A stretch of DNA of 64,000 nt from Candidatus Australimonas brisbanensis. GTDB taxonomy: Bacteria > Chloroflexota > Dehalococcoidia > Lucifugimonadales > Australimonadaceae. Both the position numbers and the translations under genes were made by a program. Location of the stretch: assembly GCA_038147155.1 (NCBI GenBank), contig JAYQTA010000005.1:26745-90744 (forward strand), in the 5' to 3' direction. Below, piece after piece: positions 1 through 64,000 of this stretch. The notes beneath the pieces are model-generated. The model was not told the origin of the DNA. It made no database searches and saw nothing but the letters and a program-made list of their open reading frames with translations. Within the stretch, counting starts at the first letter, position 1, and the number at the start of each line of letters is the position of its first letter.

Positions 1-244
1 TCTGAAGGCTTGGCGGATTCGGCCCGGCGAAGGCCGCTACGTCGTCGGACATGGACGAGTAGTTGAACGTCCATCCGTAGCGCACTTCCGTCTGGTCACG
101 AACGAATCGCTCGGTGCTCTTCTTGAACACCAGAGCGCCCAGCTCGTACCCCTCCTCCTGGAACCGGCGCGCCAGATGATGCCCGATGCGCAGGCCCCAG
201 CCGCGCTGCTGGAAGATGAGGATCCGCTTACCGCCAGAGGCCAT
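1..244 (-). CDS. hypothetical protein, N-terminal part only (gene runs off left edge)
   Basis: ATG at 244 with AGGAG upstream. Reads MASGGKRILIFQQRGWGLRIGHHLARRFQEEGYELGALVFK and stays open to position 1. Last visible gene of the minus-strand glycan operon. Absent from the ORF track because it is truncated. Confidence 0.4.
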   Translation of the reverse strand, partial: MASGGKRILIFQQRGWGLRIGHHLARRFQEEGYELGALVFKKSTERFVRDQTEVRYGWTFNYSSMSDDVAAFAGPNPPSLQ

Positions 245-255
245 GTGCTCGCTCC

Positions 256-1272
256 TTACGCCCACGTACCGCCGCCCGCCTCACGCGCACGCAGCGCCAG
301 GCCCAGCGCCTCCGCGCCCTCGCGCGCCGTCTGCGCGGGCCGTGACCCGTCCAGCACGCAGGCCAACAGGTGCGTCAGTTCGTCCACGTACATGGCGTTC
401 CCGTCCCAGACGGGCTCATCCACCACGTCCGTCCACGCGCCTGTGGCTCTGCTGTAGAGGCGCACGTGCACGTGCTCAGGAGGCGGACCGTCGGAGCGCC
501 ACACCGCCACGCCCTCGCTGCCCACCACCTCGCACCCGCGCGCCTTCTCGGGGCGCAGGTAGTCCACGTGCGTCGCGGACACGGCACCCGAGGCGTGGGC
601 CAGCGTGAAGACCGCCGTGTCCTCCCCGTCCACCTCCAGGTCCGAGACCCTGGCCCAGCGGGCGTCCACGCCCGTGACCGGCCCTGCGAGCCAGCGCAGG
701 TAGTCGAACTCGTGCACCGCCTCCACCAGGATGCCTCCCCCCTCGGCCATGCGGGCCGAGTAGGTTCGCCGGTAGTCGGTCTGGGGGCGCCAGTCAGGCA
801 GGTACTGGCCGAACTCGGCCCGCAGCAGCAGGGGGCGGCCCACGGCGCCCTCGTCCAGCAGCCGCTTGAGCGCGGCGGGGCCGGGGTGGAAGCGCATGTT
901 CGCGCCCACCATGGCCACGCGTCCCGAGCGCTCCGCCGCTGCGGCGATGGCTTGGGCGTCCTCCCGGGTCACGGCGATGGGCTTCTCCACGAACAGGTGC
1001 GCGCCTGCCTCCAGCGCCACGACGGCGGCCTCGCGGTGCAGGTGCGTGGGGGTGCAGACGAAGACGAGGTCAGGCGCGGCGTCCAGCACCTGCGCCAGCC
1101 CCGGCGCCCACCGGGCGCCCGACGCGCGGGCCACGGCGGCCTTGGCGGGGTCGGCGTCAGTGGCAACCAGCGAGCCCACGCCCGCCGCGGCCAGGTTGCG
1201 CAGGTGGCGCGAGCCGATGGAGCCGAGGCCCACCACGCCCACGCGCAGTGCGCCCACGCGCGGGTCGCTCAC
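256..1272 (-). CDS. Gfo/Idh/MocA family NAD(P)-dependent oxidoreductase
   Basis: N-terminal Rossmann motif RVGVVGLGSIGSRH and family-typical EKP motif (LFVEKPIA). Start chosen at GTG 1272, which overlaps the upstream TGA (GTGA), rather than at the ORF-track start 1335. Confidence 0.8.
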   Translation of the reverse strand: MSDPRVGALRVGVVGLGSIGSRHLRNLAAAGVGSLVATDADPAKAAVARASGARWAPGLAQVLDAAPDLVFVCTPTHLHREAAVVALEAGAHLFVEKPIAVTREDAQAIAAAAERSGRVAMVGANMRFHPGPAALKRLLDEGAVGRPLLLRAEFGQYLPDWRPQTDYRRTYSARMAEGGGILVEAVHEFDYLRWLAGPVTGVDARWARVSDLEVDGEDTAVFTLAHASGAVSATHVDYLRPEKARGCEVVGSEGVAVWRSDGPPPEHVHVRLYSRATGAWTDVVDEPVWDGNAMYVDELTHLLACVLDGSRPAQTAREGAEALGLALRAREAGGGTWA

Positions 1273-1937
1273 TCCAGCCAACGCACCACCTCGAACGCCT
1301 CGGCGCGCGTGAGCCCCGCGGTGGCTCCGCGCCACGTAGCCAGCGCCTCCACCGCCTCCGGGGAGCGCGGGTGCGGGAAGGGGCGCAGCTCACCCGCATA
1401 GCACGCGAGGGCGCGCTGCTTGGCCTCCAGGGTTGCCGAGACGTCCACGAAGTGGGCTGGAGCGAACTGCGGCCCCGCCGCGCCGAAGCCCCACTCCGTC
1501 GCCGAGGGCACCTCGAAGGTGAGCACCCGGCGTACCGCGCTCTCCGGCAGTGGGCGCGTGGCGGTCACCACCGCCTGATGGGTGATGCGGTGGTCCACGT
1601 TCAGGTCCCCCGCGTGGTGGGTGTAGACGGTGTTGGGCGCGATGCGCGCCACCAGCCGCTCCACCGCCTGCACCACGTCCAGCAGCGCCAGGGTGTCGAA
1701 CCGGTTGTCCGGCAGGCCCAGGCACACCACCTCGGCCGCGCCCAGCACCCTGCCCGCCTCCTGGGCCTGGGCAGCCAATGCCCCCGTCGCCCCTGCGGGC
1801 GCACCGGCGCGGGAGGTCGCCCCCTCGCCCAGTATGGCGATGTGCACCTGCTCCCCATCGGCTGCCAGCCGGGCCACGGTGCCGCCGCAGCCGAGCACCT
1901 CGTCGTCGGGGTGCGCCGCCACCACCAGGACACTCAT
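1269..1937 (-). CDS. PIG-L/LmbE family N-acetylsugar deacetylase
   Basis: MSVLVVAAHPDDEVLGCGGT zinc-binding motif plus a downstream HxDH region (DLNVDH). ATGA overlap with the upstream gene. Confidence 0.85.
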   Translation of the reverse strand: MSVLVVAAHPDDEVLGCGGTVARLAADGEQVHIAILGEGATSRAGAPAGATGALAAQAQEAGRVLGAAEVVCLGLPDNRFDTLALLDVVQAVERLVARIAPNTVYTHHAGDLNVDHRITHQAVVTATRPLPESAVRRVLTFEVPSATEWGFGAAGPQFAPAHFVDVSATLEAKQRALACYAGELRPFPHPRSPEAVEALATWRGATAGLTRAEAFEVVRWLE

Positions 1938-2632
1938 GACTGCTCCTCCTCCGGGGTGATGCGCACCTGGGCCGTCAGCGCGCCACCCTCCAGCCGGGCG
2001 CCGGAGAGGGTGAGTCGCAGGCCGCCATGCCGCAGGAAGGCGCGGGGGTACCCCTCCGCGTCCAGCATGCGGATGAAATCGTACGCGGCCTGTGGGGTGA
2101 GCCCCTCCGGCAGCGCGCTCTGCTCCGGGGTGCGGCGCGTGAACAGCACCGGCTCACCCTCCTGGGGCACCGGCTCGACGGGGTGGGCGGCGAGTTGACC
2201 CGCCACCTCCAACGCCAGCCGGGAGGCGCGCTCGTACACCTCCTGCGCCGTGCCCTCCAGCGAGAGGGGGCGCTTGGCGTACACGGGGCCCGCGTCCATC
2301 TCCCCCGTCATGCGGATCGCAGTGAGCACCGTCTCGCGGTGGCCGCGCACGATCAGGTTCTGGAGGGGGCTGCCACCGCGCCCGTAGGGCAGGTCCGTCA
2401 TGTGGAAGTTGACGCAGGTGAACCGTTCAAGCAGCGCCTGCGGCACCTTCCACGACCAGTGCAGGAAGAAGACGAAGGCGGGGTCCAACGCCTCCAGGCG
2501 CTCGGCGGTCAGTTCCGCACGCGCACCGATGAAGGCCCACTCTCCGGGGGCTTCGCGCACCCACTCGTCGAAGAGTCGCCTGTTCCACGGGTGCACCGCC
2601 GCCACCACGTATCGTCCAGCGCCAGCCCCCAT
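1934..2632 (-). CDS. formyltransferase-fold protein (Met-tRNA formyltransferase-like, nonulosonic-acid-cluster type)
   Basis: VNFHMTDLPYGRGGSPLQN motif of the formyl transferase N-domain. Start moved to ATG 2632 (MGAGAGRYVV), which abuts the pseI-like stop (TGATG). Confidence 0.7.
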   Translation of the reverse strand: MGAGAGRYVVAAVHPWNRRLFDEWVREAPGEWAFIGARAELTAERLEALDPAFVFFLHWSWKVPQALLERFTCVNFHMTDLPYGRGGSPLQNLIVRGHRETVLTAIRMTGEMDAGPVYAKRPLSLEGTAQEVYERASRLALEVAGQLAAHPVEPVPQEGEPVLFTRRTPEQSALPEGLTPQAAYDFIRMLDAEGYPRAFLRHGGLRLTLSGARLEGGALTAQVRITPEEEQS

Positions 2633-3693
2633 CAGCCCACCAGATCCCAGGAGACCGGCGTGCCGCGCTGCACGTCGCGCGCGGCGCGCCGCCCGATCAC
2701 CGCATCGTAGTAGCACGGAGCAAGACCCGCGCCGGGGCGGATCGAGCGCACGTTGACGGGGGTGAGTTCCTCCCCGGCCCGCACGTCTTCGACGAAGAAG
2801 AGCGAGCGCTGGAAGACGGTGTTGCCGGACTCGGCCTCGGTGGGTGCGTAATTCACCGTGCCCAGCGCCTGCTCGGCGACGCGCACCCCGTCCACCAGCG
2901 CGCGCAGCTCCGCGGGCTCCATGGAGAAGGCGGCGTCCGGGCCGCCGTGGGAGCGCGAGAGGATGAAGTGCTTCTCGATGAAGCAGGCGCCCAGGGCCAC
3001 CGATGCCACCGCGGCGGCGATGCCCATGCTGTGGTCCGAGAAGCCCACTGGCACCCCGAAGGCGCCCGCCAGGTGCGGGATGGTGCGCAGGTTCAGGGTG
3101 GAGGCGGGCGCAGGGTAGGCCGAGGAGCAGCGCAGCAGGATCAGCTGCTCGTTGCCCTCCGCGCGCATGGTGCGCACGGCCTCATCGATGTCCGCCAGGC
3201 GCGCCATGCCGGTGGACAGCACCACCGGCTTGCCCGTGCGGGCGACCCGGCGCAGCAGCGGGGTGTCCATCAGCTCGAAGGAGGCGACCTTGTGCGCGGG
3301 GACCCCCATCTCCTCCAGGAAGTCCACCGCCGTCGCGTCGAAGGGGGTGGAGAAGAGGGTGATGCCGATGCGGTCGGCCTCCTCCTTCAGCCGGGGCTGC
3401 CACTCCCAGGGGGTGTAGGCCTGCTGGTAGAGCTGGTGGAGGGTGAGCCCGCCCCAGGTGTTGGAGGCCGGGAGCCGGAAGTGCGGCCCATCGGCGTCGA
3501 TGGTCATGGTATCGGGGGTGTAGGTCTGGAGCTTGACCGCATCCGCCCCGCACTCCTTGGCCTGGTGCACCAGCTCCAGCGCCCTGGCGTAGTCGTGGTT
3601 GTGGTTCGCGGAGATCTCCGCCACCACGTACACCGGCTGACCAGGGCCGATGGCCCGGCCTGCGATCTCAACCACTCTCGGGGGAGTGCTCAT
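2632..3693 (-). CDS. pseI: N-acetylneuraminate-synthase family enzyme, pseudaminic acid synthase-like
   Basis: VVAEISANHNHD and KLQTY motifs of the NeuB/PseI/SpsE family. C-terminal SAF-like domain. Sits in a pseB/pseC/pseG context. Confidence 0.85.
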   Translation of the reverse strand: MSTPPRVVEIAGRAIGPGQPVYVVAEISANHNHDYARALELVHQAKECGADAVKLQTYTPDTMTIDADGPHFRLPASNTWGGLTLHQLYQQAYTPWEWQPRLKEEADRIGITLFSTPFDATAVDFLEEMGVPAHKVASFELMDTPLLRRVARTGKPVVLSTGMARLADIDEAVRTMRAEGNEQLILLRCSSAYPAPASTLNLRTIPHLAGAFGVPVGFSDHSMGIAAAVASVALGACFIEKHFILSRSHGGPDAAFSMEPAELRALVDGVRVAEQALGTVNYAPTEAESGNTVFQRSLFFVEDVRAGEELTPVNVRSIRPGAGLAPCYYDAVIGRRAARDVQRGTPVSWDLVG

Positions 3694-4529
3694 CCCTGCC
3701 TGCTCCTGATCAGGCCCATCGGGCCCGGCTTGTCGAACCCCACGTCGCCCTCCTCCGCCAGGTAGAGCCGCAGGTGCACACGGCGCCCGTCCTCCTCGAA
3801 GTAGGCCCCGCCGTAGGGGGGAAAGGTGCGCGCGCGCAGCAGGTCGATGAGCTCGCGTCCCGTGTAGGTGCGGTCCAGGTCCACCCGGTCGATGCGCTCA
3901 ACGTCGGCGCGCCGGTGCGCCGTGCCACCCGCGGGCTGCGGGATGCGCGGCGCGGCCCCTGATCGCACCTGCGGCCATGCGCCGGTGAACACCCGGAAGG
4001 CAGCATCCTCCAGCTTGGCGTAGAGGCTCTCCCCCGTGTCGGTGGAGGCCACCGGCACCTGCTCCTGGGCGATGAGGTCGCCCGTGTCCACCCCCGCATC
4101 GATGTGGTGGAGTGTTGCCCCGGCGGGCGTCCCCTCCACGATGGCCCACACGTTGGGGTACTGGCCCCGGTTGTACGGCAGGTAGGACGGGTGAAGGTTC
4201 ACCACACCATGGGGGAACAACTTCAGGAACGGCACGCGCAGAATGTGGTCGAACAGGACCGACACGGCGATGTCCGCGCCCCAATCGCGAACACGGGCCA
4301 GGGTGCGCTCATCGGTCAGGTCCCGGCCCAGCACCACACACTCCGGGGCCAGCCCGTCGGCCGCACGCTCCAGCAGCGTGGCGCAGGTGCGCCGTTCCGG
4401 CGCATGGAGCACCAGCCCCACCACGTCCTCGCCCTGCGCGCGCAGCCACGTCAGCACCCGTGCGCCCAGCGCGTTGTTGACCAGGCACACCACGCGGACC
4501 GGAGCAGTGGTCTCGCTCATGGGGCTCAT
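3690..4529 (-). CDS. sugar N-formyltransferase-like protein
   Basis: NLHPSYLPYNRG and HHIDAGVDTGDLI motifs (Asn-His-Asp formyltransferase catalytic set). Start at ATG 4529 (MSPMSETT) overlaps the pseG stop (ATGA). The upstream part of ORF 3690..4790 is Arg/Gly-rich and looks non-coding. Confidence 0.75.
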   Translation of the reverse strand: MSPMSETTAPVRVVCLVNNALGARVLTWLRAQGEDVVGLVLHAPERRTCATLLERAADGLAPECVVLGRDLTDERTLARVRDWGADIAVSVLFDHILRVPFLKLFPHGVVNLHPSYLPYNRGQYPNVWAIVEGTPAGATLHHIDAGVDTGDLIAQEQVPVASTDTGESLYAKLEDAAFRVFTGAWPQVRSGAAPRIPQPAGGTAHRRADVERIDRVDLDRTYTGRELIDLLRARTFPPYGGAYFEEDGRRVHLRLYLAEEGDVGFDKPGPMGLIRSRQG

Positions 4530-5590
4530 TCTAACGCCTCGCTCATCAGCGCCCCAGCGACGCGCGATGCGCCTTTCCCGTCCACCAGGGCGCGGGCGGC
4601 CGCCGCCAGCGACTCCCGTTGAGTCTGCACATCCAGCAGGCGGGTGATGACGCTGGTGAGCACCAGGGCATCCGGTGCCTCGCCCATGCTCACTGCGGCA
4701 CCGGCGGCATCCAGCGCTGCCGCGATGCGCGCCTGGTTGTCTGCGATGACCACGGCCACGGTGGGCACGCCCAGGTGGGCCAGCTCCCACACCGTCGAAC
4801 CCGCGGCGCTCACCGCCAGGTCCGCCGCGGCCAGCAGCCCCGGCATGCCCTCCGGCGCCACTTCCAGCGTCACGGGCATGGGCAGCGATGCGACCTGCGC
4901 GCGCAGCGCCGGCAGGTTCGGGTTAGCCGCGCCGACGATGGCCGTGACGGCGAAGCCGGGGTGTGCCCGGTGCGCCGCGGCCAGCGCCCCCAGCGCCGCT
5001 CCCGTGTGGTTGGACGGGTCTGCGCCGCCCATGGTGACCACCACCCGGGCGACACGCTCCGGCTGGCGCTCGCGCCGCAGGCCAGGGGCCAGGAACTCCG
5101 GGCGCAGCAGCGCGTAGCGCGGGCCCAGCAGGGGGGCACAGTGGGCGGGCAGCCGGTAGGCGAGGGCCTCCGCGCCCAGGTTCTGGTTCAGCAGCAGGTC
5201 AGCTTCGTAGCCATCGCGCCCGCCCGCATCGTCCACCACCAGCGAGGCGGCGGCGTGCGCGCGCACGGTGCGCTGGTAGGCCGCATCGAAGTGGTAGCCG
5301 TCCAGCGCCGCGGCGCACCCCGGCATCGCATCGAGGGCAGCGAGCGTGGCGGGCAGGTCGGCAGGGTGCGGATGGTGGCCGGACAGGCGCTGCACGTCGA
5401 TGCCCATGCCCGCGGCGCGCGCTGCCAGCCCGTCGGGCTCGCAGTGGGTGAGCAGGCGCACTGCCCCACCCTGCTCGCGCCAGGCGGCGGCCAGGGCCAG
5501 GCACCGCATCAGGTGGCCGGTGCCCATGCCCGTGGTGGCGTCGGCGCGGATCAGCAGCGGGGGGCACGCCGGTGCAGTGTGCCTGGCCAC
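4526..5590 (-). CDS. pseG: UDP-2,4-diacetamido-2,4,6-trideoxy-hexose hydrolase-like glycosyltransferase-fold protein (PseG/SpsG type)
   Basis: LLIRADATTGMGTGHLMRCLALA N-terminus, typical of PseG/SpsG. GT-B fold size. GTG start abuts the upstream TAG. Confidence 0.8.
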   Translation of the reverse strand: MARHTAPACPPLLIRADATTGMGTGHLMRCLALAAAWREQGGAVRLLTHCEPDGLAARAAGMGIDVQRLSGHHPHPADLPATLAALDAMPGCAAALDGYHFDAAYQRTVRAHAAASLVVDDAGGRDGYEADLLLNQNLGAEALAYRLPAHCAPLLGPRYALLRPEFLAPGLRRERQPERVARVVVTMGGADPSNHTGAALGALAAAHRAHPGFAVTAIVGAANPNLPALRAQVASLPMPVTLEVAPEGMPGLLAAADLAVSAAGSTVWELAHLGVPTVAVVIADNQARIAAALDAAGAAVSMGEAPDALVLTSVITRLLDVQTQRESLAAAARALVDGKGASRVAGALMSEALE

Positions 5591-7630
5591 CTAGACCTTC
5601 CGGAAGACCGGCTGGACGGGTGCCCCCTTGAGGAACCGCGACGGTTCGCCCGAATCTATGGCGGCGGCGAGCACCTCCAGCGCCCCGTTGTAGGCGCGCA
5701 GCACGTCACGCACGTCCGCGTCCGTCATGGCTGCGCATACGTTGTGGAACCCCAGGGTCAGCACCCCCCGCTCGCCCACCTCCTGCTGGAGGAGGCTCTT
5801 GAGCACCAGCGTCGGGTCGCTGAACACCAGCACGCTGCGCGCGCCCAGCCCATCACAGCGCACGGCATCGCTCACCCGGTGGCGCTGCGCCAGGACGTTG
5901 AACCCGTCCATGAGCTTCTGGCCCACTTCCCACAGGTGCGGGAACGTCTCCGGGCGGCGCAGCTCGGCCAGGGTGGCCTGCGCTGCGGCCAGGGATGCCG
6001 CCTCACCCCCGAAGGTGAAGGAGAAGAACACCTCGTCCAGCAGCCGCATCACCTCTGCCCGCCCCGCGATGGCCGAGAGGGGCATGCCGTTGGCCAGGGC
6101 CTTGCCGTAGCAGGCCAGGTCCGGCTCCACGCCGAAGAACTCCTGCGCCCCGCCCAACCCCAGCCGGAAGCCGGTGATCACCTCATCGAAGATGAGCAGC
6201 GCGCCGTGCCGGTGGGCCATATCGCGCACCCCCTCCAGGAAGCCGGGTTCCGGCATGGTGGAGATGAAGGGTTCCATGATCACGCCAGCCACCTGGCCGG
6301 GGTGCTGGGTGAAGACGCGCTCCAGGCTCGCCAGGTCGTTGTAGGCGAAGGGGACGGTGAGCTCACGCACCGCCTGGGGGACGCCCAGTGCGCGCGTGGT
6401 GGTGCCGATGTACCAGTCCTGCCAGCCGTGGTAGCCGCAGGACGCGATCACGTCGCGCCCCGTGTGGGCGCGGGCCAGGCGCACCGCGGCGGAGGTGACG
6501 TCCGACCCGTTCTTCCCGAAGCGCACCATGTCCGCGCAGGGGATCAGCGCGCACAGCTCCTCCGCCACCTCCAGCTCCACCGGGTGCGGGAGCGAGAGTG
6601 CCGTCCCCTCGGCCAGCTGGCGGGTGATGGCCCCGGTGACCGCAGGGTGGTTGTGGCCCAGGATGATGGGCCCCAGCCCCAGGATGGTGTCCACGTACTC
6701 GTTGCCATCCACGTCCCACACGCGGGCGCCCTGCCCGCGCTGGAGGTAGACGGGCAACACGCCCTGGACGAACTGGCCGGGGTTCTTGGAGAAGGTTTGG
6801 GTGTAGGAGGGGATGACCCGCCCTGCCCGCTCCTTCAGCGCGAGGGAGCGCCCCTGCGCCAGCGCGCGGGCGGGCGTGGGGGGTTCAGCGGCGATGGTCT
6901 CGTAGTACCAGCGGTCGCGGACCACGCCATGGTTCAGGCGGGCCAGGGCCGGGTCGGCGTCCAGCAGGGCCAGCACCGTCGCAACGCCTGCGCCAGCGGG
7001 GTCGGCGCCGAGGCGGGCGTAGATGCCGCGCACCAGGTCCAGGTCCGGCTGCTCATCCACCGACAGGTGCAGGGTGAGTGCGCGGTGCGGGAGGTCAGAG
7101 CGCAGCGAGGCCTTGGTGAACCCATCCGTGCGGCGGATGTACCAGGTGACGTGCTCCCGGTCGGCGGGAGTCTCACCCTCCCACGCGGCACGCTCCAGTG
7201 CGTCCAGCCGCACGGCCTCCACGTCCACTCCCTCGGGGAAACCCCCGCCCAGATTCGACGCGTAGTCGGCGTCCGCGTCCCTGCGGGCCGCGACGACGCC
7301 ATCGATGACGGCGCTATCCAGCAGCGGGCAGTCGCCCGTCAGACGCACCACCACGTCGGCCCGCGCCTCGCGTGCTGCGCCCAGGGTGCGCTCCAGCACA
7401 TCGGTGAGGCTGCCACGGTGGCAGACGACGCCCTCGGTGGCGCACAGGGCGGCGATGGGGTCATCCGAGGGATCGGTGGACGTGGCGACCACCACCGCGT
7501 CCACACGCTGGGCACGCTGGGCGCGCTCCAGCACCCACGCCAGTAGCGGGCGGCCTGCCACCTCAGCCAGAGACTTGCCCGGCAGGCGCGACGAGGACAT
7601 GCGGGCCTGGATCACGGCGACGGTCCTCAT
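5591..7630 (-). CDS. fusion protein: SpsF/PseF-like cytidylyltransferase (N) + class-III aminotransferase, glutamate-1-semialdehyde aminomutase-like (C)
   Basis: N-terminus MRTVAVIQARMSSSRLPGKSL (SpsF/acylneuraminate cytidylyltransferase motif). C-terminal about 430 aa carry the class-III PLP fold (GYHGW, FDEVITGFR, YGKALANG). One uninterrupted frame. Start at ATG 7630 overlaps the pseC stop. Confidence 0.75.
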   Translation of the reverse strand: MRTVAVIQARMSSSRLPGKSLAEVAGRPLLAWVLERAQRAQRVDAVVVATSTDPSDDPIAALCATEGVVCHRGSLTDVLERTLGAAREARADVVVRLTGDCPLLDSAVIDGVVAARRDADADYASNLGGGFPEGVDVEAVRLDALERAAWEGETPADREHVTWYIRRTDGFTKASLRSDLPHRALTLHLSVDEQPDLDLVRGIYARLGADPAGAGVATVLALLDADPALARLNHGVVRDRWYYETIAAEPPTPARALAQGRSLALKERAGRVIPSYTQTFSKNPGQFVQGVLPVYLQRGQGARVWDVDGNEYVDTILGLGPIILGHNHPAVTGAITRQLAEGTALSLPHPVELEVAEELCALIPCADMVRFGKNGSDVTSAAVRLARAHTGRDVIASCGYHGWQDWYIGTTTRALGVPQAVRELTVPFAYNDLASLERVFTQHPGQVAGVIMEPFISTMPEPGFLEGVRDMAHRHGALLIFDEVITGFRLGLGGAQEFFGVEPDLACYGKALANGMPLSAIAGRAEVMRLLDEVFFSFTFGGEAASLAAAQATLAELRRPETFPHLWEVGQKLMDGFNVLAQRHRVSDAVRCDGLGARSVLVFSDPTLVLKSLLQQEVGERGVLTLGFHNVCAAMTDADVRDVLRAYNGALEVLAAAIDSGEPSRFLKGAPVQPVFRKV

Positions 7631-8772
7631 GCCCCTGCCTCCCGAAGCGCCCCATCGAGCGCCGCCACCACCCTGTCCACGTCTGCGTCGGTCATGGCCG
7701 GGAAGAGCGGGAGGGTGAGCAGTTCGTCGTAGGCGGCCTCGGCGGCCGGACACAGCCCCCGGCTGGTGCCGAACCGCTCCCGGTAGTAGGTGTGCAGGTG
7801 CACCGGCAGGTAGTGGACGTTCACGCCGATGCCCGCCGCGCGCAGCGCATCAAACACCCTGGCGCGCACCGCGGCAGGCACCCGCACCGGGTAGATGTGG
7901 TAGGCGTGCTCCACGCCGGGGCGCACCGCCACCGGGCGCACGTCCGCAAGCGCCGTCAGCCCCGCGTCGTACCGCGCGGCAAGCGCGCGCCGGCGGGCCA
8001 ACCAGGAGGGCAGGTGCCGCAGCTGGCTGATGCCCAGGGCGCAGGCGATGTCGGAGAGGCGGTAGTTGTAGCCCAGGTCCACCATCTCGTAGACCCAGGT
8101 GCCCTGGGCGGAGCGCTGACGGTGGTCGACGTCGATGCCGTGGTTACGGAAGCGGCGCGCGCGCCCGGCCAGCGCCTCGTCGGCGCTCACCACCATGCCG
8201 CCCTCCCCCGTGGTGACGTGCTTAACGGGGTGGAAGCTGAACACCGTTGCGTCGGCGAGAGTGCCCACGGGCACCCCATCCAGCGCGCCCCCCAGGGCGT
8301 GGCACCCGTCAGCGAAGAGCAGCGCGCCGTGCTGGTCCGCCAGGGCCCGCAGCGCCGGGTAATCGGCGGGTTGGCCCGCGTAGTCAACAGCGATGATGGC
8401 CCGGGTGCGCGGGGAGATGCGCTCTGCGGCCTGTGCGGGCCCCAGCAGCAGCGTGGCGGGGTCCACGTCGGCGATCACGGGCGTTGCGCCGCAGTAGAGG
8501 GCGGCGTTGGCCGTGGCCGCGAAGGTGAGGGCGGGGACGATGACCTCATCGCCGGGGCCCACGCCCGCCGCGGCCAGCATGGCATGGAGCGCCGCGGTGC
8601 CGGAGGAGACGGCGACGGCGTGCGGCGCGCCCACCACAGCCCCCACCGCAGCCTCGAACCGTTCCACCGCCGGGCCCGTGGTGAGCCAGGACGAGCGGAG
8701 CACCTCGGCCACCGCCGCAACGTCAGCCTCGTCCAGCTGCTGGCGCCCGTAGGGTAGGAACGGCTCGCTCAT
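7627..8772 (-). CDS. pseC: DegT/DnrJ/EryC1 family aminotransferase (PseC-like UDP-4-keto-6-deoxy-sugar transaminase)
   Basis: PYGRQQLDEADVAAVAEVLRSSWLTTGP N-terminus and FSFHPVKHVTTGEGG PLP-lysine motif. Confidence 0.85.
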   Translation of the reverse strand: MSEPFLPYGRQQLDEADVAAVAEVLRSSWLTTGPAVERFEAAVGAVVGAPHAVAVSSGTAALHAMLAAAGVGPGDEVIVPALTFAATANAALYCGATPVIADVDPATLLLGPAQAAERISPRTRAIIAVDYAGQPADYPALRALADQHGALLFADGCHALGGALDGVPVGTLADATVFSFHPVKHVTTGEGGMVVSADEALAGRARRFRNHGIDVDHRQRSAQGTWVYEMVDLGYNYRLSDIACALGISQLRHLPSWLARRRALAARYDAGLTALADVRPVAVRPGVEHAYHIYPVRVPAAVRARVFDALRAAGIGVNVHYLPVHLHTYYRERFGTSRGLCPAAEAAYDELLTLPLFPAMTDADVDRVVAALDGALREAGA

Positions 8773-9791
8773 CGCTCCTGCTCACCACCTTCGGCCGCGC
8801 CGGACGCCTGGGCCATGGCCACCAGCTGCTCCACGGTGAGCCAGGCGTCATTGGTATCGGATGCGTAGGCAAACCCGTCCGGCAGCCGGGCACCCGCCTC
8901 CCACGCTCCGCCGTCCCACCATCCGTGCGAGGGCTCGATGACGTACCGGTCACCCACGTCCACGGCGGTGCGTGCCTCGTCCACGGAGAGCATCGACTCG
9001 TGGAGCTTCTCGCCGGGCCGGATACCGATCAGTTCCACCGCGCACTCGGGGGCGATGGCCCTGGCCAGGTCCGTCACCCGCATGCTGGGGAGCTTGGGGA
9101 CGAACACCTCGCCGCCGACCATCTCCTCCACGCACCGGGTCACGAAGCGCACGCCCTCTTCCAGCGTTATCCAGAAGCGAGTCATGCGCTCATCGGTGAT
9201 GGTGATGCGGCCAGTGTGCCGCTGTTCCCGGAAGAGCGGCACGACGCTGCCCCGGCTGCCCACCACGTTGCCGTAGCGCGTGCAGGCGAAGCGCGTCCCG
9301 GTTTCCCCGGAGTATGCGTTGCCCTGGATGAACAGCTTCTCAGCGCACAACTTGGTGGCCCCGTACAGGTTCACGGGGTTCACCGCCTTGTCGGTGGAGA
9401 GGGCCAGCACCTTGCGCACACCCCGGTCGATCGCCGCGTCGATGATGTTGGAGGCGCCGAGGACGTTGGTCTTGATGGCCTCCATGGGGTTGTACTCGCA
9501 GGCGGGCACCTGCTTGAGCGCCGCGGCGTGGATCACCACGTCCACCCCGTTGAACGCGCGGTAGAGGCGCTCGCGATCGCGCACGTCGCCGATGAAGTAC
9601 CGGATCGGCGTATCGCCCGTGTCCGGGAAGCGTTGGCGCATCTCGTGCTGCTTGAGCTCATCGCGGCTGAAGATGATGAGCTTGTTGGGCCGGTGCTCGC
9701 GCAGCAGCACCTCAGTGAACTTCTGCCCGAAGGAGCCAGTGCCTCCCGTCACCAGGACGTTGAGGCCCGACCAGTCCCACCGCTCGCTCAT
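8769..9791 (-). CDS. pseB: UDP-N-acetylglucosamine 4,6-dehydratase (inverting), PseB/FlaA1-like
   Basis: VLVTGGTGSFG, IFSRDELKQ and YGATK motifs. Start at ATG 9791 (MSERWDW) with a GGGGAG upstream. The ORF-track start 9854 is probably too far upstream. Confidence 0.85.
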   Translation of the reverse strand: MSERWDWSGLNVLVTGGTGSFGQKFTEVLLREHRPNKLIIFSRDELKQHEMRQRFPDTGDTPIRYFIGDVRDRERLYRAFNGVDVVIHAAALKQVPACEYNPMEAIKTNVLGASNIIDAAIDRGVRKVLALSTDKAVNPVNLYGATKLCAEKLFIQGNAYSGETGTRFACTRYGNVVGSRGSVVPLFREQRHTGRITITDERMTRFWITLEEGVRFVTRCVEEMVGGEVFVPKLPSMRVTDLARAIAPECAVELIGIRPGEKLHESMLSVDEARTAVDVGDRYVIEPSHGWWDGGAWEAGARLPDGFAYASDTNDAWLTVEQLVAMAQASGAAEGGEQER

Positions 9792-9881
9792 CGTCGCTCC
9801 CCGGCCGCCCGCAGCGGCACCACCCAGTTTCAGGGACGGCCCGCGCCCCCGCAACGGGTTAGGAGAGCGTGGTGCGCCTGC

Positions 9882-11690
9882 CTAGGCGCCGGGGGCCTCC
9901 GCGCCCGCCATGGCGCGGAAGTGGGCGTTGGAGGCCATCAACTCGGCATGGGTGCCGCTGTCCACGATGGCTCCGCTCTCGACCAGGTAGATGCGCTCGC
10001 ACGCGATGACGGTCTTGAGCCGGTGGGCGATGATCACCGTGGACACGGGCCCTCCCGGGCCGTTGAGCGCGGCGAGCACCGCGTCCTCCGTCACGCCGTC
10101 CAGCGCGTTGGTCGCCTCGTCCAGCACCAGCAGGGCCGGCTGGCGGTAGAGGGCGCGGGCGATGCCGAGGCGCTGGCGCTGACCTCCGGAGAGGCGAACG
10201 CCTCGGTCACCGACCGTGGTCTCGTACCCGCTGGAGAGCGCTGCGATGAAACCGTCCGCTTGAGCAAGCCGCGCCGCACGCTCGACGGCTTCATGGTCCA
10301 CCTGTGCGGGCGGCACGCCGAAGGCGATGTTGGCGGTGACCGTGTCGTCGATGAGATAGACCTCCTGGGTCACGTACCCGATGCCTCTCTGCCAGGCGGG
10401 CACCTGAACGTCGGTCAGTGCCACGCCATCCACCTCCAGCGCCCCCTCCTGCGGGCGCAGCAGCCCCAGAAGCAGGTCCACCAGCGTGGTCTTCCCCGCC
10501 CCGGTGGTGCCCACCAGACCGACCCGTGAACCGGCGGGCACCTCCAGCGTCACCCCCTGAACCGCGGGCGTGGAGGCACCGGGGTAGGTGAAGGCGGCCC
10601 CCCGAAGCGCCGCTCCCTGAACCAGGGGCAGCGTGCGCAGCCCACGCTGGGCGGCCTCCCGCTGCTGGGTCGATTCCTCGTCCTCCATGTCGGCCAGGAT
10701 CGCCTCCGCGACAGGCACGTTGAAGCGGAGCGTCACCGCGCTGGAGTAGAGCGTCTGCAGGTGGGGGATCAGCCGGTACCCCGCGAAGGCGAAGAGGCCG
10801 ATGGTCGGCAGGATGCTGTCGAGCGGGTGGTTGCGGGCGATCATGACCAGTGTGACGCCCATGAGCCCACCGAAGGCCAGGACCAGGATCGCGAAACGGG
10901 GCAGTTGGGCGAGTACCTCCGTCTGCGCCATGTTCCGGCCCAGCCTGCGGAAGGGCGCCGTGAACTTCGCCAGGAAAACGCTTTCGTTCCCCAGCAGCTT
11001 GATGGTCTTCACTCCGCCCAGGGCCTCGGCAGTGGCCCTGTAGCGTTGCTCGTTGTCCACCACCCGCTCCTGGCCCAGGCGTCGCAGCCGCCGGCGCAGC
11101 ACCGCGAAGAGCGCCCCGTACACGGAGCCAGCGATGAGCCCCACTCCGATGGCGATACGCCAGTCCACATACACCAGCAGCGCTCCCACAAGGGTCACCA
11201 CCAGCGCTCGGGAGATGAAGGTGAGCGCAGGCACCGCAACGCCGCTGACGAACTGGTCCACGTCATAGAGAACCCGGCCAGACATCTGTGCGGTGTTGCG
11301 GGTGAGGAAGTAGGCGTAGGGCTGGTGGAGGTAGTGGCGCAGCAAACGCCGGGCCGTATCGCGCACCAGCGACCAGAAGAACCGCTGGGTGAACCAGATC
11401 ATCATGGCGCCCGCGATGTTGGCCAACACGAACAGCCCGAAGACGATGATGCCGGTTGCCAGGAGCAGGTCACGCTGGGTCGTGGTCCCCAGCAGGTCAG
11501 CGAGGGAGAGGAGGAACCGGTTCCGTTCGACCTCGGAGGGGTTGGCCAGCAGGGCGAGGAACGGGGCGATGGAGGCGATGCCCACCATGTCCAGCATCCC
11601 GACCACCGCCGAGAGGCCAAGCAGCCCCCAGGCGCCGCGGCGCTGCGCTGGTCCGCCTATGCGGTACGAGAGGAAGATCGCCCGCCACAC
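9882..11690 (-). CDS. ABC transporter, fused permease/ATP-binding exporter (MsbA-like)
   Basis: Six-TM N-domain. Walker A GTTGAGKTT, signature LSGGQRQR, Walker B LLVLDEAT. Confidence 0.85.
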   Translation of the reverse strand: MWRAIFLSYRIGGPAQRRGAWGLLGLSAVVGMLDMVGIASIAPFLALLANPSEVERNRFLLSLADLLGTTTQRDLLLATGIIVFGLFVLANIAGAMMIWFTQRFFWSLVRDTARRLLRHYLHQPYAYFLTRNTAQMSGRVLYDVDQFVSGVAVPALTFISRALVVTLVGALLVYVDWRIAIGVGLIAGSVYGALFAVLRRRLRRLGQERVVDNEQRYRATAEALGGVKTIKLLGNESVFLAKFTAPFRRLGRNMAQTEVLAQLPRFAILVLAFGGLMGVTLVMIARNHPLDSILPTIGLFAFAGYRLIPHLQTLYSSAVTLRFNVPVAEAILADMEDEESTQQREAAQRGLRTLPLVQGAALRGAAFTYPGASTPAVQGVTLEVPAGSRVGLVGTTGAGKTTLVDLLLGLLRPQEGALEVDGVALTDVQVPAWQRGIGYVTQEVYLIDDTVTANIAFGVPPAQVDHEAVERAARLAQADGFIAALSSGYETTVGDRGVRLSGGQRQRLGIARALYRQPALLVLDEATNALDGVTEDAVLAALNGPGGPVSTVIIAHRLKTVIACERIYLVESGAIVDSGTHAELMASNAHFRAMAGAEAPGA

Positions 11691-11747
11691 GCTAGCACCT
11701 CCTCGCCGGAACGCGCTCGCCCACCCTGCCCTTCGATCTCATCCCGC

Positions 11748-13064
11748 TCACAGCCTCCAGTAGCTCAGGTGCCGCGCGGCGGCGGCGGCCGGGTCCACCA
11801 GCCCCTTGACGTCCACCACCACGCCACCGGGGGTCACGGTCTGCATCCAGTTGGCCGCGGACTCACGGAAGGAGCGGTGCGCAACGGCCACCACCACGGC
11901 ATCGAAGCCGCGGGCGAAGGAGGTGTGGGGCTTGATACCCAACGCCTCAATCTCCGCCGCCGACAGGTGCGGGTCGTGCGCCAGCACCTTGGCCCCGGCC
12001 TCCATGAGCGCGTGGGTCAGCGCCACCGCGCCGGAGTTGCGGGTGTCCCGCACCTCCTCCTTGAAGGTGAGGCCCAGCACCAGGATCAGCGACTTCCCGA
12101 TGGGCTTGCCCGCCGCCTCCAGCAGACGCACCGTCTCCCCTGCCACGTGGCCCGGTATCGCATCGTTCACGCGGCGCCCCGCCAATATCAGCTCCGGCTC
12201 ATGCCCGGCGCGCCGCGCCGCGTAGGTGAGGTAGTACGGGTCCACCGGGATGCAGTGCCCGCCCACCAGGCCCGGGGTGAAGGGCAGGAAGTTCCACTTG
12301 GTGCGCGCGGCCTCCAGCACGGCTTGGGTGTCCACGCCCATGCGCGGGAAGAGCAGCGCCAGTTCGTTCATCAGGGCGATGTTCACGTCGCGCTGGACGT
12401 TCTCGATCACCTTGGCCGCCTCGGCCGTGCGGATGTCGGGTGCGCGGTGCACCCCTGCCGCCGCCACCAGGCTGTACACCCCGGCCACCCGCTCCAGCGT
12501 GGCGGCGTCCATGCCGGAGACCACCTTCACCACCTGGGCCAGGCCGTGGACGCCGTCACCGGGGTTGATGCGCTCAGGCGAGTAGCCCACCACGAACCCC
12601 TCGCCGGCGTGCAGGCCCGATGCCTCCTCCAGGATGGGGACGCACACCTCCTCGGTGCAGCCGGGGTAGACGGTGGACTCGAGCACAACCACCGGCGCGG
12701 GGCCCTCGGCGCGGCGCTGCGCCAGCGCCTGTCCCACCGTGCGGCTCGCCGCCTGGAGCGGGCCCAGGTCCGGCTCCTTGGACTCCTCGTGCACCGGCGT
12801 GGGCACGGAGACCACGAAGAAGCCCGCCTCGGCCAGGTCGTGCGGGTCCGAGGAGAAGCGCAGCAGCCCCTGGCGCAGCACCCCGGTGGGCACGTCGCCG
12901 TTGCGGTCCACGCCGCGGCGCAGTTCGGCGATGCGCTCACGGTTGATGTCGAAGCCGATGGTGCGCACGTGCTGGGCGAGGGCGGCGGCCAGCGGCAGGC
13001 CGACGTAGCCCTGGCCGATGACGGCGATACAGGACGGGAGGGCGGGGTCAGGGATGGTGGTCAC
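11748..13064 (-). CDS. nucleotide-sugar 6-dehydrogenase, TviB/WbpO-like (UDP-N-acetylhexosamine dehydrogenase type)
   Basis: IAVIGQGYVGLPLAAAL, then IGFDINRERIAELRRG. Catalytic GGHCIPVDP motif. Confidence 0.8.
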   Translation of the reverse strand: MTTIPDPALPSCIAVIGQGYVGLPLAAALAQHVRTIGFDINRERIAELRRGVDRNGDVPTGVLRQGLLRFSSDPHDLAEAGFFVVSVPTPVHEESKEPDLGPLQAASRTVGQALAQRRAEGPAPVVVLESTVYPGCTEEVCVPILEEASGLHAGEGFVVGYSPERINPGDGVHGLAQVVKVVSGMDAATLERVAGVYSLVAAAGVHRAPDIRTAEAAKVIENVQRDVNIALMNELALLFPRMGVDTQAVLEAARTKWNFLPFTPGLVGGHCIPVDPYYLTYAARRAGHEPELILAGRRVNDAIPGHVAGETVRLLEAAGKPIGKSLILVLGLTFKEEVRDTRNSGAVALTHALMEAGAKVLAHDPHLSAAEIEALGIKPHTSFARGFDAVVVAVAHRSFRESAANWMQTVTPGGVVVDVKGLVDPAAAAARHLSYWRL

Positions 13065-13097
13065 GGAAGCGATTCTCCAGGCCGGATGACTTGGGGA

Positions 13098-14024
13098 CTA
13101 GCGGACTCGACCGGTGCGCAGGCTCTCGACGGTGGCCCCGATACCCGCCTCCAGCGGCGTGCGCGGGGCCCAATCCAGCTCACGGTGGGCGGCTGACGCA
13201 TCGAGCCAGACGCGCTGCACATCGCCAGAGCGGGACGGGGCGTGCCGGGGGTCAAGCGCGTAGCCGGTGGCGCGCGCCAGCGATGCGAACAGCTCGTTCA
13301 CGCTGGTGCCCACGCCCGTGCCGACGTTGTAGACGCCACTCTCCCCTGCCTCCAGGGAACGCAGGTTGGCATCCACCACGTCGGCCACGTACACGAAATC
13401 GCGCTGCTGCTCTCCATCGCCGAAGATGGTGACGGGCTCGCCCGCCAGCATCCGCGCCGCGAAGATCGCCACCACGCCCGCCTCCCCCGCAGGGTCCTGA
13501 CGCGGGCCGTACACGTTGGCGTAGCGCAGGATCACGGCGTCCATGCCGGACTGCGCGGCGAGCGCGTGGACGTAGGCTTCACCCGACGCCTTGGACGCCC
13601 CGTAGGGCGAGAGGGGCCGGATGGGGTGGCGCTCATCGCACGGGAGCGTGTGCGGCTCGCCGTAGAGCGCCCCGCCGGTGGAGGAGAAGACGAACCGGCC
13701 CACCCCCGCCGCAGCGCACGCGCGCAGCAGGTTCAGGGTGCCCAGCACGTTGACGCGGGCGTCGTGCTCCGGCTCGCGCACCGACTCGGACACCGAGGCG
13801 TGGGCGGCCAGGTGGAACACCGCCTCCGGGGCCTGCTCCACCACCAGGACGGTCAGCGCCGGATCCAGGATGTCCATCGCCACCAGGTGAGCGCCGGGGG
13901 GCACCTGCTCACGCCGTCCGGTCGACAGGTCGTCCACCACCGTCACGGCGTGGCCCGCCGCCACCAGCGCGTCGGTCAGGTGCGAGCCGATGAAGCCCGC
14001 CCCGCCGGTGAGGAGCACCCTCAT
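13098..14024 (-). CDS. NAD-dependent epimerase/dehydratase (GalE-like)
   Basis: MRVLLTGGAGFIGSH and YGASK motifs. Start at ATG 14024 overlaps the upstream TGA (ATGA). Confidence 0.8.
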   Translation of the reverse strand: MRVLLTGGAGFIGSHLTDALVAAGHAVTVVDDLSTGRREQVPPGAHLVAMDILDPALTVLVVEQAPEAVFHLAAHASVSESVREPEHDARVNVLGTLNLLRACAAAGVGRFVFSSTGGALYGEPHTLPCDERHPIRPLSPYGASKASGEAYVHALAAQSGMDAVILRYANVYGPRQDPAGEAGVVAIFAARMLAGEPVTIFGDGEQQRDFVYVADVVDANLRSLEAGESGVYNVGTGVGTSVNELFASLARATGYALDPRHAPSRSGDVQRVWLDASAAHRELDWAPRTPLEAGIGATVESLRTGRVR

Positions 14025-14986
14025 GGCAGCGGGACCTCCAGCACCCACTCTCGGTTCTCCCGGTACCAGTCCACCGCGCAGGCCAGCCCCTGGGCCAGCG
14101 AGGTTCGCGGCTCCCAGTCCAGCAGGCGCCGCGCCTTGGAGATGTCGGCAGAGGTCCTCGGCACGTCTGCGGGGTGGGAGGGGACGTACTCCACCTGCGC
14201 TGGCCGCTCCAGCAGCCCCTCCAGCGTGGCGATGACGCCGTTGATGGACTCCGGCTCATCGCCGCCCAGGTTGATGATCTCGTACCCCAGGGGACGCAGG
14301 GCCGCCACCGTGCCGCGCGCCACGTCCTCCACGAAGGTGAAGTCGCGGCTCTGGGTGCCGTCACCCGTCACCCGCAGCGTTTCCCTCTCGGCGATCCAGC
14401 GGATGAACCGGAAGATGCTCATGTCGGGGCGGCCCGCCGGGCCGTACACGGTGAAGTAGCGCAGGACGCTCACGTCCAGCCCGTGCAGGTGGTGGTAGGT
14501 GTAGCAGAGCGCCTCCGCCGCCTTCTTGCTGGCGGCGTAGGGGGAGAGGGGCCGGTCGGTGGGGTCGTCCTCGCGGAAGGCCCCCTCCCGCACCCCGTAG
14601 GCGGAGGAGGTGGATGAGAGGACGAACTTGCCCACCCCATGCGTCCGGCACGCCTCCAGCAGGTTCAGCGTGCCCGTGAGGTTGGTGGCGTAGTAAGCCC
14701 ACGGGTCGTCCACGGAGGGCTGCACCCCGGCGCGGGCCGCCAGGTTCACCACCGCCGCCGGGGCCTCCTGGGCGAACAGCGCCGCGACGGCGTCACGGTC
14801 GGTGATGTCCGCTCGCTGGAAGGTGAACCCGGGCTGGGCGCGCAGGCGGGCCAGGCGCCACTCCTTCAGGCGCACGTCATAGGTGGCGTTGAGGTTGTCC
14901 ACGCCCACGACGCGCTCGCCCTGCTCCAGCAGCCGCGCCGCCACCTGGGAGCCGATGAATCCGGCGGCGCCCGTCACCAGGATCAC
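14021..14986 (-). CDS. NAD-dependent epimerase, UDP-glucuronate 4-epimerase-like
   Basis: ILVTGAAGFIGSQVA, DNLNATYDVRLKEWRL and YAASK motifs. GTG start overlaps the ugd stop (GTGA). Confidence 0.8.
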   Translation of the reverse strand: MILVTGAAGFIGSQVAARLLEQGERVVGVDNLNATYDVRLKEWRLARLRAQPGFTFQRADITDRDAVAALFAQEAPAAVVNLAARAGVQPSVDDPWAYYATNLTGTLNLLEACRTHGVGKFVLSSTSSAYGVREGAFREDDPTDRPLSPYAASKKAAEALCYTYHHLHGLDVSVLRYFTVYGPAGRPDMSIFRFIRWIAERETLRVTGDGTQSRDFTFVEDVARGTVAALRPLGYEIINLGGDEPESINGVIATLEGLLERPAQVEYVPSHPADVPRTSADISKARRLLDWEPRTSLAQGLACAVDWYRENREWVLEVPLP

Positions 14987-16314
14987 GCGGGCCTCCCAAC
15001 GCCCACGTAGGTGAAGCCCGCGGCGCGAACGGCAGCGGGATCCAGCAGGTTGCGGGCGTCCATCAGCAGGTCTCCCGCCATGCGCTCACGCAGCCGGGCC
15101 AGGTCCAGCGCCCGGTACTGGGGCCACTCGGTGAGCACGGCGATGGCGTGCGCGCCCTCGCCCACGGCGTACGGGTCGTCAACGCACGCCAGCCCCGGCA
15201 TGGCCGCGCGGGCCGCGTCCATCGCCGCCGGGTCGTGGGCGCGCACCGTGGCGCCCTCGCGTCCCAGGCGGTCCACCAGGCGCATGGGCATGGAGTCCCG
15301 CACGTCGTTGGTGCCCGCCTTGAAGGCCAGGCCCAGCGCGCCGATGACCCGGTTGTACAGCAGCCCGCCCAGGCCCGCACGCAGGCGGGAGGCCACCTCC
15401 TCCAACTGCCCCTCGTTGCGCTCCAGCGCCGCCCGCAGAAGCCCCGGCTGGAAGCCGTGGGACTCCGCCACGTGCACCAGGGCGCGCAGGTCCTTCTCCA
15501 GGCACGGGCCGCCGAAACCGAGGCCGGGGTGCAGGTAGGAGGCGCCGATGCGCGGGTCGAGCCCCAGCCCGTGGGCCAGTTCCTCCACGTCCGCGCCGGT
15601 GCGCTCGCACACCCAGGCGAGTTCGTTGATGAAGGAGATGCGGGTCGCCAGATACGCATTGGCCGCGTACTTGATCATCTGCGCCGTGGGAATGGAGGTC
15701 TCCACCAGCGGTGCGGGGCCGTCCTGTCCGGGGGCCTGCCCGGCCAGCAGCGGAGCGTACAGATCACGCAGCACCGCCAGGGGGCGCTCACCGGCGGCGC
15801 CGGTGACGATGCGGTCGGGATTGAAGAAGTCGGCCAGTCCCTTGCCTTCGCGCAGGAACTCCGGGTTGGCGGCGATGTCGAAGTCCTCGCCCTCCCGGTG
15901 GCGTTCGCCCAGGATCTGCCGCACTAGGTCCACGGTGCCCACCGGAACGGTGCTCTTGAGCACCACCACCGCGTAGGGGGTGAGGTGCTGGGCTATCTGG
16001 CGGGTGACTGCCACCACCTGGGAGAGGTCCGACTGCCCATCGGGTGCGGGGGGCGTGCCCACGGCGATGAGCACCACCGCCGCGCCGGAGATGGCCTCTG
16101 CGGCGCCGGTGGTGAAGGAGAGGCGACCTGCGGCCAGTTGTGCGGCCAGCAGCGCCTCCATGCCCTCCTCCACGATGGGCGAGCGCCCCGAGGAGAGCAG
16201 GGAGACCTTGGCCTCGTTCACATCGGCGCAGACCACCGTGTGGCCCAGCGCGGCGAGACCGGCTCCGGTGACCAGCCCCACGTAGCCCGCACCGCCCAGA
16301 ACCGCAACGCGCAT
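14983..16314 (-). CDS. ugd: UDP-glucose 6-dehydrogenase
   Basis: MRVAVLGGAGYVGLVTGAGLA start at ATG 16314. GFGGPCLEKD catalytic motif. The 976-aa ORF-track extension upstream lies antisense to the antiporter and CBS genes and is rejected. Confidence 0.85.
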   Translation of the reverse strand: MRVAVLGGAGYVGLVTGAGLAALGHTVVCADVNEAKVSLLSSGRSPIVEEGMEALLAAQLAAGRLSFTTGAAEAISGAAVVLIAVGTPPAPDGQSDLSQVVAVTRQIAQHLTPYAVVVLKSTVPVGTVDLVRQILGERHREGEDFDIAANPEFLREGKGLADFFNPDRIVTGAAGERPLAVLRDLYAPLLAGQAPGQDGPAPLVETSIPTAQMIKYAANAYLATRISFINELAWVCERTGADVEELAHGLGLDPRIGASYLHPGLGFGGPCLEKDLRALVHVAESHGFQPGLLRAALERNEGQLEEVASRLRAGLGGLLYNRVIGALGLAFKAGTNDVRDSMPMRLVDRLGREGATVRAHDPAAMDAARAAMPGLACVDDPYAVGEGAHAIAVLTEWPQYRALDLARLRERMAGDLLMDARNLLDPAAVRAAGFTYVGVGRPA

Positions 16315-16420
16315 GCCGGTGCACCCCCGTGCGGCCCAGGCTACACTAGCCCCCGCGCTCAGCAGAACCGATTCCGCGCGCACCGACGCGCCTGACCGCA
16401 GCGCGCCCACGAGGTGAGCC

Positions 16421-17556
16421 ATGCACGAGGTGCTGCTCCAGACCGCCGCCCTGGTGGCGCTGGCGAAGTTGGCCGAGGCCCTGGCGGTGCGCCTGCGCCT
16501 GAGCCCCCTGGCGGGGTGGGTTGCCGCAGGCCTGCTGCTGGGCCCGGTGGCGGGCTGGGCGCACCCCTCCGATGGGCTCTCGCTCCTTGCCTCCCTGGGC
16601 CTGGCGCTCCTCTTCTTCCTGGTGCGCGCCGACGAGATGGACCCTGCGGGCGTGGTGCGCGCGCTGCGCGGGCGCACGTTCCTCGCGGTGAGCGCCGCCC
16701 TGCTGCCGCCCTTCGCCGCCGGGCTGTGGGCAGCGAGCCACCTGGGCCTGCCGGTGCCCGTGGGCATCGTGCTGGCCGGGGTACTGGCACTCACCAGCCT
16801 GGGGGTGGTGGCAACGGTAATGTCCGATGCGGGGGCACTGCGCGCCGGTGCGGGGCTGCACGTGTTCACCCTGGTGGCGGTATTGGAGCTAGCGCTGCTG
16901 CTGGTGGCGGGCTCGGCGCTGCGTGTGGGTGCGGAGGGACACGCATTCGGTTGGGCGGAGGGCGGGCTGCTGGCCGCACGCATCGTGGGCTTCGCCGCCG
17001 TCGCCTGGGCGCTGGCTGCATGGGTGATGCCGTGGGTGCTGCTGCGCCTGCGCCGGTGGGTGGACGTGCCGCAGCTGGCGTTGGGCGTGGTCATGGGCGG
17101 GCTGCTGGCGGCCTTCGTCCTGTCCAAGGAGGCCGGGCTGCACGGCTCCCTGGGCGCGCTCCTGTTCGGGATGGCGCTCTCCGGCCTGCCGCGTTCGCTG
17201 CGCTCGGAACTGCTGCCCCCGCGCGGGGCATCGCCTCCGGCCTGTTCGTCCCCCTCTTCTTCGCCACCGCCGGTCTGCGGGTGGACGCCTCCTTCCTGGA
17301 TCTGCCGCTCATGACCGTGGCGGTGGTGCTGGTGGCGGCTGTCCCCGCCAAGGCGGCGGGCGCAGCGCTGGCCGGGATGCTGGCTCCCACGGGGTACCGG
17401 CTCGCCACGGCGGCAGGCCTGATGGGCAAGGGCGTCGCGGAACTGGCGCTGCTGGTGTTGCTGGCCGAGGCCGGGCTCATCGGCCAGCCTCTGTTCGCGC
17501 TCCTGTCGGTGGTGATGCTGGGGTACATCCTGCTGGCCCCCGCGGGCATCTCCTAG
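16421..17556 (+). pseudogene. cation:proton antiporter (Kef/NhaP-like), interrupted by a +/-1 frameshift
   Basis: The N-terminal 270 aa lie in frame 16421. The C-terminal RGIASGLFVPLFFATAGLRVD...LLAPAGIS continues in the frame of ORF 16414..17556. The switch falls at the run ctgcccccgcgcgggg near 17215-17230. Confidence 0.7.
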
Positions 17557-17598
17557 GCCGCTCGGCGTGCCTAGTCCGGCGCGGGGCAGGCGCGACCG

Positions 17599-18018
17599 GT
17601 GCCTCCCTCCTACGCGCGCTACGCCCTCACGGGACTCACCGCGGCCGACGCCATGGGTCACGAGTCGGCGCTGCCGCACGACGGCCTGACGCTGGCCGAG
17701 TTCATGGAGCGCTGGGCCGAGGGCGGGCGGCGTGAGTACGCCGTGGCCAAGGAGGATGGCACGCTGGCCGTGGTGTTCCCCATGACCAGCGTGCAGGACG
17801 TGCCCCGTGAGCGCTGGGCCGAGACACCCATCGCCGGGCTGCTGCGCCGCCGGGGCCCCATTGCCAGCCCCGACGTGCCGCTGGACGAGGTACTGGAGGC
17901 CATGGCAGTGCACCGGGTGGGCACGGTTCCCGTGGTGGAGGCTGACTCGCGCAAACTGCTGGGGGAGATCACCGCCTCCAGCGTGGTGGCGCTGCTGGGG
18001 AGCGCGCCGGCGGCCTGA
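17599..18018 (+). CDS. CBS domain pair protein
   Basis: Two CBS-like repeats (LTAADAMGHE... and ...VGTVPVVEADSRKLLGEITASSVVALL). GTG start. Confidence 0.75.
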   Translation: MPPSYARYALTGLTAADAMGHESALPHDGLTLAEFMERWAEGGRREYAVAKEDGTLAVVFPMTSVQDVPRERWAETPIAGLLRRRGPIASPDVPLDEVLEAMAVHRVGTVPVVEADSRKLLGEITASSVVALLGSAPAA

Positions 18019-18098
18019 GGCGCGCTCCGCCGCTCCCGTCCCCCGGTGCCCGGTGATACACTCGCGCCCGCCGGGGAACCACCCCGCCGGAGCACCGC

Positions 18099-19370
18099 AT
18101 GCTGACCACCGCAGAGAACGAGCGCCTCACCCAGGTTGGCCCCGGCACGCCCATGGGCGAACTGATGCGCCGCTACTGGCACCCCATCGCCGCCACCGGC
18201 GAACTGGAGGCCAAGCCCACCAAGGCCGTGAAGGTCCTGGGCGAGGAGCTGGTGCTCTATAAGGACAACTCCGGCAAGTACGGGCTGGTGGACCGCTACT
18301 GCCCGCACCGGCGCGTGGACCTCTCCTACGGCATCCCTGAGGAGCACGGCCTGCGCTGCATGTACCACGGGTGGATGTTCGACGAGACAGGCGCCTGCAT
18401 CGAGCAGCCCTTCGAGGAGACGGTGCACCCGGACGGGCGTTTCAAGGAGAAGACCGGTATCGCCGGTTACCCCGTGCAGGAGAGCGCGGGGCTGCTGTTC
18501 GCCTACATGGGCCCGCAGCCCGCTCCCCTGCTGCCTCAGTGGGACCAGCTCACGTGGGACAACGTGGTGCGGGACATCTGCCTCACCAACCTTCCGTGCA
18601 ACTGGCTCCAGTGTCAGGAGAACAGCCTGGACGGGGTGCATTCGGAGTGGCTCCACGGCTACTACGGCAACTGGCTGCGCACGGGCGTCGCCGCTCGACC
18701 CAAGGGCCAGGGCACCACGCTCAAGCTGGGGTTCGACACCTTCGAGTACGGCATCATCAAGCGCCGCCTCCAAGAGGGCTTCGCCGAGGACGGCGACGAC
18801 TGGGTGGTGGGCCACCCGGTGATGTTCCCCAACATCCTCTCGGTGGGGAACGAGACGCGCTCAATCACCCAGTGGCGCGTGCCCATGGACGACGAGAACA
18901 CCCTGCACGTCTCCCTCTACACCTTCCGGCCCGCGCCGGGCGCCCAGGCCCCGCACCAGGACATCCCCGCGTGGCGCTACGTGCCGCTCACCGAACCCGA
19001 TGGACGCTTCGTGACCGACATCCTGTTCAACCAGGATTACATGGCCTGGAGCACGCAGGGGCGCATCGCCGACCGGGCCATCGAGATGCTGGGCCGCTCG
19101 GACGTGGGCATAATCCTGTTCCGGCGCATGCTGGCCCAGCAGTTGGACGTGGTGGCCGACGGCGGTGAGCCCATGAACGTGTTCCGCGACCCCGCCGAGG
19201 CCGCGCGCATCGTGCTCCCCCTGGAGAAGGTGAAGCACGGCGTCCTTGCCGACGGGAAGTACCGGCCCATGGAGGCCGGGCCCTCCGCTGCCCACGATCT
19301 CATCGAACAGACCCTCGCCACGTGGACCACGGTCTACGCGGGCAAAGAGGGCGCACAGGGATTCTTCTAG
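18099..19370 (+). CDS. Rieske [2Fe-2S] non-heme iron oxygenase, alpha-only phthalate/VanA/LigXa-type (paralog 1)
   Basis: Rieske ligands CPHR...CMYHGW. N-terminal LTQVGPGTPMGELMRRYWHP, typical of this family. Confidence 0.85.
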   Translation: MLTTAENERLTQVGPGTPMGELMRRYWHPIAATGELEAKPTKAVKVLGEELVLYKDNSGKYGLVDRYCPHRRVDLSYGIPEEHGLRCMYHGWMFDETGACIEQPFEETVHPDGRFKEKTGIAGYPVQESAGLLFAYMGPQPAPLLPQWDQLTWDNVVRDICLTNLPCNWLQCQENSLDGVHSEWLHGYYGNWLRTGVAARPKGQGTTLKLGFDTFEYGIIKRRLQEGFAEDGDDWVVGHPVMFPNILSVGNETRSITQWRVPMDDENTLHVSLYTFRPAPGAQAPHQDIPAWRYVPLTEPDGRFVTDILFNQDYMAWSTQGRIADRAIEMLGRSDVGIILFRRMLAQQLDVVADGGEPMNVFRDPAEAARIVLPLEKVKHGVLADGKYRPMEAGPSAAHDLIEQTLATWTTVYAGKEGAQGFF

Positions 19371-19372
19371 AC

Positions 19373-20296
19373 ATGAGCATCGCCTCCCGCACCCGCATCG
19401 GCATCTCCTCCCCGCACATCTTCCCGGACGGGACGGTGGACATGGCGCTGGTGCGCCGCTACGCCGCCCGCGCCGAGGAATTGGGTTATTCCAGCCTCTG
19501 GACGCAGGAGCGCGTCACCGGCACCCCCGTGGTGCTGGACCCGATCCCGTTCCTCTCCTACCTGGCCGGGCAGACCACCAAGGCGCGCATCGGCGTCTCC
19601 GTGCTGGTGCTGGCGCGCCACAACGTGGTGCACCTGGCCAAGCACCTGGCCTCCCTGGACCAGATGTCCGGCGGGCGGCTCATCGTGGGCCTGGGGTTGG
19701 GCGCCAACGCGGCGGACCTGGCCACCTACGGCGTGCCGCCGGAACGACGGGTGCTGCGCTTCAACGAGTCCATCGCGGCCCTGCGTTCGCTGTGGGCCGA
19801 GACCCCGGCCGCCTTCCAGGGAGAGTTGGTCAGCGTGAAGGGCGTGAACATCGAGCCCAAGCCTGCCCAGAACCCGCTGCCCATCTGGTTCGGCGCCAAC
19901 GCCGAGGCCGCCGTGGAGCGCGCCGTGCGCCACGGCAACGGCTGGACGGGCGCCGGATCCTCTCTGCGCGAGGTATTCCCCCAGCGCCTGGCCCTGGCCA
20001 AGCGGCTGCGGGAGGAGGCCGGCAAGTCCAAGGCCGACTTCCCCCTCTCCAAGCGCGTGTACCTGGCGCTGGATGAGAACGAATCGCGCGCCCGCGAGCG
20101 CCTGGCCGACTGGTTCGCCTACTACTACGGCAACCGCGAGCTGATGGAGAAGGTGGCCGTGTACGGCGCCCCCGCCCGCGTGCAGGAGCAGCTGGAAGCC
20201 TGGTCCGACGCCGGGGTGGACGAGTTCATCCTCAACCCGGTATACGACCAGGAGCAGCACCTGGAGCAGTTGGCCAAGCTCACGGGCCTGGTGTAG
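19373..20296 (+). CDS. LLM-class (luciferase-like) flavin/F420-dependent oxidoreductase
   Basis: Motifs ELGYSSLWTQER, RIGVSVLVLARHN and SGGRLIVGLGLG. Start at ATG 19373, 3 nt after the upstream TAG. Confidence 0.8.
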   Translation: MSIASRTRIGISSPHIFPDGTVDMALVRRYAARAEELGYSSLWTQERVTGTPVVLDPIPFLSYLAGQTTKARIGVSVLVLARHNVVHLAKHLASLDQMSGGRLIVGLGLGANAADLATYGVPPERRVLRFNESIAALRSLWAETPAAFQGELVSVKGVNIEPKPAQNPLPIWFGANAEAAVERAVRHGNGWTGAGSSLREVFPQRLALAKRLREEAGKSKADFPLSKRVYLALDENESRARERLADWFAYYYGNRELMEKVAVYGAPARVQEQLEAWSDAGVDEFILNPVYDQEQHLEQLAKLTGLV

Positions 20297-20308
20297 TCAG
20301 TCCGGCGA

Positions 20309-20337
20309 TTGACGCTCCGGCCAACCCCGCCTAGCAT
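20309..20337 (+). promoter_or_regulatory. putative sigma-70-type promoter (TTGACG-N17-TAGCAT)
   Basis: TTGACG at 20309-20314 and TAGCAT at 20332-20337, upstream of the LigB-type gene. Confidence 0.4.
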
Positions 20338-20373
20338 CGCCCCGCCGCGCCCACGGCGCGCGAGGAGGCGAGC

Positions 20374-21342
20374 ATGGCGCAGTTGGTACTCGGCATCGGC
20401 AGTTCCCACGGCCCCACCCTCCAGACTCCGCCGGAGGGGTGGCCGCGCCTGGGCGTGGGGGACACGAAGGACCCCCGCTTCAACTTCGACGAACTGGCCG
20501 CCAGAGCCAAGCCGGACATCGCCGATGAGATCACCCCCGAGGTGATGCGCGAGCGCCACCAGCGCAACCAGGAGGGGCTGGACGCCCTGGTGCGCCGGTT
20601 CCAGGACGCGCGGCTGGATGCGGTGGTGGTCATCTCCAACCCGCACCGCATCTTCCCGGACGACGCCCACCCGGTGCTGGGGGTCTATCGCGGCGATGAC
20701 CTGCCAGTGCAGATGAAGAAGCCCGTGTTCGACCCCAACGACCGCTTCGCCTCCCTGCGCGCCCAGAGCCTGGGTGATGACGAGATGAAGCGCTTCCCGG
20801 CCCAGCCCTCGCTGGCGACCCACCTGCTCACCACCCTGATCGACGCCGACTTCGACGTTGCCTCGGTGGAGCGCATCCGCGAGGGCAACACCCTGGACGA
20901 TGCCTTCGCCTTCCTCTACGAGCGGTTCGCGCCCGACGGCGCCGTGCCCGCGGTGCCCTTCTTCCTCTCGCGCTACCGCCCCTACCAGCCCACCGCCCGG
21001 CGCGCCTACGCCCTGGGCAAGGCGCTGGGAGAGGCCATCGCCTCGTGGGACGCGGACGCGCGCGTCGGCGTGCTGGCTTCGGGGGGCCTCAGCCACCAGG
21101 TGCTGGACGAGGAGCTGGACCGGGCGGTCATCGCCGCACTGGAGGCGGGCGATGCCGATGCGCTACGCGGGCTCGACAGCGGGCGGCTCAACATCGGCCC
21201 CGGAACGCCCGAGGTCCTCAACTGGGTCGCCGTGGCAGGGGCCATGGCCCCGACCACCATGCAACTGGTGGACTACATCCCGTGCTACCGCTCCCTGGCG
21301 GGGACCGGACACGGCATCACCTTCGGATACTGGGAGGCCTAG
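20374..21342 (+). CDS. class III extradiol ring-cleavage dioxygenase (LigB family)
   Basis: LGIGSSHGP N-terminus and SGGLSHQV motif. Size and pattern fit LigB/LigZ/gallate-dioxygenase-type enzymes. Confidence 0.7.
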   Translation: MAQLVLGIGSSHGPTLQTPPEGWPRLGVGDTKDPRFNFDELAARAKPDIADEITPEVMRERHQRNQEGLDALVRRFQDARLDAVVVISNPHRIFPDDAHPVLGVYRGDDLPVQMKKPVFDPNDRFASLRAQSLGDDEMKRFPAQPSLATHLLTTLIDADFDVASVERIREGNTLDDAFAFLYERFAPDGAVPAVPFFLSRYRPYQPTARRAYALGKALGEAIASWDADARVGVLASGGLSHQVLDEELDRAVIAALEAGDADALRGLDSGRLNIGPGTPEVLNWVAVAGAMAPTTMQLVDYIPCYRSLAGTGHGITFGYWEA

Positions 21343-21347
21343 ACCGT

Positions 21348-21623
21348 ATGCAGATCCTGGGACGATGCGGGCACAAGGAGACGGCCCGCTACTTCACCAC
21401 CGACGTCAACGTGTGCCCGCAGTGCGTGGAGATGGGCGATACGTAGGTACACCTGCGCATGTGCATGGAGCGCGGGAAGGTGGGCTGCTGCAACGACTCC
21501 AAGAACAAGTAAGCCTCCGCGCACTTCAGGGCCGATGGACACACGCTGATGCGCTCCATAGAGCCCGCTGAGGACTAGGGCTTCTGCTTCTTGGACGATA
21601 AGTTCGTCAAGATCGCGGAGTGA
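21348..21623 (+). pseudogene. UBP-type zinc-finger protein gene with three in-frame stop codons
   Basis: One frame reads MQILGRCGHKETARYFTTDVNVCPQCVEMGDT*VHLRMCMERGKVGCCNDSKNK*ASAHFRADGHTLMRSIEPAEDWGFCF-type tail. Stops are TAG 21444-21446, TAA 21510-21512 and TAG 21576-21578. The final stop is TGA 21621-21623. Confidence 0.7.
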
Positions 21624-21648
21624 GCGGCCCGCCTGAACCCGGACGAGC

Positions 21649-21685
21649 GAAGGAGAGGAGCGGACGGCGTCCGCTCCTCTCCTTC
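21649..21685 (+). terminator. GC-rich hairpin terminator
   Basis: GAAGGAGAGGAGCGGAC-GGC-GTCCGCTCCTCTCCTTC, a perfect 17-bp stem. Confidence 0.6.
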
Positions 21686-21734
21686 ATCCCCGCTGCTCCC
21701 CCTGTCCACAGGGCACGCCTCCTCGTCGTTAGGT

Positions 21735-21830
21735 GTCATGTTTATCACTGTTTTATTCGCATATTTTTCGTGAAGTGAATCACTAGGCGATTTTCCTTGC
21801 CGTTCCTCGGCGTTCTGTGATAAACACCCC
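21735..21830. promoter_or_regulatory. AT-rich regulatory region with inverted repeats upstream of the TctC-like/Rieske genes
   Basis: This is the lowest-GC stretch of the window. TGTTTATCAC (21739-21748) has its exact reverse complement GTGATAAACA about 70 bp downstream. ATCAC half-sites recur (TTATCACTG, AATCACTAG). Confidence 0.4.
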
Positions 21831-21871
21831 GGAACCGGCGGATGTCCCGCTGGATTCTCGGGAGGTGACCC

Positions 21872-23038
21872 ATGCGAGTCCGTAAGTCCCTTGGCCTGGC
21901 GCTTCTGACGCTGGCGCTGGCCGGCCTGTTGGCGGCCTGTGGTGGCGAGACGCCCACCGCTACCCCCACGGCCACCCCCAAGCCCGCCGACAACGGCGAC
22001 ACCACGGCGCCCGCGGCAACGCCAACGCCGTCCTTCGACCTGGCGGCCCACTTCAAGGGCAAGACCATCCGCATCATGGCCAACTCCAACCCCGGTGGCG
22101 GCACCGACGCCCAGGGGCGCTTTATGGCCACGTTCCTGAGCGAGTGGATCCCGGGTAACCCCCGGTTCATCGTCTCCAACAACGGCAACAAGGACGGCGA
22201 GTACGACTACGCCGCCTCCCGCGCGCCCAAGGACGGGACGTACTGGTCCTGGACCTCCACGCCTGAGCTGGAGCGCGGCCACCGCGACGGCGCGGTGAAG
22301 CGGTCTGAGTTCCGGTTCCTCTGGACCCAGGCCCCGCGCAACGTGCAGACGCTCACCTATGAGTCCAAGTACAACTGCGCATGGGATGCCTCCGGTTCCA
22401 GCGAGGCGTTCTTCTCCTTCGCCGACGAGATCGCCGACGTGGAGTCGGGTGGCGCAACCATCCTGGCCAACGTGAGCTACATGGAGGACCTGCGGGTTCC
22501 CATCATCTACAAGGCCGTGGCCTCTGCGACCACCGCCGACGTGCTGCTGATGTGGGAGCGCGGTGACATCAACTCCACCTCCCGCAACTCCCTCTGGTAC
22601 CAGTTGCCCACCACCCGCACGGGATGGGTGGCCGATGGCACGGTTCGGATGGTGGCCGACATGGGCTTCACGCCCGCCCAGGCCAACGCCGAGGCCGAGC
22701 CGCACTGCGGCCAGGTCCGCGACCACATGACCCCCGAGGGCGTCGAGCGCCTCAACGGCTTCTTCAACCCCTCCACCTACGTGGGCAAGTCGCTCTGGCT
22801 GCCCCCCGGTGTGCCCGAGGAGGTCTGGGTGGGCCTGGGTGAGGCCCTCAAGGCCGCCTTCAACGACCCGGGTGTCTCGGCCAAGTACGAGGACTTCACG
22901 GGCGTCGCCATGAACGAGCAGATCTACTACGAGCAGGGCCAGGAGCTCACGGTCATCACCGACCCGGCCTACGCCAAGGCGATCGCCGTCATCGACGCCG
23001 AGTCCGCTCGCATCCGCGAGAAGTACTTCGGTCTCTAG
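21872..23038 (+). CDS. TctC/Bug-family tripartite tricarboxylate transporter substrate-binding lipoprotein (orphan)
   Basis: Lipobox LLAAC, then a Thr/Pro-rich linker. KTIRIMANSNPGGGTD and PGNPRFIV are shared with the TctC-like gene at 53273. Strong SD GGGAGGTGA. Confidence 0.7.
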   Translation: MRVRKSLGLALLTLALAGLLAACGGETPTATPTATPKPADNGDTTAPAATPTPSFDLAAHFKGKTIRIMANSNPGGGTDAQGRFMATFLSEWIPGNPRFIVSNNGNKDGEYDYAASRAPKDGTYWSWTSTPELERGHRDGAVKRSEFRFLWTQAPRNVQTLTYESKYNCAWDASGSSEAFFSFADEIADVESGGATILANVSYMEDLRVPIIYKAVASATTADVLLMWERGDINSTSRNSLWYQLPTTRTGWVADGTVRMVADMGFTPAQANAEAEPHCGQVRDHMTPEGVERLNGFFNPSTYVGKSLWLPPGVPEEVWVGLGEALKAAFNDPGVSAKYEDFTGVAMNEQIYYEQGQELTVITDPAYAKAIAVIDAESARIREKYFGL

Positions 23039-23051
23039 CCACACGTGACCT

Positions 23052-23081
23052 GCAGGGGGGAGGCTCCGTCCTCCCCCCTGC
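23052..23081 (+). terminator. GC-rich hairpin terminator
   Basis: GCAGGGGGGAGG-CTCCGT-CCTCCCCCCTGC. Confidence 0.55.
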
Positions 23082-23300
23082 GCATGCGGCGCCACGGCGC
23101 CCCTCGTGGGGGAGGGGAGTAGCACCGTTCCTCCCGCTGCTCTCCTCCCCCTCCCTGCGTCTTCCGTACTCCACGCACCCAACCATGGTTGGGGTGCGAT
23201 TGCGTGTGCCCGCCGGATGTGCTAGACACAGCGCGCCCCCGCACCCTGCTGGGGACAACACGTCCCAGCCCCGTTCGCGCTGCACGCAGGAGGTGCAACC

Positions 23301-24653
23301 ATGCTGTCCGCAGAAGTGAACGACCGCTACACCCGCGTCGGCCCCGGCACGCCCACGGGCGAGCTGATGCGCCGCTACTGGCACCCCGTGGCCGCCGTCT
23401 CCCAGATGAACGACATCTTCACCAAGAAGGTGCGCCTGCTGGGGGAGGACCTGATCCTCTACAAGGACCGGAGCGGCACCTTCGGGCTCATCGAGCCCCT
23501 CTGTGCGCACCGGCGCATGAACATGATCTACGGCATCCCCGAGGAGCACGGCCTGCGCTGCGCCTACCACGGCTGGATGTTCGATGAGACCGGCGCCTGC
23601 ACCGAGCAGCCCTACGAGGAGACCGAGGACCCCACGGGCAACTACAAGGACAAGATCCACATGAAGGCCTACCCGGTGCAGGTGAAGGCCGGCATCGTGT
23701 TCACCTACATGGGCCCCGCCCCCGCCCCACTGCTGCCCAACTGGGACGTGTTCGCGGCGGAGGACGTGGTGCGCGACGTGGGCTACGCGGAACTGCCGTG
23801 CAACTGGCTCCAGTGCCAGGAGAACTCCCTGGACCCGGTGCACCTGGAGTGGCTCCACGTGTACTGGAGCAACTTCATCACCGAGATGCGCGGGGAGCCG
23901 GAGAAGAAGCGGGCCGTGCGCCGCCACGCCAAGGTCCACTTCGACCGGTTCGAGTACGGCATCTACAAACGCCGGGTGATGCAGGGCGGGTCGGAGGAGG
24001 ACACCTCCTGGCGTGAGGGGCATCCCATCGTCTTCCCGTACTTCCTGCGCCAGGGGGGTGATGGGTTCATCCGTGAGCACTGGCGGCTCACCGGACCGGC
24101 CTTCCAGATACGCGTGCCGCTGGATGACACCCACACCGGCCACTGGTGGGTGATGTGCCACCAGGCCGAGCCCGGCGCACCGGCCCAGCAGAACGAGGAC
24201 GTACCGTTCTTCAGCCCGCCGGTCATCGAGCTGGACGAGAACGACCAGCCCCAGTACTCCATCCTGGACTCCAACTCCGCCCAGGACCTGGCGGCGTGGA
24301 TCACCCAGGGCGCCATCGCCAACCGCGAGCGGGAGAACCTGGGGCGCTCGGACAAGGGCATCATTCTGTTCCGCCAGATGCTGGAGGAGAACATCCGGCT
24401 GGTGGAGGACGGAGCGGACCCCATGAACACCTTCCGTGACCCGGCTGAGAACGTCTACCACGGCATGGTCACCGAGCTGCCCAAGGAACTGGCGGAGAAG
24501 CGCTCCAAGACCGACGTGGGCGGCACCGGCACCGGCGGGTCGGTCTTCTCCCGCCAGGGCATGGCCTCCAAGTACAGCCCCATCCTGAACCAGCGGGGCG
24601 TGGAGGGCGGCGCGGACGCCGCCGAGCGCCGCCGCCAGATAGGCCAGAAGTAG
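23301..24653 (+). CDS. Rieske [2Fe-2S] non-heme iron oxygenase, alpha-only type (paralog 2)
   Basis: CAHR...CAYHGW Rieske ligands. Long identical blocks with paralog 1 (GIPEEHGLRC, YHGWMFDETGAC). SD AGGAGG. Confidence 0.85.
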   Translation: MLSAEVNDRYTRVGPGTPTGELMRRYWHPVAAVSQMNDIFTKKVRLLGEDLILYKDRSGTFGLIEPLCAHRRMNMIYGIPEEHGLRCAYHGWMFDETGACTEQPYEETEDPTGNYKDKIHMKAYPVQVKAGIVFTYMGPAPAPLLPNWDVFAAEDVVRDVGYAELPCNWLQCQENSLDPVHLEWLHVYWSNFITEMRGEPEKKRAVRRHAKVHFDRFEYGIYKRRVMQGGSEEDTSWREGHPIVFPYFLRQGGDGFIREHWRLTGPAFQIRVPLDDTHTGHWWVMCHQAEPGAPAQQNEDVPFFSPPVIELDENDQPQYSILDSNSAQDLAAWITQGAIANRERENLGRSDKGIILFRQMLEENIRLVEDGADPMNTFRDPAENVYHGMVTELPKELAEKRSKTDVGGTGTGGSVFSRQGMASKYSPILNQRGVEGGADAAERRRQIGQK

Positions 24654-24656
24654 CGC

Positions 24657-24699
24657 TCAACCGGGGCGGGCGGTGATGCCGCCCGTCCGCCCCGGTTGA
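24657..24699 (+). terminator. long GC-rich hairpin after the Rieske gene
   Basis: TCAACCGGGGC...GCCCCGGTTGA outer stem with inner GGGCGG/CCGCCC. The 3' arm overlaps the next promoter's -35 box. Confidence 0.55.
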
Positions 24700-24725
24700 C
24701 AGCCTCGCTCCCCTGACGCTAGGCT
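24696..24725 (+). promoter_or_regulatory. putative promoter TTGACA-N18-TAGGCT driving a leaderless transcript
   Basis: TTGACA at 24696-24701 and TAGGCT at 24720-24725. The ATG at 24733 lies 7 nt after the -10 box and has no Shine-Dalgarno. Confidence 0.5.
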
Positions 24726-24732
24726 CTCCGCG

Positions 24733-24798
24733 ATGTTGAACTGCACCGGCTGCTGTAACTGTTGTTGCTGTGCACACCCGCTCGAGGAGCAGGGCTAG
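24733..24798 (+). CDS. polycysteine leader peptide (21 aa, 7 Cys), putative cysteine-sensing attenuator sORF
   Basis: ATG TTG AAC TGC ACC GGC TGC TGT AAC TGT TGT TGC TGT GCA CAC CCG CTC GAG GAG CAG GGC TAG = MLNCTGCCNCCCCAHPLEEQG. Too short for the ORF track. It lies between a promoter and a terminator, upstream of a sulfur-uptake operon. Confidence 0.6.
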   Translation: MLNCTGCCNCCCCAHPLEEQG

Positions 24799-24849
24799 CC
24801 CAACGCGACATCGTGACAGCGGCGCGCAAGCGTCCATCGACCCAGCGCA

Positions 24850-24879
24850 AGGCAGACTGCTCCGGCAGCCTGCCTTTTT
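24850..24879 (+). terminator. intrinsic terminator (attenuator) between the poly-Cys sORF and yeeE
   Basis: AGGCAG-A-CTGC-TCCG-GCAG-C-CTGCCT followed by TTTTT. This is the only hairpin in the window with a clean U-tract. It lies about 40 nt before the yeeE ATG. Confidence 0.65.
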
Positions 24880-24918
24880 CGTTGCCCCCACAACCACCTC
24901 TCCGGAGCGACCAACGCG

Positions 24919-26169
24919 ATGACCACCGCCCCTGCCGCAGCCACTCCCGCCCGCAACCCCCTGGTGCCGGTCTCGCGCCAGACCATCGCCGGGTTCGCCG
25001 TGGCGGCGGCGAGCATCCTGGCCGCCTACCTCATCAGCCGGAGCGACCCCGAGTCCGGGGCAATCTGGATTCTGTCTCTCGCCTTCGGTTTCACCCTCCA
25101 GCGCGCCCGCTTCTGCTTCGCCGCCGCCTTCCGTGACCTGTTCCTCTTCGGCTCCGGCGCCAACATGAAGGGCATCCTGGTGGGCATGGCCGTCTCCACC
25201 GTCGGCTTCGCCGCCATCATGTACTGGTTGGTGAGCCGGCCCGGCAGCGGCCAACTGCCCGGGGAGGCGCACATCCTACCCGTGGGTCTCTCGGTCGTCG
25301 TTGGCGGGGTGGTCTTCGGCGTGGGGATGGTCATCGCGGGCGGGTGCGTCTCCGGCACGCTCTACCGCATGGCCGAGGGGTACGTGGCCTCCTGGGTCAC
25401 CATGGGCGGCATCATCCTGGGCCTGGCGGGTCTCAGCCTCACCTGGAACTGGTGGTGGGAGAGCATCATCTCCAACGAGCCCAAGATCTGGCTCCCCGCG
25501 ACGGGCGGCCTCGGCTACTCCGGCGCGGTGGCCCTCACGCTGGTGGCCATCGCCGGCATCTACGTCCTGGTCACCTGGTGGGAGGCACGCTCCGGCATCT
25601 ACTCCCCCACCATCAACCGCAAGTCCTCCGGCATCCCCTCCTTCACCCAGCGCATCGCGTCCACCCTCGCCTCCGTGTTCAAGAGCGGCTGGTCGGCGGT
25701 GGTGGGCGGGCTGGTGCTGGGCATCATCGCCATCGTCATGTTCACCGTGCACATGCCCCTGGGCGTCACCGGCGAACTGATGTACTTCTCCCACAGGCTG
25801 CTGGAGTTTGTGGGGCTCGGGCCCGTGGTGATGAACGGGCTGGACGGGCTGGGCGGATGCACCGCCGAGCCGGGCGCGGGGCTCATCAACCACACCTTCG
25901 CCCTCACCGTCGGCATCCTACCGGGGGCGCTGATGGGCGCGCTGTTCGCGGGTGAGTTCCGGGTGCGCTACCCACGCCAGGTGCGCCGCTACATCCAGGG
26001 CATCGGCGGCGGGCTGCTGATGGGGTACTCGGCCGGCCTGGCCATCGGGTGCACCATTGGGGCGTTCTTCTCGGCCATCCCCTCGCTGTCCGTCTCCGGC
26101 TGGCTCTTCGGCCTGGCGCTGGCAGGCGGGGCGTTCGTGGGCACCAAGGTGCTGCGGAGAATCGGCTGA
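24919..26169 (+). CDS. yeeE: YeeE/YedE family sulfur-compound (thiosulfate) transporter
   Basis: Polytopic membrane protein with the family motifs FGFTLQRARFCFAAAFRD, GGCVSGTLYR and AIGCTIGAF (conserved Cys-containing half-helices). Confidence 0.85.
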   Translation: MTTAPAAATPARNPLVPVSRQTIAGFAVAAASILAAYLISRSDPESGAIWILSLAFGFTLQRARFCFAAAFRDLFLFGSGANMKGILVGMAVSTVGFAAIMYWLVSRPGSGQLPGEAHILPVGLSVVVGGVVFGVGMVIAGGCVSGTLYRMAEGYVASWVTMGGIILGLAGLSLTWNWWWESIISNEPKIWLPATGGLGYSGAVALTLVAIAGIYVLVTWWEARSGIYSPTINRKSSGIPSFTQRIASTLASVFKSGWSAVVGGLVLGIIAIVMFTVHMPLGVTGELMYFSHRLLEFVGLGPVVMNGLDGLGGCTAEPGAGLINHTFALTVGILPGALMGALFAGEFRVRYPRQVRRYIQGIGGGLLMGYSAGLAIGCTIGAFFSAIPSLSVSGWLFGLALAGGAFVGTKVLRRIG

Positions 26170-26402
26170 TGGCGGGCGAACCCCAAGTGATGGACCTGCG
26201 CGGGATGCCGATGCCCGCGCACCTGAAGGAGGCGCTGGCCGCCGTGGAGCGCGCCGCCTCCGGGACACCGGTGAGCCTGCTCACCGACCAGGAGATCGTG
26301 CTCAAGGCAATCCCCGCTGCCGCACAGGCCAGAGGACTGAGGATGAAGCTGGCCATGCCCGAGGAGAACCTCTGGCGCATCGGCCTGGAGCAACGCGCAT
26401 AA
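26169..26402 (+). CDS. TusA/YeeD-like protein lacking the catalytic cysteine
   Basis: MDLRGMPMPAHLKEAL aligns with the TusA LDxxGxxCPxP motif, but Cys is replaced by Met and the protein contains no Cys at all. The ATG overlaps the yeeE TGA by 1 nt. Confidence 0.55.
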   Translation: MAGEPQVMDLRGMPMPAHLKEALAAVERAASGTPVSLLTDQEIVLKAIPAAAQARGLRMKLAMPEENLWRIGLEQRA

Positions 26403-26437
26403 CCCGCCCCCACGGGGCGCGGACACAAGGAGGAGCC

Positions 26438-26677
26438 ATGGCAGAGAACAACGAGGTGCCCGTGCTGGACGTGCGAGGGGAGATCTGTCCATACCCCATG
26501 CTGCGCACCAACGATGAACTGGACAAGAAGCGTCCGGGCACCCTGGCCCTGGACGTGCTCACCGACCACGCCCCTGCCCTCTCCACCATCCCTCCGCAGG
26601 CCCTCAAGCGCGGCTACGAGGTGGAGATCGACGAGGAGCGCCCCGGCGAGTGGCGATTGCACCTGACCAAGGCCTAA
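26438..26677 (+). CDS. tusA: TusA/YeeD-family sulfurtransferase
   Basis: LDVRGEICPYPMLRT carries the canonical CPxP active site. SD AAGGAGG lies 5 nt upstream. Confidence 0.75.
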   Translation: MAENNEVPVLDVRGEICPYPMLRTNDELDKKRPGTLALDVLTDHAPALSTIPPQALKRGYEVEIDEERPGEWRLHLTKA

Positions 26678-26720
26678 CTGACACCGGCCATGAGCCGGGA
26701 GAACAACCGAGGAGAGACCC

Positions 26721-27695
26721 ATGAGAGCATCCCGCATCCTGTCCGTGCTGTTGCTGAGCATCCTCACCGCGCTGACTTTGGCAGCCTGCTCCAGCGCCGA
26801 GCCCACCGCGACGGCCACCCCTGCCCCCGTCACCGACCCGCTGAACGCGGACATCGGAGCCAAGGGCTACGCCAAGCCCGGTCGTCTGGTCTCTGCCGCC
26901 TGGGTAGAGGCGCACCTGAACGACGGCAACGTGGTGGTGGTTGACCTGCGCGGCGAGGCCGACTACACCGCCGCCCACATCCCCGGCGCCGTCCGCCTGA
27001 CCCCGGGCGCCGTCTTCCAGGGCACCGACGCCAACGGCGTGCCCGGCATGCTGCCCTCCGGCGAGTCCATCGCCGCGGCACTGGGCGCGGTGGGCATCGA
27101 GCCCACGGACACGGTGGTTTTCTACGACGGTGCCTCCAACCTCTGGTCGTCCCGCGCGCTCTGGGCGCTGGACGTGTACGGCCACGCCGACTCGCGCCTG
27201 CTGGACGGGTCGTGGGCCGCCTGGGCGGGTAGCGGCAACGCCACCGAGGCCGAGGCGCCCGCCGTGACGGCGGCTACCTACGCCTTCTCCGGCGCGCCTC
27301 ACGAGGGTCTCATCGCCAACTGGGAGGAGGTTCTGGCCTCGGTGGAGGACCCGAGCACCATCGTGTGCGATGCCCGCTCGCCGGAGGAGTACGCCGGCCA
27401 GGACGTGCGCGCCGAGCGTGGCGGCCACATCCCCGACTCGGTGAACGTGAACTGGAACCGTGCCGTCAACGCTCACGGGGAGTTCCTCTCCGCCGCTGAA
27501 CTCAGGGCTCTGTACGCGGGCGAGGGCATCCAGGGCAACGAGACGGTCATCACCCTGTGCCAGACCGCCGTGCGCGCCACCCACACCTGGTTCGTACTCC
27601 AGGAGCTACTGGGCTACCCGTCCGTGCAGGTGTACGACGGCTCCTGGGTGGAGTGGGGCAACCGCGAAGACCTGCCCATCACCACCCGCGGCTAG
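26721..27695 (+). CDS. exported tandem-rhodanese thiosulfate sulfurtransferase lipoprotein
   Basis: Lipobox LTLAAC with a Thr/Pro linker. Two rhodanese domains. Active-site loop CQTAVRA, and a C-terminal YDGSWVEWG motif. Confidence 0.85.
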   Translation: MRASRILSVLLLSILTALTLAACSSAEPTATATPAPVTDPLNADIGAKGYAKPGRLVSAAWVEAHLNDGNVVVVDLRGEADYTAAHIPGAVRLTPGAVFQGTDANGVPGMLPSGESIAAALGAVGIEPTDTVVFYDGASNLWSSRALWALDVYGHADSRLLDGSWAAWAGSGNATEAEAPAVTAATYAFSGAPHEGLIANWEEVLASVEDPSTIVCDARSPEEYAGQDVRAERGGHIPDSVNVNWNRAVNAHGEFLSAAELRALYAGEGIQGNETVITLCQTAVRATHTWFVLQELLGYPSVQVYDGSWVEWGNREDLPITTRG

Positions 27696-27842
27696 GCACC
27701 CTCCCGCCGAAGCCGCGAAGCGAAGGGCCCCGGCGTATGCCGGGGCCCTTCTGCGTCTCTCCCTCCGATGGGGAAGCGCGGGTGGCACGGTTCAGGGACT
27801 AAGAACCTGGCGAGGGTCGATGGGGTAAGGAGTCGATGCCCG

Positions 27843-28891
27843 TCAGGCAAGGTCCTCGCGGGTGACGCCCTCGTGCTCAAGCACCAGGTCGGGGCCGTAG
27901 GCCTGAGCGGGCGTCTGGAACCCGGCAGGTGCCTATCCTGCGAGTGCCCGGCGCAGGACGGACAGGACGCAGGCCGCCGTCCCGGTGAGCCCCCCTCCGG
28001 GCCGTGCAGGCGAGCGCTCGCGTGGTTGCCCGCCGCATCCCGCACCTGGCCCCACACGTGCATCCGCGTGGCCGACCGCTGGGTCTCGGGCGCCCCCGGC
28101 TTCACGGAACGGCGGGCCAGGGCGCGCATCCACTCAAACCGCAGGAGCGGGGCGAGTACCTCCATGAGGGAGATCTGGCGGCGCAGAGCCGGGGGCAACG
28201 CGGCGTACACCGCGATATTGGGGATGCCGGTGCTGCGATGCGCCGTGACCAGGTCACCCCAGGGAAGCAGGTGCGCGGTGCGCGGGCCCTCGCCGAAGTC
28301 AACGCTCCGGCGCAGGTTCCCCCGCTTCGCGCGCACCAACTCCCCGTCCCGCCGCTCCCAGTTGGTGCCGTTCTGCGCATTCTCGATAAAGGTGCGCGCG
28401 GTGCCCGGCGGCATGCCCGCGGGCCCCATGATGTTGAAGGCCAGTTCCAGGTGGGTCGCCTCCGGCAGGCGCCGGTGCAGATACGCCGCGAGGCAATCGG
28501 TGGGCACCACGTCGAAACCCACGCTGGGCATCAGCATCACGCCCGCGCTGACCGCCGCCTCATGCAAGGCCAGGAGCCGTTGGTAGGCCGGCAGCTCACC
28601 AGAGATGGCCAGGTACTGGGTGCCGGTGCGCACGCAGGCTGGGGCGATGGCCTCCGCGGTGGGTAGATAGGGGCCCGCCAAGTTGAGCACCACGCACACC
28701 TCGGACAGGGCCGCCTCCAGAGCGCCGGTGTCCGTCACGCTGAACACCCGGTGCGGGACACCCAGGTGGGCAGCCGCCGCCGCGACCGGCTCCGAGTCAC
28801 GCCCCGCCACGATGGGTTCGAGCCCCGCTTCGGCGGCCAGGCGCGCGATGGCGCTGCCCACATAACCGGTGACGCCGTAGAGCAGGAACAT
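27843..28891 (-). pseudogene. saccharopine dehydrogenase-like NAD-binding protein, disrupted (1 frameshift + 1 in-frame TAG)
   Basis: N-terminus MFLLYGVTGYVGSAIA. The frame is lost in a G6 run (plus-strand C-run near 27990-27996). The sequence continues as GLTGTAACVLSVLRRALAG, then TAG (27933-27935), then APAGFQTPAQAYGPDLVLEHEGVTREDLA and TGA (27843-27845). Confidence 0.65.
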
Positions 28892-28924
28892 GGGCGCTCC
28901 CTCCGTCCGTCTGAGGGAGTGGGT

Positions 28925-29000
28925 TGGTGGAGCCGAGGGGATTCGAACCCCTGACCCCCTGCTTGCATAGCAGGTGCTCTTCCAGCTGAGCTACGGCCCC
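28925..29000 (-). tRNA. tRNA-Ala (anticodon TGC)
   Basis: GGGGCCGTAGCTCAGCTGGAAGAGCACCTGCTATGCAAGCAGGGGGTCAGGGGTTCGAATCCCCTCGGCTCCACCA. Cloverleaf with the G3:U70 identity pair and encoded CCA. Confidence 0.9.
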
Positions 29001-29054
29001 ACATGTGCGGCGCGCCGCGAACAGGCGCTGCCCCAGTATACCGGGCATGGGCTG

Positions 29055-30908
29055 CTAGGACAGGTCCAGCCCCTCCAGCGTTTCGCCGATGACGTGGTAG
29101 CGCCCGAAGGGGGGCATGAAGTAGGCACCCGCGATGTGACGGCGCACGGCTCGCAGCAGCTCCTGGCTGATGCGGATGCCCTCTGCCGCGGCGTCCTCGC
29201 CCGCCGCCTCCAGACGCGCAAACGCCTCGTCTGGCACGCTGATGCCGGGCACCTCGTGGTGGAGGAAGCGCGCGTGTCGCAGCGAGCGCAGGGGCAGCAC
29301 GCCCAGCAGCACCGGCAGCGGGAAGTCGCCCAGGCGCAGCGCCACACGCTCCAGCGCCGCCGGGTCGTACACGGGCTGGGTGAGCAGGAAGTGCGCCCCG
29401 GCGGCCGCCTTGCGCTCCAGCACGCGCAGCTCCCGGTCCAGGTCCTGGGCGTTGAGGTTCAACGCGGCGCCCACGAAGAAGGAGGTGGGCTCGTCGATGG
29501 CGCGCCCGTTGGCGTCCACGCCCCGGTTGAACCCGGACATGAGCTTGATGAGGCCGGAGGCGGTGACGTCGGCCAGGGAGGTCGCCTGGGGGTAGTCGCC
29601 GGTGAGGGGCACGTCGCCCATGACGGTGAAGACGTTGCGCACGCCCAGGGCGTGGGCCCCCAGCAGGTCGGAGTGGAGGGCCAGAAGGTTCCGGTGCCGG
29701 ATGGCCAGGTGCATGATGGTCTCGATGCCCAGGCGCGACTGGAGCAGCGAGCAGGTGGCCAGGGCGCTCATGCGCCCCTGGGCCCGCGGGCTGTCGGCCA
29801 CGTTGACGGCATGAAGGTGGCCCAGCGCGGGGCGCAGCGCCTCCAGCGTGGCGCTGATGTCGAACCCGCGCGGCGGTGAGAGCTCGGCGGTGACGACGAA
29901 CTCGCCCCGTGCCATGCGCTCTGCGATGGCGGTGCGCTCAGCGGCGCGGGCCGGTGTGGCAGGCGCGGGGGCTGGGTCGGGCGGCTCACGGCGCGGTGCG
30001 GCGGGCCGCGGGGCGCGTGAGCGGCGGGCGTGGACACCACGCAGGGCATCCCGCGCCGCGGCGATGTGCGCGGGGGTGGTGCCGCAGCACCCGCCCAGGA
30101 GCACGGCTCCTGCCTCGGCCATCTGGCGGGCGCTCTCGGCGAAGTACTGCGGGCCCGTGACGTAGCTCAGTGCGCCGGCGATGTAGGTGGGCAACCCCGC
30201 GTTGGGCTGGGCGGACAGCGGCACGTTGGTCACCGTGCCCATGCGCTCGGCCACCCGGCGCACCAGGTCGGGCCCCACGGAGCAGTTGGCGCCCAGCACG
30301 TCCACGCCCAGGACCGCCAGGGCCTGCGCGGTCTCCTCCGGGGTGTCGCCGGCGGGGGTGAGCCCCTCCTCGGTGAAGGTGAGCTGGCACACCAGGGGCA
30401 GTGATGAGACGGAGCGAACCGCGGCGACGGCCAACCGCGCCTCGGCCAGGGAGGTGAACGTCTCCAGGACGAACACGTCCACCCCGGCATCGGCCAGCAC
30501 CGCCGCCTGCTGGGCGAAGGCGTTGTGCGCCCCGGCGGCGTCCAGCGCGCCCACGCTTACCGCCTCGCGCCCCAATGGCCCGATGGAACCGCCCACCCAC
30601 ACGTCCTGCCCCGTGAGGCGCCGTGCCTCCTGCGCCAGGGCCACGCCCGCGCGGTTCAGCTCCTCCACGCGCTCTCCGGCGCCGAGAGCCGTCAGCTTGA
30701 GCGGGTTGGCGAGGAACGTGTTGGTCTGAATCAGCTCGGAGCCCGCGCACAGGTAGTCCAGGTGGATGGCCCGCACCGTCTCGGCGTGCTCCAGGTTGGC
30801 CAGGTGCACCCGCGCGCCCGGCACGCCGTGGGTGAACAACTCCGTGCCGATGGCGCCATCGGACAGGAGCGGGCCTTGCTGGAGGCGTTGGGTGAGGGAG
30901 CGGGGCAT
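29055..30908 (-). CDS. yitJ: bifunctional homocysteine S-methyltransferase domain / 5,10-methylenetetrahydrofolate reductase (YitJ-type)
   Basis: N-terminal Hcy-binding domain (LLSDGAIGTEL...GGCCGTTPAHI). C-terminal MetF-like domain (FVVTAELSPPRG...FLLTQPVYD). Start at ATG 30908. The upstream ORF-track extension is rejected. Confidence 0.85.
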   Translation of the reverse strand: MPRSLTQRLQQGPLLSDGAIGTELFTHGVPGARVHLANLEHAETVRAIHLDYLCAGSELIQTNTFLANPLKLTALGAGERVEELNRAGVALAQEARRLTGQDVWVGGSIGPLGREAVSVGALDAAGAHNAFAQQAAVLADAGVDVFVLETFTSLAEARLAVAAVRSVSSLPLVCQLTFTEEGLTPAGDTPEETAQALAVLGVDVLGANCSVGPDLVRRVAERMGTVTNVPLSAQPNAGLPTYIAGALSYVTGPQYFAESARQMAEAGAVLLGGCCGTTPAHIAAARDALRGVHARRSRAPRPAAPRREPPDPAPAPATPARAAERTAIAERMARGEFVVTAELSPPRGFDISATLEALRPALGHLHAVNVADSPRAQGRMSALATCSLLQSRLGIETIMHLAIRHRNLLALHSDLLGAHALGVRNVFTVMGDVPLTGDYPQATSLADVTASGLIKLMSGFNRGVDANGRAIDEPTSFFVGAALNLNAQDLDRELRVLERKAAAGAHFLLTQPVYDPAALERVALRLGDFPLPVLLGVLPLRSLRHARFLHHEVPGISVPDEAFARLEAAGEDAAAEGIRISQELLRAVRRHIAGAYFMPPFGRYHVIGETLEGLDLS

Positions 30909-30978
30909 GGTCCTCGGGGGCGCGATGCGCGGGGGCGTCCTGCCCATTGTACCCGGCGCAAGCGGCACGGGCAGTGCG

Positions 30979-31007
30979 TTGCGAGCACCGGAAGCGGGCC
31001 GTATCCT
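30979..31007 (+). promoter_or_regulatory. putative promoter TTGCGA-N17-TATCCT for lctP
   Basis: Hexamers at 30979-30984 and 31002-31007 in the divergent yitJ/lctP intergenic region. A TACAAT box on the opposite strand could serve yitJ. Confidence 0.35.
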
Positions 31008-31048
31008 CACCCCGCCCTGCGGGGCCATCCCCCAACCAGGCGGTGCGC

Positions 31049-32635
31049 GTGAACGGCCCCGAACTGACCCTGCTCTACTGGCTGCTGGCCGCCGCCCCCG
31101 TGGCGTTGCTGGTGGTGACGATCCTGTGGCGCAAGTGGTCCGCCCCCCGGGCGGGCGCGGCGGCGTGGGTGCTGGCCATGGCCATCGCTCTGCCCGCCTT
31201 CGGCGCATCGAGCCAGCAGGGCGCCATCGCCTCGGCCAAGGGGCTGAGCCTGGCGCTGTTCGTCCTCACCATCGTGTGGACCTCGGTCTACATGTTCAAC
31301 CTGGTGGACCGGCTTCGTGGCATCTCGGTCATCGGCCGAACCATGGCGCGCCTCACCGACGACCGCCTCGCCCAGGCGTTGCTGGTGGGCTGGGGTTTCT
31401 CCTCCTTCATCCAGGGCGTCACCGGGTTCGGGGTGCCCGTGGCGGTGGCGGCGCCCCTGCTCATCATGCTGGGGTTCAACCCGGTGAAGGCCGCCGCCAT
31501 CGCCCTGGTGGGCCACGGGTGGGCGGTCACCTTCGGGTCGATGGGCTCCTCCTACTACACCATCCAGCTGGTGACGGGCTACGACGGCGATGTCATCGGC
31601 CCGCACATGGCGGCGCTGTTCGCCCCCATCGTCGTCGCCTCGGGCATCGCCGTGGCAGCGCTGCACGGCGGCTGGGCGGACGTGCGCCGCTCCCTGCCCA
31701 CGGTGGTGGTGGCGGGCGTGGTGATGGCCGCTCTCCAGTTCACCATGGCCTGGCTGGGCGCCCCGCAGATAGCCAGTTCCGTGCCCGCGCTGGCGGGGAT
31801 GGTGGTCATCGCCCTGTTGGCGCGCACGCCCTTCTTCCCGCGCCACGGCGAGCCCGCCGCCCCCACCGAAGACGCCGAGGCCGCGCCCATGCCCTTCTGG
31901 CTGGCCATCCTGCCCTACGCCCTGCTCATCACCCTGAGCGTGCTCTCGCAGATAGGCCCCATCAAGAACGCCGTGAAGAACCTCCAGTTCGCACTGAACT
32001 ACCCCGGCTTCACCACGGGGGAGGGCTTCGCCGTGCCGGCGGCGACGGCCTACGCGCCCATCAAGCTGCTGAACCACCCTGCCCCGCTCATCATCATCTC
32101 CGTGGTGGCCAGCGCGCTGGTGCTGGCGCGCATGGGGCGCTGGAAGCGCGCGGCGGCGTGGGAGGCAGCCAAGCTCACCTACGCCCAGTGCCTCTCCACC
32201 ACCCTCGGCGTGAGCCTGATGGTGATGATGGCCGTGGTCATGGCCGACACCGGCATGACGGTGCTCCTGGCGCGGGGGATAGCCAACGCGTCGGGTCCCC
32301 TGTTCCCGCTGGTCTCGCCTTTCATCGGCCTGCTGGGCTCGTTCATGAGCGGGTCCAACACCAACTCCAACGTGATGTTCGGCCTGCTCCAGGTGGAGAC
32401 GGCGCGTGCGCTGGACATCGGCGGGGTGACCATCGCCTCGATCCAGTCCATCGGCGCATCAGTGGGCTCGACCATGGCGCCCACCAAGGTGTTGGTGGGC
32501 GCGGCGGTGGTGGGCCTGGCCGGGCGTGAGAACGAGATATTCCGGAAGGTCACCGTGGCGGTGTTGGCGCTGGTGCTACTCACCGGCATCGAGGCGCTGG
32601 TGCTGGTGATGCTCATCTCCGGGTGGACGAGGTAA
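31049..32635 (+). CDS. lctP: L-lactate permease (LctP family)
   Basis: Family motifs GWGFSSFIQGVTGFGVPVAV and SFMSGSNTNSNVMFG. The start is uncertain (GTG 31043 or 31049). The ORF-track start 30947 overlaps the divergent promoter region. Confidence 0.8.
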   Translation: MNGPELTLLYWLLAAAPVALLVVTILWRKWSAPRAGAAAWVLAMAIALPAFGASSQQGAIASAKGLSLALFVLTIVWTSVYMFNLVDRLRGISVIGRTMARLTDDRLAQALLVGWGFSSFIQGVTGFGVPVAVAAPLLIMLGFNPVKAAAIALVGHGWAVTFGSMGSSYYTIQLVTGYDGDVIGPHMAALFAPIVVASGIAVAALHGGWADVRRSLPTVVVAGVVMAALQFTMAWLGAPQIASSVPALAGMVVIALLARTPFFPRHGEPAAPTEDAEAAPMPFWLAILPYALLITLSVLSQIGPIKNAVKNLQFALNYPGFTTGEGFAVPAATAYAPIKLLNHPAPLIIISVVASALVLARMGRWKRAAAWEAAKLTYAQCLSTTLGVSLMVMMAVVMADTGMTVLLARGIANASGPLFPLVSPFIGLLGSFMSGSNTNSNVMFGLLQVETARALDIGGVTIASIQSIGASVGSTMAPTKVLVGAAVVGLAGRENEIFRKVTVAVLALVLLTGIEALVLVMLISGWTR

Positions 32636-32637
32636 CC

Positions 32638-32808
32638 ATGCTCTCCAACGCGACGAAGAAGCGGATGCGCCACCTGGCCCTGGCGGGGGTGGGCGCGAGT
32701 TTCGTGCTGCTCTACGTGGGGGCCGTGAGCCTCGACTCTGCCGCGCTCACGCTGGCGGGGCTCATCACGGCGGCCATCACCGCCGTGGACGCCTGGCTGG
32801 CGTTCTAG
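32638..32808 (+). CDS. small hydrophobic protein (2 predicted TM helices)
   Basis: MLSNATKKRMRHLALAGVGASFVLLYVGAVSLDSAALTLAGLITAAITAVDAWLAF. The ATG lies 3 nt after the lctP TAA. No recognisable family. Confidence 0.35.
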   Translation: MLSNATKKRMRHLALAGVGASFVLLYVGAVSLDSAALTLAGLITAAITAVDAWLAF

Positions 32809-32824
32809 ACCGCCTCGCCCACGG

Positions 32825-33823
32825 CTACTGGAACGGCTGGAAGCACGAGAGGATGCACGTGGCGCGCGCGTTCGCGTCCAGGGGCGACACGTCGCCCGTG
32901 TTGGTGTGCACCAGCCAGAGGCCGTACAGCACCGGGTTGTTGAGCGCATCCGCCCCGCGCCCCTCCACCACCCAGCGGGAGGTGTTCTCCCGTGTGGCCG
33001 TGAAGTTGTCCAGCGACGGCGGCGGGGTGCAGCAGTCGTATACCGCCACCCATACGCGCACGGCGGCCTGCTCAGCGATGAGCGCCACCGGGGCCGCCCC
33101 GCACGCCGCCTCCACCGCCTGGGCGCGTTCGTCGCGCGCGCCCACCGCGCCCGTGGCCGCGTCCACCTCCCACAGACCGTAGGAGGTGTCGTCGGTGCGC
33201 CCCTCCACCAGCCACACCCCGCCCACGTCCTGCAGGCCGATGAAGCTGTCCAGCGACGGGTAGTCCTGGGAGCACGAGTAGATGGACGACCACACGCGCA
33301 GGGCGGCGAGCGAGGCGTAGGTGATGGCCGCGCCGCTCCCACCCGTCACCGGGTCGGCGAAGAGCGGCGGGGCCGGCTCGCCGTCCAACAGCACCGTGGG
33401 GTAGGCGCAGGTGAATCGGCCCAGGGCTATCTGCTGCGCAGCGTAGTCGCGCGGAAGGGCCACGCCCGCCCCGCCATCGTCCACCCGCCAGGTGCCCAGC
33501 GTCACCGCGAAGTCGGTGGTGATGGCCTGGATCGCCCACGAGCGCGTGAGGGCATCGTAGGAGGAGTCGAAGAATATACGCACCGCCGTCGCGGACTCAC
33601 CACCGCTGCCCAGCGCCGTGGCACAGGCCGTGATCTGCCGCAGCACGATGCCCTCCGCCTCGGCCCGGCCGGTGAGCGGGGATGGGGTGGGCGTGGGGGT
33701 GGGGGTGGGCTCGGACGCAAGGGGGGTGGGCGTCGGCGTGGGCGTGGGTGCGACCTGCTGTTGGCCAGCGGGCTGCTGCACCACGGGGGCGGACTCGCCG
33801 CCCAGCGAGCAGGCGGCGCTCAC
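32825..33823 (-). CDS. uncharacterised Cys-containing triple-repeat (lipo)protein; true N-terminus probably upstream and frameshifted
   Basis: The ORF begins inside a lipobox context (..LALALVSAAC S). A Thr/Pro linker follows, then three repeats of about 80 aa sharing A.RVW..Y.C...PSLD.F...W.VEG...YGLW.V..TG pattern. See finding. Confidence 0.6.
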   Translation of the reverse strand: MSAACSLGGESAPVVQQPAGQQQVAPTPTPTPTPLASEPTPTPTPTPSPLTGRAEAEGIVLRQITACATALGSGGESATAVRIFFDSSYDALTRSWAIQAITTDFAVTLGTWRVDDGGAGVALPRDYAAQQIALGRFTCAYPTVLLDGEPAPPLFADPVTGGSGAAITYASLAALRVWSSIYSCSQDYPSLDSFIGLQDVGGVWLVEGRTDDTSYGLWEVDAATGAVGARDERAQAVEAACGAAPVALIAEQAAVRVWVAVYDCCTPPPSLDNFTATRENTSRWVVEGRGADALNNPVLYGLWLVHTNTGDVSPLDANARATCILSCFQPFQ

Positions 33824-34020
33824 TAGCGCCAGCGCCAGGCCAACGGCGGGAGCAGGAAACGGTTGCGGCGGAGCCTTGCCACGTTCACCCCTGGGCGGCC
33901 TGGGCCACCCTCCGCTCCCAAGGGTACCGGGCGCGGGCTCCCGCGCCCACGCTCGCAGGTGCGCGAGGGCACCGTACCTTGGTACAGGAGAAAGCGGGTC
34001 AGGTGCCGCAGGGGCCGGGG

Positions 34021-35238
34021 CTAGTCGCGGCGCTCGTCCTTGGCCACCCGCACTTCGACCACGCGTCCGTCGGCGGTGTCCACCGTCACCACCACCGTCC
34101 CGCCGATCTCCAGGTCGCGCAGCGTGGCCGGCTCATCACCCCGGACGAACGCGGGGCCACGGCGGGTGAGCACCACCACGTGCACCGCGCCATCGCCATC
34201 GCGCAGGGCGAGGGCAACGCCAGGCTCCGTGCCCGGGGGCAGCACCTTCACATCCACCACGCTGGCCTTCACCCGCTCCAGCCGGGTCTGCACATCAGGG
34301 GCCGGGGTGGGGGTGGGCGTCGGCGTGGGGCGCACCTGCGCCGGGGCGTCCTTCGCGTCCGTGCGCTTCTGCTCCTCCTGGGTGCGCACCTGGTCGGCGC
34401 GCTCCAGCACCCGCAGCAGGTCATCCTGCTCCCTGGCCAGCGCCTCGCGCAGGTTCTGCACGTTCACCTTGGAGCCGGAGTGGTCCAGCTTCTCGCGCAG
34501 GGCGTCCAGGCGCGCGCTCACCTGCTCCAGGCGGTCGTCCACCTCCACCACCTTGCGCACCGAGACCTCGGAGGCGACGAGGCGGGCGTTCGGCACGGGC
34601 GTGGCCAGGGCCACCGAGGCGGCCGTGTCCACCGCCGTCTCCACACGGCCCACGGTGATGGTCTTCATCCGAGTGGAGTGCTTGGCGATCTGCGCCGTGA
34701 GCTCCGGCACGAACTGCTCGCGCCCCGCAGCGGTTACCCGCTCCAGCTCCTCCATGCGCCGCTCCACCAGGTCCTCGCGCAATTCCGTTTCGCGCTCCTC
34801 ACCGAAGGCGAAGGCCAGTTGCACCCGCTCGGCGGAGCGCTTGACGGGGTAGAGCGCCTCGCCCGGCGCGCTAGACTGGGCCGCCAGCACCGTTCCGGTG
34901 CCCGAACCGGCCAGAGCCAGCACCGCAACCAGCGTCAGCGCGGCAGCCCGCGGGCCCGCGACGGCCAGCGGCCGGGGCAGGCGCACGCGCCACCAGGGAC
35001 GGCGCGCGGCGCGCGCGTCCAGCGCGGCGTGGAAGCGCAGGCGCGCGGCACGCTTGCGGTCCGGGTCCGGCGTGAACGCAGACGCCTCCCGCACGCTCAC
35101 CATCCCACCCAGGGCCTCGGCCAGCTCGGCGGCGTGCTCGGGGTGGGAGGCACAGACGGCCTCCACGCTCTCGCCGTTGAGCACGCGAGCGATGGCCTCG
35201 TCCAGCACCACGGCGAAGGACTGCGACTCGCTCGTCAT
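34021..35238 (-). CDS. putative anti-sigma factor (single TM, DUF5667-like coiled-coil exterior)
   Basis: The ATG overlaps the sigma-factor stop. Cytoplasmic N-domain, then a TM helix (ALTLVAVLALAGSG), then a long Glu/Arg-rich extracytoplasmic region and a TPTPTPTP linker. Confidence 0.6.
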   Translation of the reverse strand: MTSESQSFAVVLDEAIARVLNGESVEAVCASHPEHAAELAEALGGMVSVREASAFTPDPDRKRAARLRFHAALDARAARRPWWRVRLPRPLAVAGPRAAALTLVAVLALAGSGTGTVLAAQSSAPGEALYPVKRSAERVQLAFAFGEERETELREDLVERRMEELERVTAAGREQFVPELTAQIAKHSTRMKTITVGRVETAVDTAASVALATPVPNARLVASEVSVRKVVEVDDRLEQVSARLDALREKLDHSGSKVNVQNLREALAREQDDLLRVLERADQVRTQEEQKRTDAKDAPAQVRPTPTPTPTPAPDVQTRLERVKASVVDVKVLPPGTEPGVALALRDGDGAVHVVVLTRRGPAFVRGDEPATLRDLEIGGTVVVTVDTADGRVVEVRVAKDERRD

Positions 35239-35834
35239 CAGCGCACCTCCTCCGTGTCCTTCCTCGCGCCCATGTGGGCCCGCAGCGCCGTCATCGCCGT
35301 GCGCTGCAGCTCCCGTATCGCTCCCGACGTGCGGCCCATGATGGCCCCCGCCTCCTCGGCGGACAGCTCGCCCAGGAACCGCAGGGTGATGACCTCCTGC
35401 TGGGCCGGGTTCAACAGCGCCATGGAGGCGCGCACCTGCTCCATGGCCAGCGCGTGCTCCGTCTCGGCCGCAGGGTCATCGGCGCCAGCGACGGCGTAGG
35501 CCTCCTCCAGCGGCTCGTGGCGGCGCTTAGCGGAGCGGCGGTAGTGGTCGATCACCAGGTTGTGGGCGATGCGAAAGAGCCAGGCGCCGATGGGGACGCC
35601 CTGGTCGCGGAAGGAGTCGATGGACTCCACGGCCCGCGCGAACACCTCACCCGCCAGGTCCTCAGCCACATCACGGTTGCCCGTGCGCGCATAGGCGTAG
35701 CGGGCGATGCGGTCGTAGTACTCGTCGTAGGAGGCGGCTAGAGCGTCTGCCGTCGCCTGGGCGGCCTCGCGGCCGGAAGAGCCCAAGGAACGCTCCTGCA
35801 AGGAGGCTTTCGCGCTCAAGTATAGCACCGTCAT
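35238..35834 (-). CDS. ECF-type RNA polymerase sigma-70 family factor
   Basis: Region 2 (DVAEDLAGEVFARAVESIDSF...WLFRIAHNLVIDHYRR) and region 4 (LNPAQQEVITLRFLGELSAEEAGAIMGRTSGAIRELQ). An alternative start is TTG 35786, preceded by GGAG and a TGcTATACT box. Confidence 0.8.
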   Translation of the reverse strand: MTVLYLSAKASLQERSLGSSGREAAQATADALAASYDEYYDRIARYAYARTGNRDVAEDLAGEVFARAVESIDSFRDQGVPIGAWLFRIAHNLVIDHYRRSAKRRHEPLEEAYAVAGADDPAAETEHALAMEQVRASMALLNPAQQEVITLRFLGELSAEEAGAIMGRTSGAIRELQRTAMTALRAHMGARKDTEEVR

Positions 35835-36159
35835 CGCTTTCCCCCGCCTCTGCTCGCTCCCGCCACGCCCCGCGCCGGAGCGAGGGACCGGCGCCCCGCG
35901 GGCGGCCACCCTGCCACCCTGCCTCTGCACCCCACGCCGCGGGACGACCCGGTCAGTGAGGGGAACGCACCAGGGGCGGGCGGTGTCAGGGCTGGTTGCG
36001 CGGAACGGGGGATGTTCCGCGCGGGTGACGCCTGTGCGAGCGGGCGGCGTGTTGCTATACTGGCGCCACTTTTCGGGCGCGCTGTGCACGCACACGCCCC
36101 ACGCCATCGAGGCGCGGGTCGTCATGGCGTAAGGCCAGCGCCCCACCCCCGGGGGCCGC

Positions 36160-37338
36160 ATGCCGAACACCGCCGCGTTCACCCCGCCGCTGCGCCTGCT
36201 CATGGGCGCAGGGCCGTCCAACGTCCATCCCAACGTGCTCCAGGCCATGACCTCCAACCTGCTGGGCCACCTGGATTCGGCATTCCTGGGGGCGATGGAC
36301 GACGTGCGCGCCATGCTGCGCTCGGCCTTCATGACCGAGAACATGGTCACCCTCCCCATCTCCGGCACGGGCACCGCGGGGATGGAGGCGGCACTGGTGA
36401 ACATCCTGGAGCCGGGCGATGTGTTCATCGTCGGCACCAACGGCTACTTCGGCGAGCGCCTCCTGGACATCGCCGCGCGCGCCGGTGCGCAGACGGTGGC
36501 GGTGCCCCACCCCCTTGGCCAGCCCGTCAGCGCCGAGGCCATCCGCGCCGAACTGGCCAAGCACCCCAAGGTGAAGGCCGTCGCCGTGGTGCACGCGGAG
36601 ACCTCCACGGGCGTGGTGACGCCGATCCAGGAGATCGCCCGCGTGGTGCACGATGCCGGCGCACTGCTGGTGGTGGACGCGGTGACCAGCCTGGGCGGCG
36701 TCGAGCTGCGCGTGGACGAGTGGGGCATCGACGTGTGCTACTCCGGCACGCAGAAGTGCCTGGGGTCCCCTCCGGGCCTCGCCCCTATCACCTTCGGCCC
36801 CCGGGCCATCGAGGTGATGGACAACCGCAAGCGCAAGGTGCAGTCCTTCTACCTGGACGTGACCCAACTCTCCAAGTACTGGCAAGAGCGCGCCTACCAC
36901 CACACGGCCCCCATCTCCCAGATCTACGCCCTGCGCGAGGCGCTGCGGCTGCTGATGGAGGAGGGTCTGGAGGCCCGCTGGGCCCGCCACGCGGCCAGCG
37001 CGGCAGCCCTCCAGGCCGGTGTGGAGGCCATGGGCCTGGGCATCGTGGCCGCCAAGGGCTACCGGGTGCCGAGCCTCACCGCCATCACCGCCCCTGAGGG
37101 CATCAACGAGGCGGACGTGCGCCGCCTCCTGCTCAAGCAGTTCAACATCGAGGTCTCCGGCGGCCTCTCCACCCTGGCGGGCAAGGTCTGGCGCGTGGGC
37201 CTCATGGGCCACAACTCCACCATGGCCAACGTCCTCACCTTCCTCTCGGCCCTGGAGACGGCGCTGGCCGCCCACGGCTACGAGATGCCCGCGGGCGCAG
37301 GTGTGGCCGCGGCCCAGAAGGCGAGCCGCGGGCTCTAG
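36160..37338 (+). CDS. class-V aminotransferase (alanine-glyoxylate / serine-pyruvate aminotransferase-like)
   Basis: LLMGAGPSNVHPNVLQAM N-terminus and SGTQKCLGSPPGLAP PLP-lysine motif. Confidence 0.85.
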   Translation: MPNTAAFTPPLRLLMGAGPSNVHPNVLQAMTSNLLGHLDSAFLGAMDDVRAMLRSAFMTENMVTLPISGTGTAGMEAALVNILEPGDVFIVGTNGYFGERLLDIAARAGAQTVAVPHPLGQPVSAEAIRAELAKHPKVKAVAVVHAETSTGVVTPIQEIARVVHDAGALLVVDAVTSLGGVELRVDEWGIDVCYSGTQKCLGSPPGLAPITFGPRAIEVMDNRKRKVQSFYLDVTQLSKYWQERAYHHTAPISQIYALREALRLLMEEGLEARWARHAASAAALQAGVEAMGLGIVAAKGYRVPSLTAITAPEGINEADVRRLLLKQFNIEVSGGLSTLAGKVWRVGLMGHNSTMANVLTFLSALETALAAHGYEMPAGAGVAAAQKASRGL

Positions 37339-37362
37339 CCCCACGCAGGTTTCCACCTATGA

Positions 37363-37392
37363 GAAGGGCCCGCCTGGATAGGCGGGCCCTTC
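37363..37392. terminator. bidirectional GC-rich hairpin between convergent genes
   Basis: GAAGGGCCCGCC-TGGATA-GGCGGGCCCTTC. Confidence 0.6.
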
Positions 37393-37416
37393 ATCTTTCC
37401 CTCAGCGTGTGCGGTG

Positions 37417-38214
37417 CTAGGCCCCTGGCGCCTGCGGCTTCTCGGCCAGGATCACCTGCATGGGCCAGTAGAAGGTGATGACGCCGGCATCGCTCACCTG
37501 GATGCCGAACGCCTCACGCACCGCATCACCGGCCATGAGGAACACGTTGCGCAGGCGGGCCGCGGACTCGGCCTCCATGCCCGCGCGCTCCACCCAGTCC
37601 TCGTACTCCAGGTCCACGCGCGCGTCGGCCATCTCCACCACCCGCAGCCCCGCCTCGGCGCACAGGTGCGCCCACTGGCTCGCGGAGTGGTTGCGCCCGT
37701 GGGAGGGGTCGCGCCAGCTCTCCACGCGGTGCATCCACTCAGCCACCGCCTCATCGTCCGGGGAAACCGTGTCCACCAGCGCCAGCAGACCGCCAGCCCG
37801 CAGCACCCGTGCCGATTCCGCGAGCCACGCCCGCACGTCGGTGAAGTGATGGGCCGCCGTGCGTGAGGCGACCAGGTCAACCGTCTCCGCCTCGAAGGGG
37901 AGCGACTCCGCGGCGCACTGAACCGTGGCCACGTTGCCCAGCCCGCGCTCGTTCCGCAACCGCTGCACCTGCTCCAGCATCTGGGGGGTGATGTCCGCCG
38001 CGAACACCTTGTCCGCCAGGGGCGCCAGGTCGAAGGCCGAGTGGCCCGCGCCCGTGCCCACGTCCACCGCCACCGCGAACCGGCGGCCCAGGGGAGCGAG
38101 CACGCTGGAGATCTGCACCAGGCCGGAGGGGATGGCGTGCGTGGTGGAGGTGGCGTAGTTGGCCGCCACCCGACCGTACTGCTCCTGCACGCTGCGCTGA
38201 CGCTGCTCACTCAT
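37417..38214 (-). CDS. class I SAM-dependent methyltransferase
   Basis: Motif I VAVDVGTGAGHSA and post-I/II pattern (Methyltransf_11-like). Confidence 0.8.
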   Translation of the reverse strand: MSEQRQRSVQEQYGRVAANYATSTTHAIPSGLVQISSVLAPLGRRFAVAVDVGTGAGHSAFDLAPLADKVFAADITPQMLEQVQRLRNERGLGNVATVQCAAESLPFEAETVDLVASRTAAHHFTDVRAWLAESARVLRAGGLLALVDTVSPDDEAVAEWMHRVESWRDPSHGRNHSASQWAHLCAEAGLRVVEMADARVDLEYEDWVERAGMEAESAARLRNVFLMAGDAVREAFGIQVSDAGVITFYWPMQVILAEKPQAPGA

Positions 38215-38374
38215 GGCTCACGCTCCTGCGGGTCTATCCGCATTCTAGCCGCCATCACCCTGGCCCGGCCAACCCGACTCCCCTCGGTTCCCCAACCGTC
38301 ACCGGAACCTGCAGAAAACTGCCCTTCCGGCGCGTGAGCCCTGCTTGCATTCACGGGGAACAGAGGCTAATGTT

Positions 38375-38420
38375 TGGGGAAATCTGGTGGATATACCACC
38401 TGATTTGGGGAGTTTTGGGG
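38375..38420 (+). promoter_or_regulatory. TGGGG/TGGTG direct repeats with 10-bp phasing plus GGTGGATATACCACC palindrome upstream of mraZ (candidate MraZ operator/promoter)
   Basis: TGGGG at 38375, TGGTG at 38385, TGGGG at 38406 and 38416. Palindrome at 38386-38400. The last repeat may simply be the mraZ Shine-Dalgarno. Confidence 0.35.
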
Positions 38421-38431
38421 GAACTTTCCAG

Positions 38432-38854
38432 ATGCAACTTCACGGGGAATACACGCATCGTCTCGATGCCCAGGGCCGGGTTGCCATACCCGCCCGCTAC
38501 CGTGACGCCTTCCGGGGCGGCATCTTCCTCACGCGCGGTTTCGACCCGTGCGTGTGGGCCTTCACCCCCGCGGAGTGGGAGGCCTATTCGGCCAAGTACG
38601 CCGCCACCTCGCCCAACTCCCGCCTGAACCGCGCGCTGCGCCGTCGGGTGTTCGGCTCCACCTTCGAGCTGGAGCTGGACCGGCAGGGCCGTGTGGTGGT
38701 CCCCGCCCCGCTGCGCTCGCACGGCGCGCTGTCCGATGAGCTGGTGATCGTGGGCGCGGGCACGTACCTGGAGGTGTGGGACCGGGGGCGCTGGGAGGCG
38801 CAGGCCGCCGAACTGGACGCCCTGGACCTGGATCTGCCGGAGGAGGGCGCATGA
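38432..38854 (+). CDS. mraZ: transcriptional regulator MraZ
   Basis: Two SpoVT/AbrB-like repeats (LDAQGRVAIPARYR and LDRQGRVVVPAPLR). Positioned directly before rsmH. Confidence 0.85.
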   Translation: MQLHGEYTHRLDAQGRVAIPARYRDAFRGGIFLTRGFDPCVWAFTPAEWEAYSAKYAATSPNSRLNRALRRRVFGSTFELELDRQGRVVVPAPLRSHGALSDELVIVGAGTYLEVWDRGRWEAQAAELDALDLDLPEEGA

Positions 38855-39723
38855 GCACCGCGCCTCAGCGCTACCACGAGCCGGTGATGATGGCCGAGGT
38901 GCTGGAGGGGCTGGCCGTGCGCCCCGGCGGGGTCTACATCGACTGCACCCTGGGCGATGCGGGGCACGCGGAGGCGATATTGGCCGCCGCGGCCCCTGGC
39001 GGGCGATTGCTCGGGTTCGACGCCGACCCGGAGGCCGCCGCTGCGGCGCGCGAGCGACTGGGCGGGCACCCCGGTGCGGTGGTGGTGAACGCCAACTTCG
39101 CGACCCTGGAGGAGCACGCCCAAGCGCACGGGTTCATCCCCGCCGATGGGCTGCTGCTGGACCTGGGGCTCTCCTCCCGCCAGTTGGACGCCGAGGACCG
39201 AGGGTTCTCCTTCCGGCGCCCCGGCGCGCTGGACATGCGGTTCGACCCGTCCTCCGGCGAGAACGCGGCTGACCTGGTGAACCACCTGGACGAGCGCGAA
39301 CTGGCCGACGTGATCTACACGCTGGGCGAGGAGCCGCGCTCGTGGCGCATCGCCCGCGCCATCGTGGCCGCCCGCCCCTTCACCGACGCCGAGCGTCTGG
39401 CGGAGGTGGTGGCACGCGCCTCCGGATACCCGCGTGGGCGCACCCACCCGGCGACGCGCACCTTCCAGGCGCTGCGCATGGCGGTGAACGACGAACTGGG
39501 TAGCCTGCGCGCGGTGCTGGAGCAGGCCGTGCGGGTGCTGCGCTCCGGCGCGCGGTTGGTGGCCATCGCCTACCACTCGCTGGAGGACCGCGAACTCAAG
39601 CGGTTCATCGCGAGCGGCGCCCTGCGTGCAGTGACCAAGAAGGTGCTGCGTCCCTCGGTCGACGAGGTGGCGCGCAACCGGCGCTCGCGCAGTGCGCGGG
39701 TGCGGGTGGCGGAGTGCCTCTAG
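38851..39723 (+). CDS. rsmH: 16S rRNA (cytosine1402-N4)-methyltransferase RsmH
   Basis: YHEPVMMAEVLEGL, DCTLGDAGHA, DLGLSSRQLD and SYHSLEDR-type motifs (here AYHSLEDR). The ATG overlaps the mraZ TGA. Confidence 0.9.
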   Translation: MSTAPQRYHEPVMMAEVLEGLAVRPGGVYIDCTLGDAGHAEAILAAAAPGGRLLGFDADPEAAAAARERLGGHPGAVVVNANFATLEEHAQAHGFIPADGLLLDLGLSSRQLDAEDRGFSFRRPGALDMRFDPSSGENAADLVNHLDERELADVIYTLGEEPRSWRIARAIVAARPFTDAERLAEVVARASGYPRGRTHPATRTFQALRMAVNDELGSLRAVLEQAVRVLRSGARLVAIAYHSLEDRELKRFIASGALRAVTKKVLRPSVDEVARNRRSRSARVRVAECL

Positions 39724-39753
39724 GCGGGAGCCTGGGGCGGAAGGAGCGAGCAC

Positions 39754-41037
39754 ATGTCCCGGAGTCGTGAGTCTCTGTACGCAGCCATGGACGTGGGCAC
39801 CACCAAGGTGGCGACCCTGATTGCCCGTGTCTCGTCCCAGGGGGCAATGGAGGTGGTGGCCGCGGGCCACGCCCCCTCCGAGGGGATGCGCAAGGGCCAG
39901 GTGGTGAGCCCCTCAGACCTGGTGGGGCCGATCCGCGCCAGCGCCGCCGAGGCCGAGGCCATGCTGGGTCGTCGACTTCCTCCGGTGCTGGTGGGCATCA
40001 CCGGTTCGCACCTGCACTGCATCAACGCTGGCTCGGCTGAGCCCGCGGCACGCAGGCGCGCCCACGCCTTCTCCCAGAGCGACGTGGACCGGCTGCTGAA
40101 CACCACCGCCGCCTCCGGAGCGGGCCGGGGGGAGCGGGTGGTGCAGGTGGTGCCGCGTTCCTTCGGGGTGGACGCCCTCGCCGGCGTGCAGGACCCGGTG
40201 GGCATGAGCGGTGAGCGCCTGAGCGCCGAGGCCCACGTGGTCTACGGCAACGCGGCGTCCATGGAGACGCTGGAGCGCGTGCTGCGCAACGCCGACGTGC
40301 CGGTGCGCGGCATGGTGTTGGAGCACCTGGCCAGCGCCGAGGCGGTCCTCACCAACGACGAGCGACAGGCGGGCGTGGTGCTGGTGGACATCGGTGGTGG
40401 CACCTCGGACATCGCCATCTACCTGGACGGATCCCTCGCGCACACGGCCTCGGTGCCGGTGGCCGGGCAGCACTTCACCTCCGACCTGGCGGTGGGCATG
40501 GGCATGACGCCCTCCATCGCTGAGGCGGTGAAGCTGGAACACGGGAGCGTGAGCCTGGAGGGGGTGGACGCACGTTCGTCCATCGCGGTGCCCACGGGCA
40601 TCGGCGATCAGACCCGCCTGGTCTCCACCCTCACCCTGCGCCACCTGCTGCACGACCGAGCGAACGAACTGATGAAGCTGACGCTGGCGCGGGTGGCCGA
40701 ATCGGGCCTGCGTCGCATGCCGCCGGGGGGCATCGTGCTCACCGGCGGGTGCGCCAACCTGCCGGGGCTGGTGGAACTGGCCGCCGGGTACGGGCGCACC
40801 CACGCCCGCCTGGGCGCCCCCGCCGGTTCGCTGGGCCTGCCCGCCGAGCTGCGCGATAGCGCCTTCGCCACGGCCGTGGGCCTGCTGGTGTGGGGCGTGC
40901 AGCACCGTCACGCCGGGGCCTACATGGCCGAGCAGCCGGTCCGCATCTCCCTGGCCTCGCGCCTGCGCGGGTGGCTGGGCCGCTGGGGGAACCCCCTGCA
41001 CCAACCGGGGCAACGGCCCACGGGAGCGCGCGTATGA
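39754..41037 (+). CDS. ftsA: cell division protein FtsA
   Basis: Actin-fold motifs AMDVGTTKV, VLVDIGGGTSDIA and GIVLTGGCANLPGL. Sits immediately upstream of ftsZ. Confidence 0.85.
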   Translation: MSRSRESLYAAMDVGTTKVATLIARVSSQGAMEVVAAGHAPSEGMRKGQVVSPSDLVGPIRASAAEAEAMLGRRLPPVLVGITGSHLHCINAGSAEPAARRRAHAFSQSDVDRLLNTTAASGAGRGERVVQVVPRSFGVDALAGVQDPVGMSGERLSAEAHVVYGNAASMETLERVLRNADVPVRGMVLEHLASAEAVLTNDERQAGVVLVDIGGGTSDIAIYLDGSLAHTASVPVAGQHFTSDLAVGMGMTPSIAEAVKLEHGSVSLEGVDARSSIAVPTGIGDQTRLVSTLTLRHLLHDRANELMKLTLARVAESGLRRMPPGGIVLTGGCANLPGLVELAAGYGRTHARLGAPAGSLGLPAELRDSAFATAVGLLVWGVQHRHAGAYMAEQPVRISLASRLRGWLGRWGNPLHQPGQRPTGARV

Positions 41038-41239
41038 GCAACCACGCACGCACCGCCCGCCTGCCCCGCGCCCATCCGGGCTGCAAGCGCAGCCCACCGC
41101 ACGGAGGTGAGAGCCATACCTGACGCACCTCCAGCGGACGTGGAGCGGGGACGCCATGCCCTGCTCCTGAGACAGAGCGGATAGCGGTCGGTCCAACAGA
41201 GCAACCAACCAAGCGAGAGTTCCAGAGAGGGGTACAACG

Positions 41240-42322
41240 ATGGACATGTTCGGAGCGAACCAGACGCCTCAGATCGACGGTATGGCCCAGGTGAAGGTGA
41301 TCGGCGTGGGCGGCGGCGGGTGCAACGCGGTCAACCGCATGTACCGCGAGCGCGTCCCCGGCGTGGAGTACATGGCGGTGAACACCGACGCCCAGCACCT
41401 GCTGCGCCTCGATGTCCCCGTCAAGGTGCGCATCGGTGACAAGCTCACCCGCGGCCTCGGCGTGGGCGGCGACCCGGAGATCGGGCGCGCCGCCGCCGAG
41501 GAGTCCCGCGAGGAGATCTACGAAGCGGTGCGCGGCGCGGACATGGTGTTCATCGCCGGCGGCATGGGCGGCGGCACCGGCACCGGCGCCGCTGCCGTGG
41601 TCGCCGAGGTGGCCAAGGAGACCGGGGCGCTGACCATCGCGGTGGTCACCAAGCCCTTCGGTTTCGAGGGGCGCCGCCGGTCCAAGAACGCCGAGAACGG
41701 CCTCGCCCGTCTGAAGGAGAACGTGGACACCCTGATCGTGATCCCCAACGACCGGCTCGCCGCCATATGCGACGAGAAGGTCACGGCGGAGAACGCCTTC
41801 AAGATCGCCGACGACGTGCTGCGCCAGGGCGTGCAGTCCATCGCCGAGCTGGTCACCGTCCCCGGTGAGATCAACCTAGACTTCGCCGACGTGAAGACCA
41901 TCATGTCCGGCGCCGGCCCCGCATGGATGTCCATCGGCACCGCCTCTGGCGAGCACCGCGCCGCGGAGGCAGCCAAGGCCGCCATCAATTCCCCCATGCT
42001 CGACGTCAGCATCGAGGGTGCGCGTGGCGTGCTGTTCAACATCACCGGCGGCACCGACCTCACCCTGCACGAGGTCCAGGAGGCGGCCGATGTCATCGCC
42101 CACGTGGTGGACTCGGAGGCCAACATCATCTTCGGCATGGTCACCGACATGAAGATGGAGGGTGAGGTGCGCGTGACCATCATCGCCACCGGCCTGCCCA
42201 CCGTTGACCCCCACACCCTGCGGGACGACTCCATCTCCGAGTTCCTGCGCGAGGCGTTGGGCGAGGAGAGCGAGCTGGACCTGCCGCCCTTCCTGCGGGC
42301 ATCGCGGCGCGCCGCGAACTAG
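41240..42322 (+). CDS. ftsZ: cell division GTPase FtsZ
   Basis: [17 protein letters not shown], the tubulin signature [17 protein letters not shown], and the NDRL and DFADV motifs. Confidence 0.95.
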
Positions 42323-42576
42323 CCCTCAACGCGAAGAAGAAGGCCCGGCCCTCCCCCCAGAGGCCGGGCCCATCGCGGGCCGGCGACTCCCCACGCCTTC
42401 CCGCAACGCTCCTCCGGTCACTCCCGCCGCGCCATAGGGAGCTGACCACCGGGCCCCGGATGGTTCCCCCCACCGGGGCCTTTCTTCGTCCATCGAACAG
42501 CGCATTCGCCCCATACGTTGTGGTGCTGCTTCCTGCTTGTACGTGCTGCCTAGTACGAATGGCGGTGTTGCACCCC

Positions 42577-42605
42577 TTGACGCGCCGTGGCCGGTGGGTA
42601 AGAAT
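42577..42605 (+). promoter_or_regulatory. putative promoter TTGACG-N17-AAGAAT upstream of nrdR
   Basis: TTGACG at 42577-42582 and (T)AAGAAT at 42599-42605, about 135 nt before the nrdR ATG. Confidence 0.35.
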
Positions 42606-42740
42606 GCCCCCGATCGGCCCGCCGTTGCACAGCATCTGGTAGCCGAGGCACGTTAACATCGGCTATATTGGCGTTAAGCCGTGGAAATGCACGGCATTGC
42701 CGGAACCCGCGCACGACGGGTGTTCCGGCGGAGGCCACCG

Positions 42741-43331
42741 ATGCGCTGTCCCCATTGCGGGGAGCCGGAGACGCGGGTCACGGACTCGCGGGATACGGGC
42801 GAGGAGATCCGCCGCAGGCGCGAGTGCGTCCAGTGCGGAGTGCGTTTCACCACCTACGAACGGGTGCAGCGCGCGGCGCTCACGGTGGTCAAGTCCGATG
42901 GACGACGTGAAGAGTTCAACCGGGGCAAGCTGCTGCGCAGCATCCGGGTGGCCTGCGTCAAACGCCCCCTGCCCACCGGCTCGCTGGAGAAGGTGGTGGA
43001 CGATATCGAGGCGGACCTGCAGCGGCTGGGACGCGCCGAGGTGCCCGCCACCGTCATCGGCGACACGACCCTGGCCCGCCTGCGCGGGCTGGATCCGGTC
43101 TCCTACGTGCGCTACGCCAGCGTGTACCGGGACTTCGACTCACTGGATGGGTTCATCCGTGAGGTCGCCCAGTACAAGACCGAGGAGGAAGAGGGGCCCA
43201 GTGGGGACCAGCAACTCGAGTTGATCCCCAACGAGTACACCATCCCTCCCAAGCCCAAGGCCCGTCGGGGCCGCAGACCTTCCATCTCCGCCCCGGCCGA
43301 CCGGCACCGGCGCGCCCCCTCAGCGAGCTGA
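42741..43331 (+). CDS. nrdR: transcriptional repressor NrdR (with about 40-aa C-terminal extension)
   Basis: MRCPHCGEPETRVTDSRD...CVQCGVRFTTYERV zinc ribbon plus an ATP-cone. Start at ATG 42741 with GGAGG. The acidic-then-basic tail is not typical of NrdR. Confidence 0.9.
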   Translation: MRCPHCGEPETRVTDSRDTGEEIRRRRECVQCGVRFTTYERVQRAALTVVKSDGRREEFNRGKLLRSIRVACVKRPLPTGSLEKVVDDIEADLQRLGRAEVPATVIGDTTLARLRGLDPVSYVRYASVYRDFDSLDGFIREVAQYKTEEEEGPSGDQQLELIPNEYTIPPKPKARRGRRPSISAPADRHRRAPSAS

Positions 43332-43763
43332 GGCGCGGCGCCCTCATGAAGTCGATAAGCCCCCGGTTTCCCCCCGGGGGCACCCGGAGCCGCCCAACTC
43401 CCCTGGACGACTCCACGTCTCCCTCCTCCGCAGGCCTCTGCCGACGCGCCACGGCATGGGGCCACCAGGGCCCCGTTGGAGCGATCCGCGGGGCCCGCCT
43501 TTTTCCCGCGCGCCGGCGGCTTGGCGGTGTCGGTGCTCATGGCTACTCCTCGCTGCGCGGCACGGCCTGGGGGGCGCGATGCCGGGTCTTGCTTGTCTGT
43601 GAACCACGCTACCAAGGCCCTCCCCGCGCGACATGGAGACCAACCCCCCACCTGACACCGTGAAAACACGCAGGTTTCCCTGCGGGGTAACGCCCAGTTC
43701 CTTCGTGCAGGGCACCCGCGGGCCCGGGGTATACTTGCCGCACGCCACCCCCAAGGAGCGCCC

Positions 43764-44777
43764 ATGTCGCAGACCACCGCCCCCACCATCGCCATCACCC
43801 TGGGGGATGCCACGGGCATCGGCCCGGAGGTGGTGGCCAAGGCGCTGGGGGCGCCCGGCGCGCTGGGCGAGGCCCGGGCGCTGGTGGTGGGCACGGCACC
43901 GGTGCTCCAGCGCGCGCTGGACCTGACCGGCACCGCCCTGCGCGCCCGGCAGGTCAGCACCCCCGATGAGCCGGTGGGGCCGGGCGAAGTGGCGGTGTAC
44001 GGGACCGGCGAGGCAGAGCTCGCCACCCTGCCCTACGGACAGCTCTCTCCCCTGGCGGGCCGCGCCGCGGTGGACTGGGCAGCGGCAGCCGCGCTGCTGG
44101 CGCTGAGCGGCGCGGTGGCGGCGATCGCCACGGCCCCTCTGAACAAGGAAGCCGCGCACGCGGGCGGGGTGGAGGAGGTGGGGCACCAGGAGATCTACCA
44201 GGCGATGTCCGGCGCCGAGCAGGTCTCCACCATGCTGGTGACGCCGGGCCTGCGGGTGGTCCACCTGTCCACCCACCGCTCGTTGGCCGCAGCCTGCGCC
44301 CTGGTGACCCGTGAGAACGTGCTGGCCAAGCTGCGGCTCACCCATGATTTCTTCACCCGTTACGGCATCGCCCGCCCGCGCATCGGCGTCGCGGCCCTGA
44401 ACCCCCACGGGGGTGAGCATGGGCTCATCGGCTCGGAGGAGGTGGAGGAGGTGGCCCCCGCCGTGGCCGACGCCCGCGAGGAGGGCATCGATGCCTCCGG
44501 CCCCGTGCCGGCGGACACGGTGTTCAACCAGGCGATCGATGGGCGGTACGACGTGGTTCTCGCTCTCTACCACGACCAGGGGCACATCGCAGTGAAGGTG
44601 CATGGGTGGGAGGAGTCGGTCACCATGAACCTGGGCCTGCCCTTCGTGCGCACCAGCGTGGACCACGGCACCGCCTTCGACATCGCCGGGCGGGGCATCG
44701 CCGACGCACGCGGTATGGCGGCGGCGGTGCGGGCAGCGGCGGCCCTGGCGACCGGCAGGGGCCTGACGGCCTTCTAG
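43764..44777 (+). CDS. pdxA: 4-hydroxythreonine-4-phosphate dehydrogenase family protein (PdxA/PdxA2)
   Basis: IAITLGDATGIGPEVV, GHQE and YHDQGH motifs. TSVDHGTAFDIAG. Confidence 0.85.
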   Translation: MSQTTAPTIAITLGDATGIGPEVVAKALGAPGALGEARALVVGTAPVLQRALDLTGTALRARQVSTPDEPVGPGEVAVYGTGEAELATLPYGQLSPLAGRAAVDWAAAAALLALSGAVAAIATAPLNKEAAHAGGVEEVGHQEIYQAMSGAEQVSTMLVTPGLRVVHLSTHRSLAAACALVTRENVLAKLRLTHDFFTRYGIARPRIGVAALNPHGGEHGLIGSEEVEEVAPAVADAREEGIDASGPVPADTVFNQAIDGRYDVVLALYHDQGHIAVKVHGWEESVTMNLGLPFVRTSVDHGTAFDIAGRGIADARGMAAAVRAAAALATGRGLTAF

Positions 44778-44861
44778 CACGAGCGGATCGCTCGTGGGCG
44801 CGTGTTATACTCCGCCGAACGGTTCGGGGGGCTCCCCGCACCGCACCACCCGGGAGTGAGC

Positions 44862-45686
44862 ATGCGGACCAGCTTCATCGGCGGCGGCGTCATGGCCGAG
44901 GCGATGCTCGCGCGCGCCCTGGCCGCCGGCCTGCTCCAGGCCGGCGAGGTGTGCGTGGGCGAGCCGGTGGCCGCCCGTCGCGAGGTGCTGGCCGCCGCCC
45001 ACAGCGTGGGGGTGGCCGCCACGGGTCGCGAGGCCATCGCGGGGGCGGGGCTGGTGGTGCTGGCGGTCAAGCCCCAACACCTCGGGCACGTCTACCAGGA
45101 GGTGGGCGGCCACCTCCAGGCCGGGCAGACGGTGCTCTCCATCGTCGCGGGCGCGCCGCTGGCCGCCCTGGCCGCGGGCCTGAAGCACCACGCACTGATT
45201 CGCGTCATGCCCAACACCCCGGCCCAGGTGGGCGCGGGCGTGTCCGTCTGGACCGCCACCCGCGAGGTGGGCACCGAGGCACGTTCCGCCGCCGCTGCCC
45301 TGCTGGGCTGCCTGGGCACCGCCGTGGAGGTGGCCGACGAGGGCTATCTGGACATGGCCACCGCCATCTCCGGCAGCGGCCCGGCCTACGTGTTCGCCTT
45401 CATGGAGGCGCTGGTGGAAGCCGGCGTGCTGCTGGGCATGCCCCGCGAGATGGCGCGCACCCTGGCGGTGGAGACGGTGGCCGGGTCCGGCAGGCTCGCC
45501 AGCGAATCGGGCGAGTCGCCCGCGCTGCTGCGTGAGCGCGTGACCTCTCCCGGTGGCACCACCGCCGCCGCGCTGCGGGTGCTGGAGCAGCAGGGCATGC
45601 GCTCGGCCATCATCGAGGCTGCGGCCGCAGCGCACCGGCGCGCCCAGGAGCTGGGCAGGCCGAAGGGCGCGGAGGGTGCAGCGTGA
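44862..45686 (+). CDS. proC: pyrroline-5-carboxylate reductase
   Basis: SFIGGGVMAEAM, RVMPNTPAQVG and SPGGTTAAAL motifs. Start at ATG 44862. Confidence 0.85.
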   Translation: MRTSFIGGGVMAEAMLARALAAGLLQAGEVCVGEPVAARREVLAAAHSVGVAATGREAIAGAGLVVLAVKPQHLGHVYQEVGGHLQAGQTVLSIVAGAPLAALAAGLKHHALIRVMPNTPAQVGAGVSVWTATREVGTEARSAAAALLGCLGTAVEVADEGYLDMATAISGSGPAYVFAFMEALVEAGVLLGMPREMARTLAVETVAGSGRLASESGESPALLRERVTSPGGTTAAALRVLEQQGMRSAIIEAAAAAHRRAQELGRPKGAEGAA

Positions 45687-45940
45687 AGGAAGTCCTCCTC
45701 ACCATCGTTAACATCTTCTGGTTCGCCCTGCTGGCCCAGGTGCTCCTCTCCTGGCTGCTGGTGGCCGGGGTGCGGAACGACCTGGTGATGCGCTTCTACT
45801 TCGCCCTGGGCCAGCTGCTGGACCCGTTGATGCGCCCGCTGCGGCGCATCGTCCCCACGGTGGGCATGGTGGACATCACCCCGCTGGTGGCCTTCGCGCT
45901 GCTGGCCGTGGTGCGCGCCCTGATCCAGCGCGCCCTCTAG
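45683..45940 (+). CDS. yggT: YggT family membrane protein
   Basis: 85 aa with two TM helices. LDPLMRPLRRIVPTVGMVDITPLVA motif. The GTG overlaps the proC stop. Confidence 0.8.
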   Translation: MKEVLLTIVNIFWFALLAQVLLSWLLVAGVRNDLVMRFYFALGQLLDPLMRPLRRIVPTVGMVDITPLVAFALLAVVRALIQRAL

Positions 45941-46203
45941 CCCGCGCCGAGCCTGGCCGCAACCTCGTCCAGCCCCAGGGGCAACACTACGATCTTGCGC
46001 CGGGTCTTGAGGCCGGCCACCACCAGCACGCGCCCCCTGCTCACCCCCAGTCGCTTGGCTAGCACCGTGCGCAGCGCCTCGTTGGCCGCCCCCTCCACGG
46101 GTGGTGCGGATACGTGCACGCGCAGGGTGCGTCCGTCCACCAGCTCCACGGCCTGGAGCTTGGCACGGGGTATCACCTGCACCTGGATGCGCGTTGAGGG
46201 CAT
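45937..46203 (-). CDS. DUF167 (YggU) family protein
   Basis: PVEGAANEAL motif. 88 aa. Confidence 0.75.
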   Translation of the reverse strand: MPSTRIQVQVIPRAKLQAVELVDGRTLRVHVSAPPVEGAANEALRTVLAKRLGVSRGRVLVVAGLKTRRKIVVLPLGLDEVAARLGAG

Positions 46204-46247
46204 GGGGGGATGATAGCGCCCGTGGGCTGCTCGGGTAGAATCGCGCC

Positions 46248-47105
46248 GTGAGCGTCGTCATCGTCGCCGATTCCACCACCTCCCTGCCCGCCGCGCTGAC
46301 GGCGGGGCTGCCGCTGCTCATCGCGCCGCTGGAGGTGCACCACGCCGGGCGAGTCTTCGCCGACGGCGTGGACCTGACGCCCGCGCGCTTCTACGAGCTG
46401 CTGGCGCAGCCCGGCCCCCCACCCACCACCTCATCCCCCCAGCCGGGGGCGTTCCTCGACCGCTTCAGGGAAGCCGCAGCAGCCGGTGCGGACGCGGTGG
46501 TCTGCCTCACCCTCTCGGCCGACCTGTCAGCCACCCACGCGGCGGCCATGACTGCGCAGCAGGAGGCACGCGAGGCGCTGCCGGGCCTGCCCATCAGCGT
46601 GGTGGACACCCGCTCCGCAGCCACCGCCGAGGGGCTCATCGCCCTGGCCGCCGCGCGCCTGGCCGCGACGGGCGCCGACGCACCGGTGGTGCTTGCGGAG
46701 GTGTCCCGGCGCATGGGCGACACGCGCCTGTTCGGGTACCTCGAATCGCTGGAGCACCTGCGCCGGGGAGGGAGGGTGCCCCGCGTGGCTGCGTGGATGG
46801 GCCGGCTGCTGGACATCAAGCCCATCCTCTCGTTGGAGGACGGACGCATCGGCATGGTGGAGCGCCCCCGCAGCGCGCGTCGCGCCATGGAACGCATCGT
46901 GGCGCTCACCGAAAACCGACTGGCCGGTCATAAAGGGAGGCTGGCCGTGATGCACGCCGCTGCGCCGGAGCGCGCCGAAGAGCTGGCCGCCCTGCTCACC
47001 CAGCGGCTGGACCCCGCAGAGCTGTTCATGACGGAGTTCACGCCGGTGATCGGCGTCCACACGGGCCCCGGCCTGGTGGGCGTCGCCCTTCAACCGGCGG
47101 ACTGA
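46248..47105 (+). CDS. DegV family fatty-acid-binding protein
   Basis: VVIVADSTTSLP N-terminus, TSSPQPG motif and VVDTRSAATAEG. Confidence 0.85.
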   Translation: MSVVIVADSTTSLPAALTAGLPLLIAPLEVHHAGRVFADGVDLTPARFYELLAQPGPPPTTSSPQPGAFLDRFREAAAAGADAVVCLTLSADLSATHAAAMTAQQEAREALPGLPISVVDTRSAATAEGLIALAAARLAATGADAPVVLAEVSRRMGDTRLFGYLESLEHLRRGGRVPRVAAWMGRLLDIKPILSLEDGRIGMVERPRSARRAMERIVALTENRLAGHKGRLAVMHAAAPERAEELAALLTQRLDPAELFMTEFTPVIGVHTGPGLVGVALQPAD

Positions 47106-47170
47106 CGGCCCTCCCCTCGTCTGCTAGCCTAGGCGCGGCGCCCGCGCCCATCCCCTGCCCCGGAGGCCCC

Positions 47171-48691
47171 ATGCTCAAGATCAGCGTGCAGACCGGCGAC
47201 ATCACCCAAGCGGCGTTCGATGCCGTGGTGGTGAACCTATTCGAGGGCGTCACCGCCCCGTCCGGGGCCACCGGCGCGATGGACAAGGCGCTGGAGGGGG
47301 CCATCAGCGGCCTCATCGCCGATGGTGAGACGCGGGGCAAGGAGGGCGAGGCCACGGTGCTCCACACCCTGGGCGCCATCCCCGCCAAGCGGGTTGTGGT
47401 GGCGGGTCTGGGGACGCGTGAACGGTTCGGCACCGACACGGTGCGCACCGTCTCCGCCGTGGCAGCGCGGACGCTGCGGCGCCTGAACGTGAAGCGCGCG
47501 GCCAGCGTGGTGCACGGGGCGGGGATCGGCGGGCTCGACCCCGCCTCAGCCGCGCAGGCGCTGGCGGAGGGCGCGGCCCTGGGCCTGTACACCTTCGACC
47601 GTCACAAGGCACGCAAGGCAGGCGAGCCCGCGCACGAGCTGCAGGAGTTGGTGCTCCTGGAACAGGACCCCGCGCGAGCGGCGGCGCTGGAGGAGGGCGT
47701 GCGCCGGGGCCTCGCACTAGCGGAGGCCGTCATCACGGCGCGCGATCTGGTGAACGAGCCCGCCAACGTGCTCAGCCCCATCGCCCTGGCCGCGGCGGCG
47801 GAGCGGGTGGCGGAGGAGGCTGGCATCGCCTACTCGGTGCTGGAGCCGTGGCAGATGAAGGAGATGGGCATGGGCTCGCTGCTGGGCGTGGCCCAGGGAT
47901 CGGCCAACGAGCCGCGGCTCATCGTCATGGAGTACTTCGGCGACCCGGAGCACCCCGACAACAACGTGGCGCTGGTGGGCAAGGGCATCACCTTCGATTC
48001 CGGTGGCATCTCCATCAAGCCCTCGGCGGGCATGTGGGAGATGAAGGGCGACATGGCGGGCGGCGCCTCGGTGGTGGGTGCCATGAAGGCCATCGCTGCC
48101 CTGGGCCCGCGCATCAATGTGCTGGGACTGGTGCCGGCGGTGGAGAACATGCCCTCCGGCACGGCCCAGCGCCCCGGTGACGTGGTGAAGGCCATGAACG
48201 GCAAGACCATCGAGGTGGACAACACCGACGCCGAGGGGCGGCTGATCCTGGCGGACGCCATGTGCTACGCCGTGGGCGAGAAGCACGCCAAGCGCGTGGT
48301 GGACATCGCCACGCTCACCGGGGCCATCGTCGTGGCGCTGGGCCATGTGGCCACGGGGGTGATGGGCACCTCCCAGCGGCTGGTGGATGAACTGCTGGGC
48401 GCATCCAAGGACACGGGCGAGAAGATGTGGCAACTGCCCCTGTTCGACGAGTACAAGCGCCAGCTGCGCTCCGACTACGCCGACATCAAGAACGTGGGCG
48501 GGCGTCCGGCTGGTTCCATCACCGCCGCGCTGTTCCTCTCCGAGTTCACCGGCCCCGCCGAGTGGGCGCACCTGGACATCGCCGGAACGTTCATGTCGGA
48601 CCGCGTCCACGGCCACGTGGTCAAGGGCGCCACGGGCGTTCCCGCGCGCACCCTGGTGCGGCTGGTGGAGCGGCTGGCGGCGGGGGGCTGA
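47171..48691 (+). CDS. pepA: leucyl aminopeptidase (M17)
   Basis: VGKGITFDSGGISIKP and NTDAEGRLILADA metal-site motifs. Confidence 0.9.
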   Translation: MLKISVQTGDITQAAFDAVVVNLFEGVTAPSGATGAMDKALEGAISGLIADGETRGKEGEATVLHTLGAIPAKRVVVAGLGTRERFGTDTVRTVSAVAARTLRRLNVKRAASVVHGAGIGGLDPASAAQALAEGAALGLYTFDRHKARKAGEPAHELQELVLLEQDPARAAALEEGVRRGLALAEAVITARDLVNEPANVLSPIALAAAAERVAEEAGIAYSVLEPWQMKEMGMGSLLGVAQGSANEPRLIVMEYFGDPEHPDNNVALVGKGITFDSGGISIKPSAGMWEMKGDMAGGASVVGAMKAIAALGPRINVLGLVPAVENMPSGTAQRPGDVVKAMNGKTIEVDNTDAEGRLILADAMCYAVGEKHAKRVVDIATLTGAIVVALGHVATGVMGTSQRLVDELLGASKDTGEKMWQLPLFDEYKRQLRSDYADIKNVGGRPAGSITAALFLSEFTGPAEWAHLDIAGTFMSDRVHGHVVKGATGVPARTLVRLVERLAAGG

Positions 48692-48705
48692 GGGCCCCGC
48701 GCCGT

Positions 48706-48735
48706 TTGACGCGCCAGGCCACGGCCACCTAGAAT
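48706..48735 (+). promoter_or_regulatory. putative promoter TTGACG-N18-TAGAAT for tRNA-His
   Basis: Hexamers at 48706-48711 and 48730-48735. The tRNA starts 13 nt after the -10 box. Confidence 0.45.
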
Positions 48736-48748
48736 CGTCCTGTTGCGT

Positions 48749-48825
48749 GGTGGGCGTGGTCGAGGGGTTAAGACGCCAGGTTGTGGCCCTGGAGATCGAG
48801 GGTTCGATTCCCTCCGCTCACCCCA
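48749..48825 (+). tRNA. tRNA-His (anticodon GTG)
   Basis: Anticodon arm CCAGG-TTGTGGC-CCTGG. An extra G(-1) pairs with C73. T-arm GAGGG-TTCGATT-CCCTC. Encoded CCA. Confidence 0.9.
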
Positions 48826-48835
48826 TCCTTCATGC

Positions 48836-48858
48836 GAGCCCGGCTCAGTGCCGGGCTC
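48836..48858 (+). terminator. hairpin between the two tRNA genes
   Basis: GAGCCCGGC-TCAGT-GCCGGGCTC followed by TTGCGTT. Confidence 0.5.
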
Positions 48859-48908
48859 TTGCGTTCCCCGGCCCCACCGCCGCCTGGCGGTACAATGGCC
48901 CTGCGCGT

Positions 48909-48984
48909 CCGCCCGTAGCTCAGTGGATAGAGCACCGGTCTTCGGAACCGGGTGTCGTGGGTTCGAATCCCTCCGGGCGGGCCA
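48909..48984 (+). tRNA. tRNA-Arg (anticodon TCG), atypical C1:G72 and U50-U64 mismatch
   Basis: CCGCCCG-TA-GCTC-AGTGGATA-GAGC-A-CCGGT-CTTCGGA-ACCGG-GTGTC-GTGGG-TTCGAAT-CCCTC-CGGGCGG-G-CCA. Standard 76-nt geometry. Confidence 0.8.
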
Positions 48985-49064
48985 CATTCCACCGCATGAT
49001 TGACTGGTAAACGCTACTTGGCCCTCTGAGCCCTGCGAGGCTTGGAGGGGGCATTGTCTATACT

Positions 49065-49352
49065 TTGTTTATGTTTTGGGTCGGCCATGAGGCTAGACTG
49101 CGCCTCAGCTGTGCGCTGGTCGGCGAGTTCCATGAGGTGCCCGCCTCGCTCACCGTTGAACCCGCGCCTGCGGCGTTGGCCTTCAACGACATCGGCCAGG
49201 TGCGCCTGCGCGCCAGCGCCCCGCTGGCGGCCGACACCTACACCGCCAACCGTGCGACGGGAGCGTTCATCCTCATCTCCGAGGCAACCAACGCCACGGT
49301 GGCCGCGGGGATGCTCGGAGCACCGCGCTTCCCCTTCGTGCTCCACCGCTGA
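49065..49352 (+). pseudogene. 3' remnant of sulfate adenylyltransferase subunit 1 (CysN-like, C-terminal beta-barrel only)
   Basis: LAFNDIGQVRLRASAPLAADTYTANRATGAFILISEATNATVAAGML matches the CysN/EF-Tu-like domain III end motif (NRxTGxFILID..TNxTVGAGMI). No GTPase domain lies upstream. AT-rich junction at 49040-49080. Confidence 0.6.
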
Positions 49353-49454
49353 CCCTTCCTGTGATTTAGAACGTTTGTGCCAATCGCTCGTTGCGCCGTT
49401 GCACGCGCGTTGGCACCCTGCGCCCACCGCGCCGACGCGCGCGAGGAGGGTGCG

Positions 49455-49643
49455 ATGCACGTGTTCACGGTGAATGAGCGGACGGCGCTGGCGCTGGCGT
49501 GCCGGTGCGGTGCCAGCGCTGGACGGGTGGAGCCCACCTGGCGCGTCGCCGAGACGGTGCGTGAGTGGCACGCCCGGCACGCGGGGCCCACGTGCGGCGC
49601 GCGTTGGGCCAACAGCCTCGCGCCGGCCTCCAGCGCGGCCTAG
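49455..49643 (+). CDS. hypothetical small protein
   Basis: ATG preceded by GAGGAGGG. Reads MHVFTVNERTALALACRCGASAGRVEPTWRVAETVREWHARHAGPTCG.. No recognisable family. Confidence 0.3.
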   Translation: MHVFTVNERTALALACRCGASAGRVEPTWRVAETVREWHARHAGPTCGARWANSLAPASSAA

Positions 49644-49646
49644 CGG

Positions 49647-50831
49647 CTAGTCGGCGTCCCCATCGCCGTCGTGGCCCACGTCCTCGTCCGTGGGCAGCAG
49701 ACCCGTGCGCTGCGACGGTTTGGAAGCGCGCTGGTCGCCCGCCAGCGCATAGCCGCCGCGGGCATCGCGCACCCACAGGTTGCGCGCCGGGAAGGAGATC
49801 TCGATGCCCTCCCCCCGGAAGCGCTCGGTGAGGCGCTTGATGAACTCCGAGACCAGGTCGTAGCGCGCGTGCCAGGAGTGCGCCTGCATGGAGGTGCGCA
49901 CCTCGATGTTGGAATCACCGAAGCCGGTGAACCAGACCCCGGGCTCGAAATCCCTCACCGCCCCCTCCACCGCCGCGATGGACTCGCGCATCACCTCCTG
50001 GATCACACGCTCGGCGCTGCGCAGGTCCGTGTAGTAGCTCACGCCGAACCCCACGAAGGCTGTCACCTCCTCGCCGGAGATGGTGTAGGAGATGGTCTTG
50101 GACTCGGCTAGGCGTGAGTTGGGATAGATGATGACGTTGTTGTCGAAGGTGCGCATGCGGGTGGCGCGCCAGCCGATCTCCTCCACGTACCCGCGCATGC
50201 CGTCCTCCAGCTCCACCAGGTCGCCCACCTGCAGGCTCCCGTCGGACAGGAGGCTGATGCCGGCGAAGAAGTTGGAGAGGGTGCTCTGGAGCGCCAGGGC
50301 CACCGCCAAACCGCCGATTCCCAGACCGGCCAGCAGCGGGGCGATCTGCACCCCCTGCTGGGCGAGGGTGATGAGGATGGCGATGGTCACCAGTGCGATG
50401 GTGGCGGAGCGGTTCAGCAACGGCACCACGGAGGCGAGCATGCGCGTCTGCTTGCGCTTGGCCAGGGTCTTGGCGTAGCGGGCGAACAGCACGTTCTGCA
50501 CCCGCAACGCCGCCGCCAGGGGGATGGCGATGCCCGCGACGACGTACACCCGGCGCACCGTGTCGAGGTACGGGGTCATGATGGGCAGCCGGGTGACGGC
50601 CACGTAGGAGGCCAGCGCCAGCACCCCTGCGTGTATCAGGGGAGCGGCCTTGGTGATGATGTCCTGCGCCAGATTGAACCGGCGCTGCGGGCCGATGCGC
50701 GCGACCAACCCGCGCAGGTACCGGCGCTCCAGCACCACCACCAGCACGCCCAGCGCGAAGGTGCCCACCGCCAGCGCCAGGTCAGCGATGGCCAGGCCCT
50801 CCAGCAGAACCGTCGAGAGGATCGTGTCCAC
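49647..50831 (-). CDS. mechanosensitive ion channel (MscS family)
   Basis: Motifs LSDGSLQVGDLVELEDGMRGYVEEIGWRATRMRTFDNNVIIYPNS. Start set at GTG 50831 (GGGAG upstream). The ORF-track TTG at 50903 is less likely. Confidence 0.8.
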   Translation of the reverse strand: MDTILSTVLLEGLAIADLALAVGTFALGVLVVVLERRYLRGLVARIGPQRRFNLAQDIITKAAPLIHAGVLALASYVAVTRLPIMTPYLDTVRRVYVVAGIAIPLAAALRVQNVLFARYAKTLAKRKQTRMLASVVPLLNRSATIALVTIAILITLAQQGVQIAPLLAGLGIGGLAVALALQSTLSNFFAGISLLSDGSLQVGDLVELEDGMRGYVEEIGWRATRMRTFDNNVIIYPNSRLAESKTISYTISGEEVTAFVGFGVSYYTDLRSAERVIQEVMRESIAAVEGAVRDFEPGVWFTGFGDSNIEVRTSMQAHSWHARYDLVSEFIKRLTERFRGEGIEISFPARNLWVRDARGGYALAGDQRASKPSQRTGLLPTDEDVGHDGDGDAD

Positions 50832-50932
50832 GCCTGCACTCCCTACCTGGGTTGGAACACATGATATGCGTCGCGTGCGCGATGGGAGCGGCGCGGCTTG
50901 CAAATCAGGGGGCCCAGGGGCACCATGGTGGC

Positions 50933-51862
50933 ATGCAGGTAGGCCAATTCGAACTCCGCGACCCGCTCCCGCAGCTCAACGAGCCGCACGTCATCGCCTC
51001 GCTCACCCCGTGGATCGATGCGGGCAGCGTGGGCACCCTTACGCTGGAGCGGCTCGAACGCTTCATGGGCGCTGAGGACTTGGGCGACCTATCCAAGCCG
51101 GGGCGCTTCTTCGACTTCACTCGCTACCGGCCCATGGTGTTCATGGAGGGCGGCCAGCGCAAGCTGCGCGTGCCCAACGCGCACCTGCGCTACGCACGCG
51201 GGCCCCAGGGGACGGACTTCCTGTTCCTGCACATGCTGGAACCCCACAACAACGCCGAGGAGTACATCGACGGTATAACCGAGTTGCTGGAGTTCCTCCA
51301 GGTCAAGCGACTGGTGCGCGTGGGCTCCATGTACGACGCCGTCCCCCACACGCGACCGCTGCTGGTGATGGGCAGCCTGAACGGCCAGCCGCTGGAGGGC
51401 GTTGAGGGGGTGCGCGGGAACCGCCGGCGCCCCTACCAGGGCCCCACCTCCATCATGAACCTGGTGGGCGACCGCCTGCAGGCGTCCGGGGTGGACTCGA
51501 TGATGCTCATGGCCCGCCTGCCCCACTATGTGGAGCTGGAGGCGGACTTCGCAGGCCGCACCAAGATGCTGCGGGTGCTCTCGGGCATCTACGGGCTGCC
51601 GCCGGAGTACTACCTGTCCCGGCGCGACACGCAGCAGTACGACCGCGCCACCACGGAGATGGACCGCAACCAGCAGATGAAGCTGATGGTGGAGCGGCTG
51701 GAGGCGGAGTACGACCGCCGCCACGGCACCGCACCCGCCACCGCCGCCCAGGAGGATGAGCCCTCCGGCGAGTCCCCGACCCCGCTTCCCCCCTCGGTGG
51801 AGCGGTTCCTGGGTGAACTAGGCGGTCTGGGGTCGGACGGCTCGAAGTCCGAGGACTCCTAA
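50933..51862 (+). CDS. PAC2 (proteasome assembly chaperone 2-like) family protein
   Basis: Motifs LNEPHVIASLTPWIDAGSVG and PHYVELEADFAG, with an acidic C-terminal tail. Start at ATG 50933. Confidence 0.7.
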   Translation: MQVGQFELRDPLPQLNEPHVIASLTPWIDAGSVGTLTLERLERFMGAEDLGDLSKPGRFFDFTRYRPMVFMEGGQRKLRVPNAHLRYARGPQGTDFLFLHMLEPHNNAEEYIDGITELLEFLQVKRLVRVGSMYDAVPHTRPLLVMGSLNGQPLEGVEGVRGNRRRPYQGPTSIMNLVGDRLQASGVDSMMLMARLPHYVELEADFAGRTKMLRVLSGIYGLPPEYYLSRRDTQQYDRATTEMDRNQQMKLMVERLEAEYDRRHGTAPATAAQEDEPSGESPTPLPPSVERFLGELGGLGSDGSKSEDS

Positions 51863-51866
51863 CCCC

Positions 51867-53144
51867 GTGGCCCAACCCGGCCCCGGCCCGGCGGGCGTCC
51901 GGGGTCGCCTGCGCTTCTACGGCTGGACCGTGGTGGCGGGCCTGGCCGTGGCCGGCGGGGCAAGCATGCTCACGGGCGTGGGCAACATGGGCATCTTCGT
52001 GGAGCCCATGAACGCTGAATTGGACATGGGCCGCGCCCCCTTCGGCTGGGCACTCACCGCCCGTCTCGCCGGTTTCGCCATCGCTGGGCCGCTGATCGGC
52101 CGGGCCATCGACCGCTACGGCGCCCGTGCACCTCTGGCCGTGGCAGGAGTGCTGGCCGGCGTCGCTGCCGCCGCACAGGGGCTCATCGACGCCGCCTGGC
52201 AGTTGGTGGCGCTCACCTTCATCGGCGGCCTCCTGGGTTTCTGGGGCTCCTCCACCCTCTACCTCACCGTCCCCGTCGCCAAGTGGTTCGTGCGCCGGCG
52301 CGGCAAGGCGATGGCCATGGTGTTCATCGGCGTGCCCTTGGGCATCGCCATCGCCAACCCGCTCACCCAGGCCATCGTCGATGCGGTGGGCTGGCGCACC
52401 GCCTGGGTGCTCCTGGGCACCGGTGCCGCCGTGCTGATGCTGGCCATGAGCGCATTCGTCATCCGCTCGCGCCCCGAGGACATGGGCCTCACCCCTGACG
52501 GCGTGCCCCTCGCGCCCGCGGGGGGGCCTGCCGGGGGACACGGCGGGGACGAGCACCCCTGGACGGTGCGTGAGGCGGTGCGCACCCCCACCTTCTGGAC
52601 GATGTCCGTGGCCTTCGGCACGCTGATGTTCGGCCTCTCGTCCATGGGCGTGTTCATGGTGCCGTTCTTCATCTCCAAGGGTGAGCACCCGCAGGTGGTC
52701 GCCTTCGCCTTCGCCACCCAGGCGCTCTCCCAGGTGGCCACCTCCCTCACCCTCTCGCCCTACCTCGACCGGCTCCCCATTCGAGTCATCGCCCCTGTCG
52801 GCTTCTGCCTGATGGTGACGGGCTTCGCCATGGGTGTCGCCTCGTGGAACACCCCCACCATGTTCATGGCCACCGTCATCACCGGCATGGGTACGGGCTC
52901 AGGCATGCTGCTCCAGGCGCACATGTGGCCCCACTACTTCGGCCGACGGCATATCGGGGCCATCCGCGGCCTGGCCACACCCGTCAGCCTGGGCTTCTCG
53001 GCCTTCGGCGGCGCGGTGGCCGGCACCATCATCGACGCCACCGGCTCCTTCACGCCCGCGTGGGCGTTAACGGGTGGGCTGGTGGCCGCAGGCGCGGTGC
53101 TCCTGCTCCTCACCCCTCGGCCCCAACCGAGACGGGAGCCGTAA
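51867..53144 (+). CDS. MFS transporter
   Basis: Twelve hydrophobic segments. FYGWTVVAG start motif and GRAIDRYGAR loop 2-3 motif. Confidence 0.8.
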   Translation: MAQPGPGPAGVRGRLRFYGWTVVAGLAVAGGASMLTGVGNMGIFVEPMNAELDMGRAPFGWALTARLAGFAIAGPLIGRAIDRYGARAPLAVAGVLAGVAAAAQGLIDAAWQLVALTFIGGLLGFWGSSTLYLTVPVAKWFVRRRGKAMAMVFIGVPLGIAIANPLTQAIVDAVGWRTAWVLLGTGAAVLMLAMSAFVIRSRPEDMGLTPDGVPLAPAGGPAGGHGGDEHPWTVREAVRTPTFWTMSVAFGTLMFGLSSMGVFMVPFFISKGEHPQVVAFAFATQALSQVATSLTLSPYLDRLPIRVIAPVGFCLMVTGFAMGVASWNTPTMFMATVITGMGTGSGMLLQAHMWPHYFGRRHIGAIRGLATPVSLGFSAFGGAVAGTIIDATGSFTPAWALTGGLVAAGAVLLLLTPRPQPRREP

Positions 53145-53272
53145 GCCCAGACCTTCTCCACGACGAACCCCGCCACGTTGTTGCCCCTGCGCGCGAGCAG
53201 GTGGTAGCATCGCCGCGCCTTCAACCTGGCCGCGTCACGCGCGTGCACGCCGGGGAAGTGCGGGAGGCGAAC

Positions 53273-54409
53273 ATGCGCAGACTCTGGAAGCTGACAATGG
53301 TGGCGGCGCTGGGCGCGCTGCTGACCGCGGCGCTGGCCGCGTGCGGCTCAGATCCCACGCCGACCCCGACGGCCACCCCCAAGCCCGTCACTGGCGGGGA
53401 CCCCACGGCCACCCCCACGCCCGCCGGGCGGGACATGGAGGCCTACTTTTCCGGTAAGACGATCCGCATCATGGTGGGCTTCTCCCCGGGCGGCGGCTAC
53501 GACACCGTGTCCCGCATCTTCGCAGCGGTGGCCCCGCGCCACTTCCCCGGCAATCCCCGGTTCATCGTGACCAACCTGCCGGGCTCCGGCGGCCTGCGGG
53601 CGCTCCAGGAGACCATGAAGGCCACGCCTGACGGGTTCACCGTCAACCCCATGGCCACCCGGTTCATCGTCCCTGAGGTGATCGGTGAGGACGTGGAGGG
53701 CTTCGACCTGTTCAAGGCGAACCTCATCGGCACCGCCACAACGCCGGAGAACCACGCCGGCTTCTGCATGAAGAAGGGCCCTGGCGTGCCCACCACCTAC
53801 GCGGAGATGGTTGCGTCCGGGAAGACCTACGTCACCGGCCAGTCCTCGCCCGGTGGCGACGTGATCGGCGCGGCCCTGGTGGAGATCAAGGGCGGGCCCA
53901 TCAAGGTGGTGTACGGCTACACCGGCACCTCCGACCTGCTGGCCGCCATGGACCGTGGCGAGCTGGATGGGACCTCCCGCTGCGACTTCGTATTCATGCA
54001 GCCGCTCTTCCCGGAGTGGATCGAGAACCAGCAGATCCAGCCGGTCTTCTACTTCCGCAACCCCATGTCGGAGGAGTGGCTGCGCGCCCTGGGCGCCACC
54101 CAGCCCCCGCACCTGTTCGACCTGCTCGACCTGACTGAGGAAGAGGAGGCGGCCTTCACCCTGGGCGACACCGCCGAGGCGCAGACCCGCCTGTTCACCC
54201 TGGCCCCCGACGTCCCGGAGGACATCGTTGAGCAGTGGCGCGCCAGCTTCAAGGCGGTGGTGGACGACCCCGAGTTCATCCAGCGCATGACCAACGGCGG
54301 CCTCGAGGTTGGCTACGGCGACCCGGTGAAGCTGGTGGAACTGCTGCGCAAGGGTCAGAACTTCGGCGCGCAGGCCAAGGACATGCTCCGGCAAATCTAC
54401 GGTCTGTAG
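53273..54409 (+). CDS. tctC: TctC/Bug-family tripartite tricarboxylate transporter substrate-binding lipoprotein
   Basis: Lipobox ALAAC with a Thr/Pro linker. KTIRIMVGFSPGGGYDTVSR and NLPGSGGLRAL motifs. Start at ATG 53273 with GGGAGG. Confidence 0.75.
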   Translation: MRRLWKLTMVAALGALLTAALAACGSDPTPTPTATPKPVTGGDPTATPTPAGRDMEAYFSGKTIRIMVGFSPGGGYDTVSRIFAAVAPRHFPGNPRFIVTNLPGSGGLRALQETMKATPDGFTVNPMATRFIVPEVIGEDVEGFDLFKANLIGTATTPENHAGFCMKKGPGVPTTYAEMVASGKTYVTGQSSPGGDVIGAALVEIKGGPIKVVYGYTGTSDLLAAMDRGELDGTSRCDFVFMQPLFPEWIENQQIQPVFYFRNPMSEEWLRALGATQPPHLFDLLDLTEEEEAAFTLGDTAEAQTRLFTLAPDVPEDIVEQWRASFKAVVDDPEFIQRMTNGGLEVGYGDPVKLVELLRKGQNFGAQAKDMLRQIYGL

Positions 54410-54436
54410 CCGGGAATCGAACGAGACAGGGAGCCT

Positions 54437-54464
54437 AGGGGCGGGCGCATGAGCGCCCGCCCCT
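54437..54464 (+). terminator. GC-rich hairpin after tctC
   Basis: AGGGGCGGGCGC-ATGA-GCGCCCGCCCCT. Confidence 0.55.
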
Positions 54465-54487
54465 TCTCCATCCCGGCTCCCACGCTA

Positions 54488-54516
54488 TTGACGCCGTTGC
54501 CCCCCACGGATAGCGT
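54488..54516 (+). promoter_or_regulatory. putative promoter TTGACG-N17-TAGCGT for tctA-tctB
   Basis: Hexamers at 54488-54493 and 54511-54516. Confidence 0.4.
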
Positions 54517-54593
54517 ACGCGCAACCTTCAGCCAGGGGCCTGCGGGCGGTGCGAGCCGTGCCCTGGCCCTAAAGTGAGATAAGGGAAACAGCC

Positions 54594-56135
54594 ATGCTCG
54601 AAGCGGCACTGAGCGGAGCCCAGCATCTCTTCAGCCCAGGGCCCATGATCGGGTTCGCCATCATGGTGCCCATCGCCCTCATCTCGGGCCTGATGCCCGG
54701 TGGTGGACTGCCCTTCCTGGTGGTGGTGCTCTCCTTCGCCACGCGTTTGGATCCGTTCATCGCCCTGCCGGTGGTCATCGGCTACATGGCCGCCAACGAC
54801 CTGACCGAGCCCATCCCCTCCATCCTCCTGGGCATCCCCGGCGCCCGGTCGTCGCAGGCCACCGTGCTGGACGGCTACCCCCTGGCACAGCAGGGAAGAG
54901 CGGGCGAGGCGCTGGGCGCCTCCTATATGGCCTCGCTCATCGGCGGCCTCATCGGTGCCGTCGCACTCTTCGCGGTGCTGCCCTTCGCCCGCGAGCTGCT
55001 CAAGCAGTTCGGCGCACCGGAGTTCTTCCTCCTCTCGCTCCTGGGCATCATGTCCGTGGGCATCATCTCCTCCGGCGCCATGGTCAAGGGGCTGCTCACC
55101 GCAGGCCTGGGGCTGATGATCGGCATGATCGGCTTCACCAACAACCTGGGCACCACCCGCGCCACCTTCGGCATCGACTACCTGTGGGACGGGGTGTCCA
55201 TCGAGCCGGTGGTCATCGGCCTGTTCGCCATCCCGGAGATCGCCGACCTGGTCGTCTCCAACCTGCCGGTGGCCAAGGACCGGATGCAGGAGATGCTCAA
55301 GGACGGCAAGAAGGACACCTACAAGGGCATGCGGACGGCGCTGCGCCACAAGTGGCTCATCACCCGCTCCTCCCTCATCGGCGTGTTCATCGGTGCCATG
55401 CCGGGCCTGGGCCCCACACCCGCTCACTGGATCGCCTACGCCCAGGCGCGCCAGACCGAGAAGGGCGCACGGGAGACCTTCGGCACCGGCGACATCCGCG
55501 GCGTCATCGCCCCGGAGGCGTCCAACAACTCCACCGACGGCGGCGTGCTCATGCCCACGCTGCTCTTCTCCATCCCCGGCTCGGCGCCCATGGCGCTGGT
55601 GCTGGCCTTCCTGGTGCTGGTGGGCATCCAGCCCGGCCCGCAGATGGTGGGCGAGCACCTGGACCTGACCATGGCGATGATCTACTCCATCGTCCTGGGC
55701 AACATCATCGTGGTGCCCATCGTGCTCCAGTTCGCACCGCTGCTCACCAAGGTGGCGGCGGTCCCTCCGCAGGCACTCGCGCCGGTGGTCATCGGCGTGG
55801 TCACCATCGCCGCCTTCCAGGCGACCAACTCGCTGGGCGGCCTGGTGATGGTGGCGGCGTTCGCGGTGCTGGGCTCCTTCATGAAGGCCTACGGGTGGCC
55901 GCGACCACCGATCCTCATCGCCATCGTCCTCGCCGCGCCGTTGGAGAAATTCATGTCCATCGCGCTGCAGACCTACGGCGCAAGCATGGTGTTCCAGCCC
56001 GCATTCATGGTGATCCTGGTCATGGTGGCCGTTGGCGTGTGGCTCTCCCTGCGGGTGCAGAAGGGTACCAAGGCCACGGAGACCGCCTCCGAAGAGGCCA
56101 TCGAGCACCTGCATGACGCAGAGGGAGGCCGCTGA
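54594..56135 (+). CDS. tctA: tripartite tricarboxylate transporter large permease TctA
   Basis: 513-aa polytopic protein with TctA motifs (LLGIPGARSSQATVLDGYPLAQQG, GAMPGLGPTPAHWIAY, PEASNNSTDGG). Confidence 0.9.
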   Translation: MLEAALSGAQHLFSPGPMIGFAIMVPIALISGLMPGGGLPFLVVVLSFATRLDPFIALPVVIGYMAANDLTEPIPSILLGIPGARSSQATVLDGYPLAQQGRAGEALGASYMASLIGGLIGAVALFAVLPFARELLKQFGAPEFFLLSLLGIMSVGIISSGAMVKGLLTAGLGLMIGMIGFTNNLGTTRATFGIDYLWDGVSIEPVVIGLFAIPEIADLVVSNLPVAKDRMQEMLKDGKKDTYKGMRTALRHKWLITRSSLIGVFIGAMPGLGPTPAHWIAYAQARQTEKGARETFGTGDIRGVIAPEASNNSTDGGVLMPTLLFSIPGSAPMALVLAFLVLVGIQPGPQMVGEHLDLTMAMIYSIVLGNIIVVPIVLQFAPLLTKVAAVPPQALAPVVIGVVTIAAFQATNSLGGLVMVAAFAVLGSFMKAYGWPRPPILIAIVLAAPLEKFMSIALQTYGASMVFQPAFMVILVMVAVGVWLSLRVQKGTKATETASEEAIEHLHDAEGGR

Positions 56136-56731
56136 TGAGCACCCAGCCCAGCGGGAACAACAACCAGGGGCGCGAGGTCCACTGGTACAGCCCTGAGATC
56201 GCCGGTGAGGTGGTGCTGCTCCTGTTCGTGGTGATCCTGATGATCGCCTTCGCCCTGGACGCCTACCACCTCATCTCCAACCGCGGCTACGCCCGGGCGG
56301 AGGGTGGGGTCATCCTGCCCATCCTCACGATCGGCTTCACGCTACCCTTCCTGCTCCTGCGCGTCCGCACCGTCCTGCTACGCAAGCGGCGCATGAATGC
56401 GGGCATGATCATGGACCTGGGCTTCCGGGTGGGTGAGGACCCCGCCGGGGAGCGCAGGCGCGCCCTCGGCTACATCGTGGGCATCGCTGCCCTCTTCATC
56501 GGCATCTGGCTCATCGGATTCCACCTGGCCATCCCCATCTGGGTCATCGTGCTGCTGCGGCGCAACGCCAACGTGCGCTGGCCCATCATCGGCCTGATCT
56601 GCTTCCTGTTCCTCGCCTTCATCGTAGGCATCATGGATTACATCATCGACACCCCCTGGGGTGACCCGGTGCTGTTCCAGCTGTTCGGCCTGGAGTACTT
56701 CCTGGGCAACTTCCCCACCCGCAACTTCTAG
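56135..56731 (+). CDS. tctB: tripartite tricarboxylate transporter small membrane subunit (TctB-like)
   Basis: Four to five TM helices. ATGA overlap with tctA. Assigned by position and topology rather than by motif. Confidence 0.6.
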   Translation: MSTQPSGNNNQGREVHWYSPEIAGEVVLLLFVVILMIAFALDAYHLISNRGYARAEGGVILPILTIGFTLPFLLLRVRTVLLRKRRMNAGMIMDLGFRVGEDPAGERRRALGYIVGIAALFIGIWLIGFHLAIPIWVIVLLRRNANVRWPIIGLICFLFLAFIVGIMDYIIDTPWGDPVLFQLFGLEYFLGNFPTRNF

Positions 56732-56756
56732 CCCGGAACCCGGACTTCGACCCACC

Positions 56757-56787
56757 CGAAGGGGCGGCGCTCTGCGCCGCCCCTTCG
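56757..56787 (+). terminator. GC-rich hairpin after tctB
   Basis: CGAAGGGGCGGCGC-TCT-GCGCCGCCCCTTCG, followed by an extended -10-like TGcTAGACT at 56814-56822. Confidence 0.55.
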
Positions 56788-56866
56788 CACTTGTAGCGGG
56801 CCTCGTGTTGCGGTGCTAGACTCGGCCCGCGCCGCACTGCGGCGACGAATGGAGGAGGGACGCACC

Positions 56867-58339
56867 ATGGCCACGGCGAATCGGCCCCGCGTCGCCTATG
56901 ACGACCTGCGCGGCTACCTGAAGCTGCTGGAGGAGAAAGGCCTGCTGACCCACGTGACGGCGGAGGTGGACCCCACCGGGGAGTTGGGCGCCATCTGCTA
57001 CCGCTCGCTGGTGCGCAACGGCCCCGGCCTCATGTTCGAGAACGTCAAGGGCTACCCCGGCATGCCGCTGGTGGCCAACGTGATGTACACCGAGGCCCAG
57101 TTGGCCCTGGCGCTCAACGGTGACCCCGACTGGGCCACCCTGTCCGACCAGATCCAGGACGGCATGCGCAATCGCCTGGCCTCCAAGACCGTGCCCACGG
57201 GCCCGGTGAAGGAAGTGAAGGTGTTCGGGGAGGACGTGGATGTGGACGCCTTCCCCACGCCCCTCTGGCACGAGGAGGACGGCGGGCGCTACATCGGCAC
57301 CACCGCAGGGTTCGTCACCCGCGACCCCAAGACCGGCGCGCTGAACATGGGCCAGTACCGCTCCATGATCATCGACAAGAACACCACCACGGTGGAGATC
57401 ATGGGCGACTGGGCCATCGGGGCCAAGCCCCCGGCGGGCTCCAACTACGGCGGCGTGGGCGACCGCAACGGCGCCACCCACGTGCTGGAGAACGAGGCCA
57501 ACGGCCTGCCCACCCCCTGCGCCATCGTGCTGGGCATGGACCCGCTGCTGGTGCTCTCCGCGGGAACGGCCGTCCCGGCCGACGTCAACGGCATGGCCGA
57601 GTACGAGGCCGCCGGGGCCTGGGCGGGCCGGCCGGTGGAGTTGGTCAAGTGTGAGACCTCCGACCTGCTGGTCCCGGCCAACGCCGAGATCATCCTGGAG
57701 GGCGAGGTGGTGCCGGGCGAGCGCGTCAACGACGGCCCGCACGGTGAGTCCACCGGCTTCTACAACCAGCACCCCTCCACCTTCAAGGTGCGCATCAAGG
57801 CCATCACCCACCGCAAGAACCCCATCTCCTTCGGCCTGATCTGCGGGCGCATCGAGGACTACCCGCGCCCGCTGATGCGCTCCAACACCCTGCTGAACAC
57901 CCTGGTGTCCAAGTCGGGCCTCACCAACATCCAGGAGGTGTTCTTCCCTGACGCCGGGCGCTCCGGCTTCCTGATCATCCGGGCGAAGATCACCAGCGCA
58001 GAGCAGCCCAAGCAGATCATCGACGCCGCCTACGAGCACATGCGCTACCGGTGGGTGATCGTGGTGGACGAGGACTGCGACGTGCGTGACTGGAACGACG
58101 TGCTCTGGCGCGTCATCTCCTGCGTCGACCCGCAGAAGCACGTGTTCCTGGGCCGAGAGTACACCTACCCCGTCCCCCACTCCGATGCCGTGGAGTTCGT
58201 ACCGCCCACCCAGGGCATGGCCATCGACGCCACCTTCGGGTTCAAGGAGTACAAGCACCCCATGCCTGGCATCGCCAAGCCGTCCATGGGTATGACCGAG
58301 CACATCACCCGCCGCTGGAAGGAGCTGGGCCTCTCCTAG
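56867..58339 (+). CDS. UbiD-family (prFMN-dependent) decarboxylase/carboxylase, paralog 1
   Basis: Motifs NMGQYRSMII, PCAIVLGMDP, EYEAAGAWAGRPVELVKCET and DGPHGESTGFY (UbiD EGPFGxxxGYY equivalent). Start at ATG 56867 with GGAGGAGGG. Confidence 0.85.
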   Translation: MATANRPRVAYDDLRGYLKLLEEKGLLTHVTAEVDPTGELGAICYRSLVRNGPGLMFENVKGYPGMPLVANVMYTEAQLALALNGDPDWATLSDQIQDGMRNRLASKTVPTGPVKEVKVFGEDVDVDAFPTPLWHEEDGGRYIGTTAGFVTRDPKTGALNMGQYRSMIIDKNTTTVEIMGDWAIGAKPPAGSNYGGVGDRNGATHVLENEANGLPTPCAIVLGMDPLLVLSAGTAVPADVNGMAEYEAAGAWAGRPVELVKCETSDLLVPANAEIILEGEVVPGERVNDGPHGESTGFYNQHPSTFKVRIKAITHRKNPISFGLICGRIEDYPRPLMRSNTLLNTLVSKSGLTNIQEVFFPDAGRSGFLIIRAKITSAEQPKQIIDAAYEHMRYRWVIVVDEDCDVRDWNDVLWRVISCVDPQKHVFLGREYTYPVPHSDAVEFVPPTQGMAIDATFGFKEYKHPMPGIAKPSMGMTEHITRRWKELGLS

Positions 58340-58375
58340 GCCGCAGCAACCTCCACACCACTCTGAGGAGCAGAC

Positions 58376-59845
58376 ATGACGACCAGTCAGCGCAAATCCG
58401 TCGGCTACAACTCCATGCGCGAGTACATGGACATCCTGGCCAAGAACGGCCTGCTCAAGCGCATCGCCGCGCCGGTTGACCTGGACTACGAGGTGGGGGC
58501 CATCTCCTACCGCGACCTGATCCGCAATGGGCCGGGCCTCATATTCGACAACATCCGGGGCTACGAGGGCGTGCCCCTGGTGACCAATATCATGTACTCC
58601 CTCGAGCAGCTGGCCATCGCGTTCAACGCCGAGCGCGACTGGGTGAAGCTGGAGGAGATCGTTCACTGGGGCATGAAGAACCGCCTGCCCGCCAAGGTGG
58701 TGAAGGACGCCCCCGTCCAGGAGGTGAAGATCACCGGTGAGGACGTGGACGTGTTCAAGTTCCCCACGCCGCTCTGGCACGAGCTGGACGGGGGGCGCTA
58801 CATCGCCACCACCGCCGGGGTCATCACCAAGGACCCCAAGACCGGTGCCCACAACATGGGGCAGTACCGGTCGATGATCATCGACCGCAACCACATCACC
58901 GTGAAGATCCAGGGCGACTTCAAGGTCGGCGCGCCCCCGCCTGCGGGCTCCAACTACGGCGGCGCCGGAGACCGTTCCGGTGCGGTGCACGTGCTGGAGA
59001 ACGAGGCCAAGGGCCTCAACACCCCCTGCGCGGTGGCTCTGGGGATGGATCCGCTGCTGGTGCTGGCTGCGGGCACGGCGGTGCCCGAGGATGAGAAGGG
59101 CCTGTCCGAGTACGACGCGGCCGGCGCATGGGCCGGGCGGCCGGTGGAGCTGGTCAAGTGCGAGACCATCGACCTGCTGGTCCCCGCGCAGGCCGAGATC
59201 ATCCTCGAAGGTGAGATCGTCGCGGGCGAGCGCCACTACGACGGCCCTCACGGTGAGAGCTCCGGGTTCTACAACAAGAACTACGAGGTGTTCGTGATGC
59301 GCATCGACGCCATCACGCACCGCACGAGCCCTTACTCCTACGGCCTGATCTGCGGGCGCATCGAGGACTACCCCCGCCCGCTGATGCGCTCCGGCTCGAT
59401 CCTGGACACTCTGGTGCGCAAGACCGGCTACCAGAACATCAAGGAAGTCTACTTCCCGGACGCAGGCGCCAAGGGCGTCATCATCATCCGGGCCAAGATC
59501 GAGTCGGCTGAGCAGCCGCTCAAGATCCTGCAGGACGCCTGGGAGCACCTGGGCTACCGGTGGGTGGTGGTGGTGGACGAGGACGCCGATGTGCACGACT
59601 GGAACGACATCTGGTGGCGCATCGTCTCCTTCGCCGACCCGGAGAAGCAGGTGATCTTGGGCAAGGAACTCCCGCGCCCGCTGGGCCGCCCCGGCGAGAT
59701 GGACTTCATCCCGCCCAAGCGCGGCATCGGCATCGATGCCACCCGCGACCACAAGGTGGCCGAGTTCCCGTTCCCGCCGGCCTCCAAGCCCACCATGGAG
59801 ATCCTCAACAAGGTGGGGGAGCGCTGGCCTGAGCTGGGCCTCTAG
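58376..59845 (+). CDS. UbiD-family (prFMN-dependent) decarboxylase/carboxylase, paralog 2
   Basis: Collinear with paralog 1, with long identical blocks (NMGQYRSMIID, GRPVELVKCET, DGPHGES, GLICGRIEDYPRPLMRS). SD GAGGAG. Confidence 0.85.
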   Translation: MTTSQRKSVGYNSMREYMDILAKNGLLKRIAAPVDLDYEVGAISYRDLIRNGPGLIFDNIRGYEGVPLVTNIMYSLEQLAIAFNAERDWVKLEEIVHWGMKNRLPAKVVKDAPVQEVKITGEDVDVFKFPTPLWHELDGGRYIATTAGVITKDPKTGAHNMGQYRSMIIDRNHITVKIQGDFKVGAPPPAGSNYGGAGDRSGAVHVLENEAKGLNTPCAVALGMDPLLVLAAGTAVPEDEKGLSEYDAAGAWAGRPVELVKCETIDLLVPAQAEIILEGEIVAGERHYDGPHGESSGFYNKNYEVFVMRIDAITHRTSPYSYGLICGRIEDYPRPLMRSGSILDTLVRKTGYQNIKEVYFPDAGAKGVIIIRAKIESAEQPLKILQDAWEHLGYRWVVVVDEDADVHDWNDIWWRIVSFADPEKQVILGKELPRPLGRPGEMDFIPPKRGIGIDATRDHKVAEFPFPPASKPTMEILNKVGERWPELGL

Positions 59846-59864
59846 GCCCACAGCAGCACCTTCG

Positions 59865-59900
59865 GGCACGGCCCGTCCCCGTAGCGGGACGGGCCGTGCC
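59865..59900 (+). other. perfect 15-bp GC hairpin between ubiD paralog 2 and ubiX (no U-tract)
   Basis: GGCACGGCCCGTCCC-CGTAGC-GGGACGGGCCGTGCC. Confidence 0.5.
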
Positions 59901-59920
59901 GCCCCAGGAGCCACCCGCCC

Positions 59921-60502
59921 ATGAAGAGGATCATCGTCGGCTTCTCTGGTTCGTCAGCGCCCATCTACGGCATCCGCACGCTCATGGCGCTGCGCGATGC
60001 GCCCGACGTGGAGACGCACCTGGTGCTCTCCGAGGGGGCGCACCTGTCGATCCGCTACGAGGCCCCGGATTGGTCCATCGACGACATCAAGGCCCTGGCG
60101 GACGTGTGCCACGACCCGCGCAACCTGGCGGCGTCCGTCTCCTCGGGCTCCTTCAAGACCGACGGCATGGCCGTGGTGCCCTGCTCCATGAAGACGCTGG
60201 CGGCCATCGCGCACTCCTACAACGCCGACCTAATCACTCGCGCCGCCGACGTGTGCCTCAAGGAGCGCCGTCCGCTGGTGGTGGTGGCACGCGAGACGCC
60301 TCTGCATCGGGGCCACCTGCTGAACATGCTGGCGGTCACGGAGATGGGCGGCATCATCCTTCCGCCCATCCCCGGCTTCTACTCACGCCCGCAGAGCGTG
60401 GAGGAGATCGTGGACCACACCGTGGGGAAGATATTGGACCTGCTGAACGTGGAGCACGACCTGTACCGGCGCTGGGCGGGGGAGAACCCCTCCCAGCCCT
60501 AA
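59921..60502 (+). CDS. ubiX: flavin prenyltransferase UbiX
   Basis: Motifs IVGFSGSSAPIYG, VVPCSMKTLAAIA and VARETPLH. Confidence 0.9.
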   Translation: MKRIIVGFSGSSAPIYGIRTLMALRDAPDVETHLVLSEGAHLSIRYEAPDWSIDDIKALADVCHDPRNLAASVSSGSFKTDGMAVVPCSMKTLAAIAHSYNADLITRAADVCLKERRPLVVVARETPLHRGHLLNMLAVTEMGGIILPPIPGFYSRPQSVEEIVDHTVGKILDLLNVEHDLYRRWAGENPSQP

Positions 60503-60520
60503 CCCCGCAGGAGGTGTGCC

Positions 60521-60958
60521 GTGTCGCGAGAGGTCGGCCCGCAACTGCCCGACGACCTGTACCGCATCCTGGCCGACGAACCGCCCGAGACCCAGCGCGG
60601 GCGCGCCATCGTGCTGCTCACCGTTGACCCGTCGGGCTACGCCCACCCTGCCCTGCTCTCCTACCGCGAGGTGGGCGCACGCTCGCGCGAGACGCTGCGG
60701 GTGGTGGTGTACGCAGGCTCCAATACCACGACGAACCTGCGCGCGAATGCGCTGGCCACCGTACTGTTCGTGGATGAGCGGTTCGTCTACTACGTGAAGG
60801 GAAAGGCCCAGGAGATACCTGCCCACTGCACCGGTGCCGATGCCCACTTCGCCACCTTCGATGTGGCGATCACCAGTGCGCTTGCCGACGCCCCGCGGGC
60901 GGATGAGGCGGGCGCGCACCTGACCAGCGGCATCACCTTCCGGGGCGGGCCGGCCTAG
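60521..60958 (+). CDS. small uncharacterised protein, possibly PNPOx-like FMN-binding split-barrel fold
   Basis: GTG start with AGGAGGTG, 18 nt after the ubiX stop. Reads AIVLLTVDPSGYAHPALLSY...TTTNLRANALATVLFVDERFVYYVKGKA, which resembles the beta-barrel pattern of that superfamily. Weak call. Confidence 0.4.
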   Translation: MSREVGPQLPDDLYRILADEPPETQRGRAIVLLTVDPSGYAHPALLSYREVGARSRETLRVVVYAGSNTTTNLRANALATVLFVDERFVYYVKGKAQEIPAHCTGADAHFATFDVAITSALADAPRADEAGAHLTSGITFRGGPA

Positions 60959-61012
60959 GGATACCAATAAACCGACCGGCCGGTCTCTTGCCCTCTAGCA
61001 GGCCGTTGCCTG

Positions 61013-61573
61013 CTATAGCGTCTTCTCGCTCACCCGACGCACGGCCTCCACGCCGTTCAGGTGCACCACTGTGGTGAGCTTCACCGCACCGCGCAGCGTG
61101 TTGTGGACGTAGCAGAAGGCCTCGGCCTCCTCGGCCAGCGCCGCCAGCTGCGCGGGGGTGACGGTGCCCTCGGTCTGGATCTCCTGGGCGATGTGCTCGA
61201 ACCCACCGCCCACGTCCCGGCGCGAGTCACCGCGGATCGTCGAGCCCGTGAAGCGCAGGTCCAGCCCCTCGGCGATGGCGATCTTGCGGTACTGGGTAAT
61301 CAGGCACGCTCCGGCCCCGGCCAGGAAGTGGGCCAGCGGGCCAGCGCCCGTGCCGTTGCCGCCGCGCGCCTCGGGCTCGTCGATGTTCATGCGCACACCC
61401 GGCTCGCGCGGGTTCTCCACTGTCATGGCAAGACCAGGGAGCAGGGTGAACTCCTGGCGATTCACGCCCCGGATGCGCTCCGGGTCGCGGAGGGCCCGGC
61501 GCTCCACCACACCCTCTCGAATGGTGTCCTCCTGCTGAGGGTCGAGCCGCTCTCCCGTGCGTTCGGTCGCCAT
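61013..61573 (-). CDS. OsmC/Ohr family protein
   Basis: GPLAHFLAGAGACLITQY and AFCYVHNTL, the two conserved-Cys segments of the OsmC fold. Confidence 0.75.
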   Translation of the reverse strand: MATERTGERLDPQQEDTIREGVVERRALRDPERIRGVNRQEFTLLPGLAMTVENPREPGVRMNIDEPEARGGNGTGAGPLAHFLAGAGACLITQYRKIAIAEGLDLRFTGSTIRGDSRRDVGGGFEHIAQEIQTEGTVTPAQLAALAEEAEAFCYVHNTLRGAVKLTTVVHLNGVEAVRRVSEKTL

Positions 61574-61660
61574 GTCTGCCTCCTCGTACGTGCCGCACCG
61601 GCCTTTGCCCGCATCCTACCAGCCTCTGATGCGCCTTCCCGCGGGCACGATGCGTGCGCG

Positions 61661-61689
61661 TTGACAGCCCCCCGCCCCTGCGCTAGCGT
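61661..61689 (+). promoter_or_regulatory. putative promoter TTGACA-N17-TAGCGT for the amidohydrolase/SDR genes
   Basis: Hexamers at 61661-61666 and 61684-61689. Confidence 0.4.
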
Positions 61690-61729
61690 CCGCGCATCCG
61701 GGGCAGGAGCCCCCAGCGGAGGTGCGCCG

Positions 61730-62884
61730 ATGGTCATCGCATGGGACGCCGACGGGCACGTGGACGAATGGGAGGGCACGTTCGCCGACGCGTACCTCGA
61801 ACCCAAGTTCCGGGACAAGCGCCCCACGGTGGTGAACGCCGACGATGCGGGCACCTACTTCACCTGGGAGATTCCGGGGCGCGGGAGATTCCGCGTCGGC
61901 TCCTCCCCCTCTTCCAAGGGGGATCGCAACGCCCAAGAGAACGAGCGCCTGGCCGACTGGCGCGGGAGCATGGAGAGCGGTGAGTTCCGCTCCGCCGCGG
62001 CGCGCGCCAAGGTGCTGGACGCCGAGGAGACGGGGGTGCAGGTGAACTACCCCACCCTGCTGCTGGCCCACCCGCTCACGCCCGACACGGCGCTGAACCA
62101 GGCGCTCACCCGCGCCTACAACAACTGGATCGCCGACATCTCCCATCAAGACCCTGAGCGCTTCAAGTGGGTGACGGTCATCGACCCCACGGACCCGGCG
62201 GAGGCGGCCCGCGAGATTGAGCGCACCAAGGCCATGGGCTCGGTGGGGGTGATGGTGGCGGGCACCTACGGCTCGCGCGCCATCGCCGACCCGTTCTTCG
62301 AGCCCATCTGGGCCGCCGCCCAGGAGACCGGCCTGCCCCTGGCGGTACACCCCTGCTTCGGCTCCCAGGGCCTGGCGGACGAGTACGCCGCGTACGGAGC
62401 GAACCAGTTCCACCTGTCCGTCCTCATCGGGTTCCGCTCGGTGCTCTCCTCCAACGTGCTGGACCGATTCCCCGGCGTGCGCGTGGGCTTCCTGGAGACG
62501 GGCTGCACCTGGCTCGACTTCGCCGCCGAGCAGGTGGACCTGCTAGTCCACGACGCCCGGTTCCGGGACGAGCGCGGGGCTGCGCGCGCCGAGCACAAGG
62601 CGCGCATCGCCAAAGGGCTGCCCGAGGGGAGCGTGGAGGACTACATCAAGGCCGGGCGCGTGTTCGTGGGCTTCGAGGTGGACGAGGAGATGGTGCCCTA
62701 CGTGCTGGACCGGTGGGGTGAGGACTGCTGGGTCTACGCCTCGGACATCCCGCACGGGCACCGCATCCTCTCGGCCCCACAGCAGTTCATGAACCGCACG
62801 GACGTTTCGGCCCAGGCCAAGCGCAAGCTGCTCATCGACAACACCGCCCGCTTCTACGGCATGCCCGTCCCGGCCGCCGTCTAG
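61730..62884 (+). CDS. amidohydrolase_2 (ACMSD/LigW/gamma-resorcylate decarboxylase-type metal-dependent hydrolase/decarboxylase) family protein
   Basis: IAWDADGHVDE (HxD/H metal motif region), LPLAVHP, FLETGCTWL and YASDIPHG motifs. Start at ATG 61730 with GGAGG. The upstream part of ORF 61061..62884 lies antisense to osmC. Confidence 0.75.
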   Translation: MVIAWDADGHVDEWEGTFADAYLEPKFRDKRPTVVNADDAGTYFTWEIPGRGRFRVGSSPSSKGDRNAQENERLADWRGSMESGEFRSAAARAKVLDAEETGVQVNYPTLLLAHPLTPDTALNQALTRAYNNWIADISHQDPERFKWVTVIDPTDPAEAAREIERTKAMGSVGVMVAGTYGSRAIADPFFEPIWAAAQETGLPLAVHPCFGSQGLADEYAAYGANQFHLSVLIGFRSVLSSNVLDRFPGVRVGFLETGCTWLDFAAEQVDLLVHDARFRDERGAARAEHKARIAKGLPEGSVEDYIKAGRVFVGFEVDEEMVPYVLDRWGEDCWVYASDIPHGHRILSAPQQFMNRTDVSAQAKRKLLIDNTARFYGMPVPAAV

Positions 62885-62916
62885 CACACCCGCGCTCTGC
62901 GCGCTCAGGAGGCCCC

Positions 62917-63666
62917 ATGCGGCTCAAGGACCAGGTCATCATCATCACCGGCGCCGCCCGCCACCTGGGGCAGGCCTACGCCGTGCGCTTCGCCCAGGAG
63001 GGGGCACGCCTGGCCATCGCCGACGTGGGCGACTGCACCGAGACGGCGAAGGCGTGCGCGGCTGCGGGGGCCGAGGTGCTGGTGCAGCGCACCGACGTGA
63101 CCAGCCAGGAGCAGACCGAGGCACTGGCCAGGGCCACGGTGGAGCGGTTCGGGCGCATCGATGGGCTGCTGAACAACGCCGGACTGATGACCCAGATCAC
63201 CGGCCCCGCCTTCATGGACGTGGACCCGGCCTGGTGGGACAAGGTGCACGCCGTCAACGTGAAGGGCACCTACCTGATGACCCGCGCCGTCTTCCCCTTC
63301 ATGCGTGACCAACGCTCCGGGAAGATCGTGAACATCGGCTCGACCACGATGCTGCGCACCTCGAACACGCCCACGTCATCGGCCCCGCACTACGTCTCCT
63401 CCAAGGGCGCGGTGATGGCCTTCACCCGCTCGGTGTGCCGCGAGTTCGGTCAGTACAACATCAACATCAACACGCTGGCCCCCGGCGGAACCGACCAGGA
63501 GGTGGGCCGCCCGGCGGACAGGGCCACGCCAGAGGAGGGGCGCGCCTTCGGCCGCAGGGGCGTGCCGGAGGACCTGACCGGCACCGCCGTGTTCCTCTTC
63601 TCCAAGGACGCCGACTTCATCACCGGCCAGCTCATCGCGGTGAACGGGGGCAAGGAGACGGTCTAG
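62917..63666 (+). CDS. SDR family oxidoreductase
   Basis: Motifs IITGAARHLG, NNAG and YVSSKGAV. SD AGGAGG. Confidence 0.85.
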   Translation: MRLKDQVIIITGAARHLGQAYAVRFAQEGARLAIADVGDCTETAKACAAAGAEVLVQRTDVTSQEQTEALARATVERFGRIDGLLNNAGLMTQITGPAFMDVDPAWWDKVHAVNVKGTYLMTRAVFPFMRDQRSGKIVNIGSTTMLRTSNTPTSSAPHYVSSKGAVMAFTRSVCREFGQYNININTLAPGGTDQEVGRPADRATPEEGRAFGRRGVPEDLTGTAVFLFSKDADFITGQLIAVNGGKETV

Positions 63667-63688
63667 CCCCCTAACCCAGGCAGACGCA

Positions 63689-63720
63689 AGAGGCCCCCGG
63701 CGTGTGCGCCGGGGGCCTCT
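63689..63720. terminator. bidirectional GC-rich hairpin between convergent genes
   Basis: AGAGGCCCCCGGCG-TGTG-CGCCGGGGGCCTCT, flanked by TTGCG on both strands. Confidence 0.6.
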
Positions 63721-63745
63721 TTGCGCCTACGCGCGAACGCGGGGC

Positions 63746-64000
63746 CTAGGCCTTGGCGCTCATGTGCTCCTCGATACGGCGCATCAGGTCGTTGATCTGC
63801 GGGATCGTCGACCCGTACCGGTCGCCGTCATCGAGGTAGAGACCCTTGTGGTAGTTGTTGCGGAAGTTGCCCGCCGTCGTCGCCTCCTGGCCCTTGCCCA
63901 ATCGCTCCTCCCACGCACCGCCGTGGATCAGGTCCGGCATGGCCTTGGGGTCGCGGAAGATGTTCATGGGCTCACCGCCGTCCTCGACGATGCGCATCTG
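63746..64000 (-). CDS. Rieske oxygenase paralog 3, C-terminal part only (gene runs off right edge)
   Basis: RIVEDGGEPMNIFRDPKA aligns with LVEDGADPMNTFRDPAE (paralog 2) and VADGGEPMNVFRDPAE (paralog 1). Confidence 0.65.
   Translation of the reverse strand, partial: QMRIVEDGGEPMNIFRDPKAMPDLIHGGAWEERLGKGQEATTAGNFRNNYHKGLYLDDGDRYGSTIPQINDLMRRIEEHMSAKA

Follow-up and report, generated by a model that had tools for sequence, protein, structure and literature searches.

From the gene content, it appears on balance that the nine-gene operon described here would make an N-formylated pseudaminic acid (Pse) derivative, activated with CMP, for a surface glycan. The compact operon (g1 to g9) is chromosomal, belongs to an uncultured Chloroflexota bacterium close to Dehalococcoidia, and occupies positions 256-9791 on the minus strand of the 64,000-nucleotide stretch that was analysed (the window), where gene calls upheld the gene placements of the initial annotation (Table 1). 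All seven of the stop/start overlaps described there were found when the minus strand was read (GTGA at 1269-1272; ATGA at 1934-1937, 3690-3693, 4526-4529, 7627-7630 and 8769-8772; TGATG at 2630-2634). The TAG stop of g7 directly abuts the GTG start of g6, and 11 nt separate the g1 stop from the next start, that of x1. The gene caller also gives an alternative g1 start at 1281, nine bases upstream, which yields 341 aa and keeps the overlap with g2. The proposed PIG-L and Gfo/Idh/MocA proteins, the cytidylyltransferase::aminotransferase fusion and the two formyltransferase-fold proteins (g5 and g3) were each matched by Pfam.

Table 1. Features of the glycan locus, with positions in the window.
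Feature	Position	Strand	Assignment	Family or basis
x1, 5' end only	1..244	-	GT-B-fold protein, candidate nonulosonate transferase	
g1	256..1272	-	Gfo/Idh/MocA NAD-dependent sugar dehydrogenase	Pfam
g2	1269..1937	-	PIG-L/LmbE-family de-N-acetylase	PF02585
g3	1934..2632	-	short formyltransferase-fold protein, 1ZGH family	Formyl_trans_C_2 (PF21553)
g4 PseI	2632..3693	-	pseudaminic acid synthase	TIGR03586
g5	3690..4529	-	PseJ-like sugar N-formyltransferase	Formyl_trans_N (PF00551) + N_formyltrans_C (PF18216)
g6 PseG	4526..5590	-	UDP-sugar hydrolase	TIGR03590
g7 C-terminal domain (g7C)	5591..6865	-	class-III PLP aminotransferase, GSA-aminomutase-like	Pfam Aminotran_3
g7 N-terminal domain	6896..7630	-	cytidylyltransferase	Pfam CTP_transf_3
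g8 PseC	7627..8772	-	C4 aminotransferase	TIGR03588
g9 PseB	8769..9791	-	UDP-GlcNAc 4,6-dehydratase (inverting); opens tightly coupled block	TIGR03589
g10	9882..11690	-	MsbA/PglK-type ABC exporter, fused transmembrane + ATPase domains	ABC_membrane + ABC_tran
g11	11748..13064	-	TviB/WbpA-like nucleotide-sugar 6-dehydrogenase	TIGR03026
g12	13098..14024	-	NAD-dependent nucleotide-sugar epimerase/dehydratase	GalE-like, gene caller
g13	14021..14986	-	second NAD-dependent nucleotide-sugar epimerase/dehydratase	GalE-like + dTDP-glucose-dehydratase-like
second UDP-glucose/GDP-mannose-family dehydrogenase	14983..16314	-		UDPG_MGDP_dh N-terminal, central, C-terminal domains

With the NCBIfam curated cut-offs as yardstick, the four core enzymes named initially all pass their models: g9 (PseB) with 499.4 bits (cut-off 407.75), g8 (PseC) with 440.7 (423.5), g6 (PseG) with 205.2 (153.55) and g4 (PseI) with 469.1 (340.25). 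The motifs GGTGSFG (16-22), STDKA (132-136) and YGATK (143-147) are present in g9, and g8 contains SFHPVKH (179-185) with the PLP lysine within it. Since the Pse models pass their cut-offs and the LegB, LegC and NeuB models do not, the cluster is, by family assignment, a pseudaminic-acid-type pathway and not a Leg or Neu one; only the Pse half of the earlier Pse/Leg-like description therefore stands, and the synthase g4 is PseI-type by HMM, not of the sialic or legionaminic type. On the same assignments, PseB and PseC would convert UDP-GlcNAc into UDP-4-amino-4,6-dideoxy-beta-L-AltNAc, PseG would remove the UDP, and PseI would condense the sugar with PEP.

Activation with CMP can be ascribed to the N-terminal domain of g7, a 679-aa protein in which Pfam finds both CTP_transf_3 (103 bits) and Aminotran_3. 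The PseF model reaches only 31 bits on this domain against a cut-off of 205.7, and the HMM search, which covered every window ORF of at least 70 aa, found no second cytidylyltransferase, in agreement with the initial view that a stand-alone PseF is lacking. Because minimal cassettes have a stand-alone relative of this domain and no other cytidylyltransferase, the fused domain is most likely the functional equivalent of PseF, and we expect with considerable confidence that it acts as the CMP-Pse synthetase.

The formyl group itself is probably the work of g5. Residues N111, H113 and D148 are invariant in its family, and its top solved relative is PseJ (PDB 6ci2, 6ci4, 6ci5, 6edk; 102.7 bits with the single sequence, 140 bits with the family profile), which is cited as the enzyme for Pse5Ac7Fo (7-N-formyl-Pse; PMC11040635) and shares with g5 the catalytic core motif and the Pse-cluster setting. 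The match covers the core only, its lead over the dTDP-sugar (dTDP-Qui4N) formyltransferases (100.3 bits) is marginal, and the likeness falls short of established orthology; moreover, g5 has the PF18216 C-terminal dimerisation domain present in dTDP-sugar formyltransferases, for which PseJ (217 aa) is too short. The next-best solved relatives are 4-amino-4,6-dideoxyhexose formyltransferases. Genes of the g5 type lie inside Pse clusters in all 47 loci with a complete core, from many phyla; 37 of these loci are without a PseH-like GNAT, and in 17 g5 is the sole detectable N-acyltransferase. Two fully Pfam-annotated simple loci have the order PseC, CTP_transf_3, PseG, FT, NeuB and no further acyltransferase; thus, g5 occupies the place of PseH in clusters of other genomes that have no other acyltransferase.

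The reported absence of PseH also holds for the whole window, since no PseH-like GNAT was found by Pfam among the scanned ORFs (the subset that is large and has coding-like GC3) or by the HMM search of ORFs of at least 70 aa, and the 10 kb past the left edge contain no acetyltransferase. It is probable that g5 formylates N4 of the UDP-sugar produced by PseC, the same reaction as that of PseJ, in place of PseH, and the nonulosonate would therefore carry a 7-N-formyl group. The closeness of g5 to PseJ and the place it takes elsewhere support the initial prediction of a formylated or otherwise N-tailored product, and a formylated, further N-tailored nonulosonate is the best-supported reading of these sequences.

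Judged by gene content, g2 and g3 are a separable module of a PIG-L protein and a 1ZGH-like formyltransferase. The metal-binding motifs of g2 (PF02585, 95.5 bits) are intact, with AHPDDE (8-13) and DH (115-116) invariant in 28 of 28 members. g3 scores 201.9 bits against 1ZGH, 66 bits with PF21553 and 25.3 bits with PF00551, just under the cut-off of 26.1. The full Asn/His/Asp motif had been credited to g5 alone; g5 does have this triad, but so does g3 (N75, H77 and Asp113). Across the g3 family H77 and D113 never vary, and 15 of 20 members have Cys at position 75; since Cys replaces the catalytic Asn in most of these relatives, the chemistry of g3 may differ from formyl transfer. g3 never occurs without PIG-L (the two are together in 13 of 13 loci), and g2 occurs without g3 in six loci, which fits g3 working on the product of g2. 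We give slightly less than even weight to a route in which g2 would strip the 5-N-acetyl inherited from GlcNAc and g3 would re-acylate the freed amine, probably with formyl.

Another separable module, on fusion and co-occurrence evidence, is the Gfo protein plus the class-III aminotransferase, fusion-linked to both the cytidylyltransferase and NeuB. The two are found together in 12 of 15 loci, although the p-values for this and the other co-occurrences take no account of kinship among the loci, and other genomes have Gfo::AT3, Gfo::CTP::AT3, NeuB::AT3 and GNAT::CTP::AT3 fusions. The CTP::AT3 fusion is seen in 10 of 24 aminotransferase-domain matches in the fetched loci and, counted by eye, in about 60 of the best 150 cluster representatives. 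g1 has the motifs GLGSIG (15-20) and EKP (96-98), and its best solved relatives (about 79 bits) are 3q2i and 3q2k, which have generic names only in the PDB and which we take to be WlbA-type UDP-GlcNAcA 3-dehydrogenases. g7C, with a YGK motif at 508-510 of g7, scores 183.6 bits with Aminotran_3 and 411.7 bits with PRK06209 (under the cut-off of 486); its best solved structures are GSAM (223 bits) and the sugar C-6' aminotransferases (177 bits), and it is kin to aminotransferases acting on sugar carbonyls. The most interesting reading of this module, a tentative one, is that it gives the sugar a third amino group: g1 might oxidise one hydroxyl on the nonulosonate, probably once this is linked to CMP, and g7C might then turn the ketone into an amine. 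Three amines would be set against two N-acyltransferases, and one may therefore be left unacylated, a feature also of the Kuenenia sugar described below.

It is unlikely, yet not by far, that the pair adds no backbone amine and serves instead in redox epimerisation, with the PLP enzyme otherwise engaged, or in the synthesis of an amino-acyl donor. This would suit the fact that glutamate-1-semialdehyde aminomutases are the enzymes g7C resembles most, the Aeromonas and Legionella clusters, where an aminotransferase of this type is paired with an aldo-keto reductase and no triamino sugar is on record, and our literature search, which found no triamino nonulosonic acid; however, Gfo::AT3 fusions are a classic sign of successive dehydrogenase and transaminase steps, and aminotransferase loci tend toward one additional N-acyltransferase, the extra GNAT being commoner with the aminotransferase (eight of ten GNAT loci have it).

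We regard as distinctly improbable that the operon yields just Pse5Ac7Fo, through g9, g8, g5, g6, g4 and the N-terminal domain of g7, and that g1, g2, g3 and g7C modify another sugar of the same glycan, for example a 3-amino uronic acid, which a pathway like WbpA/WbpB/WbpE could produce with the TviB-like dehydrogenase upstream as its first enzyme. The locus clearly builds a multi-sugar glycan, a TviB/WbpA-like dehydrogenase and epimerases lie directly upstream, and the presumed WlbA-type relatives of g1 would agree with such a route. Yet a g11-like dehydrogenase stands beside Gfo/AT3 in only one of the 47 loci, the aminotransferase shares a polypeptide with the cytidylyltransferase in this operon and in many other genomes, and with NeuB elsewhere, and minimal eight-gene cassettes with no other sugar pathway hold g3 and g2 between PseG/FT and PseI.

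In 10 of the 47 loci a PseH-like GNAT directly follows PseC alongside g5, and g5 may therefore act at a site other than N4 in some loci. Eight of these ten also carry the aminotransferase, and the GNAT::CTP::AT3 fusion of another genome is of the same tenor: a PseH from another part of the genome would make the 7-N-acetyl, and g5 and g3 would formylate the amines introduced by g1/g7C and freed by g2. We give this little credence, since the 64-kb window and the 10 kb past it hold no GNAT, g5 stands at the place of PseH as the only detectable N-acyltransferase in 17 loci, and its closest characterised relatives all use 4-amino-4,6-dideoxyhexoses. That the product is legionaminic or sialic acid is very remote: NeuB-family synthases and DegT aminotransferases are common to all three pathways and the NeuB_NnaB model does reach 309 bits on g4, but this is under its cut-off of 399.65, as are LegB (61.7 against 475) and LegC on g8 (214.9 against 420) under theirs, and the hydrolase is PseG-type rather than a hydrolysing 2-epimerase of the NeuC/LegG type.

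The N-formylated Pse derivative would be made among genes for glycan assembly. The genes that follow on the left, coding for a GT-B protein, for methyltransferases and for glycosyltransferases, extend the operon and make a surface glycan a likelier target than flagellin. The initial annotation saw no flagellin, pilin or S-layer gene, and none was matched in any scanned ORF; its description of the acceptor as unknown is too strict, as the downstream glycan-assembly genes and the upstream MsbA/PglK-type exporter leave it not wholly open. x1, 499 aa at full length as read from loci L001/L088, matches BFO_1060 (5e-6) and Capsule_synth (1.4e-3) weakly, and certain homologues have Capsule_synth or polysialyltransferase Pfam matches. 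Its structure model (pLDDT 90.7) has a GT-B fold and matches generic GT-B enzymes, UDP-GlcNAc 2-epimerases included, with no ulosonic-acid transferase among the 50 matches listed. The chances seem even that x1 passes the nonulosonate into the glycan built by the downstream glycosyltransferases and methyltransferases, with the ABC transporter helping in export. Upstream, g10 scores 301 bits with MsbA and 256 with PglK, both under cut-offs; g11 passes TIGR03026 (355.5 bits against 189.8), with TviB at 372.8, under its cut-off of 592; and the GalE-like g12 (211.8 bits) and g13 (about 195 bits for both of its models) are under cut-offs. The second dehydrogenase, whose ATG start at 16314 is supported by the GC2/GC3 profile, is the right-hand end of the glycan locus.

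Pairs of a dehydrogenase and an aminotransferase that convert a hydroxyl into an amine include WbpB/WbpE (UDP-GlcNAc3NA), KdnB/KdnA (Kdo8N) and the aminoglycoside C-6' steps. The g1/g7C pair would follow the same two-step logic, g1 being like 3q2i/3q2k and g7C like the C-6' aminotransferases; unlike WbpE, the partner here is class III, not DegT, and the pair would have to act on a nine-carbon ulosonic acid without a primary alcohol. To our knowledge, no product is known in which such an acid is aminated by a dehydrogenase/aminotransferase pair as proposed here.

The canonical CMP-Pse pathway of Campylobacter jejuni and Helicobacter pylori (PseB, PseC, PseH, PseG, PseI, PseF) shares PseB, PseC, PseG and PseI with the operon and has the same logic, in which a 6-deoxy-L-altrose derived from UDP-GlcNAc is joined to PEP and then activated with CMP. 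In contrast, the operon has no PseH GNAT, a non-PseF cytidylyltransferase fused to an aminotransferase, four additional tailoring enzymes, and a glycan-assembly rather than flagellar context. This non-canonical tailoring set, as first noted, is confirmed, but it is not peculiar to this genome: the modular cassette recurs across phyla, and the operon is a further copy of a cluster type widespread in environmental bacteria.

In the glycosylation islands for the Aeromonas group I polar flagellin and in the Sg6/Sg12 O-antigen cluster of Legionella pneumophila, a GSA-aminomutase-like class-III aminotransferase adjoins the cytidylyltransferase and PseG, as in the operon, with an oxidoreductase near (PMC7874193, PMC3694923). 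There, however, the genes are unfused, the oxidoreductase is an aldo-keto reductase and not a Gfo protein, PseH or other acetyltransferases are present, and no formyltransferase is reported. The nonulosonate cluster of Ca. Kuenenia stuttgartiensis, whose S-layer glycan has been described (10.1101/2020.12.03.409086), contains a deacetylase and a formyltransferase, and its CMP-nonulosonates have one free and one formylated amine, with O-methylated forms too (SugarBase preprint, bioRxiv 10.64898/2026.04.20.719630). The same two enzyme types are found in the window, with methyltransferases downstream, a likeness at the level of enzyme type that speaks for the g2/g3 route; the Kuenenia cluster is Leg-related according to its authors, and the window adds a second formyltransferase-fold protein and the Gfo/aminotransferase module.

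Biosynthesis of the nonulosonic acid in this operon is predicted to follow the pseudaminic route. The four core enzymes named in the initial annotation are indeed all encoded, each above the cut-off of its NCBIfam equivalog model: PseB (g9; TIGR03589, 499.4 bits against 407.75), PseC (g8; TIGR03588, 440.7 against 423.5), PseG (g6; TIGR03590, 205.2 against 153.55) and PseI (g4; TIGR03586, 469.1 against 340.25). The HMM assignment suggested there as a check left the competing models below their cut-offs, namely NeuB_NnaB (309 bits against 399.65), LegB (61.7 against 475) and LegC (214.9 against 420). The hydrolase is of the PseG type and the synthase of the PseI type, and the legionaminic set (LegB, LegC, a NeuC/LegG-type hydrolysing 2-epimerase and LegI) was not found. 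Since the Pse models are passed and the NeuB, LegB and LegC models are failed, the pathway is assigned as pseudaminic, neither legionaminic nor sialic, and the model scores rule out a legionaminic or sialic acid product. Catalytic and cofactor motifs are intact in all nine operon proteins. The unusual tailoring set, comprising two formyltransferase-fold proteins (g5 and g3), a PIG-L deacetylase (g2), a Gfo/Idh/MocA dehydrogenase (Gfo, g1) and a cytidylyltransferase::aminotransferase fusion (g7), is confirmed by Pfam, and the idea that the sugar bears formyl and/or extra amino-derived substituents is supported in substance.

Two canonical enzymes are missing, as had been proposed. No GNAT or other acetyltransferase was detected by Pfam among the large window ORFs with coding-like GC3, or by a PseH-like HMM (trained on 13 GNATs from related loci) run on all window ORFs of at least 70 aa; nor does a canonical acetyltransferase lie just past the left edge, in the 10 kb further left covered by two Logan contigs. 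For PseF, an HMM search of the window ORFs gave no second cytidylyltransferase, and the cytidylyltransferase half of the fusion (g7N) reaches 31 bits with the PseF model TIGR03584, whose cut-off is 205.7.

The full-length formyltransferase g5 carries Formyl_trans_N (PF00551, 79.8 bits) and N_formyltrans_C, and the complete Asn/His/Asp catalytic motif attributed to it is present as N111, H113 and D148, all of them unchanged across 23 family members. Among solved structures, g5 is most similar to 'formyltransferase PseJ' (6ci4, 102.7 bits, E 1.6e-28), followed by a 243-aa formyltransferase (4nv1, 100.3 bits), the LgrA formylation domain, Rv3404c and VioF; a profile of the 23-member family keeps this order, with PseJ first by a narrow margin (140.4 versus 136.1 bits). 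The C-terminal PF18216 domain is present in g5, whereas PseJ (217 aa) has no room for it. PseJ has been named as the enzyme completing the Pse5Ac7Fo pathway (PMC11040635). Natural 7-N-formyl Pse sugars include Pse5Ac7Fm from the LPS of Pseudoalteromonas distincta and Pse5Hb7Fm, present in both LPS and pili of P. aeruginosa O7 strains (PMC13576459).

With 1,624 matches at E <= 1e-10, g5 belongs to a large family, and a one-genome-per-species scan gave 80 loci, nearly all in MAGs, from Planctomycetota, Chloroflexota, Acidobacteriota, Myxococcota, Omnitrophota, Nitrospirota, Armatimonadota and also archaea, with the closest relative among genome representatives at 60% identity. By family HMMs, 47 of these loci are complete in holding g5 together with PseB, PseC, PseG and PseI. 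A PseH-like GNAT is missing from 37 of the 47, and in 17 of them g5 is the sole detectable N-acyltransferase. Two fully Pfam-annotated simple loci contain, in this order, PseC, (a methyltransferase), CTP_transf_3, PseG, the formyltransferase and NeuB, and nothing else; here the formyltransferase occupies the place of PseH in pseBCFGHI clusters. Because such formyltransferases sit in Pse clusters, mostly without a GNAT, and at the position of PseH, g5 would be a PseJ-like N-formyltransferase that functionally replaces PseH. The formyl step of the operon is of a known kind (PseJ, Pse5Ac7Fo).

The g7N domain matches CTP_transf_3 at 103 bits in Pfam. Its stand-alone relatives (38-52% identity) are the only cytidylyltransferase in the simple loci and in minimal eight-gene cassettes, whose order is PseB, PseC, cytidylyltransferase, PseG, formyltransferase, g3-like protein, PIG-L and PseI. 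Since these relatives are the sole cytidylyltransferase of the minimal cassettes, g7N probably makes the CMP-sugar, that is, does the job of PseF, though it lies outside the PseF family. A different arrangement was seen in the MAG contig JAHLLH010000002.1 (L002/L013), where a g5-type formyltransferase adjoins a radical SAM/SPASM protein, a WbqC-like protein and an amidohydrolase; this locus also has a CTP_transf_3::Gfo fusion with a DegT aminotransferase after it, so that the cytidylyltransferase is joined to a dehydrogenase and not to an aminotransferase.

Beyond this core, a first accessory module pairs g2 with g3. The short g3 protein carries Formyl_trans_C_2, with Formyl_trans_N slightly under cut-off, and matches the structural-genomics entry 1ZGH ('methionyl-tRNA formyltransferase') at 201.9 bits; our literature search found no functional study of 1ZGH. 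His77 and Asp113 are invariant across 20 family members; at the site of the catalytic Asn, 15 of them have Cys and only two have Asn, one of which is the g3 of the window. Because Cys prevails at this position, the chemistry of g3 may differ from classical formyl transfer. The deacetylase g2 (PF02585, 95.5 bits) belongs to a family in which the LmbE metal-binding motifs AHPDDE and DH are kept in all 28 members. Among the 47 loci, g3 is always accompanied by g2 (13 of 13; Fisher p = 2e-7, ignoring relatedness of loci), while g2 stands without g3 in six. Because the co-occurrence is one-sided, it fits a g3 that acts on the g2 product.

In Ca. Kuenenia stuttgartiensis, CMP-nonulosonates in which one amine is free and one is formylated have been described, as well as O-methylated forms, and were linked to a cluster with a deacetylase and a formyltransferase (bioRxiv 10.64898/2026.04.20.719630), and a free amine was seen earlier on Kuenenia S-layer glycans (10.1101/2020.12.03.409086). 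The operon likewise places among nonulosonate genes a PIG-L/LmbE deacetylase whose metal site is intact and, adjacent in the operon, the formyltransferase-fold proteins g5 and g3, a likeness drawn from the published description of the Kuenenia cluster. By this analogy, the deacetylase/formyltransferase combination would have a recent precedent; for the deacetylase step, the 2026 preprint offers the sole explanation. Far from the operon, a folate/methionine enzyme fusion (see table) may matter for one-carbon supply.

The second module joins g1 to the class-III aminotransferase half of the fusion (g7C, or AT3), and occurs independently of the first (p = 0.54). The closest relatives of g7C are glutamate-1-semialdehyde (GSA) aminomutases (223 bits), and it also resembles aminotransferases acting on sugar or polyketide carbonyls, for example C-6' aminotransferases (177 bits). 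For g1, the closest solved structures are 3q2i and 3q2k, which we take to be WlbA-type UDP-sugar 3-dehydrogenases. Gfo is present in 12 of 15 aminotransferase loci (p = 1e-4, relatedness of loci ignored). Ten of the 24 aminotransferase-domain matches across the fetched loci are fused to the cytidylyltransferase, and roughly 60 of the best 150 representatives from a 1.84-billion-protein library matched the full-length g7 query, as judged by eye. These fusions and those of longer representatives (see table) tie the dehydrogenase and the aminotransferase together, and to CMP activation and the nonulosonate synthase. Other fusions of the AT3 family are with an SDR epimerase/dehydratase, a methyltransferase and an APH-type kinase (P0460, P0476 and P0433), so the range of partner enzymes is probably broader than the window shows.

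An extra GNAT is enriched in aminotransferase loci (8 of the 10 GNAT loci; p = 6e-4, again with relatedness of loci ignored). When one amine is counted for PseC, one more if AT3 is present and one more if PIG-L is, the total equals the number of N-acyltransferases (g5, GNAT and g3) in 32 of the 47 loci; by the same count, the window has three amines against two N-acyltransferases. The same type of aminotransferase adjoins pseF and pseG in the Aeromonas group I flagellin islands (PMC7874193) and in the L. pneumophila Sg6/Sg12 O-antigen cluster (PMC3694923), where its partner is an aldo-keto reductase instead of the Gfo found in the window.

A tentative reading, which we consider possible but rather doubtful, is that Gfo and the CTP-fused aminotransferase turn a hydroxyl of CMP-pseudaminic acid (at C4 or C8) into an amine, giving a triamino nonulosonic acid; our literature search turned up no nonulosonic acid bearing a third amino group. 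The weak alternative of a WbpA/B/E-like route to a 3-amino uronic acid, served by the upstream TviB-like dehydrogenase (g11), suffers from a missing co-occurrence, as a g11-like dehydrogenase accompanies the Gfo/AT3 module in only 1 of the 47 loci, and from the fusions, as the partner aminotransferase is of class III, not DegT, and is fused to CTP_transf_3 or NeuB; moreover, g1 matches 3q2i and 3q2k at only ~79 bits.

Nonulosonic acids form the outer tip of bacterial surface glycans, and their N-substituents set charge as well as recognition by antibodies and phages. If the triamino reading is true, the sugar here would be formylated, possibly with one amine left free, and the module, found in many phyla and in Aeromonas and Legionella, would mark an unrecognised branch of nonulosonate chemistry; if the product is only Pse5Ac7Fo or its deacetylated form, the finding is ordinary. 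The fusions make the long-ignored 'GSA aminomutase' annotation (Aeromonas, Legionella and many MAG clusters) a concrete hypothesis. The whole gene set recurs, other phyla included, at L082 (Dehalococcoidia) without a GNAT and at L035, L037 and L076 with one. The cassette is common in uncultured bacteria, and the window is a clean example of it.

Features of the window and its left extension, and aminotransferase fusions in other genomes
Feature	Position or representative	Strand	Detail
Pseudaminic operon	256-9791	-	nine genes
g3	1934-2632	-	short 1ZGH-like protein
g5	3690-4529	-	full-length formyltransferase
x1	first past g1, start at 244		499 aa; Pfam: none on record
Methyltransferase	second after g1, left of window		
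Kinase-like ORF	L001:16540-17415, beyond left edge, between methyltransferase and GT2		291 aa, without Pfam domain
GT2	after kinase-like ORF		
Methyltransferase	after GT2	opposite	
TylF-type methyltransferase	after opposite-strand methyltransferase		
GT4-family glycosyltransferases	after TylF-type methyltransferase		at least 5
Long open frame	14983-18126	-	1047 codons
Dehydrogenase gene	14983-16314	-	last 443 codons of the long frame
Na+/H+ exchanger-like ORF	16418-17314	+	opposite rest of the long frame
Oxygenase genes	18057-24653		two Rieske/LigXa-like oxygenases (18057-19370, 23226-24653), luciferase-like monooxygenase, LigB-type extradiol dioxygenase
Folate/methionine enzyme fusion	29055-31265	-	one ORF; homocysteine S-methyltransferase and methylenetetrahydrofolate reductase domains
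Division genes	38740-42322		mraW (rsmH), then directly ftsA, ftsZ
UbiD region	54573-63666		TctA/TctC transporter genes, then two tandem UbiD-family decarboxylases, UbiX-like flavoprotein, amidohydrolase, SDR
Gfo::CTP::AT3	P0368		
Gfo::AT3	P0379, P0397, P0404, P0422		
NeuB::AT3	P0402		
GNAT::CTP::AT3	P0392		

Genes in the window (G+C ~71%) were called by third-position GC bias. All seven stop/start overlaps claimed for the operon are present exactly as described, and the g7 stop abuts the g6 start. Such overlaps are normal in compact operons of high-GC genomes; they are compatible with, but no proof of, the strict translational coupling read from them. The tenth gene is x1, which starts 11 nt past the g1 stop and exits the left edge of the window. 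The Logan contigs SRR26337512 and SRR26337511, identical to the window over 14,246 shared bases, extend 10 kb past this edge and give the left-hand genes in the table. On the same strand, upstream of PseB, lie an MsbA/PglK-type ABC exporter, the TviB-like nucleotide-sugar dehydrogenase, two epimerases and a second dehydrogenase. Because glycan genes flank it on both sides, the Pse operon is the middle of a glycan assembly locus of >30 kb. As first noted, flagellin, pilin and S-layer genes gave zero matches among the scanned window ORFs. A scan of positions 1-18200 yielded no promoter-like sites and a single terminator-like one, located in g3, fewer than chance would predict; Rfam gave three tRNAs only, all distant from the cluster.

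The kinase-like ORF to the left has faint matches to a lanthionine-synthetase kinase domain (3e-5) and to Kdo kinase (0.026); with the APH-kinase::class-III aminotransferase fusion of other genomes, a sugar kinase may belong to the pathway.

The x1 product is a plausible candidate transferase for the nonulosonate sugar. It has sub-threshold matches to the BFO_1060 glycosyltransferase family (25.8 bits, cut-off 200), named for a Tannerella gene that we take to encode a nonulosonate transferase, and to Capsule_synth, the KpsC/KpsS family (18.6 bits, cut-off 20). Its 287 homologues are mostly 'hypothetical'; some have a Capsule_synth (PF05159) or polysialyltransferase (PF07388) Pfam match, and one is named 'polysialyltransferase family glycosyltransferase'. 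The AlphaFold model (pLDDT 90.7, pTM 0.90) has a GT-B fold. Foldseek ranks UDP-GlcNAc 2-epimerases and GT1 enzymes highest (E ~1e-9, TM 0.22-0.32), indicating a generic GT-B fold, and the 50 matches listed include no ulosonic-acid transferase.

Past ~16.3 kb, the window turns to ordinary chromosomal content (aromatic-compound genes, mraW-ftsA-ftsZ, pdxA, proC, pepA and transporters). The long minus-strand open frame at this boundary is mostly a high-G+C artefact. Taxonomic placement rests on the window FtsZ, which shares 99% identity with the protein of a 'Chloroflexota bacterium' MAG, 82-88% with FtsZ from named Dehalococcoidia MAGs and 81% with that of a SAR202 MAG; Actinobacteria are ruled out despite the 71% G+C, because FtsA is present. 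No mur, ftsW or ftsI lies between the division genes, a reduced arrangement that may suit a Dehalococcoidia-like cell lacking a classical peptidoglycan wall. The oxygenase genes look like a cluster for the catabolism of lignin-derived aromatics, unrelated to the glycan locus, and the UbiD region is probably an aromatic-acid decarboxylation cluster.

Follow-up and report, generated by a model that had tools for sequence, protein, structure and literature searches.

A probable aromatic-acid breakdown locus with paralogous Rieske oxygenases in a SAR202-like Dehalococcoidia genome lacks linked redox partners, as do its relatives

Introduction

The best-matching described relatives of the Rieske oxygenases considered here, PDO-KF1 (7FJL, 7V25, 7V28), RO-CH34 (7FHR), and IPDO-KF1 (9INA), are alpha-only, two-component enzymes; a cognate reductase is part of both the PDO and the IPDO system (PMC8649396; PMC12445078), and non-native reductases can often serve two-component oxygenases (PMC12445004). 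In the DDVA cluster ligXa-ligZ-ligY-ddvK-ddvR of Sphingobium sp. SYK-6, LigZ is the OH-DDVA dioxygenase, and the genes listed for the cluster include neither ligXc nor ligXd, which encode a ferredoxin (LigXc) and a reductase (LigXd), respectively (PMC6874591). For SAR202 and marine Chloroflexi, expansions of ring-hydroxylating/demethylating oxygenases, ring-cleaving dioxygenases, and decarboxylases have been published (Saw et al., 2020, PMC6946804; Colatriano et al., 2018, PMC6123686).

Here, we analyze a 64-kb stretch of DNA (hereafter, the window), where positions 18099–24653 contain, all on the plus strand, genes for a Rieske oxygenase (R1), an LLM-class oxidoreductase, a LigB-family dioxygenase, a lipoprotein (LP1), and a second Rieske oxygenase (R2). 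It appears to be an ordinary aromatic-acid breakdown locus, and the gap in its redox partners is shared with relatives in dozens of related genomes. On balance, we favor its interpretation as a chromosomal catabolic cluster of a SAR202-like Chloroflexota (Dehalococcoidia), the substrates being most likely carboxylated, possibly methoxylated aromatics.

Gene content of the cluster

The gene identities proposed for this region in an initial sequence-only reading all stood up to Pfam, TIGR03619, and family-profile searches and to fold prediction. Only R1 and the LLM gene are tightly coupled, with 2 nt between the stop codon of the former and the start codon of the latter, the remaining gaps being 77–530 bp.

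R1 (18099–19370, plus strand, 423 aa) is an alpha-only Rieske non-heme iron oxygenase of the PDO/IPDO-like LigXa_C type, and R2 (23301–24653, plus strand, 450 aa) is its alpha-only paralog. They score 69.6 and 59.4 bits, respectively, with the Pfam Rieske model (cut-off 20.3), and 52 and 48.6 bits with LigXa_C (cut-off 27), the latter match spanning only about 50 of the 304 model positions. The two proteins are 50% identical over 401 aa, and the long identical blocks noticed earlier are indeed present, YGIPEEHGLRC, YHGWMFDETGAC, and LPCNWLQCQENSLD being among the identical runs. The third oxygenase reported at 63746 is also real, the window holding only the last 84 codons of this paralog, R3 (63746–64000, minus strand, 446 aa in full); the complete gene, found on metagenome contig L092 together with an identical neighboring SDR gene, yields 63 bits with Rieske and 42 bits with LigXa_C. 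The motif EDGGEPMNxFRDP is common to R1, R2, and R3.

The LLM-class oxidoreductase (19373–20296, plus strand, 307 aa) scores 185 bits with Bac_luciferase and 193.8 bits with the F420-dependent subfamily model TIGR03619 (curated cut-off 166.9). An alternative start at 19322 was rejected in favor of 19373 according to the JGI gene call in locus L001 and the junction sequence. The next gene (20374–21342, plus strand, 322 aa) encodes a divergent LigB-family (class III) extradiol ring-cleavage dioxygenase (Pfam LigB, 50.4 bits, cut-off 26.3), which aligns to the gallate dioxygenase DesB and LigB beta, with the histidine of GGLSHQ and the glutamate of PEVxxW conserved; its 742 relatives, mostly unnamed, come from Chloroflexi and Alphaproteobacteria. 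It is followed by a small zf-UBP zinc-finger pseudogene (21351–21623, plus strand) with three in-frame stops (TAG, TAA, TAG), which aligns without indels to an intact 91-aa gene of a related locus, L007 (positions 8115–8390, Pfam zf-UBP, 46.5 bits).

LP1 (21872–23038, plus strand, 388 aa) is a TctC-type solute-binding lipoprotein of the tripartite tricarboxylate transporter (TTT) kind, with a lipobox LAAC and a Thr/Pro-rich linker. LP1 alone has no match in Pfam, TctC staying below the gathering score, and the assignment comes from the family profile A1, which matches BugD (1.3e-13), TTT binding proteins, and a terephthalate-binding protein, and from the predicted fold (AF2 model, pLDDT 88), for which Foldseek ranks nothing but TTT binding proteins in the first 17 places (TM about 0.7); two terephthalate binders, TBP and TphC, are among the best structural matches.

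Elsewhere in the window, two UbiD-family decarboxylases and a UbiX-type flavoprotein (56849–60502, plus strand; Pfam UbiD, UbiD_N, and UbiD_C twice, Flavoprotein 137 bits) possibly form a related aromatic-acid decarboxylation module. An Amidohydro_2 enzyme and an SDR (61730–63666, plus strand; Pfam) belong to families that are frequent neighbors of the R1 family in other genomes (37 and 30 of 80 loci, respectively). The region had been described as having no dedicated regulator; this is corrected by an ECF sigma/anti-sigma pair (34021–35830, minus strand) about 10 kb from the cluster.

Gene order in related genomes

We compared the cluster with 80 homologous loci from Dehalococcoidia/Chloroflexota genomes (1.41 Mb, about 216 Rieske ORFs). 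The order R1–LLM–LigB…LP1…R2, the strand, and the flanks are common to three related genomes, and close relatives differ in which genes lie between LigB and R2. In L007, whose DNA is 86–95% identical to the window locus, the order is Rieske–ADH–LLM–LigB–zf-UBP–three TctC-like genes–TctA–Rieske2 with unchanged flanking genes, and in a second relative, L008, it is Rieske–LLM–LigB–zf-UBP–GFO/IDH/MocA–LP1–Rieske2.

This variation bears on the statement that LP1 is an orphan with TctAB only far off. No TctA is located beside LP1, as stated, but the distant pair, TctA (496 aa, Pfam TctA 366 bits) and an overlapping TctB-like membrane protein (198 aa; together 54645–56731, plus strand), which is the sole TTT membrane unit of the window, comes with a TctC-like lipoprotein of its own, LP2 (53258–54409, plus strand), encoded directly upstream of TctA. 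LP2 is a paralog of LP1 (N-terminal block 55% identical) and scores 25.9 bits with TctC, slightly below the cut-off of 27. The orphan reading also needs its context: LP1 is the ortholog of the first of the three TctC-like genes adjoining the dedicated TctA in L007, and the window has a short form of this variable region; therefore, the orphan TctC is associated with about 4.9 kb of differing gene content at the junction. L007 TctA has 680 aa, with 35% identity to its counterpart in the window and a weak similarity of its C-terminus to the 198-aa protein. Since the permease is no longer beside LP1, the TTT unit at 54.6 kb is a candidate partner in trans; alternatively, given the absence of the cognate TctA here, LP1 may have lost its function. 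Many TctC genes of the Bug family are orphans that rely on a TctAB from another locus, and the partner of TphC is TpiBA.

The same comparison allows for a different view of the locus as a whole, namely, a loose arsenal of paralogs that have become neighbors by chance in a variable region and act on separate substrates, R1–LLM being the only true operon. Indeed, ADH, GFO/IDH/MocA, two extra TctC-like genes, and TctA are each present in some close relatives and absent from others; homologs of LLM, LigB, and LP1 are seldom close to R1 homologs in other loci (within 10 kb in 4–5 of 80 for LLM, adjacent in only one, from this species group; nearby in 8 of 80 for LigB and 2–5 of 80 for LP1). The R1 family is very large and concentrated in Dehalococcoidia/SAR202 genomes, its paralogs frequently forming arrays, with a maximum of six in 13 kb (locus L025), and such expansions have been reported for SAR202 (PMC6946804). 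Against this stand the order, strand, and flanks kept in the three genomes and the resemblance of the set of an oxygenase, an extradiol dioxygenase, and an uptake protein to known aromatic clusters. Hence we regard the chance assembly as rather unlikely, and prefer the catabolic cluster; since LLM, LigB-like, and LP1 genes are rare near R1 homologs outside the species group, a single shared pathway is not established.

Aromatic acids as probable substrates

The residues C68-x-H70…C87-x-x-H90, D178, H181, H186, and D313 of R1 are invariant in the family alignment, as is the basic stretch K221-R222-R223, where K221 aligns to Arg231 of the PDO substrate pocket. The best Foldseek matches of the R1 model (AF2, pLDDT 91) are PDO-KF1 7V25 (E 2e-30), 7FHR, and IPDO 9INA. 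The sequence search agrees with the fold search on the proximity to PDO/IPDO, and R2 aligns to IPDO 9INA across almost its entire length.

If the oxygenases acted on sterols or quaternary amines, the aromatic label would be wrong. The top NCBIfam match is the 4beta-methylsterol monooxygenase model, and alpha-only Rieske enzymes include the carnitine oxygenase CntA and the steroid oxygenase KshA. However, the sterol model yields 65–69 bits with a cut-off of 600; CntA (3e-8) and KshA (about 1e-10) are far weaker sequence matches than PDO (5e-50), and the fold search sets PDO-KF1, RO-CH34, and IPDO (E about 1e-30) apart from all others, starting with carbazole dioxygenase (1e-17). The adjoining LigB-type ring-cleavage enzyme, the TctC protein with terephthalate binders among its best fold matches, and the fusion of one R1-family member with an O-methyltransferase also argue for aromatics. 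Thus, a non-aromatic clade is very improbable, the closest relatives acting on aromatic acids.

Redox partners

The absence of a ferredoxin, a reductase, and a beta subunit from the 64 kb was confirmed: none of the Pfam models Fer2, Fer4, FAD_binding_6, NAD_binding_1, Pyr_redox_2, and Ring_hydroxyl_B matches any of the 59 called genes of the window at E ≤ 1e-3, and no Fe–S ferredoxin or FNR motifs were found in any of its high-GC3 frames or intergenic gaps. Nor is there a ferredoxin upstream of R3 in approximately 650 bp past the right end. In the 80 homologous loci (1,412,573 bases; ±10 kb per gene), a scan with sequence motifs rather than profile models revealed no linked plant-type ferredoxin or FNR/PDR-type reductase; therefore, unlinked redox partners are the family norm. 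The gene neighborhoods inspected individually, L007 and L008 among them, showed none either, and the SYK-6 cluster listed without ligXc and ligXd is a precedent. Reductases borrowed from elsewhere, as suggested from the sequence, thus remain the best reading, but as a family-wide habit (no linked partner in 80 loci), not a peculiarity of this locus.

A suggested unconventional path, where the F420-type LLM protein, or F420H2 in general, supplies the Rieske centers with electrons in place of a canonical reductase, would fit the 2-nt spacing from R1, the score above the F420-subfamily cut-off, and the lack of linked canonical reductases in the window and 80 related loci; yet in those loci an LLM lies within 10 kb of an R1 homolog in only 4–5 of 80, and adjacency is limited to the one locus from this species group, an ADH gene separates Rieske and LLM in L007, R2 and R3 have no adjoining LLM, and the solved relatives of LLM are substrate dehydrogenases, reductases, and monooxygenases. 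Moreover, F420 transfers electrons strictly in pairs, as hydride, and LLM enzymes are not known to have an Fe–S or one-electron site. The idea is therefore not supported and appears extremely improbable.

Integrity and proposed pathway

Purifying selection acts on all five cluster genes, with dN/dS relative to L007 of 0.08–0.16 (R1 and LLM, 0.14; LigB-family, 0.10; R2, 0.08), and R2 is 98% identical to its L007 ortholog. That the cluster is a decaying remnant, non-functional in this genome, is hardly credible: the stop codons in the zf-UBP gene, a frameshift and two stops in the Na+/H+ exchanger–CBS gene immediately upstream, and the absence of TctA and two TctC-like genes of L007 point that way, but none of the five genes is truncated, their catalytic motifs are intact, their dN/dS is low, and an independent metagenome contains a second copy of the cluster that is 99.8% identical.

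The data show the gene identities, intact catalytic motifs, folds, synteny, selection, and lack of linked redox partners; from them we infer the substrate of the catabolic cluster, the sequence of its steps, and the nature of the reductase, as follows. Membrane-tethered LP1 would capture an anionic substrate for a TTT permease, possibly the one at 54.6 kb. R1 and R2, belonging to the phthalate/isophthalate-dioxygenase structural clade, would consume O2 and two electrons in hydroxylating or O-demethylating the aromatic ring; the electrons may come from NAD(P)H via a reductase, probably of the class IA FNR/PDR type, with or without a ferredoxin, encoded elsewhere and probably common to many paralogs. 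The resulting catechol- or gallate-type ring could be opened by the LigB-family enzyme, and the F420-type LLM may perform an accessory redox step on an intermediate.

Comparison with known systems

Like PDO-KF1, RO-CH34, and IPDO-KF1, R1 and R2 have no beta subunit. R1 shares with PDO/IPDO the full-length fold (TM about 0.7, E about 1e-30), the Rieske CxH…CxxH motif, and the bridging Asp178 and iron ligands His181 and His186, numbered identically, whereas the identity is only 24–30%, and the cognate reductase of those systems has no linked counterpart here. Arg207 of PDO is matched by Arg194 of R1 and unmatched in R2; Arg244, essential for phthalate, is replaced by Val237 in R1, and hence phthalate itself is an unlikely substrate.

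The proposed lifestyle of a degrader of recalcitrant aromatics fits the data but is not new, SAR202 having already been described in this way (PMC6946804; PMC6123686). The lineage is the same: MPMJ01, a sponge-symbiont MAG for which 62 copies have been reported, is represented among the R1-homolog loci. The enzyme families, too, are the same, mostly carrying the automatic annotation phthalate 4,5-dioxygenase, and they likewise co-occur with LigB-type and decarboxylase genes. Neither paper takes up the missing electron-transfer partners: the word “ferredoxin” is absent from the main texts of both papers, and “reductase” also from that of PMC6123686; these texts, likewise, contain no description of the gene order of the cluster and its TTT component.

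LP1 has the TctC/Bug fold of TphC, TBP, and the Bug family at 13–19% identity, differing in its lipoprotein nature, its Thr/Pro-rich tether, and some 90 additional residues.

Compared with the DDVA cluster of Sphingobium sp. SYK-6, an adjacent LigY-type hydrolase and a MarR regulator are absent here, an F420-type LLM is present, and uptake would involve a TTT binding protein instead of the inner-membrane transporter DdvK. “DDVA O-demethylase”, the name given by JGI, was assigned automatically and does not attest to this activity. At the same time, R1, R2, and R3 all exceed the Pfam LigXa_C cut-off, and both clusters combine a LigXa_C-type Rieske oxygenase with a ring-cleavage dioxygenase and an uptake gene.

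Gene Content and Chromosomal Setting of the Cluster

The segment 18099–24653 of the window most likely represents a cluster for the catabolism of aromatic acids in a SAR202-like member of the Chloroflexota; it is variable in gene content and anchored in the chromosome, and its Rieske oxygenases probably rely on unlinked redox partners. It consists of five intact genes, all on the plus strand and called, as elsewhere in the window (G+C about 70%), by third-position GC: the Rieske oxygenase R1 (18099–19370, 423 aa), an LLM oxidoreductase matching TIGR03619 (19373–20296, 307 aa), a LigB-family protein matching Pfam LigB (20374–21342, 322 aa), the lipoprotein LP1 (21872–23038, 388 aa), TctC-like by family profile and fold, and the Rieske oxygenase R2 (23301–24653, 450 aa). 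The stop codon of R1 and the ATG of the LLM gene are separated by 2 nt. Both oxygenases match Pfam Rieske and LigXa_C above the gathering scores and share 50% identity across 401 residues, including unbroken identical stretches of 10–14 residues. All five genes are under purifying selection (dN/dS 0.08–0.16 in comparison with the related metagenome contig L007).

The cluster is not a genomic island, as its borders carry no integrase, transposase or tRNA and its position is syntenic in relatives; its GC content (0.67–0.69) is slightly lower than that of the flanks (0.72–0.74). Scans for Rfam families, tRNAs, promoters and terminators yielded no feature at the cluster: there is no riboswitch, consensus sites occur at chance level, and the three tRNAs of the window all lie away from it. 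No transcription regulator is encoded within approximately 10 kb, and an exact look-up of R2 in public assemblies returned no record.

Directly 3′ of R2, at 24919–27695 (plus strand), comes a sulfur-trafficking set that is kept in L007 and is probably unrelated to the oxygenases: a transporter of the YeeE/YedE type, a small ORF, TusA, and a double-rhodanese lipoprotein. On the 5′ side, the Na+/H+ exchanger-CBS gene (16421–18018, plus strand) is broken by a frameshift near 17220 and by stops at 17554–17556 and about 17572, reflecting either gene decay or a sequencing error; in L007, it is one 533-aa gene.

Gain and Loss of Genes in Related Loci

We compared the cluster with three related versions: L001, covering R1–LLM–LigB at 99.8% DNA identity; L008 (the same locus as L028), from the Chloroflexota MAG GCA_038109085.1, at 86–88%; and L007, a 145-kb metagenome contig, at 86–95%. 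The flanks of L007 are those of the window, with UDP-glucose dehydrogenase and the Na+/H+ exchanger on one side, and YeeE, TusA, rhodanese, and saccharopine dehydrogenase on the other. Its gene order is Rieske, Zn-ADH, LLM, LigB, zf-UBP, three TctC-like genes, a 680-aa TctA, and the second Rieske gene, while in L008 we see Rieske, LLM, LigB, a decayed zf-UBP, a GFO/IDH/MocA oxidoreductase, LP1, and the start of R2.

Of the three TctC-like genes of L007, the first is orthologous to LP1. The other two, along with TctA, are missing from the window and from L008, a difference of approximately 4.9 kb; LP1 therefore lies at a junction marked by gain and loss of whole genes among close relatives. The description of LP1 as an orphan TctC in the sequence-only reading holds for the window, where no TctA or TctB adjoins it, but not for the L007 ortholog, which stands in a run of three followed by TctA. 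Synonymous divergence from L007 is about 0.28–0.37 across 18099–23038 and about 0.15 across 23301–26169; the change at the LP1/R2 junction coincides with the 4.9-kb difference in gene content and may mark a recombination breakpoint.

Between LigB and LP1 lies a zf-UBP zinc-finger pseudogene (21351–21623, plus strand) with the in-frame stops TAG, TAA, and TAG, one cysteine lost and no indels; the gene is intact in L007 (91 aa) and partly decayed in L008.

TctC-Like Lipoproteins

Taken alone, LP1 matched no Pfam or NCBIfam model. Its 109 relatives at E ≤ 1e-3 are almost all unnamed Chloroflexota proteins, with a few distant ones recognized as TctC, and Pfam TctC is matched by eight out of 62 members of the family. 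A profile built from these 62 members matches BugD at 1.3e-13 over nearly its full length, as well as ten further binding proteins of tripartite tricarboxylate transporters (TTT), including terephthalate-binding proteins. Similarly, the 17 best Foldseek matches of the AlphaFold model of LP1 (pLDDT 88) are all TTT binding proteins (target TM 0.67–0.73). Since both the profile and the structural matches are TTT binding proteins, the earlier assignment of LP1 to the TctC type was correct, and the model predicts a two-lobe binding protein of this type.

The TctA gene at 54645 has its own TctC-like paralog, LP2 (53258–54409), directly upstream, and an overlapping gene for a 198-aa TctB-like protein. 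The lipoprotein family (LP1, LP2, and the homologs P0121–P0229) features a lipobox LAAC and a Thr/Pro-rich tether, is nearly restricted to Chloroflexota, goes undetected by Pfam TctC at the gathering score, and is mostly annotated as “hypothetical protein.” For annotators, this is a Chloroflexota-specific TctC-like family unseen by Pfam.

Rieske Oxygenases R1, R2, and R3

The [2Fe–2S] ligands of R1 follow the CxH...CxxH pattern (C68-P-H70...C87-M-Y-H90), as do those of R2 and of the third paralog, R3, and all four are invariant in an alignment of 41 sequences. The residues of the mononuclear iron site (2-His-1-carboxylate) and the bridging Asp, namely, D178, H181, H186, and D313, are invariant in the family alignment; D178 and H181 coincide in both numbering and role with their equivalents in the phthalate dioxygenase PDO-KF1, and the numbering of H186 also matches PDO.

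The solved structures nearest to R1 by sequence are the phthalate dioxygenases PDO-KF1 and RO-CH34 (about 1e-50) and isophthalate dioxygenase (IPDO; about 1e-35), with SxtT, carbazole dioxygenase, NdmA, DdmC, KshA, and CntA far behind. The ranking by fold agrees: the AF2 model of R1 (pLDDT 91, pTM 0.91) has a two-domain fold, Rieske and catalytic, and its full-length Foldseek matches are to PDO and IPDO at about 1e-30, all others being at ≤ 1e-17.

In PDO, the substrate is positioned by Arg207 and Arg244 (PMC8649396). In the alignment, which is of moderate confidence in this region, Arg207 corresponds to R194 in R1 but is unmatched in R2, and the phthalate-specific Arg244 corresponds to V237 in R1; because of these differences, we do not assign R1 and R2 as phthalate 4,5-dioxygenases. 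The basic cluster K221-R222-R223 is invariant, K221 aligning with Arg231 of PDO, and is compatible with anionic substrates.

Similar caution applies to LigXa, the oxygenase of DDVA O-demethylase. The scores with Pfam LigXa_C (52, 48.6, and 42.4 bits for R1, R2, and R3, respectively) exceed the gathering score of 27, but the match spans only model positions about 207–257, that is, approximately 50 out of 304. The JGI name “5,5′-dehydrodivanillate O-demethylase” borne by family members is an automatic label, and for annotators this label stands on thousands of proteins without backing from the phthalate- and DDVA-specific features tested here.

Only 84 C-terminal codons of R3 fall inside the window (63746–64000, minus strand), including the motif EDGGEPMNxFRDP common to R1, R2, and R3. 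On the metagenome contig L092, which has an identical adjoining SDR gene, R3 is full-length (446 aa) and both its Rieske domain and its LigXa_C domain are present. It is preceded upstream by an 83-aa ORF (recorded as a 73-aa gene) and, beyond that, by a partial gene; as the ORF has a single cysteine and no Pfam match, there is no ferredoxin upstream of R3 in this contig.

The family is large: more than 5,900 out of 8,000 candidates scored are relatives of R1 at E ≤ 1e-10, and a library at 50% identity contains 945 clusters at E ≤ 1e-30 and 4,853 at E ≤ 1e-10. The named relatives come from Chloroflexi or Dehalococcoidia MAGs. Fusion proteins in the family comprise one with an O-methyltransferase, one with a dehydrogenase-like N-terminal extension, and one with SNF2, probably an assembly artefact; none contains a reductase. 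The first of them, P0358 (751 aa, from the representative search), has C-terminal Dimerisation and Methyltransf_2 domains, a domain composition suggestive of hydroxy/methoxy-aromatic chemistry among some family members. In the sponge-associated Chloroflexota MAG contig JAPPHT010000056.1, about six R1-family ORFs, two of them overlapping, are packed within 13 kb (5553–18373 of the locus) alongside Amidohydro_2, SDR, and TctC-like genes.

LigB-Family Protein and LLM Oxidoreductase

The LigB-family protein, placed among the class III extradiol dioxygenases, scores 50.4 bits with Pfam LigB (cut-off 26.3). Its GGLSHQ, containing the catalytic His, aligns with GTGGMSHQ of LigB (beta) and GTGGLSHQ of the gallate dioxygenase DesB, and its PEVLNW, with the iron-binding Glu, aligns with AEVVMW of DesB; the N-terminal His residues (SSHGP, NPH) were assigned by visual inspection alone. 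No conserved partner genes were seen around LigB-like homologs in the contexts examined.

The LLM protein scores 193.8 bits with TIGR03619, the F420-dependent subfamily, above its curated cut-off of 166.9; no F420 biosynthesis genes were recognized in the window. The sequence-only reading suggested that this protein might belong to an unconventional electron path to the oxygenases, and the evidence speaks against that. Among 80 loci with R1 homologs, an LLM gene lies within 10 kb of the homolog in only 4–5, and it adjoins the homolog solely in L028, which alone among the 80 comes from this species group; in the remaining three to four, it is on the opposite strand and at best weakly similar. 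Moreover, an ADH gene separates Rieske from LLM in L007, and neither R2 nor R3 has an LLM neighbor. The solved relatives of the protein are substrate-level F420 or FMN enzymes, and it more likely performs a redox step on a pathway intermediate than supplies electrons.

Other Loci in the Window

A second putative aromatic-acid module occupies 53258–64000, with LP2, TctA, the TctB-like protein, two UbiD decarboxylases, UbiX, a PNPOx-like protein, OsmC (minus strand), Amidohydro_2, SDR, and R3 (minus strand). At 34021–35830 (minus strand), an ECF sigma factor (about 35241–35830), overlooked by the first gene caller and recovered by translation, is followed by a DUF5667 protein, probably its anti-sigma factor. 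A single 630-aa protein (29055–30947, minus strand) combines homocysteine S-methyltransferase and methylenetetrahydrofolate reductase domains. The long glycan biosynthesis cluster at 256–16281 (minus strand) encodes NeuB, a cytidylyltransferase–aminotransferase fusion, DegT, formyltransferases, PIG-L, epimerases, two UDP-sugar dehydrogenases, and an ABC exporter, and possibly produces a nonulosonic-acid-type sugar.

Electron-Transfer Partners

Pfam models Fer2, Fer4, FAD_binding_6, NAD_binding_1, Pyr_redox_2, flavodoxin, and Ring_hydroxyl_B had no match at E ≤ 1e-3 among the 59 called proteins of the window, eight of which were searched singly and 51 joined by GS linkers in sets of two to six, a design that reports only the best stretch per family and produces spurious “Serglycin” matches. 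In the coding-like frames of the window, a six-frame scan with motifs of plant-type and adrenodoxin-type 2Fe–2S, 4Fe–4S, rubredoxin, Rieske, and FNR (RxYS...GxGxxP) proteins found only the two Rieske sites and the NrdR zinc ribbon, with no ferredoxin or FNR, and intergenic gaps held no Cys-rich candidates. Both the cluster genes and the missing redox partners of the sequence-only reading are thus confirmed over the 64 kb; its interpretation is supported as regards unlinked partners and unsupported as regards the LLM path.

A scan of one genome per species gave the 80 loci with R1 homologs (57–94% identity), all from Dehalococcoidia/Chloroflexota MAGs, one of which is that of the SAR202 sponge symbiont MPMJ01, and amounting to 1,412,573 bases with approximately 216 Rieske ORFs. 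Motif scans revealed no credible plant-type, adrenodoxin-type or 4Fe–4S ferredoxin or FNR-type reductase in any of them, a result that, for the window and the 80 loci alike, concerns linkage and not absence from genomes. The single Rieske-type ferredoxin, in L065, belongs to the classical alpha/beta dioxygenase beside it, with no reductase gene adjacent, and is rejected as a partner. Frequent neighbors are class II aldolase-like proteins (48 loci), Amidohydro_2 (37), an unnamed 366-aa protein without a Pfam match (35), SDR (30), class III aminotransferases (25), NMT1-like binding proteins (22), and TctC-like lipoproteins (19). Gene tables with precomputed Pfam for other homologs contain no partner genes either, and separation of oxygenase from reductase genes is therefore the norm for the R1 clade.

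Comparison With Known Systems

Expansion of ring-hydroxylating dioxygenase alpha subunits in SAR202, mostly auto-annotated as phthalate 4,5-dioxygenase, has been described, with 62 copies in MPMJ01 (Saw et al., 2020, PMC6946804), and one SAR202 MAG encodes 30 ring-demethylating monooxygenases, 10 ring-hydroxylating dioxygenases, 11 ring decarboxylases, and 25 ring-cleaving dioxygenases (Colatriano et al., 2018, PMC6123686). The “recalcitrant-aromatic degrader” lifestyle proposed from sequence is in line with our data and, as these expansions are published, already known. The main text of neither paper contains the word “ferredoxin,” and “reductase” is absent from that of PMC6123686. The cluster adds one more well-resolved example to the SAR202/Chloroflexota repertoire for oxidizing aromatic dissolved organic matter, and comparison with two relatives shows turnover of entire genes, for a transporter and dehydrogenases, in clusters of this kind.

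Beyond one window, our results touch the question of the reductase on which the dozens of unlinked Rieske paralogs of these uncultured bacteria depend. It seems very improbable that the whole Chloroflexota-expanded PDO/LigXa-like clade, with its several paralogs per locus, does without a dedicated class IA reductase and uses a non-canonical or housekeeping donor, such as a general ferredoxin/FNR pair or an F420H2-linked route; if true, such an arrangement would define a new class of electron-transfer chain for Rieske oxygenases. Non-native reductases are often accepted by two-component oxygenases (PMC12445004). Unlinked redox partners also have a precedent in the LigXa system of Sphingobium sp. 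SYK-6, where the ligXa-ligZ-ligY-ddvK-ddvR cluster is described without ligXc and ligXd (PMC6874591), an arrangement similar to that of the R1 clade.

Follow-up and report, generated by a model that had tools for sequence, protein, structure and literature searches.

The yeeE-tusA-tusA-rhodanese operon in the window (the whole 64-kb stretch of DNA that was analysed) is preceded by a short open reading frame (sORF) rich in Cys codons, a putative antiterminator strand and an intrinsic terminator. Based on these features, the leader is probably a ribosome-mediated (leader-peptide) transcription attenuator which reports charged tRNA-Cys and controls the operon; a probability of about three in four was assigned to this reading. 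The operon would most likely be switched on when cysteine is short. The analysis, which was computational, established the sequence features, how far these are conserved and that the pairing partners co-vary.

Gene regulation in the Chloroflexota is almost unknown, especially in the uncultured SAR202 and Dehalococcoidia. A conserved cysteine-sensing leader would be a readout, from sequence only, which ties the YeeE/TusA/rhodanese cluster to cysteine supply, and it would support sulfur over selenium as the relevant substrate. It also points to the use of leaderless translation, transcription-translation coupling and intrinsic termination in these bacteria. A textbook mechanism is extended by these results; no new mechanism is revealed.

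Downstream sulfur operon

The first regulated gene (24919-26169; all features described here lie on the + strand) was assigned to the yeeE/yedE family of sulfur transporters (PF04143, E = 3e-57). Its product scored below every NCBIfam equivalog cutoff (TsuA, YedE), and its putative substrate follows from family membership. The Shine-Dalgarno (SD) sequence GGAG is located at 24904-24907, and the alignments show GGAG or GAGAG to be kept ahead of the ATG. The yeeE stop is overlapped by the start of a gene for a TusA-like small protein (26169-26402), which gave a weak match to PF01206 (22.8 bits, below the cutoff) and is kept in the operons of relatives. This is followed by a gene for a sulfur carrier of the TusA/YeeD type with a CPxP motif (26438-26677; PF01206, E = 2e-15). 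The last gene of the operon (26721-27695; PF00581, E = 1e-34) encodes a two-domain rhodanese, similar to thiosulfate/mercaptopyruvate sulfurtransferases, with the N-terminus ...LTALTLAACSS, a lipoprotein-type signal. The Pfam assignments agree with the operon content proposed in the sequence-only reading of this DNA (YeeE, two TusA-like proteins, rhodanese), one of the TusA-like proteins being below the cutoff. It is plausible that YeeE/YedE, TusA and rhodanese provide sulfur for cysteine. All named relatives of YeeE and leucyl aminopeptidase belonged to the Chloroflexota, SAR202 or Dehalococcoidia.

Leader reading frame, promoter and terminator

The leader sORF, MLNCTGCCNCCCCAHPLEEQG, is located at 24733-24798 and consists of 21 codons followed by TAG. 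Seven of the 21 codons are for Cys (codons 4, 7, 8, 10, 11, 12 and 13), and codons 7-13 (24751-24771) form the putative regulatory cluster, C C N C C C C. When the 64-kb window was scanned, four consecutive Cys codons, or six Cys in eight codons, were unique to this sORF. In nine confident genes of the window TGT was used for 3 of 28 Cys codons, but the sORF uses it for four of seven (Fisher p = 0.018). Out-of-frame readings, at 70% GC, yield several other stretches in the window with four Cys in eight codons.

Upstream, a -35 hexamer TTGACA (24696-24701), invariant in the alignments of relatives, is separated by an 18-nt spacer from the -10 hexamer TAGGCT (24720-24725), which is of the TAnnnT type. 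Seven nucleotides (CTCCGCG) lie between the -10 hexamer and the ATG of the sORF, and no SD sequence was found before this ATG in the window sequence. The combination TTGACA-N17/18-TANNNT was found twice in the window, against 0.07 expected. Since the -10 box is 7 nt from the ATG, an SD sequence is lacking and the spacing is kept in relatives, the predicted start of transcription is the A of the ATG or the nucleotide preceding it (24732-24733), which points to a leaderless or near-leaderless sORF.

The intrinsic terminator (24850-24879) consists of a stem-loop at 24850-24875, with the sequence AGGCAG-A-CTGC/TCCG/GCAG-C-CTGCCT, and a T-run, TTTTT, at 24875-24879; 39 nt separate it from the ATG of yeeE (24919). 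Folded in isolation, the hairpin has a predicted energy of -17.9 kcal/mol, and its U-tract is short, with five U followed by CGUU. Only 14 runs of at least four T or A are present in the 70% GC window. Across six clade members, 96.7% of the alignment cells of the terminator stem are paired and four pairs have changed on both sides, a covariation which was matched by none of 500 shuffles.

A consensus promoter and terminator scan (at least four of six matches to TATAAT; uninterrupted stem) flagged neither signal, since TAGGCT matches TATAAT at only three of six positions and the stem contains one internal mismatch. Promoter and terminator were assessed instead by pattern search and by a separate hairpin scan. 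The features described in the sequence-only reading were borne out, namely an sORF at 24733-24798 with seven Cys codons, six of them within codons 7-13, a TTGACA/18 nt/TAGGCT promoter 7 nt from an ATG without SD, and a hairpin followed by TTTTT. Its statement that this is the only hairpin in the window with a clean U-tract was incorrect, as two hairpin-plus-T-run sites were identified, the second at 43460-43504 on the + strand.

Putative antiterminator pairing

The putative 5' strand of the antiterminator, GCTCGAGGAGCAGGGCTAGCC, is located at 24780-24800 and comprises the last codons of the sORF, its stop codon and 2 nt beyond. Its pairing with 24850-24866 gives a duplex of 15 bp with a predicted energy of -19.3 kcal/mol, versus -17.9 for the terminator. 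A complementarity between GGAGCAG (24786-24792) and CTGCTCC (24857-24863) had been pointed out from the letters of the sequence; it is present, within this longer pairing.

The antiterminator 5' strand is invariant in close relatives except for one unpaired position, and its 7-bp core is retained in five of the six clade members. In the clade alignment 72.6% of the cells are paired, versus 27-48% when the partners were slid against each other. Summed over 11 families, the pairing of each sORF tail with its own terminator arm amounts to -140.7 kcal/mol; mismatched combinations of tail and arm average -98.6 kcal/mol, and none of 100,000 permutations was as good as the own pairing (p < 1e-5). Compared with per-locus shuffles, the complementarity between tail and terminator arm was significant (p <= 0.05) in 14 of 18 loci, and was weak or not significant in the per-locus search for L084, L085 and L011.

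Folding was investigated in silico using full-length transcripts and transcripts ending before the 3' arm of the terminator, the latter standing in for co-transcriptional folding. In the truncated transcripts the antiterminator formed only when a ribosome mask was placed on the Cys codons; a mask on the stop codon abolished it in the window's own locus (WIN) and in the related loci L166 and L001. In the full-length folds the terminator persisted at every ribosome position, and an antiterminator at equilibrium was rejected. Since the terminator won all of the full-length equilibrium folds, antitermination must be kinetic, as in classical attenuators. The ribosome logic originally suggested for this leader, in which a ribosome at the stop codon permits the terminator and one stalled on the Cys codons permits read-through, was thus reproduced with masks on truncated transcripts only. 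In ribosome-free RNA, a possible partner of the Cys tract (24804-24823), forming a helix of the 1:2 type, was predicted in WIN and L166. It is absent from L001; a conserved 1:2 anti-antiterminator was rejected, and this helix is a weak, non-conserved part of the model.

Conservation in related loci

The upstream regions of 152 loci with yeeE homologues (each with at least 200 nt upstream) were searched for a poly-Cys sORF, defined as a short ORF with at least four Cys codons in eight on the same strand as yeeE. Such an sORF was found at 31 of the 152 loci on the forward strand, versus one in the reverse-strand control. The single reverse-strand match (L075) is the same device before a divergent tusA-rhodanese operon. 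A terminator was detected after the poly-Cys sORF at 25 loci, representing 22 distinct sequences. The device was likewise found ahead of rhodanese-yeeE-tusA in a metagenome-assembled genome of the Anaerolineae, and a further family has it in tandem before a rhodanese gene. About 80% of the yeeE loci examined had no clear poly-Cys sORF, and the device is therefore not obligatory for a yeeE operon.

Homologous sORFs were identified in L166 (MLNRTGCCTCCCCAHPLKEQG), L001 (MLNRTACCNCCCTHPLQEQG), L084 (MLRVSCCCRCCCTSSSTERGD) and L164 (MLDFPCCRPCCCTGSTSEQDA, with a GTG start). Conservation at the peptide level is limited to the Cys cluster; the flanks, length, termini and charge vary. The features kept among relatives are the Cys codons, reading frame, start and stop. 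Conservation of the Cys codons at homologous loci, a check proposed together with the sequence-only reading, was observed for the cluster (codons 7-13). Codon 4 is not conserved; relatives with a YeeE identity of about 90% or more have Arg at this position. In the AT-rich SAR202 genomes the Cys cluster is kept despite entirely different nucleotide sequences. A Cys-cluster sORF between a promoter and a terminator recurs before yeeE, or before tusA-rhodanese, in many Chloroflexota loci with leaders which otherwise differ, and the region from sORF to terminator is not conserved between families.

A TAnnnT box ending 6-9 nt before the sORF start was found in WIN, L001, L084, L087, L164, L019, L023, L129, L154, L147 and L157. 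The combination of such a -10 box, 6-9 nt from the sORF, and a -35 hexamer of the TTGACA/TTTACA type was found in six or more groups unrelated in sequence. The distance between the -10 box and the start codon is 13 nt in some SAR202-type loci, and L155 is an exception with a 32-nt leader containing an SD sequence. A hairpin followed by a T-run is located downstream of the sORF in almost every group.

These loci may represent a ribosome-sensed cysteine regulon spanning the phylum Chloroflexota, including SAR202, an abundant and uncultured marine group, in which independently evolved leaderless poly-Cys sORFs with terminators control yeeE operons, tusA-rhodanese units and a lipoprotein rhodanese, sometimes in tandem. 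This wider proposal is put forward tentatively, as something somewhat short of probable. If true, it would be the first evidence in Chloroflexota for both leaderless translation and classical attenuation, and would functionally link the poorly characterised YeeE-TusA-rhodanese cluster to cysteine supply. The combination of promoter, RTG start, Cys cluster and a tail complementary to the terminator is a signature with which metagenomes can be searched for a cysteine regulon, and the leader is a candidate compact Cys-responsive switch for engineering.

Proposed mechanism and alternative explanations

From the features described we infer where transcription starts, that the sORF is translated, that transcription terminates and that the leader responds to cysteine. 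Transcription from TTGACA/TAGGCT would begin at or beside the A of the sORF ATG, so that the 5' end could be loaded directly by a 70S ribosome. With ample Cys, this ribosome would pass the CC-N-CCCC cluster to UAG and cover 24780-24800, leaving the 5' arm of the terminator free; the hairpin (24850-24875) with its U-tract would then form, RNA polymerase would stop 39 nt before yeeE and the operon would be off. When Cys is scarce, the ribosome would stall while its A site contains one of codons 7-13, and 24780-24800 would be exposed. This strand would pair with 24850-24866 once the latter is transcribed, the 3' arm of the terminator would be left without a partner, and read-through would switch the operon on. 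In untranslated RNA of the window sequence the Cys tract is predicted to pair with 24804-24823 and the antiterminator strand to lie in a local hairpin, which should result in termination.

The sORF might instead be a stand-alone gene for a Cys-rich micropeptide (a metal, sulfane-sulfur or redox carrier) whose position reflects co-function with the sulfur operon. It has its own consensus promoter and terminator, its CCxCCC motif resembles metal- or persulfide-binding patches, and action in trans is known for some leader peptides (PMC7298713). This is considered unlikely: outside the Cys cluster the peptide varies in length, termini and charge, at the RNA level there is co-variation between the 3' codons of the sORF and the terminator arm, and the same device precedes different first genes. 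Moreover, the 39 nt between the terminator and yeeE contain no separate promoter, so that yeeE must be expressed by read-through. Quite unlikely, too, is translational attenuation of the Ms5788A type, in which the Cys tract would pair with the downstream SD, a stalled ribosome would free the SD and the terminator would have no role. The architecture, an apparently leaderless poly-Cys sORF before a sulfur operon including a rhodanese, resembles the mycobacterial elements which have been studied by experiment, and in the predicted ensemble the yeeE SD is partly occluded by a small local hairpin (24881-24888 with 24904-24911). However, the duplex between the Cys tract and the yeeE ribosome binding site was calculated at -12.1 kcal/mol versus a shuffle mean of -16.6, with 94% of the shuffles at least as good. 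Sequestration of the SD was not supported, the Cys tract not being complementary to this region. In addition, a strong hairpin with a T-run is kept between sORF and yeeE with compensatory changes, and it is this terminator arm, not the SD, with which the sORF tail co-varies.

The leader, about 185 nt long and ending in a terminator, is somewhat more structured than shuffled sequences (z = -1.76), as might be expected of a metabolite-binding riboswitch or a protein-bound leader RNA in which the sORF is incidental. The pattern of conservation argues against this, since the interval between sORF and terminator differs from family to family whereas the Cys codons, frame, start and stop do not. At gathering thresholds the window had no Rfam match apart from tRNAs, and at E <= 10 the region 24600-24960 gave chance-level matches to an upstream hairpin only. 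No known riboswitch explains the leader, because no Rfam family matches it, and this explanation is regarded as very improbable. Short ORFs are abundant, and the out-of-frame stretches with four Cys in eight codons at 70% GC mentioned above could suggest a chance ORF beside an ordinary promoter and terminator. This is scarcely credible in view of the 31 forward versus one reverse match, the only run of four consecutive Cys codons in the window, and the retention of the cluster in AT-rich SAR202 genomes of entirely different nucleotide sequence; a chance ORF was in effect refuted by the comparative data.

Comparison with known systems

The attenuator proposed here has the elements of the classical E. 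coli trp, his, leu, thr and ilv attenuators as these are outlined, after Yanofsky (1981), in PMC4007540. These elements are a short leader ORF with a run of cognate codons, an intrinsic terminator ahead of the first structural gene, and an antiterminator helix which draws on the same 5' arm as the terminator and would be covered when a ribosome completes the sORF. It differs from that outline in that Cys would be sensed, not Trp, His or the branched-chain amino acids; the sORF is apparently leaderless, not SD-led; the antiterminator strand includes the stop codon; no conserved 1:2 pause hairpin is evident; and the host phylum is Chloroflexota.

As a device type, Cys leader peptides are already known, having been described or predicted in Actinobacteria and before cysS in Deinococcus and Rhodobacterales. 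In the open-access literature no prior description was found of a Cys leader or attenuator for Chloroflexota or for a YeeE operon, and no paper documenting leaderless translation in Chloroflexota. The novelty is narrower than the sequence-only reading, which named mycobacterial leaders, had implied: Cys leader peptides have also been predicted before actinobacterial cys operons (PMC1262725), before cysS in Deinococcus (leaderless, PMC4007540) and before cysS in Rhodobacterales (with a terminator, PMC8632094).

The mycobacterial polycysteine sORFs (Ms5788A/Rv0815A and others; Canestrari et al. 2020, bioRxiv 10.1101/834739) are leaderless, have consecutive Cys codons and form the first cistron of a sulfur/cysteine operon, as is predicted for the present sORF. 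The Ms5788A operon includes the rhodanese cysA2, and the polycysteine element has evolved independently at several loci; the one mycobacterial element dissected sequesters a downstream SD, and no terminator was described for it (10.1101/834739). In contrast to Ms5788A, a conserved terminator and a putative antiterminator are present here, and the SD is not a pairing partner of the Cys tract. The mycobacterial elements are recognised by at least two consecutive Cys codons before operonic genes related to cysteine or sulfur; the sORF described here has four consecutive Cys codons as well as CC. No sequence relationship to the mycobacterial sORFs was detectable, although Cys-dominated peptides of about 20 residues carry little information, and the target here is a YeeE-type transporter operon. 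The different phylum and the different operon point to an independent origin.

Candidate Cys leaders before cys/cbs operons were also reported in Mycobacterium, Propionibacterium and Bifidobacterium (Seliverstov et al. 2005, PMC1262725). Those have runs of Cys codons near the stop, and since terminator hairpins were not found there, Rho-dependent termination was suggested; here, in contrast, the intrinsic terminator is clear and conserved. The uORFC-8-2 before cysS in Rhodobacterales (Brewer et al. 2021, PMC8632094) is similar in being a predicted attenuator with tandem Cys codons, a terminator stem and a U-run. It differs in having two Cys codons (positions 14-15) which lie inside the first stem, in its cysteinyl-tRNA synthetase target and in its alpha-proteobacterial hosts. 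Leader peptides translated from leaderless transcripts of Deinococcus deserti, in the phylum Deinococcota (de Groot et al. 2014, PMC4007540), resemble what is predicted for the present sORF in that an ORF biased towards one amino acid lies before a cognate gene and has its AUG at the 5' end of the transcript; attenuation was proposed. The D. deserti cysS leader has 10 amino acids with two Cys and a mapped transcription start site (PMC4007540), whereas the sORFs described here have five to seven Cys, a predicted start and a sulfur uptake target.

Promoter, leader ORF and terminator

The element upstream of yeeE begins with a -35 box TTGACA (24696-24701, plus strand) and, 18 nt past it, a -10 box TAGGCT (24720-24725). 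These are followed by seven nucleotides (CTCCGCG), in which no Shine-Dalgarno sequence was seen before the start codon, and by a 21-codon leader ORF on the plus strand, MLNCTGCCNCCCCAHPLEEQG, with its ATG at 24733 and a TAG stop at 24796-24798. A hairpin, AGGCAG-A-CTGC/TCCG/GCAG-C-CTGCCT, lies on the same strand 51 nt past this stop (24850-24875), continuous with a TTTTT run (24875-24879), and 39 nt separate the end of the terminator hairpin from the ATG of yeeE/yedE (24919-26169, plus strand; PF04143). Next in the operon are a TusA-like ORF that overlaps the stop of yeeE, an unambiguous tusA gene and a gene for a two-domain rhodanese. The sequence reads exactly as the sequence-only reading had placed the leader ORF, promoter and terminator. 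Its statement that this was the only hairpin in the window with a clean U-tract was incorrect: a second, GGCCACCAGGGCCCCGTTGGAGCGATCCGCGGGGCCCGCC plus TTTTT, is found at 43460-43504 (plus strand; -26.4 kcal/mol) and is the only other one in the 64 kb. The latter overlaps a long minus-strand ORF (43344-44780).

The GC content of the window is 70% and T-runs are rare, only 14 runs of at least four T or A being present in 64 kb. Four consecutive Cys codons occur at this site only within the window, and TTGACA-N17/18-TANNNT occurs twice, against 0.07 expected. A scanner for consensus promoters and terminators missed both signals for a rule-based cause. An Rfam search of the leader gave no family match. 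TGT makes up four of the seven Cys codons of the leader ORF compared with 3/28 in nine confident genes of the window (Fisher p = 0.018); this enrichment in a rare, wobble-read codon may reflect a constraint of RNA pairing, or slower decoding that tunes stalling.

Transcription probably starts at or near the start codon of the leader ORF, judging from promoter spacing. The distance from the end of the -10 box to the ATG or GTG is 6-8 nt in the window and in five loci of YeeE relatives (L001, L084, L087, L164 and L085), and 6-9 nt in L019, L023, L129, L154, L147 and L157; in all 12 a TTGACA- or TTTACA-like -35 box is spaced by 16-18 nt. Exceptions are some SAR202 loci, with 13 nt between -10 box and start, and L155, with a 32-nt leader carrying a Shine-Dalgarno sequence. 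Downstream of the second promoter match in the window, a perfect TTGACA-N17-TAnnnT (61661-61689, plus strand; TTGACAGCCCCCCGCCCCTGCGCTAGCGT), come a leader of 41 nt containing a GGAGG Shine-Dalgarno sequence and an ATG at 61731; promoters of this type therefore also give rise to ordinary leadered mRNAs in the organism.

Conservation of the element

The named relatives of YeeE and of the housekeeping leucyl aminopeptidase of the window are all from Chloroflexota, SAR202 or Dehalococcoidia MAGs, so that the DNA most probably belongs to an uncultured Chloroflexota bacterium of high GC content. From genomes and metagenomes, 163 loci with YeeE relatives of 41-90% identity were compared, and five further loci, some above 90% identity, were added by exact protein look-up. 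Where 200 nt or more of upstream sequence was available, the yeeE strand was screened for short ORFs with at least four Cys codons in a run of eight. Such an ORF was present in 31 of 152 loci; a strict detector found a terminator after it in 25 of the 31, and these 25 comprise 22 distinct ORF sequences. The Cys-rich ORF and terminator recur upstream of related yeeE genes. In an Anaerolineae MAG the element precedes rhodanese-yeeE-tusA.

As a control the opposite strand of these regions was screened; it gave one such ORF (L075), which proved to be the element in opposite orientation: TTGACA-17-TAAAGT-6-ATG, the ORF MIKFSSNQMNCCCCMR, a terminator, then tusA and rhodanese. It lies on the minus strand at plus-strand coordinates of about 2660-2810, and its tusA-rhodanese unit and yeeE are divergent. 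This MAG carries the label Rhodospirillaceae, which points either to a binning error or to an occurrence of the element outside Chloroflexota.

The Cys cluster is the main feature common to the leader peptides, which share little else: MLNRTGCCTCCCCAHPLKEQG (L166), MLNRTACCNCCCTHPLQEQG (L001), MLRVSCCCRCCCTSSSTERGD (L084), MLDFPCCRPCCCTGSTSEQDA (L164, GTG start), MIFLNTHLTDCLCCCTTSEEMAP (L006 type), MKLYCANVCCCCTCLGRGI (L019) and ...LTNxxCICCCCMxSxRFL (AT-rich SAR202 type). The Cys at codon 4 of the window ORF is not conserved. In nearly all groups a GC-rich hairpin with a T-run separates the leader ORF from the gene that follows. The terminator is unchanged in close relatives of the window; across the six sequences of its clade, 96.7% of terminator cells are paired and four pairs are changed on both sides, which 0 of 500 shuffles reached.

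Other upstream arrangements were observed. L096, L089, L090 and L094 showed no poly-Cys ORF upstream of yeeE in the screens, and other loci whose YeeE is comparably related (about 62% identity), among them L006 and L099-L106, have one. The former four carry two tandem units between tusA and a lipoprotein rhodanese gene (3318-3560 in L096), each with an ORF MK(I/T)(H/Y)SFHICCCTGR, a short hairpin with T-run, and then another terminator, CCCTGCC...GGCAGGG plus T7-8; these look like stacked attenuators. Two further conserved ORF families precede yeeE, one of about 45 codons with ...DWPAGRVT...ARSARCAGGLC(A/S)CSE... (L017, L116, L124, L125, L128, L138, L142 and L143) and one ending at its stop with ...DFARCYTCACS (L119, L130, L137 and L163). 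Each family has just three Cys codons, dispersed along the ORF, and may represent a weaker form of Cys attenuator or else a conserved RNA structure that is being read in one frame.

Predicted antiterminator pairing and proposed mechanism

Full-length equilibrium folds retained the terminator at every ribosome position; the other folds were made on transcripts truncated just before the 3' arm of the terminator. Without a ribosome, the truncated RNA is predicted to have its Cys tract paired to 24804-24823 and a single-stranded terminator 5' arm. With a ribosome mask on Cys codons 7-13, the ORF tail at 24780-24800 (GCUCGAGGAGCAGGGCUAGCC, stop codon included) pairs with 24850-24866, and moving the mask to the stop codon abolishes the duplex, so that the proposed switch was reproduced in the truncated folds. 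The complementarity of ORF tail and terminator 5' arm given in the sequence-only reading was confirmed; the predicted duplex is of 15 bp rather than a 7-mer, with -19.3 kcal/mol versus -17.9 for the terminator. L166 and L001 behaved likewise, L001 lacking the free-RNA helix.

In close relatives GGAGCAGGGCTAGC is kept unchanged, and variation, with E, K or Q at codon 18, affects a base that is not paired in the duplex. Other families have different sequences with the same complementarity of ORF tail and terminator 5' arm: GGUUUCU/AGAAACC (SAR202 type), GGGGCAUC/GAUGGCCCC (L019), UAGGGAGCAAC/GUUGCACUCCCUA (L157) and GGGCGC/GCGCCC (L155). Over 11 families the sum for own tail with own arm was -140.7 kcal/mol, compared to a mean of -98.6 when mismatched, and 0 of 100,000 permutations were as good. 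In the clade of the window 72.6% of antiterminator cells are paired, versus 27-48% with the partners slid. L084, L085 and L011 show weak pairing.

These comparisons and folds are most simply read as ribosome-mediated attenuation of the classical kind that responds to Cys, and they back strongly the cysteine attenuator proposed at the outset. A ribosome stalled on the Cys cluster would leave the ORF tail free to capture the terminator 5' arm, thereby permitting read-through; a ribosome completing the ORF would sit on the tail, and the terminator would then form. Sequestration of the downstream Shine-Dalgarno sequence by the Cys tract, as in the mycobacterial leaderless poly-Cys element Ms5788A, was also considered and is not supported, pairing with the yeeE ribosome-binding region being worse than most shuffles.

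Earlier reports or predictions of Cys leader peptides fall into four groups. Those of actinobacterial cys and cbs operons lack terminators (PMC1262725). Among the leaderless poly-Cys ORFs of mycobacteria, the only one dissected works at the level of translation (10.1101/834739). In Deinococcus deserti a leaderless peptide with two Cys precedes cysS, and attenuation was proposed for it (PMC4007540). In Rhodobacterales the leader of cysS has tandem Cys codons and a terminator (PMC8632094). The window element shares the poly-Cys ORF type, here probably leaderless, with the mycobacterial and Deinococcus elements, and the terminator and predicted antiterminator type with classical attenuators. Novelty is narrower than first suggested. 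The attenuator type is known; its occurrence in Chloroflexota and its YeeE-TusA-rhodanese target appear new, no prior report of either having been found in the open-access literature. The element is widespread in this under-studied phylum.

Genomic neighbourhood

A long GC-rich hairpin, TCAACCGGGGCGGGCGG-TGATG-CCGCCCGTCCGCCCCGGTTGA (24657-24699, plus strand), is located directly past the stop of a Rieske-oxygenase gene (23301-24653). The hairpin lacks a T-run, and at its 3' end it extends into the -35 box of the attenuator promoter. The L166 counterpart shows a compensatory change (CCGGGG/CCCCGG to CCAGGG/CCCTGG) and a 3-nt loop insertion. This hairpin may be a U-tract-less terminator or an insulator for the upstream gene.

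The operon rhodanese (26721-27695, plus strand) starts with a lipoprotein-type signal, MRASRILSVLLLSILTALTLAACSS..., and its homologues in L075 and L096 have such signals too (...LLFIGCSS... and ...TIIAACSS...), which suggests that the sulfurtransferase is anchored to the membrane, outside the cytoplasm, and works together with the YeeE transporter. A fused homocysteine S-methyltransferase/MTHFR gene (29055-31208, minus strand; PF02574 and PF02219) follows about 1.4 kb past the rhodanese gene; between the two are an ORF of 399 aa on the minus strand (27692-28891) and a gene for tRNA-Ala (28925-29000). The same homocysteine S-methyltransferase/MTHFR neighbour is present in L001, and the surroundings are therefore a sulfur-amino-acid neighbourhood.
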